Position numbers and translations under genes: made by a program
Part shown: positions 1-64,000 of the stretch, piece after piece
How positions within the stretch are numbered: position 1 is the stretch's first letter
How the letters are laid out: the number at the start of each line of letters is the position of its first letter
From: an uncultured virus (IMG/VR IMGVR_UViG_3300020050_008099)
Taxonomy: Duplodnaviria > Heunggongvirae > Uroviricota > Caudoviricetes
DNA length: 64,000 nucleotides
Strand: one strand, 5' to 3'
Virus record (IMG/VR): IMGVR_UViG_3300020050_008099
The notes under the pieces: model-generated
The model's database searches: none
Told to the model about the DNA's origin: nothing
Seen by the model: only the letters and a program-made list of their open reading frames with translations

Positions 1-28
1 ATGGGGCGGGATGCGGCGGCTGCATGGC
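1..28. repeat. Terminal overlap identical to 63973-64000 (circular or circularly permuted assembly)
   Basis: atggggcgggatgcggcggctgcatggc occurs at both ends. Confidence 0.95.
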
Positions 29-195
29 ATACAATGCAAGCGGAGACCGCCATGGGGGCGCTTTGCTGCGGAAGCGATAACTACGAAATTCGTCGCGCAG
101 GGCGGGTTAGTGACATGCACCGGGGGCATTCCGAAGCCATCCGCGCCCTGACCCCGCCCGCCGATCTGGCGGCGAAGATCGGGGGTGAGGGATGA
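1..195 (+). CDS. 3' part of a hypothetical protein starting at 63718 and spanning the circular join
   Basis: ATG 63718 is in frame with 63973 (= position 1); ends PADLAAKIGGEG. Confidence 0.7.
   Translation: MGRDAAAAWHTMQAETAMGALCCGSDNYEIRRAGRVSDMHRGHSEAIRALTPPADLAAKIGGEG
155..189 (+). repeat. 35-bp direct repeat, copy 1 (copy 2 at 577-611)
   Basis: cgcccgccgatctggcggcgaagatcgggggtgag at the 3' ends of two consecutive genes. Confidence 0.9.
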
Positions 196-614
196 CCGAA
201 TTGAAACAGACAAACACAGTTGAAAAAGCCTGCCCAGAATGCCCGTTCAGGCGGGGTAGCGCGCCCGGATACCTTGGCGCCGCCAGCGGTGACCCGCAAG
301 GCTTCCTCAACCCGCACTGGAACGCCGGTGTCCCGCTCCCCTGCCATATGCAGGTCGATTGGGAAGCCGAGCAGACGCAGGCTAATATTGAGTCTAAACC
401 GCTTTGTCGCGGCCTCCTGACGATGATGAAGAACGCGGCCAAGCTGCCGGAAAGTGCCCGGGTCCGCCTTGCGAGAGACATCGTTGAAGCCGACCGGGAA
501 ACCTTCTTCTCTTTCCCCCATGAGTTCCACCAGCACCACGGGGGGACAGGCCACGGTGAGATGCCGCATAGCTATTCGCCCGCCGATCTGGCGGCGAAGA
601 TCGGGGGTGAGTGA
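192..614 (+). CDS. Hypothetical Cys/His-rich phage protein
   Basis: CPECPFR, CH and CRG motifs; ATGA-coupled to neighbours. Confidence 0.7.
   Translation: MTELKQTNTVEKACPECPFRRGSAPGYLGAASGDPQGFLNPHWNAGVPLPCHMQVDWEAEQTQANIESKPLCRGLLTMMKNAAKLPESARVRLARDIVEADRETFFSFPHEFHQHHGGTGHGEMPHSYSPADLAAKIGGE
577..611 (+). repeat. 35-bp direct repeat, copy 2
   Basis: Identical to 155-189. Confidence 0.9.
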
Positions 615-949
615 TGATCGTCACGCTTGCAAGCGGGAGGCGACAGGCACGAAAGCAACATCAGTGCTTTCACTGCTACAGGGATATTCCAGTTGGGACT
701 GTTCACGGCTTCCAGACCAACAAATACGACTACGTGTATACGATTCGATGGCATCTCGACTGCGAAGATCTGGCAAATGAATGCCGAATTCTGGCCGGAG
801 AGCAATTCGATGACGAAGGCTGGGGGCCGCTTCGCGACACTTGGTGCGGTAGCGGCGAATACAAAAATGAATGCGACTTATGGCGCGGGTTTTATCCGCA
901 CGTAGTTGCAAGAATGGAACTTTCAGATCAATTGCGGGGTGAGGAATGA
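611..949 (+). CDS. Hypothetical Zn-binding phage protein
   Basis: ARKQHQCFHC...HLDC pattern; coupled start. Confidence 0.7.
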   Translation: MMIVTLASGRRQARKQHQCFHCYRDIPVGTVHGFQTNKYDYVYTIRWHLDCEDLANECRILAGEQFDDEGWGPLRDTWCGSGEYKNECDLWRGFYPHVVARMELSDQLRGEE

Positions 950-1146
950 CCGGGTCGGATCGGATTTGGATTGATCGTCACGGCGGAAACTGGTCTCCGG
1001 TAGATGGCGGGACGCAAGATGTCGAATACGTTCGCCGCGACCCCGCCGTCCTTGCCGCGCTGCCCGAGTTTCTGGCGTTGCTTGAGGCGTCGGGAGTATT
1101 TGATTGCGCGCTGACCAAATCAAGAAGGGCACCAAATGACAAATGA
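946..1146 (+). CDS. Hypothetical protein
   Basis: Coupled ORF with GAGG RBS. Confidence 0.55.
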   Translation: MTGSDRIWIDRHGGNWSPVDGGTQDVEYVRRDPAVLAALPEFLALLEASGVFDCALTKSRRAPNDK

Positions 1147-1366
1147 GGCAGCAACAGGTTTTGAACCAAAATACTCTCTAAATGAAGTTGTCCGTCTTGG
1201 GGATGGGAGTATCACCTGCCGAATTGAGGAAATTATCTTCTCTCGTGGTATGTCTTCACCACTATATCTAGTTGAATGGTGGGTTAATGGGAGTCCACAA
1301 TCATGTCGAGTGCATGAGTCTGACCTCTCTCCCAGAGAAGATTTTGTAGCAAAAATCAAGTTTTAA
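1136..1366 (+). CDS. Small SH3/KOW-like (YodC/DUF2158-like) protein
   Basis: PKYSLNEVVRL...YLVEWW...VHESDL pattern. Confidence 0.5.
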   Translation: MTNEAATGFEPKYSLNEVVRLGDGSITCRIEEIIFSRGMSSPLYLVEWWVNGSPQSCRVHESDLSPREDFVAKIKF

Positions 1367-1499
1367 GGTGAAACATGAAACTTCCTATCATCATTGTCAA
1401 AAACAAGAAAGAAGAAGAGGAAAAGATGAAACCCACAATCACCTACAAAGCGCCTGATGAAAAAACCTACCTCTTGAATGCGGTGGCGGCGCTTGACTG

Positions 1500-1721
1500 A
1501 TGGCCTACCCCATTGGTACAAGAGTTGTCCGAGGCCCCACTTGGGTGTGGTACAATCAAGATGGTGGGATGGGTAATGTAGGGGTTATTTTAGGGGAATT
1601 TTTTGGTGAAAAATGGCAAAAAGTGCAGTGGCCAAACGGCAACGTTCTTGCTTATAGAACTGGTTATGGGTTTCTCGATGTAGTCCCTGTAGAAGTAAAA
1701 CCATTGGAGAGTTTCTTATGA
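1500..1721 (+). CDS. MIB/HERC2-like domain protein with C-terminal KPLESFL tag
   Basis: GTRVVRGPTWVWYNQDGGMGNVGVI...VQWPNG...YR matches the Mib_herc2 pattern. Confidence 0.7.
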   Translation: MAYPIGTRVVRGPTWVWYNQDGGMGNVGVILGEFFGEKWQKVQWPNGNVLAYRTGYGFLDVVPVEVKPLESFL

Positions 1722-1821
1722 TTTACGTCTTGCTTATCATTTGGTGCGTTCTTTGGCCAGTTTTTATTGGCTGGTTCACCTCTCGTAATAAGTATTGGGA
1801 ATGGGTGTGGTTGACTAAGGA

Positions 1822-2082
1822 GTGATCATGGATCAAAATATTCTCTTGACAATGGAGGAGCTTAAAAGACTCTGGAAGTTGTGGGTAAACGACTCGAACC
1901 GTTGGAGGTTCGGACAATACGTCATGCACATGAAACTCCCTGCCATGCACGCCTGTCCAAGTGTTTATTTTGCAGACACTGGAACAGCTTGGGAGCTGTT
2001 ATCAAATCATGCGGCAGGAGTCAAACCTTTGAATGTTATTCGTCTCGGTGGCGGGGAATATTTGGAAGAGTGCTACATCTAA
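1822..2082 (+). CDS. Hypothetical protein
   Basis: ORF with AAGGAG RBS. Confidence 0.6.
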   Translation: MIMDQNILLTMEELKRLWKLWVNDSNRWRFGQYVMHMKLPAMHACPSVYFADTGTAWELLSNHAAGVKPLNVIRLGGGEYLEECYI

Positions 2083-2094
2083 TTTAAGGTTCTT

Positions 2095-2155
2095 AGGTGG
2101 TGTAGACAACAGTTACTTCGTGTGCAGAAAAAATGCTGTTGTCGTTTGTTCCCCT
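2095..2155 (+). ncRNA. Y-RNA-like element, copy 1
   Basis: AGGTGGTGTAG-ACAACAG-TTACTTCG...CTGTTGTC-GTTTGTTCCCCT; upstream of Ro60. Confidence 0.6.
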
Positions 2156-2163
2156 GAATAAAT

Positions 2164-2235
2164 TAATAGGTGCTGTAGTTGTGAGATACTTAGTATTGTA
2201 AACTTTTAAACCTCACAACGCTTGTTGCCCTATTA
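2164..2235 (+). ncRNA. Y-RNA-like element, copy 2
   Basis: TAATAGGTGCTGTAG-TTGTGAG-ATACTTAG...CTCACAAC-GCTTGTTGCCCTATTA. Confidence 0.6.
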
Positions 2236-2340
2236 CAGAGGCAGACCCGGTGGGTGGTAGAAATGGCAGAGGGCTAACGTAAGTTGGTGGGCCTCATGCG
2301 CTCCGGGTGAAGAAATACCCACTCACTTTCTATTGTTCTG

Positions 2341-2406
2341 CTCTTTGTGTCGTAGATAGCACTTACTTAGGCATATTAGATGTGCTGTCGAATCATTACC
2401 AGAGAG
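2341..2406 (+). ncRNA. Y-RNA-like element, copy 3
   Basis: CTCTTTGTGTCGTAG-ATAGCAC-TTACTTAG...GTGCTGTC-GAATCATTACCAGAGAG. Confidence 0.5.
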
Positions 2407-2413
2407 TAGAATT

Positions 2414-2668
2414 ATGGAGATTACTTTAATGATCAACTTTGAAAACTGGGAATTGACTCCCCCAAACAAAAACTTAGGTAACATTTTGTGGAAAGTTCAA
2501 TTTCATAACCAACACATTGGTTATGCCATCAAACGTTGGCGATTTAGCAATCACTTTCTCCTCACCATGATTTCAACAGATTTTTCTGTTTTCCAACGGG
2601 CAGGCATCGTGGCGTTGTTTGACGCAACTTTTGGGGCGAATGGTAACTATTTTACACAAGAGGTGTGA
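2414..2668 (+). CDS. Hypothetical protein
   Basis: ORF coupled to Ro60. Confidence 0.55.
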   Translation: MEITLMINFENWELTPPNKNLGNILWKVQFHNQHIGYAIKRWRFSNHFLLTMISTDFSVFQRAGIVALFDATFGANGNYFTQEV

Positions 2669-4038
2669 TCATGTCTTCACTGAACAAACTTAAAACTACC
2701 CCTATCACCACGCATGGTGGAGGAATTGCCATCCGTCTTTCAAACCTTCAAGAACTTCGTCGTTCTGTCCTCGCTTGCCTTTTGTGGGAGAATCAGTTCT
2801 ACGAAAACGGAGAGGACATTGCTGCTCGTATTCTACGATTGGCAGACAGGGTTACGAAAGAAGAGTTGAGCGAACTAGCTGTGGAAGCCCGAGAGGTGTT
2901 TGGTCTTCGTCACGCACCTCTCCTCCTTCTCTGTGCCCTCATCAAACGTAAGGGAGAGGGTGTCTCCGACACCATCGGTCGTGTAATCAAACGTCCAGAT
3001 GAGATGGGAGAATTACTCTCCATTTATCAAAAGATTGGCAATGTAAAAATTGCAAAGCAACTTCAAAAAGGTTTGGCTAAAGCTTTCGTGAAGTTTGACG
3101 AATACCAATTGGCCAAATACAACCGAGAAGCTAAATGGACTCTACGGGATGTTTTGTTCATCTGCCACGCAAGGCCAAAAACCCCAGAGCAAGATGCGTT
3201 GTGGAAAAAGCTTATCAACAATGAGCTGGCCACCCCACTGACTTGGGAGGTAGAGCTTTCAGCAGGTAAAGACAAGGGGGAGGTTTTCACAAACCTCCTC
3301 AAAGAAAAGAAACTCGGTTATCTGGCCCTCCTTCGCAACCTGAGGAACATGGAACAATCCAATGTGCCCAGAGACCTTGTGAGAGAGGCCCTACAGCGTG
3401 GTAACGCTGGGGGTATCCTCCCCTACCAATTTGTTGCTGCATCGCTTCACGCGCCCTCCTATGCAGCAGAATTGGACAGCAAGATGCTTGACATCTGCAA
3501 CACCCTTCCAAAACTTTCTGGACGAACTGTCCTCATCGTAGATATTTCCGGTTCGATGGGAGCATCCCTCTCTAAACGGGGGACTATGTCTCGTATGGAT
3601 GCAGCTTGTGCCCTTTCTGTTGTTCTTCGTGAATCATGTGACGATATTGCTGTGTATGCAACGGCTGGTAATGATGGTAGACGTACTCATGCTACAGACA
3701 TTGTAGCTGGCTATCGTGGTCTCGGACTCATCCCTGCTATCAAGGCCAAGAACAAAACCCTTGGGGGCGGCGGAATTTTCCTTAAACAGGTGATGGACTA
3801 TATTGGGGAACGTGAGCAGGACGTTGAACGTGTTATCATCATCACAGATGAACAAGACTGTTCAGCCCGTCCTGAAGACCGCCCTTCCAATGCTATTGCT
3901 CTTGGTAAGAGAAACTACATTGTGAATGTAGGCTCTTACGAAAATGGGATTACCAATACCCGAAAAGGTTGGATCAATCTCACTGGATTCTCTGAAAATA
4001 TCCTCCAATACATCCAAATCATGGAGAATGAAGAATGA
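2665..4038 (+). CDS. rsr: Ro60/Rsr TROVE-vWA RNA-binding protein
   Basis: THGGG...LLWENQFYE; FDEYQLAKY; PLTWEVELS; ALLRNLRN; vWA DISGSM and IIITDEQ. Confidence 0.92.
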   Translation: MIMSSLNKLKTTPITTHGGGIAIRLSNLQELRRSVLACLLWENQFYENGEDIAARILRLADRVTKEELSELAVEAREVFGLRHAPLLLLCALIKRKGEGVSDTIGRVIKRPDEMGELLSIYQKIGNVKIAKQLQKGLAKAFVKFDEYQLAKYNREAKWTLRDVLFICHARPKTPEQDALWKKLINNELATPLTWEVELSAGKDKGEVFTNLLKEKKLGYLALLRNLRNMEQSNVPRDLVREALQRGNAGGILPYQFVAASLHAPSYAAELDSKMLDICNTLPKLSGRTVLIVDISGSMGASLSKRGTMSRMDAACALSVVLRESCDDIAVYATAGNDGRRTHATDIVAGYRGLGLIPAIKAKNKTLGGGGIFLKQVMDYIGEREQDVERVIIITDEQDCSARPEDRPSNAIALGKRNYIVNVGSYENGITNTRKGWINLTGFSENILQYIQIMENEE

Positions 4039-4424
4039 ACAGTCTTAGCTGGTTTCTGTATTTTGCAGGGGTTGTGGAGGGCATTGCAGGGGTCTTCTTT
4101 TTTGCAATGGGCGTCTCGATTGTTCTTATCATCGGCAGTTTTGCTTACGGGGCTTTTATCCTAGGGGACCTAAGAGAGTTACCTGTAGGTGCAGAAAAAT
4201 ACTACACCGATATTAGGAACAATGCTTTGAAAAAAGTGTGGATTCCTATCATCATTTGTCTATTTGCTGTGCTTATACCAAGCTCACAAACCCTGTATTT
4301 GATTGCAGGAAGTGAGCTTGGAGAGACAGCAATCAATTCCCCAGAAGCAAAAGCCCTTTACGAAGACATTCGTGGGGTGATTCAATCCTATTCAGTTTTG
4401 TCAGAAGCAAAAGAGATCAAATAA
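4035..4424 (+). CDS. Membrane protein
   Basis: Two hydrophobic segments; IPSSQTLYLIAGSE motif. Confidence 0.7.
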   Translation: MNSLSWFLYFAGVVEGIAGVFFFAMGVSIVLIIGSFAYGAFILGDLRELPVGAEKYYTDIRNNALKKVWIPIIICLFAVLIPSSQTLYLIAGSELGETAINSPEAKALYEDIRGVIQSYSVLSEAKEIK

Positions 4425-4603
4425 TGGAAAAACGTTCCCCCCTTAACATTGGCCGTAGCCGTGAGCGCAACACTCGAAAACAGGCCCGACACACCGAAAA
4501 CGTTGCTTATCGAGCTTCTCTGCACAGGGAGAAGGACTCAGCCGATTTTGTCAAGAAAGACCTTGTACAAAGGAACATCGACGCAATTTCTAAACGAGGT
4601 TAA
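4424..4603 (+). CDS. Small basic hypothetical protein (59 aa)
   Basis: Manual translation MEKRSPLNIGRSRERN...ISKRG; overlaps the upstream stop. Confidence 0.55.
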   Translation: MEKRSPLNIGRSRERNTRKQARHTENVAYRASLHREKDSADFVKKDLVQRNIDAISKRG

Positions 4604-4605
4604 GA

Positions 4606-4852
4606 ATGTTTAAGGTTGGTGAGCTTGTAAGAAGGAAAAAAAGAGTTTTTAGATGAGGGTGGCTGGCAACATTATTGTTTGAGAATCTACAAAAGGGGTA
4701 AAGAAGAGCCTTTTGTAATTGTAGAGGCGTATGATGGTTACGGTGGTAAGCCTGATGCCGCAAGAATCAGGTTCGCTGGCGATAATGCTCGCTGGCAATC
4801 TGAGAGATTTGAACCAGCATACCTCATAAAACCTCTGGAAGATTACCTATGA
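4606..4852 (+). pseudogene. SH3/KOW-like small protein with KPLEDYL tag, +1 frameshift in an A7 run
   Basis: MFKVGELVRRKK; removing one A at 4636-4642 gives EFLDEGGWQ...YLIKPLEDYL*. Confidence 0.7.
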
Positions 4853-5028
4853 TCGTTGTTGCACACTCAGAAAGACATTGGCCAAGACCTTTCATTGTAA
4901 TGCAAAGAACTCTTATGAAAGGTTGGATTGTCCTAGGAAGAGAAGAGACACGAGAAAAAGCCGAAGAATTTGCCCTTTTGTGTAAAACCACCCCGACAAA
5001 ACTGAAAAACCTGTCAGACTTTTTATAG
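4849..5028 (+). CDS. Small protein (59 aa) with C-terminal KNLSDFL tag
   Basis: Manual translation MIVVAHSERHW...KLKNLSDFL*; ATGA coupling. Confidence 0.65.
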   Translation: MIVVAHSERHWPRPFIVMQRTLMKGWIVLGREETREKAEEFALLCKTTPTKLKNLSDFL

Positions 5029-5037
5029 GAGATAATA

Positions 5038-5382
5038 ATGTCTGCACTTGATCACCGTCATGCTCTGAAGTTCTCCCTCTTGGGGGTTATCCAACAACAA
5101 CGAATTCTTGCCCGTCTTGAAAAAGACTACAAGAAAAAACCTCTTCAAAACGCTGAGGATAACCGAGCGGATGTGATGCGTTGGCATCGTCGTGTCCGTC
5201 TTAGCCGAGAGGCTCGTGCCATCAACCTCTACAGGGCCTTCCTCAAAGGAATTCCCTATATGAAGGTGGAGACCAACATTCGAGAAGAATCTCTAGACCC
5301 CATTTGTGTGTTTCGAGATTACTACAACCAAACCATGTTACCAAAAGACGAGTGGGAATCCTTCGTTAAATGGGTTGGTTAA
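5038..5382 (+). CDS. Hypothetical phage protein
   Basis: AGGAG RBS; EARAINLYRAFLKGIPYMKVE motif. Confidence 0.7.
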   Translation: MSALDHRHALKFSLLGVIQQQRILARLEKDYKKKPLQNAEDNRADVMRWHRRVRLSREARAINLYRAFLKGIPYMKVETNIREESLDPICVFRDYYNQTMLPKDEWESFVKWVG

Positions 5383-5389
5383 GGAAAGA

Positions 5390-5428
5390 GTCCCCCTTAA
5401 CCGGGGGACAATTTCTTTTTTTTTTTTT
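5390..5428 (+). terminator. Rho-independent terminator
   Basis: GTCCCCC-TTAACC-GGGGGAC followed by a T tract. Confidence 0.75.
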
Positions 5429-5473
5429 CGTGTCCTCGCCACAGTGTAGGCAAAGTGTCATAATAAATCTTTC

Positions 5474-5555
5474 GGGTGTGTACCTGAGCCGCCTTCTAAG
5501 CGGACGTTAAATCAGTAATTGGAGTATGCGGGTTCGAGTCCTGCCACGCCCACCA
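5474..5555 (+). tRNA. Atypical D-armless tRNA-Arg(TCT)-like RNA
   Basis: GGGTGTG/CACGCCC-A-CCA acceptor; CCGC-CTTCTAA-GCGG anticodon arm; GCGGG-TTCGAGT-CCTGC T arm. Confidence 0.65.
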
Positions 5556-5600
5556 TTCCCATACATTGTGTCGGGAGTTCAAATCTCTCCGGGGATACCA
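5555..5600 (+). ncRNA. tRNA remnant or minihelix (acceptor plus T arm only)
   Basis: ATTCCC/GGGGAT-A-CCA; GGGAG-TTCAAAT-CTCTC. Confidence 0.5.
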
Positions 5601-5621
5601 ATAAAGAAATTGAGGTGTTAT

Positions 5622-5819
5622 ATGGAATCCTATTGGTTTAACATTAAACTAACCTTGTTACAAAAACTTAAAATTCAGCTTAGAATTGCCGATGAAAAAG
5701 CTGGTTACCCTTTCTCTGAAGCAATGTATACAAGTATAATAGACTACGAGAGTCGAACGGGGAAGTCTTTTGGAGTGGAGTTAGAGATTTTAGAGAGGGC
5801 TGCCGATGGAGCTTTTTAA
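5622..5819 (+). CDS. Hypothetical protein
   Basis: GAGGTG RBS before ATG 5622. Confidence 0.6.
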   Translation: MESYWFNIKLTLLQKLKIQLRIADEKAGYPFSEAMYTSIIDYESRTGKSFGVELEILERAADGAF

Positions 5820-6037
5820 ACGAGGAGATTTTGTCGTTAGGTCTAAAGAGCATTTTACCTCCGCTTGGTTAACAGCTTGTGAACAAGTTGGGGCCTCCCC
5901 AGAATCTCCAAGACGTGTAATCCGTTGTGATGGTGACGGAGATATGGTTCTCTACGGAATGTTAACTACGTGGGGGAGTTGGTGTTTTTTTTTCGTCACA
6001 CACACCTGACTTAAAACCTTTGGAGGATTACTTGTGA
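5806..6037 (+). pseudogene. SH3/KOW-like small protein with KPLEDYL tag, +1 frameshift in a T9 run
   Basis: MELFKRGDFVVR...; removing one T at 5985-5993 gives ...SSHTPDLKPLEDYL*. Confidence 0.7.
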
Positions 6038-6324
6038 TCGACGAGGTAAATTTTCTTTTTCGCTGCCTACAGAACAACCTTGAAGAGGGTACACTTTTTG
6101 AGAACTTACCACATTCTCTCCAAGAAAGAAAAAACCTCTTAAGAAAAATCTACTTACAAGGTAACAAGTCTCTTCTTAATAGGCATTTCAACTTCTCTTG
6201 TTGTCAAAAGTTTTATCATGTATTTTTACGTGATTTATACTTAGGATACCCAGGAAGTATGAAAAGCTGGTCTGACGCCTTTGAGAAGGTTGACCACCCA
6301 GAACCCCTCGAAAGTTTTTTGTAA
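6034..6324 (+). CDS. Hypothetical protein with PEPLESFL tag
   Basis: ORF track; coupled start. Confidence 0.65.
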   Translation: MIDEVNFLFRCLQNNLEEGTLFENLPHSLQERKNLLRKIYLQGNKSLLNRHFNFSCCQKFYHVFLRDLYLGYPGSMKSWSDAFEKVDHPEPLESFL

Positions 6325-6333
6325 GGAAATTCT

Positions 6334-6714
6334 ATGAAACTATTCACCTACGGCTCCCTTAAAACAGGCTATTGGAACAATCGAATTCTTGAGGGAGCAA
6401 CGTCCCTTGGGAAGGCAGTTACGAAAAAACCTTACACCCTTGTTGATGTAGGTTTTCCCTACGCTCTGACCCAAAAGATTGGACATCCTCAAAAACCTAT
6501 CATAGGTGAGGTGTTTGAAATTGACGATAACCACCTGCTACGGTGTGACCGTTTGGAGGGGCACCCAAATCATTACGTTAGACGTAAGGTTATGGTTCGC
6601 TTAACTGATTTAGACGAAGAGGTGGAAACGTTCATCTACGAGTATGATGGAACTGGTAGACAAGCTTCGTTATGTCAAGTGGATGATAATGGTTATTATT
6701 ACTGGGCGGGTTAA
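6334..6714 (+). CDS. Gamma-glutamylcyclotransferase (AIG2/GGACT-like)
   Basis: LFTYGSLKTG...N; GEVFE; DRLEGHP..YVR. Confidence 0.9.
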   Translation: MKLFTYGSLKTGYWNNRILEGATSLGKAVTKKPYTLVDVGFPYALTQKIGHPQKPIIGEVFEIDDNHLLRCDRLEGHPNHYVRRKVMVRLTDLDEEVETFIYEYDGTGRQASLCQVDDNGYYYWAG

Positions 6715-6781
6715 TTAAAAACCCCTAGTTATATATAGTCAGATTTTAGGGTTTGTCAAGGGGTAAATATAAATTTATTTT
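6710..6781. repeat. 72-bp element, exact reverse complement of 38252-38323; holds a sigma70-like promoter on the - strand
   Basis: Base-by-base comparison; TTGACA...TATATA on the - strand. Confidence 0.9.
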
Positions 6782-6796
6782 CTAAGGAGATAAGGC

Positions 6797-7021
6797 GTGT
6801 TTAAAGTAGGGGATTTAGTTGTTTTAGTAGAAGAACTTCGGAAAAGGTCCGATTGGAAAAATTTTCTCAAAAAATACTATAAAAAATCTCCAACAGATGT
6901 TTTTCGGATTAGAAAAATCATAAACGATGAACTTGTAATTATAGAAAACTGCGATATACCTTGGAACACCTGCTGCATTAAATTCGTCCCAGCACCACCA
7001 TCACTTGAAAGTTTTCTTTGA
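6797..7021 (+). CDS. SH3/KOW-like small protein with PSLESFL tag
   Basis: MFKVGDLVVL start; AAGGAG RBS. Confidence 0.7.
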   Translation: MFKVGDLVVLVEELRKRSDWKNFLKKYYKKSPTDVFRIRKIINDELVIIENCDIPWNTCCIKFVPAPPSLESFL

Positions 7022-7305
7022 TGCAAGATGTTTATTTTCGTTTTATAACCGATTACCTAGCTGGAAAAATACGCAATTATGACCACATAAGACACCCCGT
7101 AAAAACCCCCTATGACACTCTTTTCAGGATGTGTTATGGACCACACACCAGAGACGCTATTATGAGTTCATGTTCTTGGGGGGGTGTGGGAGAACACTAT
7201 GAAATAGATTTAGGAATTTGGCACGTACAGGGTTATGTGCCCGAAGATTTCAAAAGGGTGTTTAACGAGATAACTTCCCCAAAACCCTTAACAGATTTCT
7301 TGTAA
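7018..7305 (+). CDS. Hypothetical protein with KPLTDFL tag
   Basis: ORF track. Confidence 0.65.
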   Translation: MMQDVYFRFITDYLAGKIRNYDHIRHPVKTPYDTLFRMCYGPHTRDAIMSSCSWGGVGEHYEIDLGIWHVQGYVPEDFKRVFNEITSPKPLTDFL

Positions 7306-7317
7306 CAGGAGAATCAA

Positions 7318-8196
7318 ATGTCTGTAGTTATGCTTCGTCGTCGTAAACTTGGGAGAACTTCTTGCAACGAAATCGCAAGACTTTCTCAAAAACAAATTCA
7401 AGTGGTCAGAAATGACCAACAATTCCCCGCTGACACGAACCTTGTTATTCGTTGGGGAACCACCTCAAATGTCCCCTGTCGTAATGTAGTAAACACCGCA
7501 GAGGCAATCCATCGTGTTGGGGATAAAGCAGGTTTTCGTCGGGTGTTGATGAGTCAGGAGGGTGTGTTACAAAACCGTGACAAACTTCTATGCCCACACA
7601 CATTTTTTGCAGACTATGGCTATGGCGCGGGATTAGAGGATGGGGTTAACTATCCTGTAGTTGTCCGTCCTCGTGTTCACGCTCAAGGCAAGCATGTTTA
7701 CTTGTGTAATAATCGAGCAGAACTTGATAATGCTATCCGTCGTTGCGGTGAAGGTTGGTATGCCTCCTCCTATATCAACAAGGTTGCAGAATATCGTGTA
7801 GCCTTTGTTCAAGGACGTGTAGCATGGGTCGCCCGCAAAACTCCCGGTAACCCAGAAGATGTGGCTTGGAACGTTGCTCGTGGGGGGCGTTTTGACAATG
7901 TTCGTTGGGATGAATGGCCTTTGAAAGCTGTGAGAGTTTCTCGTGAAGCTTTTATGCTCTCTGGTCTTGACTTTGGTGGTGTTGACGTTATGGTAGATGC
8001 TGCTGGTAATGCTTATGTTCTTGAAATCAACTCCGCCCCCTCTCTGACAAGTCCCTACAGACAAGAGTGTATGGCAAAGTGTTTTGATTGGGTTATCGAA
8101 TACGGAAAACAGAATCTTCCTATCACGGAAGCGCGTGGTGGATGGAAAAAATTCATTCATCCTGCACTCACTAATGAAGCAATTATGGTGGTCTAA
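7318..8196 (+). CDS. ATP-grasp peptide ligase (RimK/phiEco32-like)
   Basis: YPVVVRP..H.QG; EYRV; GLDFGGVDV...YVLEINSAP. Confidence 0.9.
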   Translation: MSVVMLRRRKLGRTSCNEIARLSQKQIQVVRNDQQFPADTNLVIRWGTTSNVPCRNVVNTAEAIHRVGDKAGFRRVLMSQEGVLQNRDKLLCPHTFFADYGYGAGLEDGVNYPVVVRPRVHAQGKHVYLCNNRAELDNAIRRCGEGWYASSYINKVAEYRVAFVQGRVAWVARKTPGNPEDVAWNVARGGRFDNVRWDEWPLKAVRVSREAFMLSGLDFGGVDVMVDAAGNAYVLEINSAPSLTSPYRQECMAKCFDWVIEYGKQNLPITEARGGWKKFIHPALTNEAIMVV

Positions 8197-9048
8197 ATGA
8201 CTGTATTTTTAGAGGAACAACGTAAAGAGTTTAGGAAGTTTGACAGCACTTCTAGCAACAACGTCACTCTTGGAGGTGTTCGAGGCGAGAGTCAGTCTGT
8301 TTGGATGGAAAATGGCCCTTGTCATGGTGGTTATTCAAAGGGGAATTGCAGGGATGTGAAATATCTTATCTGGGGTCCAAGACTTAAGAAAAACTTGATG
8401 CCGGACCCTGAGCGAAAACTTTTCACTGAATGGTTGACGAAAGAATCCCCGTGGGCACCTGTTTTCTTGTCTAAAGATTGGGAAGAAATCAAACAATATG
8501 GTTTTGTTGGTCGAACCGACCTCCCGGAAAATTTTGTGATTTCAGCTTGCATTGCAAGCCGATTTACTTATGAGAGTTACTGTGATTTCTCAGGCATTCG
8601 GGCTGTTTGGAGGTCTTTGATTGCTGCAGGGGTAAGTTTGGAAGATGCTTACCTATTTAGTCATCTGCTCCTTAAAGAGGGTAAAGGCTGGAAAGTTGGG
8701 GCTTTTTCCACAGGGCATTCCCCTTTTAACCTTTCTACAGTTCAGGAGGATGCTTACAGAAATTACTGGGCAAAAAATCTTGGTAGCCCCTCTCCTAGAA
8801 CCTTTTTCGATAATGGTGGTTACGGTGGGTGCGGTTATTCGGCATACAGCCTTTTCTCAAATAAAAACTCTTCCTCCTCGTACTCAGGGGCTTTTTACAA
8901 GAGAATTCTCTCGATGAGACCTAAAAGTTTAAATATGGCGATTAATCATAACATCTTTAAACTTGAGGACAAGGCTGGGTATCTTCTTACAAACAAAGAA
9001 GACCTTTTTTCTATCATTGACCAAATCAAGGAAGCTGTTCATGCCTAA
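8197..9048 (+). CDS. Hypothetical protein within the amidoligase cluster
   Basis: Long ORF in operon; no recognised motif. Confidence 0.7.
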   Translation: MTVFLEEQRKEFRKFDSTSSNNVTLGGVRGESQSVWMENGPCHGGYSKGNCRDVKYLIWGPRLKKNLMPDPERKLFTEWLTKESPWAPVFLSKDWEEIKQYGFVGRTDLPENFVISACIASRFTYESYCDFSGIRAVWRSLIAAGVSLEDAYLFSHLLLKEGKGWKVGAFSTGHSPFNLSTVQEDAYRNYWAKNLGSPSPRTFFDNGGYGGCGYSAYSLFSNKNSSSSYSGAFYKRILSMRPKSLNMAINHNIFKLEDKAGYLLTNKEDLFSIIDQIKEAVHA

Positions 9049-9658
9049 AGTTCTTATTGTGGGTGGAGATCACCTCATCGAAGATATGTTTCGTAAACGT
9101 GGGTGGGAGATTGTTTCTTCCACAGGTGCTGAACCAGATTTAGTTCAATTCACTGGTGGTGCAGATGTTTCACCAGCGTTTTACCACGAAGCAAAGCATC
9201 CAGCTTCTCACACAGACCCACGAAGGGATGAGTATGAATTTGGGATTTTCCACCAGTATATCAACAAACCCAAAGCTGGGATTTGTCGTGGTGGACAATT
9301 CCTTAACGTAATGTGTGGTGGTAAAATGTGGCAACATGTGGATAATCACACACGTTCTCACAAAGCTCTTTCCTATTTGCATGGCACCGTTGTTGATGTT
9401 ACGTCAACACATCACCAAATGATGCGTCCAAGCGAAGCTGCAAATATTTTAATGGTGGCTGATCCGAGGGTTTCTACATATAAACAATCTGCTACAGAAA
9501 CTTCAGTTTCTCAAGATTTGGATATTGAAGCTTGTTTTTACGACAAGGCTCTAGCCCTTTGCTATCAACCACACCCTGAGTATACCCATTTTGAATCTGA
9601 ATGTCAGAATGTGTATTTTGACTATTTGTCTACTTTCCTGAATCTTCGCAAAGGTTGA
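9041..9658 (+). CDS. Class I glutamine amidotransferase / peptidase C26 (gamma-glutamyl hydrolase-like)
   Basis: FTGGADV; GICRGGQFLNV; STHHQM; QPHPE; likely start ATG 9041. Confidence 0.9.
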   Translation: MPKVLIVGGDHLIEDMFRKRGWEIVSSTGAEPDLVQFTGGADVSPAFYHEAKHPASHTDPRRDEYEFGIFHQYINKPKAGICRGGQFLNVMCGGKMWQHVDNHTRSHKALSYLHGTVVDVTSTHHQMMRPSEAANILMVADPRVSTYKQSATETSVSQDLDIEACFYDKALALCYQPHPEYTHFESECQNVYFDYLSTFLNLRKG

Positions 9659-9662
9659 AAAT

Positions 9663-11126
9663 ATGTGCGGTTTAGTCGGAGTAATGTCTAGCAATCTTGC
9701 AGACAATCATAAGAAAATGTTTCACAATATGCTACATTTTGATGTCCTTCGTGGGGAGGATAGCACAGGTGTAGCTTGCATTGGGGGTTTGAATACACAG
9801 CAACCCCCCTCCGTAGAAGTTTTCAAAACTGTAGGGCCTCCCACTGAACTGTTCTTTTTTCATGGGGTTGGTGCAAAGAGAGATGTACTTTCGCACAAAC
9901 CCACCCAAATTTTGCTTGGACATAATCGGTTTGCCACGCAGGGACAAATCAACGAAGACAATGCACACCCATTTGATTTTCCAAATCTTGTGGGGGCGCA
10001 TAATGGGACGTTGCAAAAATACCAAATGTCGGATTTTGTTGATGCAAAAACCTATGATGTAGATTCGCAAATTCTTTTCAGTGAAATCTCGCACCAACAA
10101 GACGTGCGACCTGTCTGGGAACAAGTAAATGGTCCTATGGCCCTTACTTGGTTTGATAAACTTACCAAGAAATTGCATCTTGCCCGTAACAAAGAACGTC
10201 CTCTGTTTTACGCTATTACAGAAGATAAGAAAAGCTTGTTCTGGGCTTCAGAATCTTGGATGATTATCGTTGGAGCTTTGCGAAATAACATCAAGATTCA
10301 CGACGTTCAAAACCTTCCTGTAGAAGTTCTTCACACCATTTCCTTTAATGAGAAGGGAGAGATTTTAATTTCGGTAGAAGACCTGCCGAAATATAAAATC
10401 AAACCTTTTTCGCAAGGTTACTACCAACAAGGTTACAAAGGCTTGTATGGTAGAATGTGGGACGATGAAGACGACGAGTGGAGCCTCTGGAACAGATACA
10501 ACAAAGAAGAGGCGGCTGACAAAAAGCGAGAGGAAACTCCTCCGAAAGCAAAATCAGACTCGAAGGTAATTCCAGATTGTCTGATTATCACGGAGGTTCA
10601 CAAGCCAGATGATAAGAGCCACTTCCTAGTGGCTATAGGAGAGGCTCCTGATGGCCGTGAGGTGAAGATTGTGGTGGAACCCAAGGATCAAGAGGAAGCC
10701 CTCAAAAAGATGGTTGGGAGAGGTCTACAAGGCTACTACACTTCTCTGGAAATTTACAGGTCAGAGTTGCACAACCACGACAAGAAAATCCCTCCGTTTT
10801 TTGTGCATTGGTCCAAGCTTAACTGGGCTAAGTCTAAAGATGGGTTTAAGATTGTTCGTAAGAACAATGGTGGTTGGATTGTTTCAAAGACTATGAAAAC
10901 CGAAACTACATCCTCTGAAATTCCCAAAGAGTCTGAAGTTGCTCCTTGGTTTGGCAATGCAGTGTTTATCAGCAAAACCTCTTGGGAAGGTTTTGTTGAC
11001 AGTGGTTGTGACTGTTGTGGACGACATGTTACATGGGAAGAACGACACAATCTTGTGTGGAAAGATAAGTTGGTGTTTATCTGCCCAACTTGTAAAGAAG
11101 AACCTCAAATTCAGAAAACAGCTTAA
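9663..11126 (+). CDS. Class II (Ntn) glutamine amidotransferase
   Basis: N-terminal MCGLVG; RGEDSTG; GHNRFAT; NAHPF; HNG; DS. Confidence 0.92.
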   Translation: MCGLVGVMSSNLADNHKKMFHNMLHFDVLRGEDSTGVACIGGLNTQQPPSVEVFKTVGPPTELFFFHGVGAKRDVLSHKPTQILLGHNRFATQGQINEDNAHPFDFPNLVGAHNGTLQKYQMSDFVDAKTYDVDSQILFSEISHQQDVRPVWEQVNGPMALTWFDKLTKKLHLARNKERPLFYAITEDKKSLFWASESWMIIVGALRNNIKIHDVQNLPVEVLHTISFNEKGEILISVEDLPKYKIKPFSQGYYQQGYKGLYGRMWDDEDDEWSLWNRYNKEEAADKKREETPPKAKSDSKVIPDCLIITEVHKPDDKSHFLVAIGEAPDGREVKIVVEPKDQEEALKKMVGRGLQGYYTSLEIYRSELHNHDKKIPPFFVHWSKLNWAKSKDGFKIVRKNNGGWIVSKTMKTETTSSEIPKESEVAPWFGNAVFISKTSWEGFVDSGCDCCGRHVTWEERHNLVWKDKLVFICPTCKEEPQIQKTA

Positions 11127-11135
11127 GGTGTTACA

Positions 11136-12020
11136 ATGAAAATCAACGGCTACGAATTTATGATTGGCGCTGACCCGGAATTTTTTGTTCGTCGCGGAGG
11201 TCAAGTGGTTTCGGCCTATGGCTTGGTCCCCGGAACGAAAGACAGGGCATACCCTGTAAAAGGTGGGGCTGTTCAAGTTGATGGTATGGCTTTGGAGTTT
11301 AATATCAACCCCGCCAATACAGCAGCAGAGTTTGAGGAAAGTATGTCCTCTGTGCTTGCTCAGATCACAAGCATGGTCCCCGGTTATGAAGTCTTCACAG
11401 AAGATGTTGAAAAAGCCGGGTTGCAAGCCAAGCTTCCCAAGTCTGTCGCAGATTTTGATCGAGGCTATATCGAGGCGCAACCCAAAGAAGCCAAGGAACT
11501 TGGATGTAATCCCGACTTCAATGCTTACACTCGCAAGGAGAATCCCAGACCAAATGCAGAATTCCCCTTCCGCACGGCTTCTGGGCACGTCCATATTGGG
11601 TGGACTAAAGGCGTTGACGTAAATGATCCCGGACATTTGGAAGCTTGCTATTCTCTTGTGAAAGCCCTCGACTTATTCTTAGGGGTTCCTAGCCTTGTTT
11701 GGGATACCGAGGACCGTCGTAGAGAGTTGTATGGGCAAGCAGGGGCTTTCCGACCGAAACCCTATGGTTTGGAATATCGAGTTCTGTCTAACAAATGGAT
11801 CACCAGCCCGCTGCTTCGTAAGCTTGTTTACTGGAACACTATCGAAGCTATTCGGGCTACATTCAAAGACCCTAAAATTGGGGAGAGCCTTTTTGGTGAT
11901 ATGACTGCTAAAGATATTATCAACAAGACGAAAGAAAATTGGAGCGTCGCAGCCTCCTCCGTGCTAGGCTATGGCGGTGTCCGTGGTCCAAAATGGTATC
12001 GAGAAAACACGCCTTCGTGA
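11136..12020 (+). CDS. phiEco32-like COOH-NH2 ligase type 2
   Basis: IGADPEFF; VQVDGMALEFN; GCNPDFNAY; RTASGHVHIG; FRPKPYGLEYR. Confidence 0.92.
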   Translation: MKINGYEFMIGADPEFFVRRGGQVVSAYGLVPGTKDRAYPVKGGAVQVDGMALEFNINPANTAAEFEESMSSVLAQITSMVPGYEVFTEDVEKAGLQAKLPKSVADFDRGYIEAQPKEAKELGCNPDFNAYTRKENPRPNAEFPFRTASGHVHIGWTKGVDVNDPGHLEACYSLVKALDLFLGVPSLVWDTEDRRRELYGQAGAFRPKPYGLEYRVLSNKWITSPLLRKLVYWNTIEAIRATFKDPKIGESLFGDMTAKDIINKTKENWSVAASSVLGYGGVRGPKWYRENTPS

Positions 12021-12029
12021 GGAAAAATT

Positions 12030-12626
12030 ATGGTAAAGATGTATTATGGGGATGATCTGGACTACATTGTCAAGAGACTCACTCACACATTAGTCCAAAC
12101 CCACGAGAAAAGACCTGTTTGGGTTTACTCGGTGGTTGGAGATTCCTCAAAAGGTATCAGTGTTATCTGCAAAGATTTAATCACTGGTCTCAGTGATCAA
12201 GTGGTAGACTTGCACAAAATTGACTTAGAGCCTGTAAAGCTTGGCTACTTCTTCGACAATGTACGTGGTCGGGCTGTGTTTTCTGCTCGGAAACCTATGA
12301 GAAGGGATTGGAAACAAGGTTTATCCACCGCAAGTGCTATTTTCTCTGACGGCAGACGTTTAGGAGATTATGAGCTTAAAGCTATGGTTCAACCTATCAC
12401 GAACAACTATTCAAGTTTGCCTGAACAATTGAATAAGTTTCAAAAAGAGCCGCAGGTCGAATCTGTCCCACTCTCTCGTAACTTTGCCTTACGTAATACT
12501 AAAGTTAAACAACTGCTGTATCGAGATTCAGTTGTTGGGGAGATGCAAAAAAATGTAGCTGTGTTAAGTTCCAAGTATTTCTTTCTTTCCGAACAGTTTC
12601 AAAAAGAGGTGAAACATGCTGGCTAG
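12030..12626 (+). CDS. Hypothetical protein in the amidoligase cluster
   Basis: LGY...RKPMRRDWKQGL motif. Confidence 0.7.
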   Translation: MVKMYYGDDLDYIVKRLTHTLVQTHEKRPVWVYSVVGDSSKGISVICKDLITGLSDQVVDLHKIDLEPVKLGYFFDNVRGRAVFSARKPMRRDWKQGLSTASAIFSDGRRLGDYELKAMVQPITNNYSSLPEQLNKFQKEPQVESVPLSRNFALRNTKVKQLLYRDSVVGEMQKNVAVLSSKYFFLSEQFQKEVKHAG

Positions 12627-13467
12627 TCTTCTTGGGGTGACTGAAACCTCTGGTGAAATTGGTGTCGAAATTGAAGTGGAGGGTTCTCGGCTGCCCAATT
12701 CAGATATGGTTGGTAAGCTGTGGAGATGTGAAGCAGACCCCTCCTTACGTGGGGAGAGCTGTGAGTATGTTCTTAGAAAACCTTTGGATCGTCCAGAAAT
12801 TGCACTAGCCCTAGATGCTTTGTCCAAAGCTTACGACAGAAATCGAACGTCGGTAACCAATGGTTATCGTGCTGGTATTCACATCCATGTCAACGTGCAG
12901 GATTTAACTCCGAGACAACTTATCAATTTTATCACTCTTTATTTCATGTTTGAAGAGTGCCTGATTCGTTTTTGTGAGCAAAGTCGTCTTGGAAACCATT
13001 TTTGTCTTCGGGTTTCTGATGCTAGTCATATTGTAACACTTCTTACTAAAGCGATTACTACTGGCAACTTAAGGATTCTAAATACTGACGAAATTCGGTA
13101 TAGCAGTCTAAACCTCACTGCATTGTTCAAATACGGGTCAGTGGAATTTAGAGCTTTGGAATCTACAAACGACTGGGGTAAAATCCTCACTTGGATTGAC
13201 CTTCTCCTGTCGTTAAAGAAACATGCGAAAACGGTGGAAAATCCCACAGACCTTTTAGGCAATTGTAGCGCCGAAGGACCGGAAAAATTTGCTAAAACAG
13301 TTTTTGGTAAGTTTTACCCAATCCTTAAAAACCATCTTGTGGGGTTGGATGTCGAAGAGTTAATTTATGAAGGTGTGAGAAATATTCAATTTCCAATTTT
13401 CTCTCGGGACTGGAACCTCAAAAATTTGAATATTTTTAGGTTGCAAGAAGATATTTTTGCGGGGTAA
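12616..13467 (+). CDS. Putative amidoligase (Amidoligase_2, glutamine synthetase-like fold)
   Basis: GVEIEVE; DPSLR; EYV; GIHIHVN; RYSSLN...GSVEFR. Confidence 0.9.
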   Translation: MLASLLGVTETSGEIGVEIEVEGSRLPNSDMVGKLWRCEADPSLRGESCEYVLRKPLDRPEIALALDALSKAYDRNRTSVTNGYRAGIHIHVNVQDLTPRQLINFITLYFMFEECLIRFCEQSRLGNHFCLRVSDASHIVTLLTKAITTGNLRILNTDEIRYSSLNLTALFKYGSVEFRALESTNDWGKILTWIDLLLSLKKHAKTVENPTDLLGNCSAEGPEKFAKTVFGKFYPILKNHLVGLDVEELIYEGVRNIQFPIFSRDWNLKNLNIFRLQEDIFAG

Positions 13468-13470
13468 GCT

Positions 13471-13767
13471 ATGTATTATAAATTTACTGGGTTAAAAGAT
13501 GAGAATGGGGAATTGTTAACCAGTTTCTATGACCACCCAGACTGTGAAGATTTCTACGACGATGATGAGGATGACTATGTTTTTCCTTCATATTACGAAC
13601 CGTATGAGTTTTTTGGACTAAGACTTGGGGATGTTATCTTCCGATCAACTACCTTCAGAGACATAATGATGTTTGTCCCCATACATAGCCCACATAAAAG
13701 GGTCTATGGACTCTCGGAAAATGAGTTTGAGCCAGCAGAAGTGAAAAAATTAGAAGAATTTTTGTAA
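13471..13767 (+). CDS. Acidic hypothetical protein with KKLEEFL tag
   Basis: ORF track. Confidence 0.65.
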   Translation: MYYKFTGLKDENGELLTSFYDHPDCEDFYDDDEDDYVFPSYYEPYEFFGLRLGDVIFRSTTFRDIMMFVPIHSPHKRVYGLSENEFEPAEVKKLEEFL

Positions 13768-13774
13768 TGGCCCC

Positions 13775-13803
13775 TTGACAAAACAAGATTTTACACTATA
13801 TAG
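13775..13803 (+). promoter_or_regulatory. Sigma70-like promoter ahead of the replication genes
   Basis: CCCCTTGACAAAACAAGATTTTACACTATATAG; resembles the core of the 72-bp element. Confidence 0.6.
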
Positions 13804-13814
13804 GATATATAAGA

Positions 13815-14051
13815 ATGTTCAACGTATCTGACGATGTCGTGGTGACGGAAAGACCTTATGGATGGCTTAACGCTGGTTGGTTTGCAGACCAAAACTTAAA
13901 CAAAATGGTTTTTAGAGTTGTGTCTACTGGCAGAGCTGCGGCACTTATTTCTCGTCTACAACCAAATGGGAAACCTTCTAAACACAAAAGGAGGATGGAA
14001 AATAAGTTTCTTCGACATGTTAACTTAAAACCTTTGGAGGATTACTTGTAA
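13815..14051 (+). CDS. SH3/KOW-like small protein with KPLEDYL tag
   Basis: MFNVSDDVVV start. Confidence 0.7.
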   Translation: MFNVSDDVVVTERPYGWLNAGWFADQNLNKMVFRVVSTGRAAALISRLQPNGKPSKHKRRMENKFLRHVNLKPLEDYL

Positions 14052-14054
14052 GTA

Positions 14055-15014
14055 ATGAGTGGAATTCAAATTGATGCGCTTGCGCATAGTTGTGGTACAA
14101 AAAAGGGCTTAAAAGTTTTTGCCCAAGAAGATGGAACAGTTAATGGTTTTTGTTTTAGTTGTTCCACTTTTGTTGGCGACCCTTACGGGGATGGTAGAAC
14201 TGTAAAAGACTTACCAAAAAGAGTTGAAAAGACTGAGGCAGAGGTTCAAGCAGAAATAGCTGAAATTTCTGGTTATCAAATTTTTGACTTACCCTCTAGA
14301 AAGCTTAGGGCTAAAACCTTAGAAAAATTCGGGGCAAAAATCTCTGTTTCTGAACGAGATGGAACAACCCCAACGGCTGTGTATTGGCCAATCACAAAAG
14401 CTGGAAAACTTTGTGGTTATCATGTCAAATCAGTGGACAAAAAATTCAACCCTTATAACATTGGTAACACAGTAGATTGTGACTTAATCAATTGGGAAAA
14501 TGCTAAGGGTAGTGGGGCTTACAAACTAATCATCACAGAGGGTCCAGAAGATATGGCCTCGGTGGATAGAATTTTTGAGCTGCACGGAGACCCAAAATTT
14601 GCTCCTGCGGTCTGTTCGCTTCCACATGGAGCGTCTAGTGCAAGAAAAGTCTTGGGCAAACATGCCGAAGAAATCAAACGGACTTTTAAGGAAGTTGTGT
14701 TTTGTTTTGATAACGACACTCCCGGACAAAATGCTGTTGAAAAGGGTATGATTATTCTGCCCCACGCTAAATCAGTCATCCTGCCTACCAAAGATGCTAA
14801 CCAAGCTTTGGTGGAAGGAAAGGCTAAAGCTGCATACAATGCCATTGCTTTCCACGCAGACACCCCAAAAAACACTAGGTTGGTTTTTGGCTCAGACCTG
14901 CATGAAAAAGCGAGGGAGCCTGCCAAATTTGGTGATCTGTCTTGGCCTTGGACCAGAATGAATCAAGCCCTTCGGGGCATCCGATACGGAGAAACGATTT
15001 ACTTAGGAGCGGGT
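14055..15014 (+). CDS. Primase-helicase exon 1 (Zn finger, TOPRIM)
   Basis: HSC...CFSC; IITEGPED; FCFDND; KDAN; ends YLGAG. Confidence 0.9.
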
Positions 15015-15738
15015 TAATTGGCTCGCTATAAACATATTTAATTGCTGGAACACCCTAACGTAAAGACGAGGGCAATCAGCAGCGAAGACTAAGACCTCTG
15101 TAATTGGAGGTGACTATGATACAAATTAAAGATTTTCCTAACTACGCTATTACAATATGTGGGCGTGTTTGGTCTTACAACAGAAACAGATTTCTCGTTG
15201 GGGGCTTAGATAAAGATGGCTACAAGTTGTGGACAGCCTGTCACAAAGGTAACAGAAAAACTTTGAGGTTTCATCAAGAGGTAGCGAAAGCTTATCTCCC
15301 AAACCCTCAAAAGTTCTCTGTAATAAACCACAAAAACGGTATAAAGGAAGATAATAGAGTGTGCAATTTGGAGTGGTGTAGTATTAGCCACAACACAAAA
15401 CATGCTTACCTACTAGGTGGGTTAAATCAGTCGGGTGAAAATAATAATGCCTGCAAATACTCAGACACCCTTGTAGACGTGATTAAACAAAATTATACGG
15501 GAGGTAGTATAGCAGAGTATGCAAGGATTCTAGAAATCCCTTACTCTGTAGTATACTCGTATATTAAAGGTATCAGAAGGTCTTAGTAACGTTCAACGAC
15601 TATCCCGAAAGGGAGTAGGGCCAAGTGGTCCGAAACGGTATGCACCTTTAAGGTGAAGATATAGTCTGGTCTGTATGGAGACATATAGCAGTTCATAAGA
15701 GAACGGGTTGAGATTAACGACCTCAGTTGAACACAACG
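15015..15738 (+). mobile_element. Group I intron carrying an HNH homing endonuclease
   Basis: P1 gcgggt|taattggctcgc with U.G pair; AATTGCTGGAA, AATCAGCAG, TTCAACGACTA, AAGATATAGTC core; terminal G15738; splicing restores Walker A GAGVKMGK. Confidence 0.9.
15104..15586 (+). CDS. Intron-encoded HNH homing endonuclease
   Basis: INHKNGIKEDNRVCNLEWCSISHN. Confidence 0.9.
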   Translation: MEVTMIQIKDFPNYAITICGRVWSYNRNRFLVGGLDKDGYKLWTACHKGNRKTLRFHQEVAKAYLPNPQKFSVINHKNGIKEDNRVCNLEWCSISHNTKHAYLLGGLNQSGENNNACKYSDTLVDVIKQNYTGGSIAEYARILEIPYSVVYSYIKGIRRS

Positions 15739-16485
15739 GTTAAGATGGGTAAGGGTGAGGTTAGAAATGCTTTAGCCGCACATTTTATGAAAAACCATGA
15801 GATTAAAGTCTTCATGGCTTCCCCAGAAGAGGCCAACCCTAAAACCTATAAAATGGTTGCAGGTAAATTAGTAAACAAATTTTTCCACGATCCAGAAATT
15901 CCCTTTGACTATGAAGCTTACGATAGAGCAGGGTTAATCCTTAAAGATCGTTTAGCAATGGTTAATCTTTACCAACACATTGGTTGGGAATCTCTTCGTA
16001 AGGATATGATTGCGGCGACAGAGTGGGGAGCTAAGGCACATTTTATTGACCCTATTACAAACCTAACAAACGGGGTTAATTCAGCAGAAGCCAACACAAT
16101 GTTGCAAAGTATTGCACAAGATATTAGTGCCTTAGCATTAGACCTTAATATCACGGTCTTTATGTATTGTCACTTAAAAGCCCCGGAGGGTAATATTTCT
16201 GCAGACCAACGGCTTAATAAGTATAAGCAAGGCAAATACATTGGTTTAGGGAATTGCCCACACGAACTTGGTGGTGATGTCCTTTCGTCTCAGTTTGCGG
16301 GTTCCCGCGCAATGATGCGTAGTGCAAACTTGATGATTGGTATTGAGGGTAATAAAGACCCAGACCTTCCAGATGAGATTAGAAACATCAGAAACTTAAG
16401 GGTTTTGGAAGATCGTGAGTTTGGTGTTAGTGATAAATTTCCAGTGTATTGGAATCGTTTAACAGGGAGTTTTGAGGAACTTTAG
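15739..16485 (+). CDS. Primase-helicase exon 2 (DnaB/T7 gp4-like helicase)
   Basis: VKMGKGE; FIDPIT; YCHLK; FAGSRAMMR. Confidence 0.88.
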   Translation, partial: VKMGKGEVRNALAAHFMKNHEIKVFMASPEEANPKTYKMVAGKLVNKFFHDPEIPFDYEAYDRAGLILKDRLAMVNLYQHIGWESLRKDMIAATEWGAKAHFIDPITNLTNGVNSAEANTMLQSIAQDISALALDLNITVFMYCHLKAPEGNISADQRLNKYKQGKYIGLGNCPHELGGDVLSSQFAGSRAMMRSANLMIGIEGNKDPDLPDEIRNIRNLRVLEDREFGVSDKFPVYWNRLTGSFEEL

Positions 16486-16941
16486 ATGATTATTAATTTA
16501 ACAGAACTCTACACAAAAAACCACGCAAAGCTTTTGCGCAAGGTTAAAAAACTCACTAATAATCCCTCAAATGCAGAAGACATTGTTCAAGATACTTTTT
16601 TGGAAGCTTTGACTAAAATTGACAAATATGACTCAACAAAGGCTTCTATGACAACTTGGCTAAATAAGTTGTTAATGGCTAATATTTGGAAATATTTCAG
16701 AGGGAAGAAAAAAGAACCTCTTTTTGTGGATGTTCTAGATTGTTTTCTTGAAGACGAGAATTTTGACAAAGAGCGTATGACTTTACACAACGTTTTGGAG
16801 AAGGTGAGTAATAAATTACACAGGGATGTTCTAGTAGCAAAACTTGTGTATGGTTACACCTACGAAGAAGTGTCAAATTTGTTTGACATTAAACAAGCTA
16901 ACGCAAGAAAAATCGTCTACACGTTTAAAAGTAGCCTGTAA
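16486..16941 (+). CDS. ECF-type RNA polymerase sigma factor
   Basis: AEDIVQDTFL...YDSTKASMTTWL (region 2); GYTYEEVS HTH (region 4). Confidence 0.8.
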   Translation: MIINLTELYTKNHAKLLRKVKKLTNNPSNAEDIVQDTFLEALTKIDKYDSTKASMTTWLNKLLMANIWKYFRGKKKEPLFVDVLDCFLEDENFDKERMTLHNVLEKVSNKLHRDVLVAKLVYGYTYEEVSNLFDIKQANARKIVYTFKSSL

Positions 16942-18290
16942 TGCCTGTTTTTGATATTGAAGGTGACAGCCTTACACCGACAAAAATCCATGTCCTTTCG
17001 TATCAAGATCAAGATAAAGTAGTCAGCCTCACCGATTACGACAGTATTCGTGAGTGGATTTCTAAACAAAAAGTGCTAATTGGGCATAACATTGTTATGT
17101 TTGATATACCTGTGTTAGAACGCTTGCTTGGCATTAAGATTAAAGCCAAATTAATTGACACCCTTTTTCTTGCTTGGTATCTGTATCCAGAACGGTCTCG
17201 TTACGGTCTAGAGTGGTTTGGCGAGGATTATGGGATTCCCAAACCTAAGGTTGAGGATTGGCAAAACCTACCTTTAGAAGTCTATGTCAACCGTTGTGAG
17301 CAAGATGTTCTGATTAACCAAAAACTTTGGGTTGATCAAGAAGCTTACCTGCAAAGACTTTACCAAGTTAAAGAAGTTGAGAATCTTCCTATCATCTCGT
17401 ATCTAATGTTCAAAGCTGATTGTGCAAGAGAACAGGAACAAAGACGTTGGAAGCTTGATGTTGACTGGTGCAGTAGTGCGTTAGCTAAGTTAGAGGCCCA
17501 GCAAAACCCTTTGTTGGAAAAATTAGCAGCGGTTATGCCAGACGTTGTGAAGTGGGTGGAAAAAGTTCCCCCAGCAAAACCTTATAAAAAAGACGGAACC
17601 TTGTCTGTTGAAGGTGCAAAATGGAGGGCGTATTTAAGAGCTTTAGACCTTCCCCCAAATCACCAATCTTCCATTAAAATTAAGGGGAAGGTAGAACCTC
17701 CGAACCCCGGAAGTCCAGAGCAAGTAAAAGACTGGCTTTTCTCTTTAGGTTGGGAACCAGAAACATTTAAGTTTATAAAGGAAGACGATGGAACAGAGAG
17801 AAAAATCCCTCAGGTTAAAATACCTAATTCTCCCGATCTTTGTCCTTCTGTTTTACGTCTTGCAGAAGACCAGCCAGAGGTCGAATCGTTGGTTACCCTC
17901 TCGGTCCTTAAACATCGAATTGGTCTCCTTAAAGGATTCCTCAAAAACATGGATGATGAGGGGTTTCTAAAAGCTCGTGTACAGGGGCTAACAAATACCC
18001 TTCGTTTCAAACATACAGAAATTGTTAACCTACCCGGTGTTGGAAAACCTTGGGGGGAAGAGATTCGAGGTTGTTTGATAGCGAGGGATGGGTATGAACT
18101 AGTAGGAACAGACGCTGTTTCTCTAGAAGATACTACAAAAAGACATTTCATGTATTTCCATGATCCAGATTATGTTAATGAAATGTCTGACCCAACCTTT
18201 GATCCACACCTCTCGATTGCAGTGTTTAGTGGGGCTATTAGTAAAGCGGAGTATAATTTTTATTCATGGTATCAAAAGAAGAACTCTTAG
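16941..18290 (+). CDS. Family A DNA polymerase, N-terminal fragment (3'-5' exonuclease to motif A)
   Basis: FDIE, GHNIVMFD, NPGS.EQV, TNTLR, DAVSLE, DPH. Confidence 0.9.
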   Translation: MPVFDIEGDSLTPTKIHVLSYQDQDKVVSLTDYDSIREWISKQKVLIGHNIVMFDIPVLERLLGIKIKAKLIDTLFLAWYLYPERSRYGLEWFGEDYGIPKPKVEDWQNLPLEVYVNRCEQDVLINQKLWVDQEAYLQRLYQVKEVENLPIISYLMFKADCAREQEQRRWKLDVDWCSSALAKLEAQQNPLLEKLAAVMPDVVKWVEKVPPAKPYKKDGTLSVEGAKWRAYLRALDLPPNHQSSIKIKGKVEPPNPGSPEQVKDWLFSLGWEPETFKFIKEDDGTERKIPQVKIPNSPDLCPSVLRLAEDQPEVESLVTLSVLKHRIGLLKGFLKNMDDEGFLKARVQGLTNTLRFKHTEIVNLPGVGKPWGEEIRGCLIARDGYELVGTDAVSLEDTTKRHFMYFHDPDYVNEMSDPTFDPHLSIAVFSGAISKAEYNFYSWYQKKNS

Positions 18291-18772
18291 AACTCTTTGA
18301 ATACAGAGATGGTAAAGTCTTTGGTAAATCTGTTTCTTGGAGACGTAAGGAATCTAATAGCAGAGTTTGCGGGAAGGAGTTGGGAACCGACTTAAAAGGT
18401 GGTTATAAGTCTGTTAATTTTAAAACTAAAGATGGGAAGTTTATGAGGGTCTTGTTGCACAGGTTAATTTGGGCCATGCACTATGATGATTGGCCAGAAC
18501 TAATTGACCATAGAGATCAAAATCCAAAAAATAACCTCATTAGTAATTTGCGATTGGCAGACCGACGTGTTAATATGATCAACACAGGATTGGCCAAAAA
18601 TAACACATCTGGGGTTAAGGGAGTCTATCTAGACAAGTTAGGAGGTTATGTCGCTTATATCAAACCATATAAAAACTCTAAGAGGCTCTCTCTAGGTCGG
18701 TTTAAGACCTTAGAAGAGGCATTTACAGTTAGAAAGTCAGCAGAGGAGAGGTTTTGGGGTGACATTAGATGA
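18266..18772 (+). CDS. HNH-AP2 homing endonuclease inserted in the polymerase gene
   Basis: HRLIW; IDHRDQNPKNNLISNLR; NTSGVKGV; LGRFKTLEEA. Confidence 0.9.
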   Translation: MVSKEELLELFEYRDGKVFGKSVSWRRKESNSRVCGKELGTDLKGGYKSVNFKTKDGKFMRVLLHRLIWAMHYDDWPELIDHRDQNPKNNLISNLRLADRRVNMINTGLAKNNTSGVKGVYLDKLGGYVAYIKPYKNSKRLSLGRFKTLEEAFTVRKSAEERFWGDIR

Positions 18773-19319
18773 CCTGAAATCTCTGCCGGAGGAGGAGCAG
18801 AAAAAACTCTTTAAAAGACTTTCTTCCGTGAGGAAGTCTTACAAGGTGGTTAACTACAGCGGTATTTATGGTGTAGGTGCCCCGAAATTGTCGAGAGAGT
18901 TGAAGTCCTCTGTCAAAGATGCAAAAAATTTATTAGAAGATTACTGGAAACGTAACTGGTCTGTTCGTAAGGTCGCCGAAGAGTGTGTCGTAAAAACTGT
19001 GAACGGTCAGAAGTGGCTTTTCAACCCAGTTTCTAAGTTTTGGTATTCTCTTCGTAATGAAAAAGACAGGTTTTCAACCCTCAATCAAGGCACTGGTGTC
19101 TATTGTTTTGACACTTGGGTTAGAGAGTGTAGAAAACTGAAAATACCACAAACGGCTCAATTCCACGATGAAACCATCTCTGAGGTTCTGAAGGGTGAAG
19201 GCAAGCGAGTTTGTGAACTACAAAAACAAGCTATCAAAATAGTAAATGAAAAACTAAAACTCAATGTCAACCTAGACGTAACCCCTCAAATTGGGCATCG
19301 TTATTCAGACATTCACTAA
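18759..19319 (+). CDS. Family A DNA polymerase, C-terminal fragment (motifs B and C)
   Basis: RKSYKVVNYSGIYGVG; LNQGTG; FHDE. Confidence 0.9.
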   Translation: MTLDDLKSLPEEEQKKLFKRLSSVRKSYKVVNYSGIYGVGAPKLSRELKSSVKDAKNLLEDYWKRNWSVRKVAEECVVKTVNGQKWLFNPVSKFWYSLRNEKDRFSTLNQGTGVYCFDTWVRECRKLKIPQTAQFHDETISEVLKGEGKRVCELQKQAIKIVNEKLKLNVNLDVTPQIGHRYSDIH

Positions 19320-19329
19320 GGTAAAAATA

Positions 19330-20013
19330 ATGTCGTTAAACGCTAATAAACTTCCTAATACCAGTAAATCCACTATTCCCGCTATGGAACCGGGAACTTA
19401 TCCTGCACGTCTCGTGCAAATTATCACTCTTGGTATTCAAAAACAACGCCCCTTTAAGGGTCAAGAAAAGCCCCCGGCCCTGTCTTTCCGGCTCACCTAC
19501 GAATTTTTAGACGAATTTCTTAAAGACGAAGACGGTAATGATCTTGAAGATAAACCGCGTTGGTTGACTGAGGAACTGCCTTTCCTTTCGTTGAAGGCTG
19601 AGAAAGCTAAAAGCACTCAACGTTACTATGCGCTAGACCCGGATGAAAAGTTTAAAGGAGATTGGTCGCAACTGATTGGTGCCCCTTGTATGGTCACTGT
19701 AACCAACTACGAGAACTCCCAAGGTGATACCAAGGATAGTGTAGCCTCCGTTTCTGCTATGCGCCCTAAAGAGGCTGCTAAAGCCCCTGAACTGAAGAAC
19801 CCCTCTTTGGTTTTTGATTTTGAAGAGCCGGATAAAGACGTTTTCCTCAACTTTCCTGATTGGCTTCAAGACAAGATTAAAGAGGCTGTTAATTTTGAGG
19901 GTTCTCAACTTCAAGCCCTGCTTGTTGGTAAAGAACGTAGCAAGAAAATTTCGGCCCCAAAACCCGTCCCTCAAGAAGACGTAGAAGACACTGACGAAGA
20001 AGAGAACTGGTAA
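19330..20013 (+). CDS. Probable single-stranded DNA-binding protein
   Basis: PGTYPARL...LGIQ; acidic aromatic C-terminus EDTDEEENW; follows the polymerase. Confidence 0.7.
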   Translation: MSLNANKLPNTSKSTIPAMEPGTYPARLVQIITLGIQKQRPFKGQEKPPALSFRLTYEFLDEFLKDEDGNDLEDKPRWLTEELPFLSLKAEKAKSTQRYYALDPDEKFKGDWSQLIGAPCMVTVTNYENSQGDTKDSVASVSAMRPKEAAKAPELKNPSLVFDFEEPDKDVFLNFPDWLQDKIKEAVNFEGSQLQALLVGKERSKKISAPKPVPQEDVEDTDEEENW

Positions 20014-20676
20014 ATGAAACAGTATGTAATTCCTGACATTCATGGTCACTATGACCTCCTAAGAAAAGCTCTTGATTGGGTTGAGTCTCAAGAAAATGGT
20101 GAGGTGATCTTTTTAGGGGATTACATTGATCGTGGCCCAAAGAATAAAGAGGTGGTGGACTTGCTTATGGCAGGTCCACCAGAGGGCTGGCAATGGCTCT
20201 TGTTAAAGGGCAACCACGAAGACATGGCAATTGAGGCTTATCGAGGTGGTAAGTCTGAAGTGTCTATGTGGACTATGAATGGTGGCAGAGAAACCCTTAA
20301 AAGCTTTAATTGCCAAAGACTGCCCTTGGAAGTTATTAACTTCTTTGAAGACCTCCCCCGCTACCATACAGACAATTACAGATTTTTTACACACGCTGCT
20401 GGTAGCAATAAATATCCTATCGGGGCACAACCAGAATTTGTTACACAGTGGATGAGGTTTAAAGATGACGAAGACTTTTTAATTCATGGTCGTTATGTTG
20501 TTCATGGACATACCCCAATTAAGGAGCCTTTCGTGGGAAAGGGTAGATGTGATCTTGATATTGGAGGTGTTTGGTCTAATAGGTTAGCTGTTGCTGTTTT
20601 TGACAGCACGGTGGCTGGTCCTCCTTTAAGCGTAGAAATCATCTCTTTAACACAAACTTTGAAGGGTCTCAAATGA
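20014..20676 (+). CDS. Ser/Thr protein phosphatase-like metallophosphoesterase
   Basis: DIHG, GDYIDRG, GNHE, HGHTP. Confidence 0.9.
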   Translation: MKQYVIPDIHGHYDLLRKALDWVESQENGEVIFLGDYIDRGPKNKEVVDLLMAGPPEGWQWLLLKGNHEDMAIEAYRGGKSEVSMWTMNGGRETLKSFNCQRLPLEVINFFEDLPRYHTDNYRFFTHAAGSNKYPIGAQPEFVTQWMRFKDDEDFLIHGRYVVHGHTPIKEPFVGKGRCDLDIGGVWSNRLAVAVFDSTVAGPPLSVEIISLTQTLKGLK

Positions 20677-20885
20677 AAACTTGTCGTTCTTGTAAGCACT
20701 ATAAACCAAATCGTTGGATTTTCAATCTTTGGGGGTTGATTAAGGATTCTGATTACCATGAATTTGCTCAGTGCAAGATTCCGGGTCCAGATAACCAACT
20801 ATCTTTTTGTTCTGTTCAAAGGTCAAGAAATTTGCAAGTTGAGTTTCTTTGCGGGTTTTCTGGTAAAAATTGGGAGGCAAAATGA
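20673..20885 (+). CDS. Small Cys-rich protein
   Basis: CRSCKH...C...C...C. Confidence 0.6.
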   Translation: MKTCRSCKHYKPNRWIFNLWGLIKDSDYHEFAQCKIPGPDNQLSFCSVQRSRNLQVEFLCGFSGKNWEAK

Positions 20886-21070
20886 TCTGTTACAAAGATA
20901 AAACATTCTGTAGTTCTGATTGTGTAAATGTGGGGTGTCATAGATACTTTTCCGAAGAAGAGCGTGAAAATGCTAAAAAATGGTGGAAGCATGATCCAGA
21001 TAATGCTCCTGTAGCTTTTTCAGATTTTTCTAAGGGTTGTCCGGGTTACACATTAGGTTGGGGAGTTTAA
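20882..21070 (+). CDS. Small Cys-rich protein
   Basis: MICYKDKTFC...C...CHR; GGAGG RBS. Confidence 0.65.
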   Translation: MICYKDKTFCSSDCVNVGCHRYFSEEERENAKKWWKHDPDNAPVAFSDFSKGCPGYTLGWGV

Positions 21071-21936
21071 TGAGACCACTTATTGATGCAGATGTAATTT
21101 TATACGAAATTGGCTTTTCTTCACAACAAATCGTAGAAGAAAAAGTTGTGCCAAATTCTTGGGAGTTTTGCCAAGATTTACTAGAAAAACGTATCAGTCT
21201 TATTTGTGATGAAGTCCAAGCTACAGAAGAGCCTCTGTTATTCTTAACAAACACCCCCGCAATTAACAAGTCGTTGAACAAAAAACGGAAGTATAACGAA
21301 GAACCTGTAAAAGAGTATGTAGATAACTTTCGTAATGAAGTTGCTAAGGAGAAAGCTTATAAGGCTGGAAGAAAACCTGATAAACCTTACCACTACAAAA
21401 ATATTAGAGAGTTTATGCTTTCAAACTACGCTACACACATTAACGAAAATGGGCTTGAGGCTGATGATGCTATGTGTATTGAGCAGTTCAAAAGGTGGAA
21501 ACTTGGTCACAATGACACTGTAATCTGTTCTCGTGACAAAGATGTTCGTCAATGTCCCGGTTGGCATTATAGTTGGGAAGTTGGAAAACAACCCTCTATT
21601 GGCCCTATCATGGTGGATGAACTAGGGTGGTTAGAAAAGAAAACTCCCTCTAAGGTTTTCGGGACTGGTAACAAATTCTTCTACTACCAACTGCTGGTTG
21701 GAGATACTGTAGACAATGTTGGGGGTCTTAAAGGCCGAGGGGCAGTGTTTGCTTACAACTTACTGAACGACGCTACATCAGTCAGACAGTGTTATGAACT
21801 TGTTGCAGAGGTTTATGTTAAACATTGGGGGGACTTGTGGAAACCTAAATTCCGGGAACAAGCAGACCTTTTGTGGATGATTCGAGAACTTGACGAAAAA
21901 GGAGAAAAAATTAAGTGGAAACCCCCGCAATTATAA
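21070..21936 (+). CDS. 5'-3' exonuclease (T7 gp6/FEN-like)
   Basis: LIDAD; YKAGR; LEADD; SRDKD; GDTVDNVGG. Confidence 0.9.
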   Translation: MRPLIDADVILYEIGFSSQQIVEEKVVPNSWEFCQDLLEKRISLICDEVQATEEPLLFLTNTPAINKSLNKKRKYNEEPVKEYVDNFRNEVAKEKAYKAGRKPDKPYHYKNIREFMLSNYATHINENGLEADDAMCIEQFKRWKLGHNDTVICSRDKDVRQCPGWHYSWEVGKQPSIGPIMVDELGWLEKKTPSKVFGTGNKFFYYQLLVGDTVDNVGGLKGRGAVFAYNLLNDATSVRQCYELVAEVYVKHWGDLWKPKFREQADLLWMIRELDEKGEKIKWKPPQL

Positions 21937-22493
21937 CACAAAAAGATATTTGGGTTGTGTCTGATACACATTTTAACCATGAAAATGTGTTAAAATTTGT
22001 AGACAACGAGGGACAACTGGTTCGTGATTTCCCCTCTCTAGAAGAAATGAACGAAACTATGATTAATAATTGGAACTCCGTTGTAAAGCCGGGGGACAAG
22101 GTTTACCATTTAGGTGATGTGTTCTTTGGAGAACAGGCTTGGTTTAAAAAGATGTGGCCAAGACTCAAAGGTGCAAAACGATTAATTGTTGGTAACCACG
22201 ATGATATTAAATTCCTCTCTTCTGGTGGGTTTTTCTCAAAAGTCTCAATGTGGAGGATGTTTCCAGAATTTGGGCTTTTACTAACCCACGTTCCAGTGCA
22301 TCCCTCAAATCTCAAAATCCTTGTAGCAGAAGACAACTATAAAGAAGGGGACTGCGGCCAGACCCAGAAAACATTTTTAAACGTACATGGGCATATACAC
22401 CAAAATAACAGCCCAGAGGGGCCTTATAGGAATGTTTGTGTAGAGCAAACAAATTATACACCAATTAACATAGAGGAATTAAGAATTATTTGA
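21915..22493 (+). CDS. Calcineurin-like phosphoesterase
   Basis: SDTHFNH; HLGD; GNHD; THVP; HGHIH. Confidence 0.9.
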   Translation: METPAIITQKDIWVVSDTHFNHENVLKFVDNEGQLVRDFPSLEEMNETMINNWNSVVKPGDKVYHLGDVFFGEQAWFKKMWPRLKGAKRLIVGNHDDIKFLSSGGFFSKVSMWRMFPEFGLLLTHVPVHPSNLKILVAEDNYKEGDCGQTQKTFLNVHGHIHQNNSPEGPYRNVCVEQTNYTPINIEELRII

Positions 22494-22903
22494 GTAAAAT
22501 TCCTAAAACAAGGGCTTCAGGGACTATGACCGAAGCTCAGTTTATCGCTTTCATTAAATCAGCCCTCCGAAGTAAAAGTAGGTTCTGGAAACCTTTATCA
22601 GACACTTTAAAGTCAGCACATGTTAGTCGAGGACATTATCTTTGCAACATGTGCAAACAAGTAGTTACTAAATCTATACACGTTGATGGTAAGCGGGTTA
22701 ATAATGTCTATGTAGACCATATTAACCCAGTTGTCTCTGTCGAAACAGGTTTTACATCTTGGCAGGATTTCATCAACAATCTTTTTTGTGAATCTGATAA
22801 TCTACAAGTGTTATGCCTAGCTTGTCATACACTCAAAACGAAAGAAGAACGCCTCTTAGCAAAGGCCAATAAGGATAAAAATATTGAAAGAACTGCTGTT
22901 TAA
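22490..22903 (+). CDS. HNH endonuclease
   Basis: CNMC; VDHINPV; NLQVLCLACH.KT. Confidence 0.85.
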   Translation: MSKIPKTRASGTMTEAQFIAFIKSALRSKSRFWKPLSDTLKSAHVSRGHYLCNMCKQVVTKSIHVDGKRVNNVYVDHINPVVSVETGFTSWQDFINNLFCESDNLQVLCLACHTLKTKEERLLAKANKDKNIERTAV

Positions 22904-23159
22904 CAATTTTGACGACATTGCACACTATCCACTTAAAATCTACAATCGTGCCGTATTTTTTAGTAATCTTTACGAAGATTCTGGGAAGGTTTTTGCACAA
23001 GATTACGCTAATCAATTCTCTATCAAAGACCGTTTAGCAATGGCTCAGACAATCGCTGCTGTTAAACGTCTTGGTGTTAAGAGGGTGCAAGCTCTTGTAA
23101 CGGAGGGTCTTGAATTCCCAGAGTATCTTGCAACCCCAGACCCGGAGGTGGTTAAGTGA
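22884..23159 (+). CDS. Hypothetical protein
   Basis: ORF in operon. Confidence 0.6.
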   Translation: MKELLFNNFDDIAHYPLKIYNRAVFFSNLYEDSGKVFAQDYANQFSIKDRLAMAQTIAAVKRLGVKRVQALVTEGLEFPEYLATPDPEVVK

Positions 23160-23467
23160 GTGAAGGTAGAAAAGATGATTCTGGTAAGCTTCCCTACCAC
23201 TTAATTGCCCCAGAAGTTTTAGAAGAACTTTCCAAAGTTCTTGAGTTTGGTGCAAAAAAATATGCTCCAAATAACTGGGCGCTTGGAATGGATTGGAGCC
23301 GGGTTTTCTCGGCTCTCCAACGCCACTCATGGGCATGGTGGAGGGGTGAGGACAAAGACCCAGAAACTGGTTTTAGCCATTTAAGTCATGCTCTCTGTTG
23401 CCTAATGTTTCTTTCGGCCTATGAACGCAGAGGAGTTGGTAATGACGACAGACCTGCTAGAGATTAA
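23156..23467 (+). CDS. dATP/dGTP diphosphohydrolase domain protein (DUF5664-like)
   Basis: GRKDDSGK; VLEFGAKKYAPNNW; RH; DPETGFSHLSHA. Confidence 0.85.
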   Translation: MSEGRKDDSGKLPYHLIAPEVLEELSKVLEFGAKKYAPNNWALGMDWSRVFSALQRHSWAWWRGEDKDPETGFSHLSHALCCLMFLSAYERRGVGNDDRPARD

Positions 23468-24035
23468 TAAAGTTGGGATTCTTAAAGATGGAAAAGACAC
23501 TTGGCTAGAGACATTTTCTGGCAAGCGTGTTAGTGTCCTTAATCCTCAACCTGAAGAGATTGATCTTAGTGACGTAGCACATGCCTTAAGCTTTCAGTGT
23601 CGTTACAACGGACATTGTTCGCAGTTTTACTCGGTAGCTAAACATACTGTGTTAGGTGCTGGTTTTATGATTAAGCAAAACTTCCCTAAGAAGAGTGTTA
23701 GGGCGTGGTTACTACATGATGCCACAGAAGCTTATGTGGGTGACTTAATCCGACCTGTTAAGGTTCAACTTGAACAATTTAAAAATCTTGAAGAAATTTT
23801 TGCAAAAATCATTAATGCTAAGTATAATATCTTGCAGGATGAAAAGGTTCTTGGGGATGTTTATTACGTAGATAATGTAATGGTCTCTTGGGAAAAAAGA
23901 GATTTGATGACTAACTCTAATCGGGTTTGGGATGGATTACCTGATATTTCAAAACTCAACCTCTCAAAAATTAAAGAGGAAGACCCGAAAATTTCCAGAT
24001 TAGCTTTAAAGGAGCTGTTCAATGAATTCATTTAA
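23421..24035 (+). CDS. HD-domain 5'-deoxynucleotidase (YfbR-like)
   Basis: AHALS..CRYNGH...FYSVAKH; LLHDATEAYVGD. Confidence 0.88.
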   Translation: MNAEELVMTTDLLEINKVGILKDGKDTWLETFSGKRVSVLNPQPEEIDLSDVAHALSFQCRYNGHCSQFYSVAKHTVLGAGFMIKQNFPKKSVRAWLLHDATEAYVGDLIRPVKVQLEQFKNLEEIFAKIINAKYNILQDEKVLGDVYYVDNVMVSWEKRDLMTNSNRVWDGLPDISKLNLSKIKEEDPKISRLALKELFNEFI

Positions 24036-24678
24036 AGAGTTGAATAAGGCCCTGCGTAATGGGGTTTACTTAGGAGTCCCAACAGAGACTTTTTTGTATG
24101 GCTCCCGTTCAAAACTGAGGTTCTTTTACGCAGCGGAAGAGCCTGATCTTAAAGATAGTGATTGGGATGTCGCAATTCCTGCAAACAGCTTTATCTCTGA
24201 GAGACTCTCCCTTCTAGGTTGGGAAGAGAAGAAAGACTTGGCTTACCAAGATGATTTTACCAAAGAAATTTGGGAAATGAGCTTTGGACCGGAGCTTAAA
24301 GTTCAAATTTCTATGAAAGACGAATTTGACAGATTTTGTCGTGTTTGGGACAATGTGTCGTCAGAATTTTATTGGGAGTTTTTAAACAAACGTTCCAAAA
24401 CCTATATTGGACCTGAGGGTGTCGCTAAGTTGATCAACCATTTCAAATGGATGTCATATATTGGTAAAACACCTATTAAAAAGGCTTTAGTAGTTGATGG
24501 CCCCGGAGTAGCAATTGGCTTTGAACCAGCTTGGGATGTTAATATTCCGCCAGCACAACCTCGTGTTCATATAGATAGAGCAAATGTGGTTAGAAACAGA
24601 TTTGATGATCTTTTCCCGATTGGGGATGTTGTTTTTGATGAAGTTGTGCCTGCCGAAGGAAATGGGGTTGCATTTTGA
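24022..24678 (+). CDS. Putative nucleotidyltransferase (Pol-beta superfamily)
   Basis: LYGSR...DSDWDV. Confidence 0.6.
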   Translation: MNSFKELNKALRNGVYLGVPTETFLYGSRSKLRFFYAAEEPDLKDSDWDVAIPANSFISERLSLLGWEEKKDLAYQDDFTKEIWEMSFGPELKVQISMKDEFDRFCRVWDNVSSEFYWEFLNKRSKTYIGPEGVAKLINHFKWMSYIGKTPIKKALVVDGPGVAIGFEPAWDVNIPPAQPRVHIDRANVVRNRFDDLFPIGDVVFDEVVPAEGNGVAF

Positions 24679-25439
24679 AGATTCTTGTGCTTGATATAGA
24701 AACGGCCCCAAAAATTGCCATGGTTTGGAGATTTTTCAAGGAAAACATCTCACCCAAACAGGTTAAAGATCATGGGCACATCATGTCCTTTGCAGCTAAG
24801 TGGTTAAACGAGCCGGAAATTTTCTACTATGAAAACCGTGAAGATGATGAAGTGGCCATTCTCAAAAACTTACTAACCCTACTTGATAAAGCTGACATGG
24901 TGATTGCTCACAACGGAGAGGAGTTTGATCTTAAACAAATCAGAGCTAGGGCAGTTGTTAATGGTCTTACCCCTCCATCACCAGTTAAGATCATTGACAC
25001 TCTCAAGATTGCTCGTAGAGAGTTTGGGTTCCCCTCAAATTCTTTAGAATACCTTACGATGATCTTTGATTGCCAACATCGTAAAAAGGATCACGCTAAA
25101 TTCCCCGGATTTCTTCTCTGGTCAGAGTGCCTTAAAGGAAATAATGATGCTTGGCGAGAGATGAGGGACTATAACATTCAAGATATTTTAGGTCTTGAAG
25201 AGCTTTATTTGAAATTACGTCCTTGGGACACCAAACACCCTAATGTAACTATTGGGGAAGAGCTTGAAATTCCTATGTGCCCTAAATGTGGTGGTACAGA
25301 TATTCATTGGCGTGGGTATGCTCACACTAACGTAGGTAAGTATAAACGTTTTCGTTGTAACGGCTGTGGGGGTTGGAGTCGTACTCGTTATTCCGTCCAA
25401 AAGAAGAATGAGAACAGACTCGTTCCACAGGTTAACTAA
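24675..25439 (+). CDS. RNase H-like/DnaQ-family exonuclease with C-terminal Zn ribbon
   Basis: LDIET; AHNGEEFD; YNIQD; CPKCG...CNGCG. Confidence 0.85.
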   Translation: MKILVLDIETAPKIAMVWRFFKENISPKQVKDHGHIMSFAAKWLNEPEIFYYENREDDEVAILKNLLTLLDKADMVIAHNGEEFDLKQIRARAVVNGLTPPSPVKIIDTLKIARREFGFPSNSLEYLTMIFDCQHRKKDHAKFPGFLLWSECLKGNNDAWREMRDYNIQDILGLEELYLKLRPWDTKHPNVTIGEELEIPMCPKCGGTDIHWRGYAHTNVGKYKRFRCNGCGGWSRTRYSVQKKNENRLVPQVN

Positions 25440-25628
25440 TGAATACATTTGTAACGATTTTTGTAGTAGTGTTTATAGTGTGGGTATTGCTTAATTGAAA
25501 AAATATAAAAACCTGAATTCTGTCGTGATGATGTACAACGGTATCATAGCCCGATACAGAAAAAACCCAGAAGAAAATCAAGAACTTCTAGAAGAAGCTA
25601 TCCAAAAACTCAAAGAGGAAATTAATAA

Positions 25629-26297
25629 GTGGTGACAATCAATGCTAAATTGATTGCTGTAACTCAACCTGTTATCGGTGTCCCGGCAGCTAATGCCGAG
25701 GCACTGGTAGCCTACTGTGCCAGAGTTAGCAATCCAAAAAATCAAGATAATCCAGACTATGGTAAACTTTTAAACTATTGTATGGAACACAAACATTGGT
25801 CCGTTTTTGAGATGGCTAATGCAGTTGTTGAGGTGGAAGCTCCAAGAGACATCACTCGACAGCTTCTAAGACACCGCAGTTTTTCTTTCCAAGAATTTAG
25901 TCAACGATATTCTGATGAAATTGAAATGACTAATAGGGAGTTCAGACGGCAAGATAGTAAAAATCGCCAAAACAGTATTGACGATTACCAAGAAGAGACT
26001 AAAAACACCCTTCAAGAAAAGCTTTGGTGGATTAAGGAACTCACCCAAGATGTGTATAGACAGTTTCGTAGTGCTGACGTAGCTAAAGAGTGTGCCCGCG
26101 TAGTCCTGCCAGAAGGACTTACAATGTCTCGTCTTTACGTAAATGGCACCCTTCGTAGTTGGCTACACTATTTAGATATTAGAGATGATCCGGGTGTCTC
26201 TCAACACGAACACGTGTTATTGGCCCGCGAAATCAGAAGCTGTCTTGAACCAGCTTTTCCTGCACTGATCAAGGTTAATAATGAGCAAGACAAGTAA
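25629..26297 (+). CDS. thyX: Flavin-dependent thymidylate synthase
   Basis: HWSVFE; QLLRHRSFSFQEFSQRY; KECARVVLP. Confidence 0.95.
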   Translation: MVTINAKLIAVTQPVIGVPAANAEALVAYCARVSNPKNQDNPDYGKLLNYCMEHKHWSVFEMANAVVEVEAPRDITRQLLRHRSFSFQEFSQRYSDEIEMTNREFRRQDSKNRQNSIDDYQEETKNTLQEKLWWIKELTQDVYRQFRSADVAKECARVVLPEGLTMSRLYVNGTLRSWLHYLDIRDDPGVSQHEHVLLAREIRSCLEPAFPALIKVNNEQDK

Positions 26298-26823
26298 TTA
26301 TGAAAAACGTCCTAGGGATTTTTACCCCACCCCTGAAAAAGCTGTCCTACCTCTTAAGGAACATTTACCTGACGGTTTTACCTTTTGTGAACCGTGTGCT
26401 GGCGATGGTGTTTTAGTAACTCATCTAGAGGAACTGTTTAGAGCGGCTTGCTTCGCACCTTTTGATCTTGAACCCCAACAAGATTGGATTACACAAGCAG
26501 ATACTACAAACCTATCATACGACGCGGTTCAACATTGTGATTTTATTATTACAAATCCGCCATTCACTTGGTCTGTTTTAAAACCCATGCTTGATTCTTG
26601 GATTAAGCTTAAGCCTACAGTTTTGCTTTTGCCAGCCGATTTTATGCACAACCTTCGGTTCACCCCCTACTTAGCTTACTGTCATAAGATTGTTTCTATT
26701 GGACGGATTAAGTGGATTGAGGGAAGTAAAACTTCTGGTGTAGAGAATTACGCATGGTATTTTTTCTGGCCTGAAAAAGAGATGATTGAAAACACTAGAT
26801 TTTACGGGAGAGTAAATGGCTGA
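26281..26823 (+). CDS. Small DNA amino-methyltransferase
   Basis: DFYPTP; EPCAGDG; ITNPPF. Confidence 0.85.
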   Translation: MSKTSNYEKRPRDFYPTPEKAVLPLKEHLPDGFTFCEPCAGDGVLVTHLEELFRAACFAPFDLEPQQDWITQADTTNLSYDAVQHCDFIITNPPFTWSVLKPMLDSWIKLKPTVLLLPADFMHNLRFTPYLAYCHKIVSIGRIKWIEGSKTSGVENYAWYFFWPEKEMIENTRFYGRVNG

Positions 26824-27034
26824 AATTATTCAACTAGGTGGTATGGACGAGGAAGATGAAGCTTACAATCAATTCCTCGAAGACTTAAAAAATGATGTTG
26901 TGAGAGCTGTATTCATTGTCGAAAAGAAGGACGGAAGAGTGGCTTTTGGAACCAACTCTACGGATAAACGAGATGTAGTGTATGACTTCTTTGCACTACA
27001 AAATTTTTGTCAACAACTGATCCAAGAGGGATGA
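26816..27034 (+). CDS. Hypothetical protein
   Basis: ORF in operon. Confidence 0.6.
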   Translation: MAEIIQLGGMDEEDEAYNQFLEDLKNDVVRAVFIVEKKDGRVAFGTNSTDKRDVVYDFFALQNFCQQLIQEG

Positions 27035-27035
27035 A

Positions 27036-27482
27036 TTGAGAGAATTAACTAGAGAAGACAAAGTAGCCCAGTTTATGAGGGTTATGAAGCAACCTGTTGA
27101 GGTTCAACCTAACAACGCTCTTTTAGAGCTTCGTTACAAACTCATCAAAGAAGAGTTTACTGAACTTGGAGAGGAGATTGCTGCAGCAATGACTGACAAT
27201 ACGATGAGGGGTTCTATTAGCAACAGAGTTAAGCAAAGAATGCTTAAAGAAATGGCAGATTTACAATATGTTCTTTCTGGCTTGGCTGTCACTTTGGGTC
27301 TTGACCTCGGCATTGCTTTTAACAGGGTCCACAGCTCTAACATGAGCAAATTGGATGAGAATGGAAAACCCATTTTTAGAGAGGATGGAAAAGTCTTGAA
27401 GGGGCCTAATTATAAAGCTCCTGATTTAGAAGATTTAGTTTCCCCTAATGAAGTTCCCGGATATGAGTATTACAATGGATAA
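27036..27482 (+). CDS. MazG-like NTP pyrophosphohydrolase
   Basis: LIKEEFTEL; KEMADLQYV; VHSSNMSK; DGKVLKGPNY. Confidence 0.9.
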   Translation: MRELTREDKVAQFMRVMKQPVEVQPNNALLELRYKLIKEEFTELGEEIAAAMTDNTMRGSISNRVKQRMLKEMADLQYVLSGLAVTLGLDLGIAFNRVHSSNMSKLDENGKPIFREDGKVLKGPNYKAPDLEDLVSPNEVPGYEYYNG

Positions 27483-29238
27483 AGAATACGGCCCCACCCT
27501 TGAGGTGAGTAAAGACATCCACAAAATGAAATACCGAGGTAAGGGGGAGAGTTTCAGAGACGCTATGACAAGAGTAGCAGATGCTCTGAAAGATGATAAA
27601 ACTCATTACGAAACTTTGAGAGAAGTTCTCTTAGATATGAGATTCCTTCCTGCGGGTCGTGTTCAATCTGCTATTGGTAGCCCACGTCAAGTCACAGCTT
27701 TTAACTGCTTTGTGTCTAAAGATTTTGAAGACACGATGCAAAGCATTATGGATGTTGCAGCAGAAGCTGCAGAGACTATGAGACTTGGTGGTGGTATTGG
27801 TTACGACTTCTCCACCCTTAGACCTCGGGGCGCTCTTATCAGGAGCCTTGATACACGCTCTAGTGGGCCTATTGCTTTCATGGACATCTTTGATGCTTTG
27901 TGTAAGTGTATTGCCTCTGCAGGCCATCGTAGAGGGGCGCAGATGGGTGTTCTGCGAGTTGACCACCCTGACATCGAAGAGTTTATTAGGGTCAAGGCGA
28001 ACAAGGACAAACTCACTCAGTTCAACATTTCCGTTGGTATCACTGATGAGTTTATGAGGGCGGTTTTAGAAAACAAACCTTTTAACCTAGTCTTTAATGG
28101 AGAGGTTTATAAAACTATCAGTGCAAAAGCTTTGTGGAATGAAATTCTTCGTTACACATGGGATTGGGCAGAGCCGGGAGTCCTCTTCTTAGACACTATT
28201 AATAAGAAGAATAACCTTTGGTATTGCGAGGCCATCTCTGCGACTAACCCTTGCGGTGAACAACCTTTACCCCCGTATGGTGCATGTCTGTTAGGCTCTA
28301 TGAACCTCACTAAGTATGTTAAACATGCTGAAGGTGATTATGGATTAACAGGTCGTTATTTCGACAACGAACAGTTTGTTAAGGACATTCCAACTATTGT
28401 AAGAGCTATGGATAATGTGGTTGATACCACAGTTTACCCGCTGCTTGAACAAGAGATGGAGGCTAAGAACAAGCGACGTATGGGTCTTGGCCTTACTGGT
28501 GTAGCAAATGCTGGCGAGGCTTTAGGTCTTCGTTATGGCTCCGAAGAGTTCCTTTCGTGGCTTGAAGTCTTAATGAGAACCTACAGAAACACTGTATATC
28601 AAGCCTCTATTGACCTCGCTAAAGAAAAAGGTCCATTCCCACTGTTTGATGCGGACTTGTACTTACAATCTGGTTTTGCTCAAACATTACCTAAATACAT
28701 CCGAGACGGTATTAAAAAGTATGGCATTAGAAATAGTCACCTACTTTCTATTGCCCCCACTGGGACTATCTCTTTGTCGGCAGACAACATTAGTTCCGGT
28801 ATTGAGCCTGTGTTTAGCCACTCCTACGACAGGACCATCCAGACCTTCGAGGGAGTTAAAACTGAAACTGTTACAGACTATGGTTGGAGAGTTTTCGGGG
28901 TTAAAGGGAAAACTGCAGATGAAACTCCTGTTAGTGAGCATGTCAAAGTTTTGAACCTCGCGTCTAAGTATGTAGACTCTGCTTGTTCTAAAACTTGTAA
29001 CGTTGGTGACGATGTTACTTGGGAAGACTTCAAGCAGGTTTATATGGATGCTTGGCTCGGTGGAGCTTCTGGTTGCACTACTTTCAGACTTTCTGGAAAA
29101 CGTTTTGGTATCTTGAACGCCTCTGCAGTGGAAGATGTCGCTGTAGAAGAGGTTGTTGAAGATGATTTTGTTAATGAAACTGAGGGTGGGGCTTGCTATT
29201 ATGACCCTACCACAGGTATTCGCACTTGCGATAATTAA
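27448..29238 (+). CDS. nrdJ: Class II (adenosylcobalamin-dependent) ribonucleotide reductase
   Basis: FLPAGR; NCFV; GGGIG; EPGVLF; TNPCGEQPL; APTGTIS; no nrdB found. Confidence 0.9.
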   Translation: MKFPDMSITMDKEYGPTLEVSKDIHKMKYRGKGESFRDAMTRVADALKDDKTHYETLREVLLDMRFLPAGRVQSAIGSPRQVTAFNCFVSKDFEDTMQSIMDVAAEAAETMRLGGGIGYDFSTLRPRGALIRSLDTRSSGPIAFMDIFDALCKCIASAGHRRGAQMGVLRVDHPDIEEFIRVKANKDKLTQFNISVGITDEFMRAVLENKPFNLVFNGEVYKTISAKALWNEILRYTWDWAEPGVLFLDTINKKNNLWYCEAISATNPCGEQPLPPYGACLLGSMNLTKYVKHAEGDYGLTGRYFDNEQFVKDIPTIVRAMDNVVDTTVYPLLEQEMEAKNKRRMGLGLTGVANAGEALGLRYGSEEFLSWLEVLMRTYRNTVYQASIDLAKEKGPFPLFDADLYLQSGFAQTLPKYIRDGIKKYGIRNSHLLSIAPTGTISLSADNISSGIEPVFSHSYDRTIQTFEGVKTETVTDYGWRVFGVKGKTADETPVSEHVKVLNLASKYVDSACSKTCNVGDDVTWEDFKQVYMDAWLGGASGCTTFRLSGKRFGILNASAVEDVAVEEVVEDDFVNETEGGACYYDPTTGIRTCDN

Positions 29239-29392
29239 GGTTTAGTATGTTAGTAGATTTCATTCAAAACACACTTGAGTTTGCACAATTCAATTTAGCG
29301 GAGGTAATCCTCCTTGTTAACCTCTACACACTTTACCAAGTGTTTAAAATCAAGAAGCTAATTGCTTATTAAATACACATAAAGGTTATTAA

Positions 29393-30088
29393 ATGGCCAC
29401 TGAACGGAAGCGGGTTACCAAATACAAAGGGGCAGAAGAAGAAGCTCTGTCTCGTGTCTTTGCACTAACCCCTAGAAACGAAAATCAAGAACTCTATCTC
29501 AATGCCCTTAAAAAGTTTCCACAGACAGTTGTTTGTGGTTATAGTGGCACGGGGAAAACCTATATGGCCACTGTCCACGCAGCTAATATGTATCTAGCTA
29601 AACAAGTGGATAAAATCATTGTTACCAGACCTAACGTATCCGTTGGGAAAGACCTTGGGTATTTTCCGGGAGATTTAAACGAGAAATTTGCACCTTGGGC
29701 AGCACCAGTTCTTGATGTGTTGCAGGAGGTTCTCGGAAAAAACAAAGTGGATAATGACATTAAAAATGGGAACATTGAAATGGCTCCACTATCAACTATG
29801 CGTGGGAGATCGTTTAAAGACGCTTTCATCATTCTTGACGAAGCTCAGAACACTACCATCCCAGAGATTAAAATGTTCTTGACAAGAATTGGGGAAGGTT
29901 GTAAGGTTGTTATCAATGGTGACATTAAACAGTCTGACATTAAAGAATCTTCGGGGTTGTCCAAGATTATCCACATTGTTAAGAAACATCACATGGAAGT
30001 TCCGGTAATTGAGTTTGGTGTAGATGACATTGTTAGAAGTGACATTTGTAAACAATGGATCATCGGTTTTGAAAGTGAAGGTTTGTAA
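29393..30088 (+). CDS. phoH: PhoH-family ATPase
   Basis: GYSGTGKT; MRGRSF; ILDEAQN; GDIKQSD; DIVRS. Confidence 0.95.
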   Translation: MATERKRVTKYKGAEEEALSRVFALTPRNENQELYLNALKKFPQTVVCGYSGTGKTYMATVHAANMYLAKQVDKIIVTRPNVSVGKDLGYFPGDLNEKFAPWAAPVLDVLQEVLGKNKVDNDIKNGNIEMAPLSTMRGRSFKDAFIILDEAQNTTIPEIKMFLTRIGEGCKVVINGDIKQSDIKESSGLSKIIHIVKKHHMEVPVIEFGVDDIVRSDICKQWIIGFESEGL

Positions 30089-30209
30089 TGGAGTTAATTT
30101 TTTACATGTTTTTAGCTGGAATTATGTTGTGGCTAGTCGTCTCCGATTTTGAGGAACCTTTATAAACAAAAAAAAGACAGAGAGCAAATCAATGCCCTCT
30201 GCCTATACT

Positions 30210-30246
30210 AGGGAGGGAGAAGCTAATGCTTCTCTCTCCTTTTTTT
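30210..30246 (+). terminator. Terminator at the convergence of the + and - arms
   Basis: GGAGGGAGAAGC-TAAT-GCTTCTCTCTCC-T tract; an A tract and second hairpin near 30168-30203 could serve the opposite strand. Confidence 0.75.
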
Positions 30247-33200
30247 ATTGTCTAAACTCTTCTTTAAAGATTGTCTTCTCAAGCTCGATAGCTTTACGAA
30301 TCATCTCAATTTCTAAGAGGGTTAGTTTATGATCTGGCTTATTAATCCCCAAGGAGATTTTAGCTCTTTTACGAGAAGCACTGGGCATTGTTAAAAGCTT
30401 TCTTCTAGCATCTAGTATTGTGGGATTGCCACCAGAACCGTCTAATTTATCAAGAACAAGATTACGGGTATTCTCAATCATTTTCTCCACAACGTCAATT
30501 TTAGCTGACATGGGTAATTTATTGAAATTTTTGTTCTTTAAAAGTGCTGCAGATTCTCTTTCAAGAAGCGGAGCAACTTCTTCGTTCATCCAGTTGTCGT
30601 ATTCAGGCACACCTGTAGTAAAACTATCAACCCTAAAAGGAGCTTTGTTAACCATGCCTAAAAGACGGTCAATATTAGTTCTTCTTTGTTGTGTGTTGTG
30701 ACCAAAGATGCCTGCAATATGATTACCAGATTGTACAGAACCAATCTGTGTAGCGGATTTTTTAGGCGGACCTAGACGTTTTCCATCTGGACCCTCTTCC
30801 CCCAGAAGGAAAGAAAAGATGGAGTCTGTGTAACGAGCTAACCCAAGGGCTGTTCGGTCAAGAGGGTCTTCTACTAATTTTCTATCCACTGCACTAGTGT
30901 CGATAGTTCCATCAACCTCTCCCATAGCACCAACTAAATCGTTGATTGGGTCCAAAGGTCTTGTAAACCCTGCTGCAATACCAGAGACAGTTTCACCAGC
31001 GTAACTGATCAAATTAAGAACAGCGTCCCTATCATCATCCGATGTTCTGGGGTCTGTTAGAAACTTCACCATATCAATAACCGGGGCGAACTTACCAAGT
31101 TCAGCAATAGCAGCGGGGGCTGCCAGTTGCCTAGAAAGATCAATCCAAAGGTCTTTATTAGTTCCTTCCCCAGCTTTAACACCAGCTAAGGCTCTGCCAG
31201 CGGCGTTATAAAGCCCAATAGGAAACAGGTTGTCCACTCGATAAACCTCACCAGAATCCCCCTTTTCCTCAAACCATTGAAGACCTTCTTTTTGCTTCTC
31301 TTCTTCTCGTTGAGCAGCAAAGGCTAAGGCAACACTACCAACAAACCCTTGAGAGACTTTAGTCCCCATATCCATTGTAGGGTCTTTGTACATTTTTGCA
31401 GTGGCTTCGATAAGACCTAATGGGCTGTATCTCCACGAAAAGGCAATAACGCTATTAACAAATTGACCGAACGGATAGAAGAAGCCTACACCCGGAAGAT
31501 TAGAAACGTCTTGAGACATTTTAGCGAGTCTTCCCAAAGCACTTTTCTCACCAGAAAAATCTTTGGAAAAAGTGTCTGCCTGCAAAGCTTCTACAGCCTT
31601 GTCCCAAGCTTCGTCTGTAATTTCATGGGTTCTACCTTGTTGGACTAGATCAGCCAAACCTAGTCCATGTTTCAAACGAATTTGTTTATCAAGCTCTTTA
31701 ATACCAGAGAGGGATTTAGTCAAAAGGTCTTGCGCGTTAACTAGAGAAAGTGCCTGTGCTTTATCTAAAAGCTTCTCTGTATTTCTAGCAACAGAACTAT
31801 TAGGGTTTAATCCGAAAGCTTCTGCACCTCTTGTATCCACCCCTTGGAAAAACTGTCTTGCAACAGCCCCTTGGGTTTTCTTTGGGGCTTGATCGAGAAG
31901 TTTATAAAAACCCTCAATTGTTGTAAACGGGTCTACAGCAATCTGTGTCATATAACGAAGGTTATTCTTTAAAGCTCTAGCTTGCGCTAGTGTCACTTTA
32001 GAGTTTTTCCCCAGTAACGTCTGAACCCCGGCCTGTCCATACAGGGTCGCCATTTGCAGAGCCTCTGCAGCAGAGCGGGCAGCCATAGCTGCTCCCCACC
32101 CCTTAACGTTCAATACAGTAGTACCGATGTGGGAAACAATAGCTCTTTTCCAAACAGATTGGATATAACCAAGAACTTGCGGATTTAAAGGCTTTCCCAC
32201 ATTGTCTGAAAGCTCATCCACCACACCTGCAGCATTTTGTCTATTAGCAATTGTGATATTTTTGTAGTTATCGTAGAACTTAGATGCAGACGACAGGAGA
32301 TTAGAGCTTTGTCCAGCCTCTCTAGCAGAAGCTGCAAAGGTTAAAACCACTTGATCAAATGTCACCCCAAGAGGGGCAAAGGATTCATTAAGAACGCTTT
32401 TTGTGTCTGCTGGTAAATCTTCTGCAAAATTAACAAGGCTACGAGCAAAACCACCAGAGGTCTCAATATCTAAGTCAGCGCCAGCTCTTTGAAGAATAGA
32501 GATAAACCCAGATTCATTTTTGTAGTCAGTGAACCAATTGATAACAGAATCTCTTAGAGCTTTATTGGCATCAAGGTCTGCACCTTTTGCAGCCAATGCC
32601 AACCAATCTGCATTAAGGGCCTTAATAGCTTTTGGGACTTCTTCTTGAATAACTTTGTTACTATTGGCTTTCCGTTTAATCTTTGACTCTTTGATTTGAG
32701 CCTCTACATTGGCTAACCCAGAACTGCCCTTTTTTCTTTTGGCAAAAAGAGGTGCTATCAAAGACCCGGCACCCCCAAGAATTGTATTCAAAGCACTTTG
32801 AGTGTAACTCCACTCATCTTGTGCGCCAGTCTCAAGCATAATGTTCTGGTAAAGACGGTCTTGAACATTAGCTACAGAGGCTTCCACAACAAATGCTGCA
32901 GCCACTGCTTTTTTAGCACTGACTTCCGCCGTCATACGAAGGATTTCTTTTTTGACCTCTTTTTTAGCTACTTGAGAAACCCCATTTTTAGTGGCCTCTT
33001 TCATAATAGCTTCTGTGGTCAAAGTTAGGAATTCTTTTTGTGCCGTTTTGCTGGCAGCTTTCCCAAAGAACTTACCAATAATACCTCCAAGATAGGTGGA
33101 TGGAGAGAGGACGGTGGCAGCAGCATAGTCTTTAACACCACTAAGCTTGTCCCCAACAGAACCACCACCCCCTCCGAAAAGATTCCCAACCTTGTCGTAG

Positions 33201-33580
33201 ACTTGATAAGCTCTGCCATAGGCAGCCCTAGTCTTCTCGTCGGCTGAAAAGACATCTACAGCTTCTTTAGCTGTATAAACTTCGTTAGCATTTACCCAAC
33301 GCATATGACTCAAGAAAGTGTCATAAACCTCTTCATCCGATAAATCCTTATATTCAGTCCCTTTAGACTTAACCATCATATCCCTGATAGCATTCATATC
33401 TTCAGGGTTTTGTAGAATGTCTTCTTTACTAAAAGTGACTGGTGTAAGGTCTTCATCCGTGACCCCCAAGTAACCATTGATAGATTTTACTTGTTTAGAT
33501 GTAGGTAAGGGAAGACCCTGCGGAGAGTTTTGCTCAGGTTTTTTATTTAAATAGTCAAAAACATCGTTATACAGGGTCAT
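30245..33580 (-). CDS. Large internal virion/ejection protein
   Basis: 1111 aa; last gene of the structural arm; position typical of podoviruses. Confidence 0.65.
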   Translation of the reverse strand: MTLYNDVFDYLNKKPEQNSPQGLPLPTSKQVKSINGYLGVTDEDLTPVTFSKEDILQNPEDMNAIRDMMVKSKGTEYKDLSDEEVYDTFLSHMRWVNANEVYTAKEAVDVFSADEKTRAAYGRAYQVYDKVGNLFGGGGGSVGDKLSGVKDYAAATVLSPSTYLGGIIGKFFGKAASKTAQKEFLTLTTEAIMKEATKNGVSQVAKKEVKKEILRMTAEVSAKKAVAAAFVVEASVANVQDRLYQNIMLETGAQDEWSYTQSALNTILGGAGSLIAPLFAKRKKGSSGLANVEAQIKESKIKRKANSNKVIQEEVPKAIKALNADWLALAAKGADLDANKALRDSVINWFTDYKNESGFISILQRAGADLDIETSGGFARSLVNFAEDLPADTKSVLNESFAPLGVTFDQVVLTFAASAREAGQSSNLLSSASKFYDNYKNITIANRQNAAGVVDELSDNVGKPLNPQVLGYIQSVWKRAIVSHIGTTVLNVKGWGAAMAARSAAEALQMATLYGQAGVQTLLGKNSKVTLAQARALKNNLRYMTQIAVDPFTTIEGFYKLLDQAPKKTQGAVARQFFQGVDTRGAEAFGLNPNSSVARNTEKLLDKAQALSLVNAQDLLTKSLSGIKELDKQIRLKHGLGLADLVQQGRTHEITDEAWDKAVEALQADTFSKDFSGEKSALGRLAKMSQDVSNLPGVGFFYPFGQFVNSVIAFSWRYSPLGLIEATAKMYKDPTMDMGTKVSQGFVGSVALAFAAQREEEKQKEGLQWFEEKGDSGEVYRVDNLFPIGLYNAAGRALAGVKAGEGTNKDLWIDLSRQLAAPAAIAELGKFAPVIDMVKFLTDPRTSDDDRDAVLNLISYAGETVSGIAAGFTRPLDPINDLVGAMGEVDGTIDTSAVDRKLVEDPLDRTALGLARYTDSIFSFLLGEEGPDGKRLGPPKKSATQIGSVQSGNHIAGIFGHNTQQRRTNIDRLLGMVNKAPFRVDSFTTGVPEYDNWMNEEVAPLLERESAALLKNKNFNKLPMSAKIDVVEKMIENTRNLVLDKLDGSGGNPTILDARRKLLTMPSASRKRAKISLGINKPDHKLTLLEIEMIRKAIELEKTIFKEEFRQ

Positions 33581-33585
33581 TAATA

Positions 33586-34755
33586 CTACCTAACAGCTCG
33601 TCTAAGTTTTTCCAACTCAGAGATTGGGATTTGAATTTCTTGATTATTGGTTTCATCAAGGATGGTAACCGTTCCATCAAGGTTATTAGAGATGAATTTA
33701 AAAGACACTTCCATGCCATTCGGAAGAACCCCTCTCACATCTTGTGGATTATCCTCTGCAGACGCTCTAGGAGAGGCGTCAGAGGGGCTTTGGGGGGATT
33801 CTGGTGTAGGGGTAGCTTCCTCATCTACACCCTCTTCTACGGGGCTATTTAAGCCCTCTCCCAAACTACTCTTAGCCAACTCCATCTGACGTTCAATAGC
33901 ACTTAAAGCAGCTTTACGTTCTGCTGGTTGCAAATCATCTCCGCCAAGAAGTTTATAAGCACGTTCTGCAGCTTGCGGAAGGATTTCTAACATTGCATTA
34001 GAATCTTCTGCACTTGCCCCAAGTTGTTGGGTGAGTTCTGTAAGGGCTGTGGAGAAAGCCGCCTCAGCATCTGTGTTGATGGTGGACCGAGTGTTATAGG
34101 GAAGTTGTGCCTCACCCTCTAAAGCCTTAATAGCTTCTGGGTTCATAGTCACAAAATTACTCTCATCTGTCATAGGTTGGGCATTATCACCATATTGGAT
34201 AAGTTGGTCTGCCGTAAGGCCGTCATAAACAACTGTCTCTCCAAGCTTCTTTTTTGCCCTATCCATAGAATCAATTCCAAACATTCTCCCCCAGATGGAT
34301 GCTCTAGCATCTTGTTGGAAACCTTCTGGATCAGCTTTAGCAGCCTCTTCAATGGGGTCATACATACGAGAAAAGAAGGTGGCGAAATCTTCGTTGCTAT
34401 CTTTAAGACCGCCATGAAGTTCGTAAATATCTCTAAAGGTCTGTTCGGTCAGTGGTGTAGGAGAGGCCATTCTCAGCTTCTCTACAGTGACAGCAAAATC
34501 CTCTAAACCCTCTGGATTCATGTTAGCTTGTGCCATGATAATGTCCTTAGGGACACCCATTGCAATAAGCTGGTTTGCTATTCCAACACTTTTTCTAACT
34601 TGACCTTTCACACGCCTACGATTTTCCACCCCACTGGTTTGTGCAATTTCTAATTGCTTCTCAAAATATTTATTAGCAGAGGCTCTTCTTTCGTCAATCC
34701 CCTCATTAAGAGTCCCTACAAGACCTGTGAGAAACCCTGTCCCAAAATCGTTCAT
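33586..34755 (-). CDS. Internal virion protein
   Basis: N-terminal FGTGFLTGL pattern; synteny. Confidence 0.55.
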   Translation of the reverse strand: MNDFGTGFLTGLVGTLNEGIDERRASANKYFEKQLEIAQTSGVENRRRVKGQVRKSVGIANQLIAMGVPKDIIMAQANMNPEGLEDFAVTVEKLRMASPTPLTEQTFRDIYELHGGLKDSNEDFATFFSRMYDPIEEAAKADPEGFQQDARASIWGRMFGIDSMDRAKKKLGETVVYDGLTADQLIQYGDNAQPMTDESNFVTMNPEAIKALEGEAQLPYNTRSTINTDAEAAFSTALTELTQQLGASAEDSNAMLEILPQAAERAYKLLGGDDLQPAERKAALSAIERQMELAKSSLGEGLNSPVEEGVDEEATPTPESPQSPSDASPRASAEDNPQDVRGVLPNGMEVSFKFISNNLDGTVTILDETNNQEIQIPISELEKLRRAVR

Positions 34756-35267
34756 TATGCTCTCCGTTGAATAAAGGGTGCCACTGGATTTTGAGAAGCC
34801 TCTTCAGGCTCGGGAATTACATCAGAGACTGGTTCAATCTCTTCTCCACTTGGTGCGGTTCCTTCATCTTCCAAAACTCTTTGTAAAAGCACTGCAACTC
34901 TCTTATTATCACGAGCCTTAGCTTTTTCTTTTTTAGAAGGCCCTACCTCTTCCACTACCTTAATCCCCACTGTTTGACACAAGGAGAGTAGATGTTCGTG
35001 GATAACCGGAGAGATCAAAACCTTTACATCAAATGTGTGATAACCCTCCATGACACCATACGAGGTAAGGCTGTCTACAAAAGCCTCTAAAGGATACCCC
35101 TGTTCAAGAGTGAATAGAGTATCATCTAGAGTGTCTTCGTCAGAAAGTTTTTCAAAATAGAAATTGAGGGCCTCCTCTGGTTTAGAAAAGAGAGGGGGTT
35201 GTTCCCAAGGGGCATTTCCGGGTTCTCTGGTCAACGACATACCGGGGATGGGGGCTGTAAAATTCAT
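34755..35267 (-). CDS. Conserved virion-associated protein
   Basis: APIPGMSLTREPGNAPWEQPP motif. Confidence 0.6.
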   Translation of the reverse strand: MNFTAPIPGMSLTREPGNAPWEQPPLFSKPEEALNFYFEKLSDEDTLDDTLFTLEQGYPLEAFVDSLTSYGVMEGYHTFDVKVLISPVIHEHLLSLCQTVGIKVVEEVGPSKKEKAKARDNKRVAVLLQRVLEDEGTAPSGEEIEPVSDVIPEPEEASQNPVAPFIQRRA

Positions 35268-35270
35268 TTA

Positions 35271-36065
35271 TTAACCTTCGTATTTTGCTAAAAGAGATGC
35301 TAATGTTGCTGTAGGGACAGATTTAAAACCTGCCCAAGCACCTCTTAGTGCCGCAATTTTACCCTCTGTCGTATCCGCACTATTGACAGTTTTCTTAAGA
35401 TAATAGTCAAACACCATGTCTTGAGTTTCAGCATCAAAAACAGTGTCATCACTAAGTCCCATTTCTTTTGCTAGGCTGAATAATGTAGAACCAACAAATT
35501 GGTAACGACCCATAGGAGTTGCTACACGAGCTTTTTGTCCTGACTCTGCTAAAGTCTTTTTAACCCATTGACCATATTCACCTGAAGGGTTAGCAAATTG
35601 TTTCAGTTCCCTGAGGGACATTTTACTAACATCTACACCAGCAAACCTCTTCCCCTCTCGTTGAGAGAACGAGAAAAGGGTGTCATAAGATGCCCCACCC
35701 TCTGTCGCATCAATAGCATCTTTAAAAGATGTGTATTCACTAGGGCGCTTATTGGCGTAGGTTGAAGGGGAAGTGGTAGAGCGTTTTTCCACAAAAGCCT
35801 CTTTTCTGACCTCTGGTTCTATAGGTTTTTCAGAATTTTGTTTAAAGGTTTGTAAGAACCCGTCTGAAAAACTGTTGCGGGTTTCTTTTGAGACAGCGGC
35901 AGAGGCTGCTCTAGCAGAGCTTTTAATTTGATTAACCCAGTCCCTGCTAAGACTTAAAATGTCTTCCGAAGTTCTGGAGTCTTCTGCACCACCTCTCACA
36001 GAAATGATGGATTCAGTTTTTGGTTCTGCCACCCTTAGTTTCTTTAAGAGTTCTTTATAATACAT
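35271..36065 (-). CDS. Virion-associated lysozyme-like (muralytic) protein
   Basis: TEGGASY; GRYQFVGSTL; FDAETQD; W.GF. Confidence 0.7.
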   Translation of the reverse strand: MYYKELLKKLRVAEPKTESIISVRGGAEDSRTSEDILSLSRDWVNQIKSSARAASAAVSKETRNSFSDGFLQTFKQNSEKPIEPEVRKEAFVEKRSTTSPSTYANKRPSEYTSFKDAIDATEGGASYDTLFSFSQREGKRFAGVDVSKMSLRELKQFANPSGEYGQWVKKTLAESGQKARVATPMGRYQFVGSTLFSLAKEMGLSDDTVFDAETQDMVFDYYLKKTVNSADTTEGKIAALRGAWAGFKSVPTATLASLLAKYEG

Positions 36066-36070
36066 TAGGG

Positions 36071-37642
36071 TTAACCCTCAAACAAGTTATTAATGACTTT
36101 TCCAGCAAGAGAACCAAGAACACTGCCTAAAGCACCAGCTCTTTCTGCAGAAGCACCCATACGAGCAATAGCCAATTCGTTAGCTCTTTGCAAAGAACTT
36201 TCCGTAGATTGATACGCAAAAGCATAATAATCACGCTCTTTTTGCATCATGTTGTTGTAGGCTGCAGTGGTTAACGAAGTGTTAAGTTGTGCAGTGAGAC
36301 GCGCATTTTCGTTTGCCTCTGCGTTATTAATTGTAGTAACTTGTCTACGCCATTCAGCATTAGACTGATCAACAACCAATCTATTAGTGGCGTTAAATTG
36401 TTCTCTAGCAGCAGCTAGTTGGGCATTAAATTGAGAAACAGAGTTGGTCTGGTCAACATTAAACTGTTCCATAGCGTTCTTTTGAGCAGCATTAAACTGA
36501 TTAACTTGTGCCTTCATGTTGGCAAAAAATTGATCGGTTTGTGCTTGGCTGGAAGCATTAAACTGACGACTAGCGTTTTCAGCCGCTTGGTCACTAAAGA
36601 TGCTTTGAATAACACTCTGTTGTTTTAACACATTTGTCTGTTGCGCAGCGTCTAGGTTTGCTAAGTCCATTTGCAAGAAAGCTTGTGCATTCTGCATAGC
36701 TGCTTGTTGCCGATTGTTGAGATTTTGCTGTTCAAATGTGCTATATGTAGCAGCATCTCTGATAGCAATTTCCAACGTGCTTTCCATAGCAGCTTGAGTT
36801 ACTGCTGAAGCAGCAATAGACGAAGCTCCAAGACCCCTTTGAGCAGAAATGGCGTTAGCGTTTCTGATAGCACCTGCAGCCCATGCAGGGACTTTCCCAC
36901 CCTCAAACTGAGACATCAACTGTTCAAGTTGACCCCTCACAGTGGCATTAACACTAGGATCAACTGTGACAGCAACCGCTTGGCCTTGTTGGCTAACAGT
37001 GCCTTGAACAGCTTCCATACCTTGTGTAGCATTAGTAACTTGGCTGCCTGATGTAGCTGTGCTAACTTGTGGGGCTGACGTTTCTGTTACAGGAGCTGCT
37101 GTGGTGGTAGAACTAGTTCCAGCAACAGCCCCCGGTGTTTCAGCCATTTGACCGCTATTAGGGTTGATAAGCTGATCCTGTTGGACACTCACATTACTGG
37201 TGGTAGGGGCTGAAGAATACTGACTGGGGTTATTAAGCATATCCTCAGTAAGTTGAGAACCAGTTGAGTTTAAGTTTGGTAACACAACATTAGTAGTGGA
37301 GGTTTTATTCCCTGAGGTAGCTGTTGTCAAAGTTTGTGTAGTGGTTGGGCTAGTATTTGGGGTTGTCTCGGTAGTAGTATTACCAGTCGGAGAACCACCA
37401 GTTGTTGGCTGTTGTGTAGTGGGGTTTTGTTCATGCGTAACTAACCCACCAAAAGCATAACCCCTCTTAGCTTGCGAAGACTCCACCATAGTTTTTGCTT
37501 TATTCTCATATGCAGCAAATTTGGAGGCAAGAGAGTTATCAGAACGAAGGAAGTTGTCAAACTGCCCCATATCTCCCTTAAAACCAAGTTTTCTAGCAAG
37601 AACCTCTTTTTGGGGTTCTGTAAATCCGGCGAAAGTGGCCAT
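36071..37642 (-). CDS. Internal virion protein (Q/N/A-rich)
   Basis: Repeated QFNA motifs; T-rich linker. Confidence 0.65.
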   Translation of the reverse strand: MATFAGFTEPQKEVLARKLGFKGDMGQFDNFLRSDNSLASKFAAYENKAKTMVESSQAKRGYAFGGLVTHEQNPTTQQPTTGGSPTGNTTTETTPNTSPTTTQTLTTATSGNKTSTTNVVLPNLNSTGSQLTEDMLNNPSQYSSAPTTSNVSVQQDQLINPNSGQMAETPGAVAGTSSTTTAAPVTETSAPQVSTATSGSQVTNATQGMEAVQGTVSQQGQAVAVTVDPSVNATVRGQLEQLMSQFEGGKVPAWAAGAIRNANAISAQRGLGASSIAASAVTQAAMESTLEIAIRDAATYSTFEQQNLNNRQQAAMQNAQAFLQMDLANLDAAQQTNVLKQQSVIQSIFSDQAAENASRQFNASSQAQTDQFFANMKAQVNQFNAAQKNAMEQFNVDQTNSVSQFNAQLAAAREQFNATNRLVVDQSNAEWRRQVTTINNAEANENARLTAQLNTSLTTAAYNNMMQKERDYYAFAYQSTESSLQRANELAIARMGASAERAGALGSVLGSLAGKVINNLFEG

Positions 37643-37860
37643 TACGCACCCCTCTTACAAACTTCTAACATTTTAAAATCTAGCAGATTGAGCCAGTCTA
37701 AAAACTCTCTTGTAGCCCCAATGGGGTCTGGCATGTGTAGTCTAGCTTCTTGGAAGACACTACAAGCTGCCCCAATCATCACGCCTCCGGCGCAAGCGGT
37801 CAAGAACATCGCTATCAGAAAGCCCGTCAGCAGTTCTTTTTTCTTTGAAAGTAGCCGCAT
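37642..37860 (-). CDS. Putative o-spanin lipoprotein
   Basis: Signal peptide with LTAC lipobox; overlaps the i-spanin. Confidence 0.6.
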   Translation of the reverse strand: MRLLSKKKELLTGFLIAMFLTACAGGVMIGAACSVFQEARLHMPDPIGATREFLDWLNLLDFKMLEVCKRGA

Positions 37861-38035
37861 TGGCTTTTTCCTTTTTAATAGTGTCGGCCTTCAGAGCCTC
37901 TGTAGCGGCTCCTACAGAGCCTTCTTTCTTTTTGATAGCACCATAGCTAAAGAACGCTACAAGCACTGTAAGGGCCATCCCAAGAAGTCCTGCAAGGTAT
38001 TTAAACCTCGAAGAGATAAAAGCTAAAAACATCAC
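37760..38035 (-). CDS. Putative i-spanin
   Basis: N-terminal transmembrane segment plus charged helix; in lysis cassette. Confidence 0.6.
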   Translation of the reverse strand: MMFLAFISSRFKYLAGLLGMALTVLVAFFSYGAIKKKEGSVGAATEALKADTIKKEKANAATFKEKRTADGLSDSDVLDRLRRRRDDWGSL

Positions 38036-38280
38036 TCTTCCTTAGACTGTTGTAAAAGTCTACCAATAGCCCCTAACACAGCAATCATTGTAATAAGGTA
38101 TGGATACCAGTCGTATTGACTAAGAAGAACGGTCACCTCTGGCGGGACCACTGCCCAGATGATAGGAAGAGCGGCCAATACAGCAAAGGCTTGCATAGAC
38201 CGCCATTTCCAAAAAGATTTCCAATTGTCTACAAGTTTCATGTGAACCCCTAAAATAAATTTATATTTACCCCTTGACAA
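38032..38280 (-). CDS. Putative holin (likely start ATG 38241)
   Basis: MKLVDNWKSFWKWRSM; two transmembrane segments; GRLLQQ. Confidence 0.7.
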   Translation of the reverse strand: MSRGKYKFILGVHMKLVDNWKSFWKWRSMQAFAVLAALPIIWAVVPPEVTVLLSQYDWYPYLITMIAVLGAIGRLLQQSKEE

Positions 38281-38323
38281 ACCCTAAAATCTGACTATAT
38301 ATAACTAGGGGTTTTTAATTAAC
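38252..38323. repeat. 72-bp element, exact reverse complement of 6710-6781
   Basis: Base-by-base identity; includes the last codons of the endolysin. Confidence 0.9.
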
Positions 38324-38865
38324 TCCCCCAGTTTATTAATAAACCAAGTAATGAAGTTATCTTTCTTAGGGGCTTTAGTGACATAGTCTACTACAGCGAC
38401 AGGGGATTTTTTCTTCCCTAACCAATCCACAACCTTAAATCCGGGACAAGCTTTAGCTGCATATTGATTATGACCACTAACCTTTTTGATACTAGGAAAT
38501 TGTCTTTGTAAATCCGCAATCACCATACGAAGAGTGTCGTCTTGAGCTTTAGTGAAATTCTTTTCAAAAGGGTCGTTAGCATTAGCTCCAAAACCTCCGA
38601 TTAAACAAAGGCCAATAGACCTTGTGTTCTTTCCTTCCACATGTGCTCCAATCTCTTCCCAAACATCACCATCTTTATCAAGATCACGACCTTTAGCAGT
38701 TTTACCATCTCTATCAATTAACAGAGCGTAACCAATATCTTTCCAACCACGATCTCTTACATGCCAATTACGGATTTCATCTCGTTTCTGGTTTATAGTT
38801 TTACCCTCAAACCATTCAGGTCTGGTGGCAGAACAGTGTACAATAATCTCGTCAACAATTCTCAT
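38305..38865 (-). CDS. Endolysin, N-acetylmuramoyl-L-alanine amidase (T7 lysozyme-like)
   Basis: IIVHCSAT; GWKDIGY; GAHVEG.N; GHN...KACPGF. Confidence 0.92.
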   Translation of the reverse strand: MRIVDEIIVHCSATRPEWFEGKTINQKRDEIRNWHVRDRGWKDIGYALLIDRDGKTAKGRDLDKDGDVWEEIGAHVEGKNTRSIGLCLIGGFGANANDPFEKNFTKAQDDTLRMVIADLQRQFPSIKKVSGHNQYAAKACPGFKVVDWLGKKKSPVAVVDYVTKAPKKDNFITWFINKLGELIKNP

Positions 38866-39119
38866 TTTCTCATATACTCCTCAATACTCGTTAGCTTTGC
38901 TAAGATAGACCCCATTGTACCATGAATTTCATTCATCTCTCTTTCGTGAGACTGTTTGTTTGACTCAGTTAAAGATGTAAGCACAGCGAGTTGAGTGCTA
39001 TGTTTATTAAGCTTATCATACAACATTGCAATAAAAGCTACTGCTGGGATAATGGCGTAATTCAAAACAAGGTTGATTAAATCCATTTTTATGCCCATGC
39101 CTTCACAATTAACACCCAC
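38862..39119 (-). CDS. Small membrane protein (holin or antiholin-like)
   Basis: One transmembrane segment plus coiled coil; next to the endolysin. Confidence 0.55.
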   Translation of the reverse strand: MGVNCEGMGIKMDLINLVLNYAIIPAVAFIAMLYDKLNKHSTQLAVLTSLTESNKQSHEREMNEIHGTMGSILAKLTSIEEYMRK

Positions 39120-40561
39120 TTAGTTGGGTCTAGGGTGACAGAAGCCCCCGTAGATTTGTTAGCGGTGGTAAATGGAGCCGAGGTGTCGGAATACCTAACA
39201 TTAATATTGGTAGAATCCACGTAACAAGAATTATTTCTTGCAGCCCCTGTAGAGTTGTTCATAGCGGCTACAACTAGGTCGTTGACAGCAAAGCCCCCAT
39301 CAGCCGAAGTACACTTAATGAAAAATTGTAACAGGGTTGGAACTGCCCCAAGACCATGCGCCAGTGTAACTAATCCTGCTGGTGTAATGGTTTGGTCAGT
39401 GGATGTAAACGACTTCTTAAACGGAAGTGCATCATAAACCGCTGCAGAGGTTGGGAGTGTTGTATCGTTGATATTCGATGCAATAGTTTCAGAAGCTGTT
39501 ACAAGGGTTGCTGCAGCAATTTCAGCCGTTGTGACACCTGTGACCGAGATTGTTGGGTTACCACTAACACCGTCCCCATTAGACACACTGATAGCCGTAC
39601 CTGCAGCGACGGACCTACTAGCCACTGTGCCAGCGCCAGTTCTCACTGTCAAGCCTGTTGTAGCTAAAGCGGCTAAAGCTGCAAGATCGTTATCGTAAGC
39701 TTGAACATCTGTCCCAATAACAAGGCCGAGGTTAGTTCTAGCCCCAGAAGGTGTTGAAGAACCTGTACCACCATCTGCAACAGCAATGTCTGTGATACCA
39801 GTGATTGAGCCGCCTGTGATAGTCACCGACCCAGAATTCTGCACTGCCATGGAACCAAGACCAAGATTAGTCCTTGCGTCTGTAGCTGTGGAAGCTCCCG
39901 TGCCACCATCTGTAATTGCTAGATCAGTGATGCCTGTAATAGAGCCACCAGTAATAGTCACCCCAGAAGCATTCTGAGCAGCCATAGTCCCCGCATCAGT
40001 TACGTTAGCTAATAGGTGATTATGGCTATTATCTACCACCGTGGTTGTAATACTTACATTTGCTGAACCGTTAAACGACACAGAGCCTGTGGCATCACCA
40101 CCTAAAGAGATTGTTCTGGGGGTTTGTAGAGTGCTAGCGGTTGTAGCATTACCTGTAAGGGTCGTTGCAACAAGGGTTGTAAAAACCCCTGTAGAGGGCG
40201 TTGTAGCACCAATTGTTGTTCCGTCAATTGTCCCAGAATTAATATCTACTGCATCTGCCACCAATGAATCAATATTAGCAACACCATCAATGTATAAATC
40301 CTTAAACTCCAAGGAGGCTGTGCCTAGGTCTAAGGTGTTATCTGTTTTAGGGCTTACCGAAGAGCCGGAAACCACCAAGTCTTGTACAGGGCCTACAACA
40401 GTGATTGGTGCGCCTTCACCTGTCGTGCCATCATGTTTGTGACCACCAACAGCCGCAAAAGTTGATTGTAGTGCATCAAACTCTTGGTCAAGCGGAAGGG
40501 CGTCCACCGTCGTCCCATTTGAAATGAGATTTAAAGTGTCTTGTCTAATATACCCAGTCAA
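39089..40561 (-). CDS. Tail fibre protein
   Basis: MTGYIRQ...HKHDGTTGEG N-terminus; repeated TITGGSITGITD/GGTGAST/ARTNLGL. Confidence 0.85.
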   Translation of the reverse strand: MTGYIRQDTLNLISNGTTVDALPLDQEFDALQSTFAAVGGHKHDGTTGEGAPITVVGPVQDLVVSGSSVSPKTDNTLDLGTASLEFKDLYIDGVANIDSLVADAVDINSGTIDGTTIGATTPSTGVFTTLVATTLTGNATTASTLQTPRTISLGGDATGSVSFNGSANVSITTTVVDNSHNHLLANVTDAGTMAAQNASGVTITGGSITGITDLAITDGGTGASTATDARTNLGLGSMAVQNSGSVTITGGSITGITDIAVADGGTGSSTPSGARTNLGLVIGTDVQAYDNDLAALAALATTGLTVRTGAGTVASRSVAAGTAISVSNGDGVSGNPTISVTGVTTAEIAAATLVTASETIASNINDTTLPTSAAVYDALPFKKSFTSTDQTITPAGLVTLAHGLGAVPTLLQFFIKCTSADGGFAVNDLVVAAMNNSTGAARNNSCYVDSTNINVRYSDTSAPFTTANKSTGASVTLDPTKWVLIVKAWA

Positions 40562-40563
40562 TT

Positions 40564-42081
40564 TTACACCCTTTCGTTAGGTCTGTATTCTAGAATCGCA
40601 AAGTTAATGTTAAATGGGGGTTGTTGAGAGGTGTTACTGTAACGAAGAGCAATAACAAAACCACTACCTACTAAGTTAGAATAGTATTGTTCTTGTCCTA
40701 AAGCTCCGTAAACTGCTGACCCGTAAACTGATAATGGTGACCCATAAATAGCAGAACCTGCTTGAGTGGATAACTCAAAAGGTTCAGAAGAGTTTGCATT
40801 ACTTTGCAGGTAATCAAATTTTGGTAACACTGTGATATTCATTAACCCTTGGGTTTTTGCGTACAAAGTGTGTTTGTAAAAAGTTTTTCTGATCTTAATG
40901 TCTGTAATTGGGATGTAGGGAGTTTCAAAAACAGCTTCAATATCTCCGCCGTCTAAAGAAGAGCCAGATTCCATACGATAGATGTAGTCTGTCCCAGAAC
41001 TAAACAAAATAACTTCTGTATCAAAATTCTGGTATTTATCTACGGCGTAGACCTTAAAACCTTTTAAAGAAGACCAACTAATATCGGTGGACGATTGGTC
41101 AGAAAACTTTACCCCAAGGTAACCTTTAGAAACCTGCGAAGGTTCGTTAGAGGAGTGTATAAAGAGCCTGTATTGACTCTTCTTAGATAAAGTGACTGAA
41201 ACATATCTCTTGCTTAAGGACAGATTAGCTGTCAAGTCTTCTTGAATATTACTAGAAGCTCTTGTTAACCCAAAATCATTATTTCGTTCAGAGGCAGACA
41301 AATACCTAACCCCATCTGGCCCTAGATACATAATGTCCCCACCAACCTCTTGAATAGTTTTTCCAGACAAGCAACCAGTATTAGTTGTAATGGTGGAAAG
41401 AACAAAATCCGAAGAGGAGTTGCCAGAAAGCCTGAAAATCTTGTTACGACAAAAGATAATCAATTCATCTCTGAAAACTTGTAAACCTACAATAGCGTCT
41501 CCAATGTTGATGACGCCAGCACCAGCACCCGTGTTAAAACCAGAATCAGTGTAAGGCTCTGTGAAAGACAGGAGGTTATTCTTGCCGTAGAATACATGAT
41601 TTTTAAAAACCTTCACAACCGAAGCACCAGTAACTTCGGTAGGTGGAGTAGACATAGCTGTTACAGCTTTTGTTGAGTGATCAAAGAAATAAGGATCGTT
41701 CACCCCATCCACACTCACCGTCACATCCGTCCCTGCAAAATTGTAGGTTTCAGAATTAGCCTCAGTGAACGCGGAAGAGGTCAATGTTAGTTTATCAACC
41801 CAACCTGCAGAAGTTCCGTAGTAAACTTTTGAACCTCTTGTGACTAAAACCTCTGATGGAGAGATGGTGACCACACTTTTAATTTGACCCGTGTTGGGCA
41901 CAGCAATTTCAATAAATTTTGAAAAGCCTTGAATTCTGGAATAACCACCCTTAACATCTGCTTCAAAATTTTGTAGGATGGTAGCACTTCCGGGGGCATT
42001 AATACCTTGTTCAAGTCTCCCCAAACTAGTAATCCAACCACCCTCAAATTTTACAGGGAAGGTTTCCCAACGTGTAGCCAT
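40564..42081 (-). CDS. Tail nozzle / tubular protein B-like
   Basis: Beta-rich 505 aa; synteny after the adaptor. Confidence 0.7.
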   Translation of the reverse strand: MATRWETFPVKFEGGWITSLGRLEQGINAPGSATILQNFEADVKGGYSRIQGFSKFIEIAVPNTGQIKSVVTISPSEVLVTRGSKVYYGTSAGWVDKLTLTSSAFTEANSETYNFAGTDVTVSVDGVNDPYFFDHSTKAVTAMSTPPTEVTGASVVKVFKNHVFYGKNNLLSFTEPYTDSGFNTGAGAGVINIGDAIVGLQVFRDELIIFCRNKIFRLSGNSSSDFVLSTITTNTGCLSGKTIQEVGGDIMYLGPDGVRYLSASERNNDFGLTRASSNIQEDLTANLSLSKRYVSVTLSKKSQYRLFIHSSNEPSQVSKGYLGVKFSDQSSTDISWSSLKGFKVYAVDKYQNFDTEVILFSSGTDYIYRMESGSSLDGGDIEAVFETPYIPITDIKIRKTFYKHTLYAKTQGLMNITVLPKFDYLQSNANSSEPFELSTQAGSAIYGSPLSVYGSAVYGALGQEQYYSNLVGSGFVIALRYSNTSQQPPFNINFAILEYRPNERV

Positions 42082-42082
42082 T

Positions 42083-42769
42083 TTATCGCCTTATCTGTCC
42101 AGAACGAACATACTCATATCGGTTAATATACATTTTTCGCATGTCTTCAACACCCTTTAGAAAGGTTTTTTCGGCTAAAGTAGCCTCTTCTAAAGCCCCC
42201 CTAAACGTATACGCAGGATAAAGAGCACCTTCAAGAATAACCCACCTAAAAATATCTGGAATAGTTGTTGTATCATCCCAATCTACTAAATCTTCAGGGA
42301 GTTTGTAATACTCGTAGTTAACTGTATAGGCTTTATCGGGGGGTGGCGCAAGGGTGTAGCTAAGGTTTCTATTACGAACCACAAAATCAGGAATAGTCTT
42401 GTATTCTGTCGAGGAGGTTTCAAATTCTGGGAATTCTTGGAGGTACTGTTCGTAATCTAGAATTTGAAGCCGTTTAGACTCCACGTTTAATGCTTCGTCA
42501 CCTTGAAGAACAAATGTGTCAAAAGCGACAGATTTAGCATCTGTCTGATAGTTGTAGATTGCTTGCTCTGGGATTAGAGTTTCTGCGAATTTGACATGGT
42601 TAAAGGGCCACTCAAACTCCTCCCGATTAATTCGGTTTATAGCAGAATTGACGTAATTCTTTGCGTCAGCATAAACCCCTGTAGCAGAGTTAAAATTTCC
42701 AGAGGTCAACGGCACCTCATTCAATCTTTTAAGAACGTCGTTTACTAGATTTAAAAAGGTTAAGGCCAT
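42083..42769 (-). CDS. Head-tail adaptor / tubular protein A-like
   Basis: TFLNLVNDVLKRLNE; EWPF; PPPDKAY. Confidence 0.75.
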   Translation of the reverse strand: MALTFLNLVNDVLKRLNEVPLTSGNFNSATGVYADAKNYVNSAINRINREEFEWPFNHVKFAETLIPEQAIYNYQTDAKSVAFDTFVLQGDEALNVESKRLQILDYEQYLQEFPEFETSSTEYKTIPDFVVRNRNLSYTLAPPPDKAYTVNYEYYKLPEDLVDWDDTTTIPDIFRWVILEGALYPAYTFRGALEEATLAEKTFLKGVEDMRKMYINRYEYVRSGQIRR

Positions 42770-42784
42770 GTTTTCCCCAATATT

Positions 42785-42818
42785 AAAAAAGGGGAGGCAG
42801 CAAACCTGCCACCTCCCC
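42785..42818 (-). terminator. Terminator after the capsid genes
   Basis: GGGGAGG...CCTCCCC-TTTTTT on the - strand. Confidence 0.7.
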
Positions 42819-42828
42819 TAACACCGAA

Positions 42829-43287
42829 TTAGGCCAGCGCGTCACGGGCTGCCGAAGACGGGACACTCGGACTACGAGAACCCTCAACAATAGCCACCAC
42901 GACACGGATTTTGCCGTCTGTTCTGACAGCCGTAGCCCCCAGAAGATTCAGTTCAACAGCAGTGGCCACAGTGGCGGGGCAAACTGCAGGCAGGTTAGCT
43001 GCCCAAGCGCCAGCCGTAGCTGTGGATGCCAAAGTGCCAGTAATCGCTGTAGTATCCGAACGAAGGACTAAAGTCCCCGTACCAGTGCCTGCAGTGACCT
43101 GTTCAATACCAGCCGCAACGATAATCGCCCCGGCAGGAAGTGTGGCAAGGTTAATGGTGTCAGTTGCTGTGCCCATCGTCACATCAGCCGACAGGTCCAC
43201 GACAAAGTCGAGAACCCGCACCGCTGCGCGATAACCAGCATCCAGACGACCATTCGTCTTGCGCTTAGACCAAGAAAGTGTAGCCAT
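42829..43287 (-). CDS. Capsid decoration / minor capsid protein
   Basis: A/T/V-rich; LATLPAGA; follows the major capsid gene. Confidence 0.6.
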   Translation of the reverse strand: MATLSWSKRKTNGRLDAGYRAAVRVLDFVVDLSADVTMGTATDTINLATLPAGAIIVAAGIEQVTAGTGTGTLVLRSDTTAITGTLASTATAGAWAANLPAVCPATVATAVELNLLGATAVRTDGKIRVVVAIVEGSRSPSVPSSAARDALA

Positions 43288-43298
43288 GTTTTATATCC

Positions 43299-44366
43299 TT
43301 ATGCCACGTTATATTTAGCTGTGACAAGGGCCTCAGGACGGAGAATTTTCCGACCGTACACTTGCAAGCCGCGAACCAGATCAGCAAAGGTGTCTTGCGA
43401 ACGCAGAGTTTCGGTCTTAGCCATATTCTCAGCAGTGGCAACCGCCGATTTATGACCAGCCAGAATCACACCATAGTTGCTGTTTTGGTTAGTCACGCCA
43501 ACCGTTGTCGGGCCAGTGCCCACTTTCGGCAGCGAGTTCGATTGGTAAATTGTGAAACCATGGATTTCACGGCCAATCTGACCATTACGCAGGCCACCCT
43601 TAGTCGAGGTGTCTTCGTTAAACAGTCGCGAGTCTTCATCACGCAGCATTTCAGCAAACACCGGGTCGATAACCAAGAAGCGACCAGCTTGGTCCACATT
43701 CTGCAAGTCAAGGTTACGCGACATACGCGCAATGACCGTCAGAGGCGAAACCAGATCAGTCGGTTTGGTTTGTTGACCGGGGAAACGAGGAGCAATCGGA
43801 ATCGAGTTGTCGCCGCCCGAAGTGAGGAACGAGCTTTTAATAAGCTTGTTCGAGGTCAGAAGTTCGTCAGCACCCGCTGTAGCAACAGCTTTGGTGCCCG
43901 GAATGTCACCAGCAACACGAGCTGTGTCAGCTTGACCATTCATCACCGATTGTTTAAAGCCAGTCATGTAACCAAGAACTTCAGCGTCAAACTGGTCTTT
44001 CAGTTTGAAACCCGCACGATCTGTGGCCAGAGCCATAAAGTTAATGTGCGAGTGGGCCTTTTCAATATCTTCCATGGCAAATGCAAATTCATTTGCTTGG
44101 TCGATGATCAGGGTGAAGTCTTCGTCGATGATGTCTTGCGGCTGGATAACTTTACCGCGCGAATAGGGACGGATTTGGATGTCCGGTTCGCGGATAATTT
44201 TAACCGAGTCACCGAAACTGGCAATTTCGCCAAAAAAATCGGTGTTAGTAACAGCTTGGACAACCGACGAACGCCGGAAAGCCAATTGAGCCTTTTTAGA
44301 ATAGATAACGGGCGAAAAATTGCCGTTAGGCAGGTTATTATGACCTGCAGCCGAAGGAAAAGCCAT
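43299..44366 (-). CDS. Major capsid protein
   Basis: NFSPVIYSKK; GEIASFGDSVKI; FADLVRGLQVYGRKILRPEAL; biased codon use. Confidence 0.92.
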   Translation of the reverse strand: MAFPSAAGHNNLPNGNFSPVIYSKKAQLAFRRSSVVQAVTNTDFFGEIASFGDSVKIIREPDIQIRPYSRGKVIQPQDIIDEDFTLIIDQANEFAFAMEDIEKAHSHINFMALATDRAGFKLKDQFDAEVLGYMTGFKQSVMNGQADTARVAGDIPGTKAVATAGADELLTSNKLIKSSFLTSGGDNSIPIAPRFPGQQTKPTDLVSPLTVIARMSRNLDLQNVDQAGRFLVIDPVFAEMLRDEDSRLFNEDTSTKGGLRNGQIGREIHGFTIYQSNSLPKVGTGPTTVGVTNQNSNYGVILAGHKSAVATAENMAKTETLRSQDTFADLVRGLQVYGRKILRPEALVTAKYNVA

Positions 44367-44527
44367 CTTTTTATCCTTTTGTTGATGGAATTAGGATTTA
44401 CGACCATCAACACGCAAGGGCCATCTTTTCAAGGGTGGAGATTTCTATGCCTAGAATCTCGGCCTTTATTCATATGGGTAGTCTCTTGTGTTTTATTGGT
44501 AAGACTTGATCAACGTCTTGTCTTGTC

Positions 44528-45310
44528 TTACCGCGCCGCACCTGAGAGGTCGTAGACGAAAGAGCCATTACGAATTGCTGTTTGAATAGCCTCTTCGTTT
44601 TTCTCATACTCAGCGAGCGACATTCTGCTAACTTGCGATTCCCTGTAAACGGTTTTATTACCTTCCGGGGGCACACTAGTTCCAGTCTTCTTAACTGCTA
44701 AAGCAGCTTCTTTATTGGTATCAACAGGTTTATCAAGAGTTTTCTTGTACTGTTTGATTGCCCAAATTACGTCATCAGCCTTATTCCCAAAAACCATATC
44801 TTGAATTGGTTTTGGTTGGCTGTTAGCCCAAGAGTGAAAATCCTCATCCTCGACTACTTCATCAAAGTCTGGGACGGCTTTTCTAATCTGGGTCTCTTGT
44901 TTAATTTTGTGTACTTCAAGTTGAACTTTAGAAAGTTCTTTATTTGGTTCCTCAACCTCACCAAGAGCAATTGCTCTGATAATAGAGGCCGCTTTGGGGT
45001 TAGCTCTTGCCCACTCCTCTGCCTCATCCGCACTAGGTAAGCTAGTTTTAGATTTTTCTGAAAGTTGCTTACGCAAAGCTTCAATCTCATCTAAGTGCGT
45101 TTGTTTTTCCTTTTCAGCAAAACGTCTCAAATCAGAATAACGTTTCTTAAAAGTCTCTTCGTCTTTATCGAGGGGTTTAGTCTCAACCTCAACCTGAGGT
45201 TTTTGTTCGACCTCAACCCCCTCTTCCTTGATCTCGTTGGTGTTAACACCTTCGAGTTTTGCAATTTCATCTTCCAACGAAGAGATGTAGCGCGGAATAA
45301 TAGCGTTCAT
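44528..45310 (-). CDS. Capsid scaffolding protein
   Basis: FKKRYSDLRR; coiled coil; C-terminal YDLSGAAR; upstream of the capsid gene. Confidence 0.8.
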   Translation of the reverse strand: MNAIIPRYISSLEDEIAKLEGVNTNEIKEEGVEVEQKPQVEVETKPLDKDEETFKKRYSDLRRFAEKEKQTHLDEIEALRKQLSEKSKTSLPSADEAEEWARANPKAASIIRAIALGEVEEPNKELSKVQLEVHKIKQETQIRKAVPDFDEVVEDEDFHSWANSQPKPIQDMVFGNKADDVIWAIKQYKKTLDKPVDTNKEAALAVKKTGTSVPPEGNKTVYRESQVSRMSLAEYEKNEEAIQTAIRNGSFVYDLSGAAR

Positions 45311-45349
45311 AGTAACCTTTCTGGGGCCAACATTTGTTGGGTAGCCATA

Positions 45350-46174
45350 TTATTTTGAATTCTTTTTGTCTTTTTCAGACTTTGTGGGTTCTTTATCTTC
45401 TTTTTTAGGTGTAGGTTCTTTACGTTGAATAATACCTGTTTGTTGTGCTACATCTTTTACAATAGCAGCCCCAGCCCCAAGCATTCCACCTCTTTGTGGT
45501 TTGTAATCACCAGCACCCTTAAGACGATCATACGATTTTTGTAATTGTCCGACTTGATCTGGGGTAAGTTTATTACCTTGTAAGTCAGTTCCGTTTTTTA
45601 ACATCTCTTCCATTTTAGTTGGAACAGTGTTATTTAAATAGTTTTGTCTAGCCCTCATGGCCAAACCCCCAAGTGGGACGGAGCCAACCAGACCCTCAAT
45701 AACTCGGTTTGGAGTTGAACCTAAGTTGTTTGCATAATCATTAAAATTTTTGTAAGACCATTTATCAACACTTCCTGCTAATCCTGTAACAGGTTCATGT
45801 GTCGATTCTCTACGACCATTTTGATTACCAATCATCCAAGGTGGAAGCTCTTCATTAGGAACCTCAATGGGTTTTGCAGCAATTTGGGGTTGCACAAGAC
45901 CCCCAGCAGCCATTTTTATAGGCTCTTCTTGAGTCGGGGCTCCAGAGACTTGCAACTCCTCCTCTTTAAAGGGTAGGTCATCACCAGTCATTTGTGCAAG
46001 GGCTTCTTTAGCTCTTGCTACAAGAGATTCAATTTTTTCTAGCCCAAGGTAACGAACGACATTAGCAGGGATGATATATTCACCTTCACTAACTTTTGCG
46101 TCAACATCATCTCTAACTTCTTTTGGCATTGCCCCCGGAGGAACTGGATTCCCACTAATTTTATCTACTTCCAC
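45350..46174 (-). CDS. Virion-associated protein
   Basis: DDVDAKVSEGEYIIPANVVRYLG; MAAGGLV. Confidence 0.6.
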   Translation of the reverse strand: MEVDKISGNPVPPGAMPKEVRDDVDAKVSEGEYIIPANVVRYLGLEKIESLVARAKEALAQMTGDDLPFKEEELQVSGAPTQEEPIKMAAGGLVQPQIAAKPIEVPNEELPPWMIGNQNGRRESTHEPVTGLAGSVDKWSYKNFNDYANNLGSTPNRVIEGLVGSVPLGGLAMRARQNYLNNTVPTKMEEMLKNGTDLQGNKLTPDQVGQLQKSYDRLKGAGDYKPQRGGMLGAGAAIVKDVAQQTGIIQRKEPTPKKEDKEPTKSEKDKKNSK

Positions 46175-47784
46175 GGCTTCTTCTTTCTAGTGTTGGCCCA
46201 ATTCTCATTCTCTATCAAGAGATTATTTAAGACCTTTTTGAAATCATAGTGATCAAACAAAGTCGATAAATTCTTGTCATAGTCATTTTTAGGATGTCTG
46301 AGAGAACGTTGTTCAGGGGTTAGCTTTCTACGGTTTGCAGTGGCTCTTGCCTCTGCCTCCCCAATATCCCGTTCGTACAAATCGAACGATAACTCTTTTA
46401 ATTCTGCTTGTTTGTCACTGGGAATGGCTGGAAAATAGCTATAAGTTCCTCGTCTCATACCACCAGAATAATAATTAGTTAGGTCTGAAAACTGATCTAA
46501 AGCATCCAAAAATTCCTCTGACAAACGACTCTTATAGACTTCACGCTCTTCAGTTATTTTTTTAAAGAATCTATCCCAGTCTTCCGCTAAAACGTCTGGG
46601 GTATCCCCCCACAAATCATCTTCCCCAGCAATTCCCCAACCTTTTGGGGATTTTTGATTTAAAACTTCTTGTCGAAGTTCTAGGTTTTTATACTGTTGGT
46701 GGAAAAGTTTGGAGTCTAATAAGTATTCTAAAGCATCTCTAGGAAGTTGTGAAAGGGTTTTATCTAAAGCTATTTGAACACCCTCTGGATTACTGCCAAC
46801 CCCAAGGACACCACCATCGGCTGTTTGCTCTAAGTGTTGCAACTCGTGCAGGAGGGTTTTCTTTAGGTCTTCCTCAGACAAAGCCTCAACTTCTATGTCA
46901 CCAGTGTTTGGATTAAACAAACCGGAGTTTACATCATCCTTAGAGAGTTTTAAATCATTCGGGCCGATTTGTGAGCTAAAATGACTTTTAGTGTTTAGGG
47001 CATCCCAAAACTCTGGGTGGTCCACCATTTGGGTTGTATTTCCCGTGACAGTTAAACCTTTGGATTGGTTTTTCCACGCTTTAAGCAGTTGTGGACTAAT
47101 CTCCATCTTATCATCAGAGATTTCAAATCTCCAACCATTAGGACTATTCCACCAACCAGTCCTCATCCAAATCTCTTCGTCTGAGTAATTACCTTGGTTT
47201 ACCATCTTCTCAGCTTCTGCCAAAGCAACTTTATCAGCTTTAGGAGAATTGGGTCCAAAGAACATCCTTACGACAGTGGGGTCATAGCTCTTGGCAAGGA
47301 CTTTCCCAGCCTCTTGGAGACCTTTTGAGATGGCCTTACCACCGGGGAGGGCTTCTGCTACACTAAGGGCAGTATTAGCCGCTCCTGCGGCCATTTGGCC
47401 CTTGTCCCCAGCTTCCCAACCCTCTTTAAATTGTTTACCACCCTCCTCGGCACCAAAGATAACTCCAAGAGGGGTTAAATCAGCCGCTCCAACAGGGTTA
47501 TTAGGATTTGTTCCAGCAAGGTTAGAGGAAATTCTATAAGCTTCTCCTTTTGGTAAACCTAAATCTTCACCAATTGTTTGGAGATTACTTTGAAAATTTT
47601 CTCTTCTAGTCGGGGTGTAAGCAGTTAGCGTATCTGTAGTTTGGTAATTAGGGTCTGGTTGAGACGGAGTGAACCACCCCGCCTCTTCCAGTTCCTGTTT
47701 TGTATACCCAGCCGCATAGAGGTCTTCCTCATCCGCGCCTTCGCCAATGTAGGATAGCAGGCTATTAAGACGTTTCTCGTCCAT
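46165..47784 (-). CDS. LPD23-like polyvalent-protein domain with zincin HExxH
   Basis: IWMRTGW...WRFEISD; LLHELQH; GEAEARAT..R. Confidence 0.7.
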   Translation of the reverse strand: MDEKRLNSLLSYIGEGADEEDLYAAGYTKQELEEAGWFTPSQPDPNYQTTDTLTAYTPTRRENFQSNLQTIGEDLGLPKGEAYRISSNLAGTNPNNPVGAADLTPLGVIFGAEEGGKQFKEGWEAGDKGQMAAGAANTALSVAEALPGGKAISKGLQEAGKVLAKSYDPTVVRMFFGPNSPKADKVALAEAEKMVNQGNYSDEEIWMRTGWWNSPNGWRFEISDDKMEISPQLLKAWKNQSKGLTVTGNTTQMVDHPEFWDALNTKSHFSSQIGPNDLKLSKDDVNSGLFNPNTGDIEVEALSEEDLKKTLLHELQHLEQTADGGVLGVGSNPEGVQIALDKTLSQLPRDALEYLLDSKLFHQQYKNLELRQEVLNQKSPKGWGIAGEDDLWGDTPDVLAEDWDRFFKKITEEREVYKSRLSEEFLDALDQFSDLTNYYSGGMRRGTYSYFPAIPSDKQAELKELSFDLYERDIGEAEARATANRRKLTPEQRSLRHPKNDYDKNLSTLFDHYDFKKVLNNLLIENENWANTRKKKPWK

Positions 47785-47968
47785 TTAATTCATCCCTCAA
47801 CCGTTCCATACGTTTGTAAGCAGTTAGTTGACCCTGCAGTCTGTAAATAATGTGTGGGTCAACAGCCCCTTCAAGTTGGAGACGAAGTTCAATGATACGA
47901 GAATTGACCCATTTGTGAAAATCTTCTTTCACCAAAGGTGTGTTAAGTGCTTGTTTAAGAAATTCCAC
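47765..47968 (-). CDS. Small conserved protein after the portal
   Basis: IYRLQGQ motif. Confidence 0.65.
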   Translation of the reverse strand: MEFLKQALNTPLVKEDFHKWVNSRIIELRLQLEGAVDPHIIYRLQGQLTAYKRMERLRDELNGRETS

Positions 47969-50027
47969 TCACAGCCCCTGTATTTGCGCTAAAACCAGAT
48001 TCTCCGGGTGTTGGGACAGTTCCTGTGCCCATCATACCTCCACCAGAACCTTGTGTATCACCAACCTGCGCTCCGGGAGGAGGGGCTTGTTGTGAACCAC
48101 CAGCGGGGGGCATAAAACTCTTAAGCATTTCAGCTTGAAGAGCTGCATCAGCAAGGGAGTTTGTAACCTTATCCTCGTCCAGATCAAGGGCCTTTGCAAT
48201 TTCTCTGACAATAATATCAAGCTTTGCAAAAGGTGCAAGAATTGGGTTAGAAACAACCCCCAAGAATTGCATGAGACGTTGGCTTCTGACTTCATTAGCC
48301 ATTAAGCTTTCTGTGCCACGAGCAGAAACCTCAAGATCACCTTTGATTTCTGGGTCATAATCAAACTGCATATTGAATGCAAAGAAAGATTTCCCAATAG
48401 GAGCAAGCAAATAGTCGTCAAGGTTTTTAACAACTGTCCTGATGCTACCATTAGCAGCATTCATTAGCATAGAGATGCCAGAAGCTGTTCTACCAACCCC
48501 TTGAATACCTGTTTGCCCATAAGAGTAAGAAGGAAGGCCCGTACTTTCATCTGCTAAAACACGAGCTTTGTCAAACAGAGCTAAGTTTTGTTGAGCCACA
48601 TTTGGATATTCAGTCGCAAAAAGAGCTTGTCCGGGAGCACCAGCTTGCCTACGAATAACCTTGCCGGGGTACATTTTCAAGTCTTGTCCGGGGACAAGGT
48701 TAGTCTCGTCTACTTCAAAGACAAGGTTGCCAGAAAGCGCAGCATTATCCACTGCCATACGCATAAAGCCATTCATCAGCATTTGCGTGTCTTCCATATT
48801 TTCAGCAACACCTACACCAAAGAAGCTGTAAGGGTTCATCTCATATGGGGCAGCATGATAAGGAATACGAGCTGGGTGAAAAGGGTTAATTACACAACGA
48901 AGAACTCGATTATTGCAAACCCAAATATTTGCGCTGACAATCTTATCGTCTTTGATTGCTTTATCTAGCTTAACACCACGTTCACGAAGGAAACGGGCTT
49001 CTACATATCCCCAATATTCTAAAACTTCCCAACGTTCTACATCAGGATGGTTTACACCATCTTCCATGTAGCTTTCCCAATATTCACGAACGTAGTTGGC
49101 CCCCATATCAATGGCGTCTTCAACTTCTTCATCCCTAAACATAGGTCTTTTAGAAAGGTCTTTCAAATCACGTCTCGACATCTTATGTCGTTCGATAATG
49201 TATTCAGCTTGATCCATGTTAATGGCATCAGGGTCTGGATAAAAATTCCAGATAGAGACATGAGAAAGTGTGGGAACAGTTTTGAAGATTGGTTTATATT
49301 CTCCGCCATCCTCCCACTTAGGGTATTCTTTATTAAGGGCTAGAGGGCCTTTAACAATACCTGTACCAAACAGTGCACACTCAAAAGCCGAAGAACGAAG
49401 ATGTTTAGAAGCCCCACACTCATCGAGTTGGTCTTTGATTTTCTTTTCCATCTTTTTGGCAGCAATATGTGCCGGATGGAAAGTCACAGCCGTAGGACTT
49501 GTTCCGGGGCCAAGAACTAATTTATCTGAGACAGGAGCTAGTTTTTCTTTTAACGGGCCTGTAAGATTATGTACTGTTGAGCCGGGCTTTAAACTAGGTC
49601 CATCTTTAGTTCCAAAGGGACTAACAGGGGCTGAATTAGCTCCTGCTGGATTTTGCGGGTCAAAATGCACATTATCTGCGACACCCTCGGGTAATTTAGT
49701 TTGGTCTACTGCAATGGGGAATTCCCCGCCACCAAAAAGAACCTCTACAATTTGTCCGTAAGCGGCTAAAACTTTTGTCTTGGTTACCTTTACAAAAACC
49801 CTAGATTTCTCTGTATCTGTGAAAGCTAATGAAGGATCATACAACCCTCTATAGTTTCTATAAGACAACAGAAATCGTTGTTCATCTGCGTATTTCTTTA
49901 ATTTTGCTCTAAGAAAACGCTCCTCTACAAAAGAGGCGAGTTCGTCATAGGGTTTGGAATCATCTTCAAGAGATTCTGCATCTACATTCTCAGAGAGATA
50001 TTCACTTTGAAGCTGTTCTTCGTCCAT
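47955..50027 (-). CDS. Portal protein
   Basis: YRNYRG; VKVTKTKVLAAYGQ; FGTGIVKGP; RTASGISML. Confidence 0.9.
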   Translation of the reverse strand: MDEEQLQSEYLSENVDAESLEDDSKPYDELASFVEERFLRAKLKKYADEQRFLLSYRNYRGLYDPSLAFTDTEKSRVFVKVTKTKVLAAYGQIVEVLFGGGEFPIAVDQTKLPEGVADNVHFDPQNPAGANSAPVSPFGTKDGPSLKPGSTVHNLTGPLKEKLAPVSDKLVLGPGTSPTAVTFHPAHIAAKKMEKKIKDQLDECGASKHLRSSAFECALFGTGIVKGPLALNKEYPKWEDGGEYKPIFKTVPTLSHVSIWNFYPDPDAINMDQAEYIIERHKMSRRDLKDLSKRPMFRDEEVEDAIDMGANYVREYWESYMEDGVNHPDVERWEVLEYWGYVEARFLRERGVKLDKAIKDDKIVSANIWVCNNRVLRCVINPFHPARIPYHAAPYEMNPYSFFGVGVAENMEDTQMLMNGFMRMAVDNAALSGNLVFEVDETNLVPGQDLKMYPGKVIRRQAGAPGQALFATEYPNVAQQNLALFDKARVLADESTGLPSYSYGQTGIQGVGRTASGISMLMNAANGSIRTVVKNLDDYLLAPIGKSFFAFNMQFDYDPEIKGDLEVSARGTESLMANEVRSQRLMQFLGVVSNPILAPFAKLDIIVREIAKALDLDEDKVTNSLADAALQAEMLKSFMPPAGGSQQAPPPGAQVGDTQGSGGGMMGTGTVPTPGESGFSANTGAVSGIS

Positions 50028-50042
50028 ATTTCTTCCTGTGTA

Positions 50043-51602
50043 TTAGTAACCCAAAACCGGGTCAAAAGGTTCGTAAGATTTTTGACTTCTAATATCAATA
50101 TCCCAAATACTTGATCTAGGACGAGACATACAACCATAACGAATAGCGTCGTAAATGTGGTCTTCTGACTTAGTATCAACATCTTCTGGGTTGTTTTTGT
50201 CAAGTGGGATTACTGGCAACTGCGCAATTGCATGTGTACAAGTGTTAAAAAAGACAAGCCCCGGTTCCCCAGTGTAATCATCTACTTGAAGTCTTTTATG
50301 AACTTGGTTTTTACCACTAATTCTAGCACCACGGCTTCGGTCAGAAGGTCTCCAACGACATCCTCTTGCAATCATACGTTCTGCAATAGAGGGTCCAGTA
50401 TCACCTCTTTGATGCCAGCAAGAGCTGTCAAGAACACCATAAGAGATTGGACCATCATCCTCTTCTAAATAAAGGATTATGTCTGCTAAGTCTTCTGCCA
50501 AAACTTTGTGTACGTACAATTCACGATAGACTATTAATTGGTCTTCTTCGTCTACAGCAAACCAAATAACTGCAGAGTGACTTCCATAACCATAGTCACA
50601 AGCTCTGAAACGTCTCCACTGTCTAGGGATGTCAAAAGGTTCTACTACGTGAACGTTTCTGTTAAATTCAGGGAAAGCATTCCCTTCAATAACATCCCAA
50701 TCTCCGTCAAGGAGTTTCCTACGTTCTGCCTCTCCAAGAGAGAGTAGGTTTGCCTCATAATCGCCAGAATCATACAAATAAGGGTTGTCAGAAAGTTTTG
50801 CCGGGATAAAACGTCTTTTAAAGAGGGGCTGACCCTCCTTAGAATGACCTTTTGGTCTTTTTAAAACTTCCCCTGTTTCAATGTCAGTCGCCCAAAAAGC
50901 TTTTCCCCAAGGTGCGGGGTCAACGAACATTTTTTTAACCCAGTTGTGGCCCGGACCTCCGGGGTTAGTCGTAGCCCGCATATACAGCTTTAAATCTGTA
51001 GCGGTAGTTCTAAGACGAGAACGCATATAGTTCCACGTAAAAGGTGTCGGCCACTGGGTCAACTCATCAAAAGCAATGTACGTAAATGCTTGCCCTTGGT
51101 AACGAGAAACGTCTTGGTCTCTTTCAAGATATGACATCCACAATGTAGCACCAGAAGGGGCTGTCCATTGCATTTTTCGTTCAGACCAAGTAATTCCCGG
51201 ATAAGCTCTGGGGTAGAGTTCTTGGCTTTTCTGCACAAGTTCCCTTAATTCTTCAGTTGTTCTTCGGACAATTAGCCCTCTAAACTGCGGATGGGTCATA
51301 TCTCTGAGTGCATCCGCTAAAATAGCGTAAGATTTACCACCCCCAGCGGCACCACCATACAAGACTTCTCGCTCATTTGCTGCAAGAAAGGTTGTTTGTG
51401 GGCCGGGGTTTGGTTTAAAAATCACATCTTTCTCAGCAATCTCCTCTGAGAAGACGTATTCAGGCAGAATCTCCATCGTCGGTTTGGGTGATTTTGGCTC
51501 CGATGTGGTCTTCTTCGAGCTGACGGATTTTTTCTTCGATCTTTTTGGTCCGTTCGGCCCAGTGTTTAAGAGAAGTTGCTCTTCGTTGCCTAGTTCGTTC
51601 AC
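50043..51602 (-). CDS. terL: Terminase large subunit (likely start ATG 51476)
   Basis: YGGAAGGGKS; FDELT; TTNPGG; DYGY; DHIYDAIRY. Confidence 0.93.
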   Translation of the reverse strand: MNELGNEEQLLLNTGPNGPKRSKKKSVSSKKTTSEPKSPKPTMEILPEYVFSEEIAEKDVIFKPNPGPQTTFLAANEREVLYGGAAGGGKSYAILADALRDMTHPQFRGLIVRRTTEELRELVQKSQELYPRAYPGITWSERKMQWTAPSGATLWMSYLERDQDVSRYQGQAFTYIAFDELTQWPTPFTWNYMRSRLRTTATDLKLYMRATTNPGGPGHNWVKKMFVDPAPWGKAFWATDIETGEVLKRPKGHSKEGQPLFKRRFIPAKLSDNPYLYDSGDYEANLLSLGEAERRKLLDGDWDVIEGNAFPEFNRNVHVVEPFDIPRQWRRFRACDYGYGSHSAVIWFAVDEEDQLIVYRELYVHKVLAEDLADIILYLEEDDGPISYGVLDSSCWHQRGDTGPSIAERMIARGCRWRPSDRSRGARISGKNQVHKRLQVDDYTGEPGLVFFNTCTHAIAQLPVIPLDKNNPEDVDTKSEDHIYDAIRYGCMSRPRSSIWDIDIRSQKSYEPFDPVLGY

Positions 51603-51837
51603 TTGCTAACCTTTTTCTTAAGCCTTCGTTAGAAATATACCTTCCGGTAATGTCAGTTAGCCAATTAGCTACTTCTCTTAACGAAAAACTTTTTACATGT
51701 TGTCTGGCTTTTTCTAAAGCCTCTAACTCAAAAGGGATTGGCAGGAGAATATCTGGGTCTTCTGGGTCTTCTTTGTAGCCAAAAGGGATTGTCCTAGAGA
51801 TACGAGGGATTTTAAACCACTTCGTGTCTTCTGCCAT
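51460..51837 (-). CDS. HTH/recombinase-like protein upstream of terL
   Basis: RTIPFGY; SLREVANWL; GRYISNEGLRKR. Confidence 0.65.
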   Translation of the reverse strand: MAEDTKWFKIPRISRTIPFGYKEDPEDPDILLPIPFELEALEKARQHVKSFSLREVANWLTDITGRYISNEGLRKRLASERTRQRRATSLKHWAERTKKIEEKIRQLEEDHIGAKITQTDDGDSA

Positions 51838-52296
51838 CTATTTACTCCAACTTAAGATTTTATCACACCAACCCAAAAGATCATCCTTATCTCTGTCAAG
51901 TTTCATGATATTAACTCTACGACAAACAAGCTGGATATTTCCCTCTTCGTAACCAAGGTCAGAGTTAATACGATCTATAGAGATATTAGTATCTATTTTA
52001 CCTTGTCCACAAGTGTACGTCATTTTGACGCCAGAAATAGCACATAGTCCTTCTTGTGTGTTGTAAACAGATTTCAGATAGTCTAAAGTTAAGTGCCTAC
52101 GTTCGGACTTTTTAACACACAAAGATTTTAAAAAATTTTCTACAGACCGTCCCCTATGAACAACACTGTACTTATGTTTATACACATATTTTGTTCTATA
52201 AGAAACACCACAAGTTTTACCACAAAAAATTTGAGTTTTTCTGCTTGGATTTTGTATAAACACTTTAGAGCAATATTTACACTCTTTTTCTTGCAT
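51838..52296 (-). CDS. Zn-finger HNH-type (homing) endonuclease
   Basis: CKYC...FCGKTC; QEGLCAISG; SIDRINSDLGY...NIQLVC...N. Confidence 0.8.
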   Translation of the reverse strand: MQEKECKYCSKVFIQNPSRKTQIFCGKTCGVSYRTKYVYKHKYSVVHRGRSVENFLKSLCVKKSERRHLTLDYLKSVYNTQEGLCAISGVKMTYTCGQGKIDTNISIDRINSDLGYEEGNIQLVCRRVNIMKLDRDKDDLLGWCDKILSWSK

Positions 52297-52297
52297 A

Positions 52298-52548
52298 CTA
52301 GGACCGTTTAGGTTGGCGTCTGCGATTTACTGCCCTCGAAACAATTCTGAGATTAGAGGGGGAATTATCACGGGGCCGAAAATTTTTGTGGTCAATTTCT
52401 TTACCGTCGCCTTTATGAACCTTGCCAGATTTCATGGCCTCTCGTCTTGCTTTATTACGAGCAGCACGATCTTTTTTACCTTTTTCGGTTCCGTGAGTTG
52501 CTTGGTATTCTTTTCGAGCTACTGATAGTCGCGCTTACGCTCGGCCAT
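52298..52548 (-). pseudogene. Small HNH protein disrupted by an 8-nt insertion
   Basis: MAERKRDY[CAGTAGCT]RKEYQATHG...RAARNKARR...GDGKEIDH...NSPSNLRIVS...NR; removing the 8 nt gives 81 codons. Confidence 0.7.
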
Positions 52549-53179
52549 CTCTTACCTCCAATCTCTCTGGGTTATTGTTAGCAACTGCTCGACAAATTTC
52601 AATAAACTTATCAAGTGGTATATCGGACCTCCAAGAGTTTACGGCCCGACACACAAGTTGTATATTATCAGTCGTATAAGATTGGCCTGCATTAACTCTA
52701 TCTACAGAAGCATTAGACCAATATTTAGTTCCGTTAGTCAATAAACAAGTTAAGGGAAGGCCACTAATAGCACACTTACCACCTTGTTTGTGTAGTAGGG
52801 CTAGTAGGTCATCTCTCTTAAGACCGTCCCTTTTCCTCCCAGACGAGTATAGTAGTCGAGAAAGATACCTAGACCAATTACCAGATATGTTTTCATACTG
52901 ACTTTCCGTCGTCACAGAATCTGTAACGTATTTCCAACGGCCTTTGCAAGAGGGATTACAAAATTTTTGTTTTGTAGTTTTTGCGTTAAAAATTCTCTGA
53001 CAAACAGGGCAAGTTTTTTCCTCTTTAGGGAGGGTTAACTGAGCATCTAATCTCGCTTGACAAGCTTCTTTATAGGTTTCAAAAACACCAAGATGTGTTT
53101 TTACACCCTTGTAAGACACAAAAGCAGCCCATTTTTTGCCTTTTGAGAAGACCCCTGCCACACGTTCTTTACTTGGCAA
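52535..53179 (-). CDS. AP2 + Zn-finger + HNH-type homing endonuclease
   Basis: HLGVFETYKEA; CPVC...FCNPSC; QGGKCAISG; SVDRV...NIQLVC. Confidence 0.8.
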   Translation of the reverse strand: MPSKERVAGVFSKGKKWAAFVSYKGVKTHLGVFETYKEACQARLDAQLTLPKEEKTCPVCQRIFNAKTTKQKFCNPSCKGRWKYVTDSVTTESQYENISGNWSRYLSRLLYSSGRKRDGLKRDDLLALLHKQGGKCAISGLPLTCLLTNGTKYWSNASVDRVNAGQSYTTDNIQLVCRAVNSWRSDIPLDKFIEICRAVANNNPERLEVRDGRA

Positions 53180-53181
53180 GG

Positions 53182-53541
53182 TTATTCCCCCTCTTTTGCG
53201 GGGAGGATGAAGATTCCATTACTTGTAATGTCAATCTTTTCTGTTTTAACTACCCCAGCTCTGTCTAACACCTCTTTAGAGGCTGCTAGAATCTCTTTAT
53301 TTCCAAGAGCCATAGGTGTGTCTAAAATACCCACCATTTTTACAGCAGCTTTAGGACCATTTCTGGCAATGAAGTCTTTTGTCGCTTCAATAATCTCGTC
53401 TTGTAAGACTTTTACAAGCTGTGTAGTTGGGTAGGTGTCTGAGTAACCAGCAAGTCTTTTTGCTTCTACCACATTTCCGGCAGCTTGGTCAAACAGAACC
53501 TCTAAAAATAGTTTTTGCTGGTCACTCAGTTTTCTTGTCAT
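53182..53541 (-). CDS. Terminase small subunit-like protein
   Basis: LSDQQKLFL...EAKRLAGYS; EVLDRAG; IFILP. Confidence 0.7.
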   Translation of the reverse strand: MTRKLSDQQKLFLEVLFDQAAGNVVEAKRLAGYSDTYPTTQLVKVLQDEIIEATKDFIARNGPKAAVKMVGILDTPMALGNKEILAASKEVLDRAGVVKTEKIDITSNGIFILPAKEGE

Positions 53542-54146
53542 TTTTTGTACTTTAACAAACGAGCCTTAGCAGCAGCTCTTTTAGCTGCGTCTTTTTCGGC
53601 CTCAAGCTTAGGATTAGTTCCATTAAGGATAGCTCTTCCAAGAGCGGCACCGGGAACAGGGGTTTTGTTGACAGTGGCTTCATCAACCCTGTTAAGGGCT
53701 TTTGTTGCACGATCTGTAATAGCTTTAACACCTGCGTTCTTAACTGCAAGAGAGCGGCTACGCTGTGATTTGGAAGAGGGCGTAACACCTTGCTTAGGAA
53801 TGGGCATTGTTGCAACATCCCCTTTTTTATAACCTTTTGCAGCGTCTTTGGCTACGGGGGTTTTTGCTTTAGGCTTGCTAGCAGATTTTGTTGCTGGTGC
53901 AGCAGTGGGTTCGGGGGCTTTTAAGATATTTTTTACTTTATCCGAACCACTCCAAATTTTTCCATTTGCGTTATAACCGCCCACAGAACCACCACTTTTA
54001 TTTTGTACGGAATCGCCTTTAACGACGTATCCAGCAGCTTCTAAAGCTGCTTTTTGAGATTTTGAGATTTTAGCCATTTTTTCTCTTTCAATTTCAGGCT
54101 CAATGCCCATGTTCCGAAGCGCCGACTCGACCTGTTCTCGCTGCAC
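53538..54146 (-). CDS. Lys/Ala-rich basic protein
   Basis: Low-complexity K/A/P composition; start uncertain. Confidence 0.6.
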   Translation of the reverse strand: MQREQVESALRNMGIEPEIEREKMAKISKSQKAALEAAGYVVKGDSVQNKSGGSVGGYNANGKIWSGSDKVKNILKAPEPTAAPATKSASKPKAKTPVAKDAAKGYKKGDVATMPIPKQGVTPSSKSQRSRSLAVKNAGVKAITDRATKALNRVDEATVNKTPVPGAALGRAILNGTNPKLEAEKDAAKRAAAKARLLKYKK

Positions 54147-54162
54147 GATGAACCCCTGAATT

Positions 54163-54329
54163 TGGTGGAGCAGGAGGGTCGCGTGGTCCCCCTCTCACGG
54201 CTGCGTCTGCCTACCGCGCCCCCTTCCCGCTTGAGGCTGCCCCGAAGGTTCGGTTCCTCTTATTGAGCCACCGAAAAGCCGTCATCGTCCCTGCTTTCGC
54301 GCTATTGCCTGCCCGTGCCGTTCGGCCCC
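54163..54329 (-). ncRNA. Mini tmRNA/tRNA-Ala-like element
   Basis: GGGGCCG.../CTGCTCC-A-CCA with G3.U70; internal DDDGFSVAQ* frame. Confidence 0.4.
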
Positions 54330-54485
54330 GGACTCACGCTGGGGATGGACGCTCCCCGCTGCCTCAGTCGCGGTCCTTCCCCTTGACCCGGCAGTCGAGG
54401 AAGGGCGCGGCAGGGGCACCGGGGCTTGTGTAGAACGGCGTCACGCTGCCGGGTGCGATCTGGTCATAGTTGATGTTTTGGGTCA

Positions 54486-57197
54486 TCAGAACCACCTTCC
54501 GATTGCCGTGAGTGAAACAGTCCGATCAGCGGCTACCACTTCGCTGGTGATCGTTGTCGCATGCCAAAAACACCGCGTCGCGCTATCTGGATAGGCGTTA
54601 GCCCCAAACGCTGTGGAATTTCTGACCGACACAAGTACCGCAACCTCTGCTGATACAAAATTCGCCGGGTACGTCCAAAGTTGCCCGGGTGTGCGAAACC
54701 CGCCGTGAAGCGCCATTGTGCTGGCGAGGCTTTCGGTTTCCGTCTGCCAACAAATCTGGGTGCCGTCGGCGAAGCGGACGTACTCGCCTGCCCCCGTCAC
54801 TCCGCGCTGCACGATGCCGCCCGTCGGCACACCGCCGCTTTGGCTCACCGGAGCGACGATGTTGCCCTGATTGTAGACCATATGCCCGTCGGTCGCCGCT
54901 GCCGGAACGCCGTCCAGCACGCGCAGTTCCGACGCATTGGCCCAGAGCCGCACGTCGCCGTATTGGCGGGGGGCCACGAATGTGCCCAAGGCGTTGTCAC
55001 CGGCGGCGTCGATATCCCAGAGCGGCCCGTTGACCGCGCCGGATTGGGCCGATGTGCCCTTGAACACGCCCTTCATCATTCCCCAAAGGATGCGCGATGT
55101 AAGGCCGTTGATCGTGACCGATTGGGTATCCGCAGGAACTTCGCAGTGCTGGACAAACCAGCAGTTTGCGTAATGCTCGCCGACCGTCGTGTCGGTCAGG
55201 GTCAGGCTGTATCGCGGCCCGCCCATGACGATGACCGCCTCGTCCGGGGCGCAGGCGCAGACCTCCTGATGATACTGGTGGATCGTGTTGCTGCGGCAAT
55301 CGCTAATGATCGCGGGGCCGCTCTTGGTGAGGTAAACATCGTCGCCATGAATTTTGATCTGGGACAGATAGGCGTTGGTGCCCGCGCCAAGAAACAACCC
55401 GCCGCCGTAGTGCTGCTCGATCTGGATCGCGCTGAACTCGATATCGTTGACGGGCGGCCCAGGTTGATCGGCGTATTCTGCGGGCTGCGGGCCGCAGTGC
55501 AACGTCATCGAGGTGGTGAACACGCCGCTGGTGCTGCGGGTCGCCGCAACCGCAAGGCGCGCCGTCGATGCGTCGATTACTTCGGCGATGGTCGTGTGCA
55601 GGGTGCGGCCATCGTCCCCGGCGTTGACTAGCCAGACCATTCGGCCAACGTCGCCATCGTCCAGGACTTCCGCGTCCAGCGTGATTTCGTCCGACGCGGC
55701 GGTGCTGGTGAAGCGGGCCTGCGCGAAGTGGATCGCGGCGCTGGAACTTGACGCAAACGGCGCGGTTTCAAAGGTTCCCGTCGTGGCACTGGTGACGGTC
55801 GCAATCCTGTTCGCCATCCCCCTGCTGTCCGAAGAACTTTCGGGATAGGTCGGCACGGCCTTGGTCAGGATGATGGCCGCGCCCACGTCATCCGCCGAGA
55901 CCGTGCCGCTCGAAAGGGTGAAGTTCAGGCTGCTGGCGGTGATCGACGCAACCAGTTCATCGTCCCGGCGCAGGTACTGTGTGCCGCCCGACCCCAGCCG
56001 CATGTTATAACCGTCGCTGTTGAACGAACGCGTCAGGTAAAGCGCCGAGCCGCCGTAGTATGTGATGTTGAAATTTGCCAGCGTCCAGCCCAGGTTGTTG
56101 ACCCCGAGGATGCCATTCGATGTGTCTTTTGTCAGCGTGGAGTAGTAGCCCCTGGCTGTCCAGTTGCGCAGGATTACATCTTCGCTATCTTCGGTGGACC
56201 CCATCCAGTTAAATTTCATCCACCACTGATCGCAACCCATCCGTTCCCACCGGATTTCGCAGCCCTTATCGCTGTCGCCGTAGATGGTGATGCCACTGGC
56301 CGCAACAGTTTCGCCTTGAGTGAAATCCAATTCAGCGGAGCAGCGATAAATCTTGTCAACGTATCCAACTTTCGCCACGCGGGCGACGTAATCCGCCCAC
56401 TCCAACAGCGCCGGTGTGTCCAGCGCAACGTTGTTGCCGGGCGCGCCGAAATCTCCCGGCGTCACTACCCCGGCTGGCCTCCATTTCCGCCCGTTATTCG
56501 CCGTGATAGGCCCGTCCGCATCTGCCACCCAAACGCGCCCCTCAACTACAGCCGTGTTGACCGGTTCAGGCAGGTTGGCCGCAATAAAGCTTGCCCGTGT
56601 GTCAAAATCCGCCCGGTTGCCTTCATCAAACGGGATAGGCCGGGGCACCAGATAGGAGACACGATCACCGACGCGCAGCGCCTCGTTGAACGTCACCTCA
56701 TCGCCCGCGACGGTGTAACCAACACCGTAGGTCTCAAACACCCCGTTGCGCGTCAGGATAAGCTTGTGATTGCCCGGATCAAAGGCCAGCGGGAACACCG
56801 CGCCCGCCGTCTCGACTACGAAGCTGTGAACCTCGTTCAAGGCCATGCTGGCAAGGACGTCGGCGGCAGCGGCAGCTGCCAGCGCATCGTCAGCGGCGTC
56901 TCCGGCATAGCCCTGCGCTTCATCGCGGGCGGTTTCAGCCAGCAAGCGATCAGCCTCTGCGGCGGCGGCATCCAGCCCGGTTTGCACACGGTCCGCTGCG
57001 GTTGCCGTGCGGTCAAGGCCGGTCTGAACCCGGTCAGCGGCGGTGGCGGAAACATCAAGGCCGGTCTGCACCCGATCTGCGCCAGTGGCCGTCGCATCCG
57101 CGCCCGCCTTGGCCGCGTTAGCCTCTACATCCGAAAGGATGTTATTAATTTTTGACCTGACAGAAGCTCCGGTCTCACCATTCTCAATTTGTGTCAT
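54486..57197 (-). CDS. Tail spike / receptor-binding protein (possible depolymerase)
   Basis: Three ADRVQTGLD repeats; DFGAPGN..D beta-helix start; C-terminal YVRFADGTQICW...AIGRW; GC-rich. Confidence 0.8.
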   Translation of the reverse strand: MTQIENGETGASVRSKINNILSDVEANAAKAGADATATGADRVQTGLDVSATAADRVQTGLDRTATAADRVQTGLDAAAAEADRLLAETARDEAQGYAGDAADDALAAAAAADVLASMALNEVHSFVVETAGAVFPLAFDPGNHKLILTRNGVFETYGVGYTVAGDEVTFNEALRVGDRVSYLVPRPIPFDEGNRADFDTRASFIAANLPEPVNTAVVEGRVWVADADGPITANNGRKWRPAGVVTPGDFGAPGNNVALDTPALLEWADYVARVAKVGYVDKIYRCSAELDFTQGETVAASGITIYGDSDKGCEIRWERMGCDQWWMKFNWMGSTEDSEDVILRNWTARGYYSTLTKDTSNGILGVNNLGWTLANFNITYYGGSALYLTRSFNSDGYNMRLGSGGTQYLRRDDELVASITASSLNFTLSSGTVSADDVGAAIILTKAVPTYPESSSDSRGMANRIATVTSATTGTFETAPFASSSSAAIHFAQARFTSTAASDEITLDAEVLDDGDVGRMVWLVNAGDDGRTLHTTIAEVIDASTARLAVAATRSTSGVFTTSMTLHCGPQPAEYADQPGPPVNDIEFSAIQIEQHYGGGLFLGAGTNAYLSQIKIHGDDVYLTKSGPAIISDCRSNTIHQYHQEVCACAPDEAVIVMGGPRYSLTLTDTTVGEHYANCWFVQHCEVPADTQSVTINGLTSRILWGMMKGVFKGTSAQSGAVNGPLWDIDAAGDNALGTFVAPRQYGDVRLWANASELRVLDGVPAAATDGHMVYNQGNIVAPVSQSGGVPTGGIVQRGVTGAGEYVRFADGTQICWQTETESLASTMALHGGFRTPGQLWTYPANFVSAEVAVLVSVRNSTAFGANAYPDSATRCFWHATTITSEVVAADRTVSLTAIGRWF

Positions 57198-57200
57198 TAA

Positions 57201-57392
57201 TTAGTCTTCCCAAACATATTCATCATTCCAGCCCGTGTCATCACTCCAAATATGGTCTACCACCTTTGGAACATAAGCAGTTGTTCTGCTCACCCTTTGA
57301 TAAGAGGTCTTTAATGACAATCTCTCTGAATTGGAGAGGGTAACGGTTTTAGGAAATTCACCTAATTGATCAACGAAACAGCCCATAACCAA
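57201..57392 (-). CDS. Hypothetical protein
   Basis: Ends WSDDTGWNDEYVWED; precedes the spike gene. Confidence 0.55.
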   Translation of the reverse strand: MVMGCFVDQLGEFPKTVTLSNSERLSLKTSYQRVSRTTAYVPKVVDHIWSDDTGWNDEYVWED

Positions 57393-57656
57393 CCCTCATC
57401 AAATTCATCCTTACCTGTAAACTTTTGCAGGGGTGCGAAGCTTTTCCACTTTTCTAATTAATAGTTCCCACTGGTCTTTTGTGGGGGCGTCTTGCTTAAA
57501 CACGGTGAGAGCTTCTACAAACCCATCAAACCAATTTACAAATTCTGTTTGTGTCATCTAAATTCTTTCTGAGGGAATAAGCAAGTTTGCTACGGGCATC
57601 CGCCCAATCTAGTATATTTTATCGAAGTAAGCAGACTTTTCGCCACTCAAGAAATC

Positions 57657-57731
57657 TGGTGCTCTCACCCAGAGTTGAACTGAGTTCTACGGGTTACAAA
57701 TCCGTTGCATCACCTTCAATGCTTTAAGAGC
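57657..57731 (-). tRNA. tRNA-Thr(TGT)
   Basis: GCTCTTA/TGAGAGC-A-CCA; loop TTTGTAA; CTCAG-TTCAACT-CTGGG. Confidence 0.8.
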
Positions 57732-58206
57732 AAGTTCTTTATATTCCATATGGTTTCGTTACACTACACTCATATGTATTACTATTAATATTTCTTAATA
57801 TATTACTGGGGGCGTAACTAAGGTTTTTCTCTCAACCCCCTACCCCCAATACTATATGGCACTTTTTAGGGGTTTTGTTCCTTGAAAATAAAAAAATATT
57901 TTTTAACCCTCGTTTAAAATACTTTTTTGATCGAATATCGTCGAAGCAAAGCGTTGCTTCTCCTCTTACGTAAACAAGAGGACGAAAAAGGAAAGAGGGC
58001 TATATTTCTCAACCATAGCGAAGGAGCTTGGAGCCTTGTGTCGAAGTGGTTGTCAATGAAAAACCCATTTCTGTGGGAAAGTGTATATATAACAACGCCT
58101 TAACCCCCCTTGGCCCATACCCCCCATACCCCCTATGCCTGTTTGCATACATAATCCCGAGTGATTTAGTCGGGTATTTGACTACACCTCTCCCCTCTCC
58201 ACTGTA

Positions 58207-58290
58207 ATTCAACGTTAAACAATCCAGAGAAAACTAGTTTAGTGCTAAACAATCTGCCCTATCCGCCGATAGACTAGTTTAACATTAAAC
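58207..58290. promoter_or_regulatory. Three palindromic GTTTA-N4-TAAAC operator- or iteron-like sites
   Basis: 58207-58220 (imperfect), 58237-58250, 58277-58290. Confidence 0.55.
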
Positions 58291-58862
58291 TATCTATTGC
58301 CTGATTAGGTCAATGCTATTGCCCGACCTTCATACGCCCCATTAAAACCGCTTTGAAAATGCGTCTAAGCCTTTCGGCCATCACACCCTAAAACAAATCG
58401 ACTTGACACATAGGCGAACAATTCCGGTTTTCCCTATGTGATTCGCTATGTCCAGACACAAACCCTAGTATACCTTGTTATAGCATCACATCACAGATTC
58501 CCCTATTTGTTACATCCTTTGTAACATTCCGTTACAATGCCTCTTTACTAGGCGATATTTATTTGAAGCCCCATTGCAGATTCCCTTCGACAGAGAATCC
58601 GCCCATATCTGATTCGTCCCTTCCTTTTCGTTCCTATCACATTCCCCTTGACGAATCGCTTGCTTTATGTCACGCGCAGGCCCGTTTTTTCCGCATGATC
58701 AAAAGATAACATTCTAAACTAATCAGTTCAAAAATAGGGCTATGCGAATCGTTTCCGTTCTGTCAAACAGGCTTCACCGGACGGCAGGCTAGCCGGAAGG
58801 GACTAGGGCCATGGGCTCTATGGAAAGGGGAAAGGGCGCTGGCCATAATAGCGCGAAAGGGC

Positions 58863-58897
58863 TTGACATAAGAGGCGAATCGCCTTAGGTGTTAAGT
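58863..58897 (+). promoter_or_regulatory. Sigma70-like early promoter with GANTC in the spacer
   Basis: TTGACATAAGAGGCGAATCGCCTTAGGTGTTAAGT; similar TTGAC sites near 58403 and 58648. Confidence 0.45.
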
Positions 58898-59063
58898 CAG
58901 CGAGAGGAAAGCTGGATTAGCTAAGACGGGCTTAGGCTTGTGGGCTAGGAAGGCTGGAAAGCTTGCAAATATATGGCAAAGCGCAAGCTTTGTTTGTTCT
59001 TTAAGAAACAATAGAACATATGTTCTATTCATGGCTATGGGATAGCTAGAAAAGGGGAATGCC

Positions 59064-59468
59064 ATGGCGACTCTGTCGTCTAAGGACAAGCTCACTTTGA
59101 AACTGTCTGCCCAACGGGTGGAACGGTGGAATTGTGAGCGAATGAAACCTGCGAAGGATGTTTCCCGTTGCAAAGGCATTGTCTTTGCGCCGGGGCAGGA
59201 AAAGGAATCTCTGGAATATGGTGACAAAGATGTCATTGTTTCCAGTGGTGACAAGATGCGGAATGCTGATGCCAAGACGGCAAGGCAATTCGTGCGGCGT
59301 CATATGGGGTTTTCTGACTATACCCCCGATGCCAGCGAGATTCAGCCCATTGGCGCAGGCAAGCGCAAGAATAAGCTTGTCTATGTCGTGGGCGCTGACC
59401 GGGCTTCTGACAAGCCCAACAAGGCTTCGGCCTTCAAGAAAATTCCTTGGAAAACTCGGGGGGCATAA
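59064..59468 (+). CDS. Early basic hypothetical protein
   Basis: First + strand ORF after the divergent control region; GC hairpin overlaps its stop. Confidence 0.7.
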   Translation: MATLSSKDKLTLKLSAQRVERWNCERMKPAKDVSRCKGIVFAPGQEKESLEYGDKDVIVSSGDKMRNADAKTARQFVRRHMGFSDYTPDASEIQPIGAGKRKNKLVYVVGADRASDKPNKASAFKKIPWKTRGA

Positions 59469-59489
59469 GCCCCCCTTCCCTTCCCTTTT

Positions 59490-60175
59490 CTAGCTAGGCT
59501 TTGTAAGGACATTTGATTGTGTCTTTACATGGCCTTCCTACGGCCTTTTGAGAAATGTCTGGCAGGGATTATTCCCTTCCTAGAGAGACCTGTTGACGCC
59601 CAAGGCTAACGCTAAGGGGTCATAGAAGGGGCTTGACGGGAATCTGTGGAATGCTGCCAGCAACGCTAGGATAGCGTTAAATATCCCTTGGCGTCACGCG
59701 ATAGCGCAAGTGACAGCGAAGCCCCAGTAGGGCTAGCTGTTCATGGCTAATCCGATGTATCGGGCAGCTTGCGTAAAAGGCGGACAAAAATAGACGCCAA
59801 TGTGGTGCAGAGGAAATGCTGCACCAATACCACATAAACAATCCCTTAACGATAAGATTAACGGTTTAGGACAAGAATTCCTATTATCATGGAATGTTGC
59901 GCCTTCTCGTCAGTGCTGATTCGGGCAGGATTGGAACAACTGAAAGGGAGGGGAAACCCTCTTTAACGGAAGTTTGTGTGGAAAGCAACGCAATTGGCTA
60001 GCCCCTCCTTAAGAGGGCCAACCCTTTACACTGGTGAGTGTAGGGGAGGGGCTGGCCTTGCATTGATGAACCTTCTAATCTTCTTCGCTTCAACCTTCTT
60101 GAAAGAAACCGATAATTTATGGTGTGTAGGTCTTGAAGCTTGTTGAGGGTGGAGGGTTCTTCCATGCAAGGGGGT
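59490..60175 (+). ncRNA. Putative large structured ncRNA
   Basis: No ORF of 60 aa or more over most of the tract; dense nested hairpins. Confidence 0.4.
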
Positions 60176-60179
60176 TAAA

Positions 60180-60365
60180 ATGAGACATGTGACAATTACT
60201 GACCATTTTGGAGAGGGTCTTTGTGTTTATGAGGCCACCTACGAATCGCCTGAAACATACAAGGGCGATGATCTGAGAAAGATTGCTGGCCCTTTTGAAA
60301 GCTGGTCTGAGGCGGAGGAAGAGGCAGAGACCTACGCGAATGGGGATGAAATCTGCATCCTCTGA
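60180..60365 (+). CDS. Small acidic protein
   Basis: IAGPFESWSEAE. Confidence 0.55.
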   Translation: MRHVTITDHFGEGLCVYEATYESPETYKGDDLRKIAGPFESWSEAEEEAETYANGDEICIL

Positions 60366-60448
60366 CATTCCAGCGGACAAGGCACCAAAACATGGTGCCT
60401 TGCTAGATGCAATGTCGCATCCTGCCAAAGCATTGAAGAGGTGTTATC

Positions 60449-61081
60449 ATGGCAAAAGAAAAAGGGCCTGCCAAGGCCAGCTTCGTTGATCAGGTCAACG
60501 ACTATTGGGGCCGTCGGTCGGCCAATGGCACCGAAGGGCTGGCCCTTGTGGGCAAGCTGATGCTTCGGTTTGCCGACTATGGGGATTGGGATGCTCTGGC
60601 CCGGTTCGTCGTCAAGGCGGGCCAGCACGGCCAGCGTGAAAAGGTGGTGAAGATCATCCGGGCCGGGTTCGGCAATCATGTCACCTTCAAGACCAATGCC
60701 AAGCACCCGGCGGGCGGGGAGTTTATCAAGGTGAACTGGACCGGGGAAAAGTTCCCCATCCGTCAGAGCAACACCTTCGGCATCGTCAAGGCGGCCATCG
60801 ACAAGGGCCTGTCGTGGGACGACAGGGATTTTCAGAGGGAACTGCCCTCGGCTGACAAGAAGGCCCGGCAGGTTTCGGATGAGGCCACCAAGAAGGTGGT
60901 CAAGCATCTGGAAACCTATTGTGGCAAGCTGGCCGCTGATGGTTTCAATGTGGGTGAGGTTCTGGCCGCTTTGCAGAAGGAACTGGCGGCCAAGGTGAAG
61001 GCGGCCACCCCTGTCCAGAAAGCAGCACCTGTCCAGAAGTCGATGGTCAACGGTGTCACCGTCTATGAACCCAGCTTCTAA
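60449..61081 (+). CDS. Hypothetical early protein, probably highly expressed
   Basis: GAGGTG RBS; strong C/G third-position bias; terminator follows. Confidence 0.8.
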   Translation: MAKEKGPAKASFVDQVNDYWGRRSANGTEGLALVGKLMLRFADYGDWDALARFVVKAGQHGQREKVVKIIRAGFGNHVTFKTNAKHPAGGEFIKVNWTGEKFPIRQSNTFGIVKAAIDKGLSWDDRDFQRELPSADKKARQVSDEATKKVVKHLETYCGKLAADGFNVGEVLAALQKELAAKVKAATPVQKAAPVQKSMVNGVTVYEPSF

Positions 61082-61118
61082 TGCTGGGGGATAGTGACAA
61101 GGTGCAATACCTAAAGGA

Positions 61119-61147
61119 ACAGGGGGGCATTCGCTCCCCTGTCTCTT
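61119..61147 (+). terminator. Hairpin terminator
   Basis: ACAGGGG-GCATTCGC-TCCCCTGT-CTCTT. Confidence 0.5.
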
Positions 61148-61396
61148 GGGTTACGTGGGCTTTGGAGAGGCATTCCAAGGGCTACCAAGTGTTGCTGATG
61201 GAAGAGAAAATCCTCATCTATCGGCTTCTTTCGTAGGAGAATACTATGAGTGCAGAATTTAACCCGACTTTGGTGTGGTTCATCGGGGCTTGTTCCTGTT
61301 GGTATCACGGGGTGGGATTTTGGATGGGACTCTTCTGGCCTTGGTATCTTGGAGGGGTCTTCCTGCCCTAGGTTAAACACCCTCCCCATTTAGTTT

Positions 61397-61486
61397 GCCT
61401 GTGTAGTCATTAAGGGGCCGCCCTTCTTGCAGGGTTGGGCAGCGTAGCCTGCAACTACGTCGCACGTTCAAATCGTGGCACAGGCA
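61397..61486 (+). ncRNA. Atypical tRNA-like RNA
   Basis: GCCTGTG/CACAGGC-A acceptor; CACG-TTCAAAT-CGTG T arm; CGTAG-CCTGCAA-CTACG arm; enlarged 5' arm. Confidence 0.5.
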
Positions 61487-61514
61487 ATTTTAATGGGGAG
61501 ACCTATCATCAATC

Positions 61515-61580
61515 TTCCGTGCTGTAGTGTTCAGTTACTTCTTTGAGCGAAATAACACTGGACACGAATTGTTGCCGGAA
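61515..61580 (+). ncRNA. Y-RNA-like element, copy 4
   Basis: TTCCGTGCTGTAG-TGTTCAG-TTACTTC...CTGGACAC-GAATTGTTGCCGGAA. Confidence 0.6.
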
Positions 61581-62057
61581 CATTCTAGAATGTCTTTCCC
61601 CTAGGGGTGGGCATATTCAGAGTTTATTGGGGTGTCTCTGTGTAGAAATAAAACCCCTCCAAACTAGTTGGATAACTTATAAATAGGTGCCTTGGTGAAC
61701 CACTGGCGTTCCATGTGGGTGTAAGGATCACCCGAACAAAACTCCTCAGGGCTTGGATGAGTCCAACTACCCTTGGCTAACTCCCCCATATACTTGACTA
61801 ACCTTTTAAATCCTTGTGAGGAATCCTCTGTGAGAAACATCAGAGACGGCCCGTAGCTGATTTTTTAATTTTCTTAATGGCGAGGAACGGTAATGGGAAT
61901 ACTGCGATCTACTGAAGGTTGGAGCTAACCGTCATAAAAAAGCTCCTCAGTCTTAGTGCAGTCCTGTAAATAAGCACACAGATCGGCTGAGTTTTTAATT
62001 TTAGAGTCTCATAATGTAAAACTGTGTCCTGAGCATGACAAGAAAAGGCTCTCCTAT

Positions 62058-62135
62058 GGCGGTGTGAAGGGAATTGGTATACCTTTCTCTCTTAAAAAGA
62101 GAAGTCTGTCGGTTCGAGTCCGACCACCGCTACCA
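62058..62135 (+). tRNA. tRNA-Leu(TAA), short variable arm
   Basis: GGCGGTG/CACCGCT-A-CCA; TCTCT-CTTAAAA-AGAGA; GTCGG-TTCGAGT-CCGAC. Confidence 0.85.
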
Positions 62136-62523
62136 ATTGCATTTTGGCGGAAAGACAGACCTAAGCGTGCTGACCCCACGTTAAGCCATAGATGGCGGTA
62201 GTCTTTCCCCCTGAGTGTGGTTAAGGCGAAAGAACGCAAGACCCTACTTGTCAAGGGAGATAACGGCCAAGGTAAAGCTCGCCCGTTTAGGGGATGTACG
62301 GCGCAACCGTTGAAAGAGTGACCCGAGGTGGGGCAATGGCCCCTTAAAATTATGACAAGACTGCACTCAACCTGTCCCCTATAAAATGGGGTCTGCCGCG
62401 CTAATCTCGTCGCGGGGTATAAGTCCGTATAGAGCCTTTAATTAGGTCAGGTATACGGGGTCATGAGTCCTCTGTCCAAACGGGGACGGCTAACGGGATG
62501 CCAAATCAACAATGGAGGATGAA

Positions 62524-62652
62524 ATGAACAAAGGTTGGGCTTGGGCCATGGCTGTTAACATTGTTCATGGGTTTCATATGAGGGGCTTTGACCCTGAAGA
62601 GGAACAGTTCGAGGTTGAATGTTTCCTCGTAAGTGGGACTGTTAACACCTAA
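62524..62652 (+). CDS. Small protein (42 aa) ending at the hammerhead
   Basis: GGAGG RBS; MNKGWAWAMAV...SGTVNT*. Confidence 0.5.
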   Translation: MNKGWAWAMAVNIVHGFHMRGFDPEEEQFEVECFLVSGTVNT

Positions 62653-62707
62653 GCACCACTGATGAGTCTTGAAGAGACGAAACCAAGAGTCTTTCTTGGT
62701 ATGGTGC
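62653..62707 (+). ncRNA. Type I hammerhead ribozyme
   Basis: GCACCA-CTGATGA-GTCT(tgaag)AGAC-GAAA-CCAAGA(gtctt)TCTTGG-TA-TGGTGC; GUA cleavage triplet ending at 62701. Confidence 0.9.
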
Positions 62708-62953
62708 CGAGTCTTGAACGTGTAACATAAGATATGGGCGCATTAGGGGCGGGTGGCCACCTTAACCTAATGATTTATGACCCAAAAGGGGTGTTACATG
62801 CTATGGTTCCTTAAGCCTCCGAGGAATTTCCTCTGGGGAAGCTGGTGATTTTGCAATAAGCCAGTGAGTCAAGAACTCCCAACCCAAACACCTCGCAGAT
62901 TGTAGGTATGTTTGCGATAGAGAAAAGTCCCTCAAGTTGGTGGGGGCATCTGT

Positions 62954-63029
62954 TCTGATGTAGCTCAATTGGCAGAGCAAAAGATTGTTAATCTTTAGGT
63001 TATAGGTTCGAGTCCTATCATCAGAGCCA
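62954..63029 (+). tRNA. tRNA-Asn(GTT)
   Basis: Canonical cloverleaf TCTGATG/CATCAGA-G-CCA; loop TTGTTAA. Confidence 0.93.
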
Positions 63030-63245
63030 CTACATTTTATTGGGCAGACTACGGCCCGTTGCGTAGTCAATCAAACTGAATGTAGCAAAGGAAACCCCAT
63101 GAAATTTCGTATGAACGCCTCTGGTCATAAGGTTACCACCAACGCTGGCACTGAAGAGGTCAAAGAGCAAGACTGGTGGGCAATGCTCAAACGTCAAGTG
63201 GTGGCTTCTCAAAAAGCTTGAAAAACGCATGATTGAGGTGAAGCC

Positions 63246-63491
63246 ATGACCGACCTGACCAAAATCGACCAGCCTTTCGGATCGCTGGACATTGAGACGA
63301 AGCTGGCGCTGCACCGTGCCCAATACGAGGGGAAGGTGATTGAGTGCATAAGCAGCAGTCACAACAAGTGGGGCATAACCATAACCCCTGCGTGGTGGCC
63401 GCAGTTCACCTACCGCCTCCAACCCGAACCCCTGCGCGACATCAACATGCCTTGGAACGAGAGCCTGATCCGCCGCCCGGAGGGTGTGTGA
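63246..63491 (+). CDS. Hypothetical protein (GC-rich block)
   Basis: GAGGTG RBS; P.W..QFTYRLQPEP motif. Confidence 0.65.
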   Translation: MTDLTKIDQPFGSLDIETKLALHRAQYEGKVIECISSSHNKWGITITPAWWPQFTYRLQPEPLRDINMPWNESLIRRPEGV

Positions 63492-63721
63492 TGGGCGAAC
63501 TGGCCAAGTTTTTGCAGTGGGTCATTTCTGACGAAGCGCCGGAGTGGGTTAGCCTCATTGCTGGTGGGATCGCCTCGGCGCTAGTTGTGTCCGCTTTTAT
63601 GGGTGCGTTTTTACTTTTTGTTATCCTTGCGGCCACCGGACATTACGCCCTTATGGCTCTCATGTTTCCGGGCGCACCAGTGGCGATTTGCTACGTGGCC
63701 TATCGGAGGGCGACGAAATGA
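63491..63721 (+). CDS. Small membrane protein
   Basis: ATG 63491; two hydrophobic segments. Confidence 0.6.
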   Translation: MGELAKFLQWVISDEAPEWVSLIAGGIASALVVSAFMGAFLLFVILAATGHYALMALMFPGAPVAICYVAYRRATK

Positions 63722-64000
63722 CCCATCGCTTTACGAACTGTACCTTTGATCTTCGCGGCGCAGACTATGCCTGCGTTTCACGCGGCGACGAATTTGAGAT
63801 CGGTTACATCGGGGAAGGCGACCGCGTGTTGATCGACGGCGACACGCTGGACTTTACCGGCCTGCATATCCTTGGGCCTGTCGCGCTGGCCGACCGTATC
63901 AAGGCGGCGATTGCTCTGGAATGCTACGCGATGACGACTGAGCGCCAAGCCGCGATGGAGAAGGCGTTCTGCATGGGGCGGGATGCGGCGGCTGCATGGC
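63718..64000 (+). CDS. Hypothetical protein continuing across the join to 195
   Basis: MTHRFTNCTFDLRG...EKAFCMGRDAAAAW; open to the end of the window. Confidence 0.7.
   Translation, partial: MTHRFTNCTFDLRGADYACVSRGDEFEIGYIGEGDRVLIDGDTLDFTGLHILGPVALADRIKAAIALECYAMTTERQAAMEKAFCMGRDAAAAW

Follow-up and report, generated by a model that had tools for sequence, protein, structure and literature searches.

A shared C-terminal peptide on small early proteins around the amidoligase module of an uncultured phiEco32/SU10-like phage

Introduction

Why do nine small proteins of one phage end in nearly the same residues, and why do their genes lie in and around a cluster of peptide-ligase and amidotransferase genes? 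This question is raised by the 64,000-nt stretch of viral DNA analysed here (the window), which is approximately one whole 64-kb phiEco32/SU10-like podophage and includes SU10/phiEco32-like late genes. Several proteins are known to be tethered to a hub by an acidic C-terminal tail, among them the tip of bacterial SSB, the tails of T7 gp2.5 and gp4 and the clamp-binding tails of T4. The known parallels for covalent use of a protein end are RimK, which acts on ribosomal protein S6, LysX, whose target is the LysW tail EDWGE, and PafA, which acts on Pup. For the phage amidoligase module, a role in cell-wall or protein modification has been proposed (PMC10580990, PMC4431377, citing Iyer, Abhiman, Burroughs and Aravind 2009). 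In the available portions of these two papers, no mention is made of a shared tail on neighbouring small proteins or of an acidic amidoligase tail.

Results

The ending L-[EST]-[SDE]-[FY]-L directly before a stop codon closes nine frames, all on the plus strand (Table 1), and the initial annotation, which had listed nine shared C-termini, proved right in every position and stop end. Six-frame translation of the window contains 13 copies of the strict motif, nine of them directly before a stop. Plus-strand composition predicts 0.027 terminal motifs in 896 frames of at least 20 codons, against the nine observed, and 2000 within-frame residue shuffles gave a mean of 0.036 and a maximum of 2, which confirms the enrichment over shuffled C-termini. 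The ending is absent from every other window frame of at least 30 codons, in agreement with the claim that it is exclusive to the nine. The motif Leu is encoded by TTG, CTG, CTC, CTT and TTA in the window and by six codons across the clade (position -5 of 72 tails); because six Leu codons are in use, it is the peptide that is selected and not a ribosome-binding site. Selection on the peptide, as opposed to a DNA repeat, had been proposed before. An F-x-x-G-D-x-V type strand, also reported before, opens five of the nine bodies. The tail is real and is under selection as a peptide.

Table 1. Tail-protein genes and ligase-module genes of the window
Feature	Position	Strand	Remarks
Tail protein 1, 73 aa	1500..1721	+	MIB_HERC2-type SH3-like barrel; end VKPLESFL
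Tail protein 2	4606..4852	+	class-A SH3-like body MFKVGELV..., broken at A7 run 4636-4642; end IKPLEDYL
Tail protein 3, 59 aa	4849..5028	+	end LKNLSDFL; separate RBS for next gene, downstream
Tail protein 4	5806..6037	+	class-A SH3-like body, broken at T9 run 5985-5993; end LKPLEDYL
Tail protein 5, 96 aa	6034..6324	+	end PEPLESFL
Gamma-glutamyl(amine) cyclotransferase	6334..6714	+	Pfam GGACT, E 3e-19
Tail protein 6, 74 aa	6797..7021	+	class-A SH3-like body; end PPSLESFL
Tail protein 7, 95 aa	7018..7305	+	end PKPLTDFL
RimK-like ATP-grasp ligase	7318..8196	+	65-74% identity within tagged clade
Module protein, unknown fold, 283 aa	8197..9048	+	invariant C42, R122, H174
Peptidase_C26 / class-I glutamine amidotransferase-like	9041..9658	+	longest ORF starts at 8963
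Class-II glutamine amidotransferase	9663..11126	+	starts M-C; C-terminal half without Pfam match
COOH-NH2 ligase type 2 (PF14395)	11136..12020	+	Pfam, PHROGs
Module protein, 198 aa, phrog_11055	12030..12626	+	confident mainly-beta model; in 79 of 83 sources
Amidoligase_2 (PF12224)	12616..13467	+	end ...LQEDIFAG; without the acidic E-P-L-E-D-Y tail of untagged relatives
Tail protein 8, 98 aa	13471..13767	+	end VKKLEEFL; no gene start within 47 nt downstream
Tail protein 9, 78 aa	13815..14051	+	end LKPLEDYL

Seven of the tail genes are intact ORFs, and tail proteins 2 and 4 need the frame change that had been assumed for them. In the contigs of relatives (approximately 92-93% alike; three runs, two studies) there is one base fewer at 4636 and four fewer at 5985, which gives body and tail a common frame in both proteins; another contig, identical to the window, ends inside the T run of tail protein 4. 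The two breaks are therefore assembly errors or strain-specific homopolymer mutations. The product of 1500-1721 matched Pfam MIB_HERC2 (PF06701) at E 4.5e-13 (49.3 bits, cut-off 33.5), and the remaining eight tail proteins gave zero Pfam matches except one sub-threshold hit. Both database homologues of tail protein 9, at 79-85% identity, also have the tail.

In six related IMG/VR phages the tails number 6-15 per phage and have the form L-E-D-[YWF]-[LM]. On the gene strand, L-x-x-[FYW]-[LIMV] ends number at least six in 7 of the 83 cluster-bearing sources and 0-1 in the other 76, and on the opposite strand 0-2 per source were found in the 83. The seven tail-rich sources group together as a single branch in a quick tree of the amidoligases (SH-aLRT 98), and in whole contigs the tails are confined to the early region. 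Among the 72 tails of this clade, the residue at -2 is Y, W or F (five codons), and the residue at -1 is L or M (seven codons) apart from one Val. The positions outside the search pattern are also biased: E (52) or D (8) at -4, D (42) or E (17) at -3, and K (29) or T (16) at -7.

A ribosome-binding site overlapping the tail had been thought possible for only about three copies, which was an underestimate: 45 of the 72 clade tails overlap the next start, an SD-like tetramer lies inside 40, and GAG is commoner than GAA at -4 (37 to 15). Where the next gene is at least 6 nt downstream or absent, only 4 of 21 tails have the tetramer. The tail was found on none of 73 large genes of the clade with a downstream gene within 15 nt, versus 56 of 95 small genes so placed. 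This comparison bears out the view that the ribosome-binding site does not fully explain the tail, and a by-product of translational coupling was rejected on it. The tail is restricted to small early genes.

The bodies that carry the tail are diverse. With the tail removed, 71 A-type proteins fell into 47 BLAST components. A profile of the class-A body found 320 representatives; among the best 150 of these matches, 107 were small and 70 of those tail-ended. The class-A domain was also present without the tail inside 42 larger proteins. Other module-bearing clades have tails of other spelling, namely KEDLL, LENE, LENK and LLEENV, the last in the cultured Salinivibrio phage CW02, and where SH3-like bodies are homologous between genomes, each has the tail type of its own genome. 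With tails removed, 22 pairs of bodies matched across tail types; a ...KELEEYL body matched a ...NLIVENE body (E 2.4e-11), and an ...EQLEDWL body an ...ITKEDLL body (E 7e-7). From clade to clade, homologous bodies thus switch tail type together. In one locus (L082), 2-18 further residues follow a related motif. The tail DNA is nearly fixed in the E/N loci (nnG GAG AAT GAA/AAA TRA) and in CW02 (GAG GAG AAT GTA TGA), where it is also the ribosome-binding site plus the start of the next gene; this near-fixation makes any generalisation past the clade of the window weaker.

The enzymes that the initial annotation had named in the cluster were supported by Pfam: GGACT, RimK-like ATP-grasp, Peptidase_C26, class-II GATase, COOH-NH2 ligase type 2 and Amidoligase_2. 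PF14395, PF12224 and the class-II GATase occur in one operon with Pfam E-values of 5.4e-10, 1.4e-12 and 3.9e-14, above the curated cut-offs, and the module ligases matched PHROGs at E 3e-77 and 1.2e-71. The RimK-like ATP-grasp scored 33.5 bits with PF08443 (cut-off 21) and matched phrog_2599 (E 1.1e-20). The 283-aa module protein showed weak structural likeness to PafA (Z 4.0) and Dop (Z 3.5). For the GGACT gene, no tblastn match (E 1e-4) was obtained in KZY1 or GP100, and the gene was present in the five other clade-A contigs. This gene set (COOH-NH2 ligase type 2, Amidoligase_2, class-II GATase, C26 peptidase, ATP-grasp and GGCT) matches that of the phiEco32/LUZ24-type amidoligase module. 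E. coli phage 172-1 (Kuravirus) has no such tails.

Some relatives carry a similar peptide on the amidoligase itself. The end E-P-x-x-[DN]-[YFIV]-COOH closes the amidoligase in 15 of 63 untagged and none of 16 tagged loci, and none of 943 other large proteins; in Pseudomonas phage GP100 the amidoligase ends in ...NEPLEDY. A looser acidic-hydrophobic amidoligase tail was found in 22 of the 63 untagged loci versus none of the 16 tagged ones (Fisher p 0.004 with relatedness ignored, the tagged loci representing about four lineages). The small-protein tail and the amidoligase tail are related as trans and cis forms. Every locus was found through its amidoligase, so co-occurrence of tail and module is built into the sample. 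The proposed link between tail and ligase cluster gains support from the near-identical E-P-L-E-D-Y/F-COOH on the amidoligase of relatives without tagged small proteins, and from tailed genes that sit between ligase genes elsewhere (the E/N clade and CW02). On the other hand, tagged small proteins are missing from 67 of the 83 module-bearing sources, and among the 63 untagged amidoligases that were counted 41 lack an acidic tail as well, which indicates that the module works without the peptide. Within 10 kb, no gene family was specific to tagged loci, and none of the module proteins groups by tail type; these two results give no positive pointer to a reader. The modular adaptor tail that had been suggested therefore stands as to selection on the peptide, diverse bodies, modularity and linkage to the ligase cluster, and it is weakened by the many cluster loci that have no tagged small proteins.

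Discussion

Because a near-identical peptide ends the amide-bond enzyme of relatives, the tail is probably a portable address label for this uncharacterised enzyme set. We tentatively favour a more specific form, to which we give somewhat less than an even chance, in which the tail serves the amidoligase module as a portable C-terminal recognition peptide and docks non-covalently on a module-linked reader. The tail is characterised by Leu (-5), acidic residues (-4 and -3), an aromatic residue (-2), Leu or Met (-1) and the free carboxylate, and a short Lys/Pro/Ser-rich stretch connects it to the fast-evolving small early proteins, many of which are SH3-like barrels. Since all copies share one ending, a single reader could recognise every copy; since the amidoligase of untagged relatives ends near-identically, this reader would most likely be a conserved member of the module itself, or else the target on which the amidoligase docks. 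The contact itself would be docking, with no covalent bond, and the variable bodies may be interchangeable adaptors or regulators that deliver different targets to one site of the enzyme set or compete for it.

The tail could also be used covalently, as a ligase substrate or carrier arm whose alpha-carboxylate or Glu/Asp side chains are extended, amidated or joined to an amine. Four tail types have the peptide at the extreme C-terminus, genes for a RimK-like ATP-grasp and for two carboxylate-amine ligases adjoin the tail genes, and the near-identical end of the amidoligase could be a self-substrate. We nevertheless consider this use unlikely, because none of the acidic positions is constant (20 of the 72 tails have a residue other than E at -4, and 13 have neither D nor E at -3), the fixed positions of the 72 tails are the hydrophobic ones, the last residue varies by clade (L/M, E, K or V), and the related motif of L082 is not terminal. 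The likeness to carrier proteins is that of small proteins with an E-D-W/Y-type end beside a RimK-like ATP-grasp, and the tail E-D-W-[LM] resembles the EDWGE of LysW-type carriers, which is recognised by the RimK-family enzymes LysX/ArgX and by later enzymes (PMC10433800, in the part available). LysW, however, ends in Glu, whereas the tails of the window's clade end in Leu or Met and 0 of 72 in Glu; it is one carrier with a zinc-binding Cys4 body, while each tagged phage has 9-15 different bodies per genome. Neither EDWGE with terminal Glu nor a Cys4 pattern of the LysW kind was found in the window's tail proteins, and a LysW-type identity was rejected on these two features; a third mark of such a carrier would be a GSWGR-type loop in the partner ATP-grasp that reads the tail. 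Pup, with PafA and Dop as its partners, ends in GGQ or GGE. It is a small protein bound at that end by a carboxylate-amine ligase of the glutamine-synthetase-like superfamily, and two such ligases are present in the cluster; but Pup is one disordered modifier and the window encodes many different small proteins with folded bodies. No tail ends in GGQ or GGE, and a Pup-like modifier was rejected.

Alternatively, a host hub such as a protease/unfoldase, the replisome or RNA polymerase may read the tail, in which case the ligase neighbourhood would be a shared early region and the tails of different clades would differ with their hosts. No phage gene family tracks the tail, as this reading would have it, and acidic-aromatic ends already exist on phage replication proteins: 45 of the 56 members in the family of 19291-20013 have an acidic ending closed by W, and the C-terminus of the helicase is G-x-F-x-E-hydrophobic. 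Like the SSB, T7 and T4 tails, the small-protein tail is a short acidic stretch with an aromatic/hydrophobic very C-terminus, common to several proteins that would meet at one partner. Those tails, however, are on core replication proteins, whereas here many fast-evolving accessory proteins carry the peptide, and its spelling varies by clade while the SSB-like and helicase tails of the same phages stay constant. A host hub would also leave the near-identical amidoligase end of untagged relatives unexplained, given its absence from other large proteins, and we hold it to be somewhat unlikely. As for the sliding clamp, whose T4 binding motif had been compared with the tail before, the consensus, of T4 type or bacterial QL[SD]LF, has Leu where position -4 of the phage tail is acidic, and Pfam scans of 85 different ORFs found no clamp family; a tail that binds a phage-encoded clamp was rejected. 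For the H-NS end, the other motif of the earlier comparison, a Pfam search with the tail proteins gave no Histone_HNS match at E 0.01 or better. That the tail has no function of its own, and reflects either paralogue ancestry together with the need to encode the next gene's ribosome-binding site and start codon, or the final structural element of one common fold, seems very unlikely. The overlaps and GAG preference described above, the almost fixed DNA of the E/N-type and CW02 tails and the many bodies in one SH3-like family speak for it. Against it, large genes with equal coupling need lack the tail, the tail is retained where the next gene has its own ribosome-binding site or is absent, and the Leu, aromatic and terminal positions vary in DNA with a constant residue class; moreover, tailed bodies of 57-140 aa show no detectable mutual similarity, and larger proteins have the same domain without the tail.

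Returning to the docking peptide, a further and distinctly unlikely extension would make the widespread, orphan amidoligase module a protein-directed modification machine with exchangeable targeting subunits. The small SH3-like adaptors would grip different host or phage proteins and present them through the shared peptide for amide-bond modification, peptide and reader would drift together between lineages, and lineages without adaptors would keep the peptide on the amidoligase end. If true, such a machine would be a phage counterpart of the substrate receptors on a ubiquitin-ligase scaffold.

Nine tailed proteins in the window

Nine small early proteins of the window end in the tail L-[EST]-[SDE]-[FY]-L, all on the plus strand, and their endings and coordinates agree with the initial annotation. 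The strict motif occurs 13 times in the six-frame translation of the window and nine of these occurrences lie directly before a stop codon, as compared to 0.027 terminal motifs expected from composition over 896 plus-strand frames and a maximum of two in 2000 residue shuffles, so that the expected enrichment over shuffled C-termini was indeed found. Seven of the nine proteins are intact ORFs, and the remaining two are SH3-like bodies cut off from the tail by one frame change each (Table). Base differences in relatives' contigs, which came from three public runs of two studies, restore both frames, and the frameshift repairs previously made at 4606-4852 and 5806-6037 are thereby supported. One contig, identical to the window, breaks off within the second homopolymer run. 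Since the relatives are in frame and the identical contig breaks off there, the two breaks stem either from errors of assembly or from strain-specific mutations in homopolymers, and the tail family of the window has nine members. At most 24% of the words of window 4400-6200 were present in the sequencing runs. Each tail protein of the window has only two close homologues, 79-88% identical, and the tail was kept in both of the two homologous sequences fetched, for one tail protein.

The bodies are diverse and modular on a common tail, as had been proposed. After removal of the last eight residues, 71 proteins with the tail of the window's clade fell into 47 BLAST components, 38 of them singletons. 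The largest group is SH3-like, in which 'MFKVGDxVxRK...W...FxLV' is followed by a short variable linker and then the tail. The profile of this family, which took in tail columns and thus favours tailed matches, found 320 representatives among 1.84 billion proteins; among the best 150 of the 320, 70 of the 107 small proteins end in the tail, one in ENE and 36 otherwise, and 42 larger proteins hold one to four untailed copies of the domain.

The tail is a trait of one clade

The sample consisted of 79 IMG/VR loci collected by the amidoligase profile plus two named relatives, and 83 sources were counted. Six or more gene-strand ends of the broader form L-x-x-[FYW]-[LIMV]-stop were found in exactly seven sources (window 8 plus the frameshifted one, L004 14, L005 6, L009 14, L010 8, L011 9 and L012 10), the other 76 having none or one, and the opposite strand never gave more than two such ends in any source. 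The seven tailed sources group in a single branch of a quickly built tree of the amidoligase (SH-aLRT 98). In whole contigs the tails are confined to small early genes flanking the amidoligase module on both sides, with 15 in one relative. Tailed small proteins are absent from KZY1 and Pseudomonas phage GP100, the nearest named phages. Because 67 of the 83 module-bearing sources are without tagged small proteins, the tail set is an optional layer on the module. When all ORF families up to 10 kb from the amidoligase were compared by phyletic profile, none was specific to tagged loci (best p about 1e-3, for four-locus families of small proteins), tblastn of window proteins likewise gave no such family, and grouping by tail type was seen in no module protein. 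A 59-aa protein was considered as clade-specific and rejected, being missing from a 98%-complete relative.

Selection on the peptide and overlap with ribosome-binding sites

Codon and residue statistics were taken from 72 tails of the window's clade. Leu at position -5 is encoded by six codons (CTA 21, TTA 17, TTG 15, CTT 10, CTG 4 and CTC 2), the Tyr, Trp and Phe found at position -2 use five codons, and the Leu and Met at -1 use seven, with a single Val besides. This codon variety at -5, together with the residue class kept at -2 and -1, upholds the view that selection acts on the peptide and not on the DNA. Residues are also biased outside the search pattern, both at -4 (E 52, D 8) and -3 (D 42, E 17) and upstream at -7 (K 29, T 16) and -6 (S, P or N in 44).

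A ribosome-binding site (RBS) of the next gene, overlapping the tail, had been named as a possible full explanation of the motif. The overlap is real, since 45 of the 72 tails overlap the next start, 40 carry a Shine-Dalgarno (SD)-like tetramer and GAG is favoured at -4, yet the motif is unexplained by it. Where another gene follows within 15 nt, the tail was found on 0 of 73 large genes vs 56 of 95 small ones, and where the next gene is at least 6 nt away or absent (21 tails) an SD-like tetramer is present in only four. Four tails of the window (ending at 5028, 6324, 7305 and 13767) lack such a tetramer; the next gene has its own RBS after three of them, and none starts within 47 nt past 13767.

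Other tails in other clades

A search for shared C-terminal 7-mers, which assumed no motif and used internal 7-mers as control, gave clusters of at least three in 15 sources, and the internal controls never exceeded two. Apart from the seven sources with the tail of the window's clade (A-type), the tails found were [ST]-K-E-D-L-L in L014 (10 copies), ...E-N-E in L019, L032 and L035 (16, 6 and 11 copies) and ...L-E-N-K in L022-L025; in L076, the fifteenth source, three paralogues end alike. In L082 a related motif, ...M-D-E-Y-L, is followed by 2-18 further residues. In Salinivibrio phage CW02, which is cultured, at least eight small genes end in P-x-[LI]-L-E-[ED]-N-[VILA] and are interspersed among the GATase, COOH-NH2 ligase, amidoligase, ATP-grasp and GGCT genes, and the tailed genes of the E/N clade likewise lie between ligase genes. 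In 22 pairs, bodies that bear different tail types match each other (best E 2.4e-11), so homologues carry the tail of their own genome, and the tails of one genome change together.

The DNA of these tails is nearly fixed, being nnG GAG AAT GAA/AAA TRA in the E/N loci and GAG GAG AAT GTA TGA in CW02, where it also supplies the RBS and start codon for the gene that follows; in L035 residue -4 is variable and the third base of its codon is still G. The coding of the non-A tails is thus intertwined with a cassette of RBS and start codon, and selection at the peptide level is less sure for them than for the tails of the window's clade. E/N-clade ends were found on 0 of 42 large vs 40 of 74 small genes.

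The module and its link with the tail

The identities of the module enzymes agree with the names first given to them. Two of these enzymes are matched by 319 and 341 of 50,697 phage records, and the module-bearing records include Pseudomonas, Escherichia and Vibrio phages. Two more proteins of the module lack a family assignment. The 283-aa protein has invariant Cys42, Arg122 and His174 and a confident model (pLDDT 86), for which Foldseek gave no match in the PDB at E 0.001 or better. VIA-align gave Z of at most 4.8, the long alignments including PafA, Dop and glutamate-cysteine ligase (Z 3-4), and with either ligase family hhalign gave a probability of at most 1%. This protein is possibly a divergent or new catalytic fold. 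The 198-aa protein, present in 79 of 83 sources, has a very confident, mainly-beta model (pLDDT 94), an invariant R-x-P-x-R loop and a weak likeness to EF-P, eIF5A and Tudor folds (E 0.02 or worse). Excerpts of two citing papers credit the 2009 comparative study of Iyer, Abhiman, Burroughs and Aravind with a proposed role of the module in cell wall or protein modification, and these excerpts report no experiments on the module and make no mention of the tails (PMC10580990, PMC4431377). Literature searches on phage amidoligases, small early proteins, phiEco32-type clusters and CW02 turned up no account of such tails, a negative result on which the 2009 study, known through citations, may bear.

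All loci were selected through the amidoligase, and the association of tail and module is therefore not measurable from the locus set. Narrow tail-pattern scans of IMG/VR, independent of the amidoligase and a weak test, gave no tagged phage without the module; they returned one multi-tail contig (that of L004, already in the sample) and 10 single matches without the module. A 179-aa protein ending in K-S-L-E-D-Y-L occurs once each in the related IMG/VR contigs L107, L110 and L113, which have no amidoligase module within the stretch examined.

The strongest evidence that the tail would be part of the module is a complementary pattern, since the peptide is on the enzyme where the small proteins lack one, and vice versa. 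The amidoligase ends in E-P-x-x-[DN]-[YFIV]-COOH in 15 of 63 untagged and 0 of 16 tagged loci, and this end was found on 0 of 943 other large proteins across all loci. A looser acidic-then-hydrophobic end gave 22 of 63 vs 0 of 16 (Fisher p 0.004, relatedness ignored). The commonest amidoligase end, ...N-E-P-L-E-D-Y, belongs to the GP100 group, GP100 itself included, and differs from K-P-L-E-D-Y-L of the window in that the last residue is absent. The ATP-grasp of this group likewise has an acidic end followed by F or L, and the amidoligase of the window keeps a remnant only, ...LQEDIFAG.

Acidic ends were also found on two replication proteins. The SSB-like family has an acidic run and then Trp in 45 of 56 members, and the helicase ends in G-x-F-x-E-hydrophobic in all clades. 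The acidic tails of T7 gp2.5 and gp4 are similar. Both ends are constant across the tail types of the small proteins, and they are probably read by a different site than the tail.

Docking or covalent use of the tail

As judged from its residues, the tail looks like a short docking motif with a free end that matters. Its fixed positions are hydrophobic (Leu -5, aromatic -2, Leu or Met -1), its acidic positions are replaceable, and a Lys/Pro/Ser-rich stretch lies directly before it. These features favour non-covalent docking, in which the tail would bind a component of the module and the variable bodies would serve as adaptors or regulators. Covalent use of the tail by a ligase of the module is a serious rival because of its RimK-like ligase and the precedent of LysW-LysX, in which, as an excerpt of PMC10433800 describes, a RimK-family enzyme recognises a tail of the sequence EDWGE. 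Co-folding of one pair only, the ATP-grasp with tail protein 6797-7021, scored 0.00 twice and was uninformative.

A peptide carried on an enzyme end or on a dozen small neighbours is a biochemical handle, which could serve as bait for the putative reader and as a candidate ligase substrate, and the tail would bring a group of ORFan early genes together in a single functional class. Because CW02, with tails among its ligase genes, is cultured and the peptide is at the enzyme's end in GP100-type Pseudomonas phages, both forms are open to bench tests.

Genome context

Nearly all of one phage genome is contained in the window. A contig of 64,093 bases encodes proteins identical to those of the window, and for ORFs as far as about 61 kb there are homologues in IMG/VR contigs of 64.4-64.6 kb with a completeness rating of 98-100%. 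The record G001 corresponds to the window from 23746, through 54000 and beyond. The late genes are SU10/phiEco32-like (portal, adaptor), and a phage sigma factor, a T7-type primase-helicase, a family-A polymerase and the amidoligase module are encoded among the early and middle genes. Megablast of the region gave no match to named phages, and the tail is absent from phage sigma factors.

Table. Positions of features in the window and, where named, in other records
Feature	Position	Strand	Observation
TROVE/Ro60-like protein	2665-4038		Pfam E 2e-14; phrog_850 E 3e-42; weak vWA match
59-aa protein	4424-4603		
Frame break 1, A7 run	4636-4642	+	Relatives' contigs: one base fewer at 4636
90-base stretch	5294-5382		End of ORF 5038-5382
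tRNA-like letters	5421-5438		Replaced by other tRNA-like letters in related contigs
tRNA-like element	5474-5552		Rfam 31.3 bits vs gathering score 29; no ARAGORN call
Frame break 2, T9 run	5985-5993	+	Relatives' contigs: four bases fewer at 5985
283-aa module protein	8197-9048		
198-aa module protein	12030-12626		
Primase-helicase	14055-16485		Split into two ORFs
HNH endonuclease gene	15104-15586		Splits primase-helicase
Helicase	15727-16485		
Family-A DNA polymerase	16941-19319		Split into two ORFs
HNH endonuclease gene	18266-18772		Splits polymerase
SSB-like family	19291-20013		240 aa; no Pfam match
Inverted copy of 5294-5382	about 38252-38342; G001:14507-14597	minus (G001)	95% identity
High-G+C parts	1-1400; 54000-64000		G+C 0.47-0.62 vs 0.40-0.46 elsewhere
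tRNA genes (Thr, Leu, Asn)	within 57657-63029		Three genes
CW02 tailed genes	L115 2-10907		

The tRNA-like element lies 1.4 kb from the gene of the TROVE/Ro60-like protein and may be its Y-RNA-like partner. The inverted copy of the 90-base stretch is in the late region. The ORFs at 59064 and 60449, in the high-G+C part, nonetheless have homologues in related phages.
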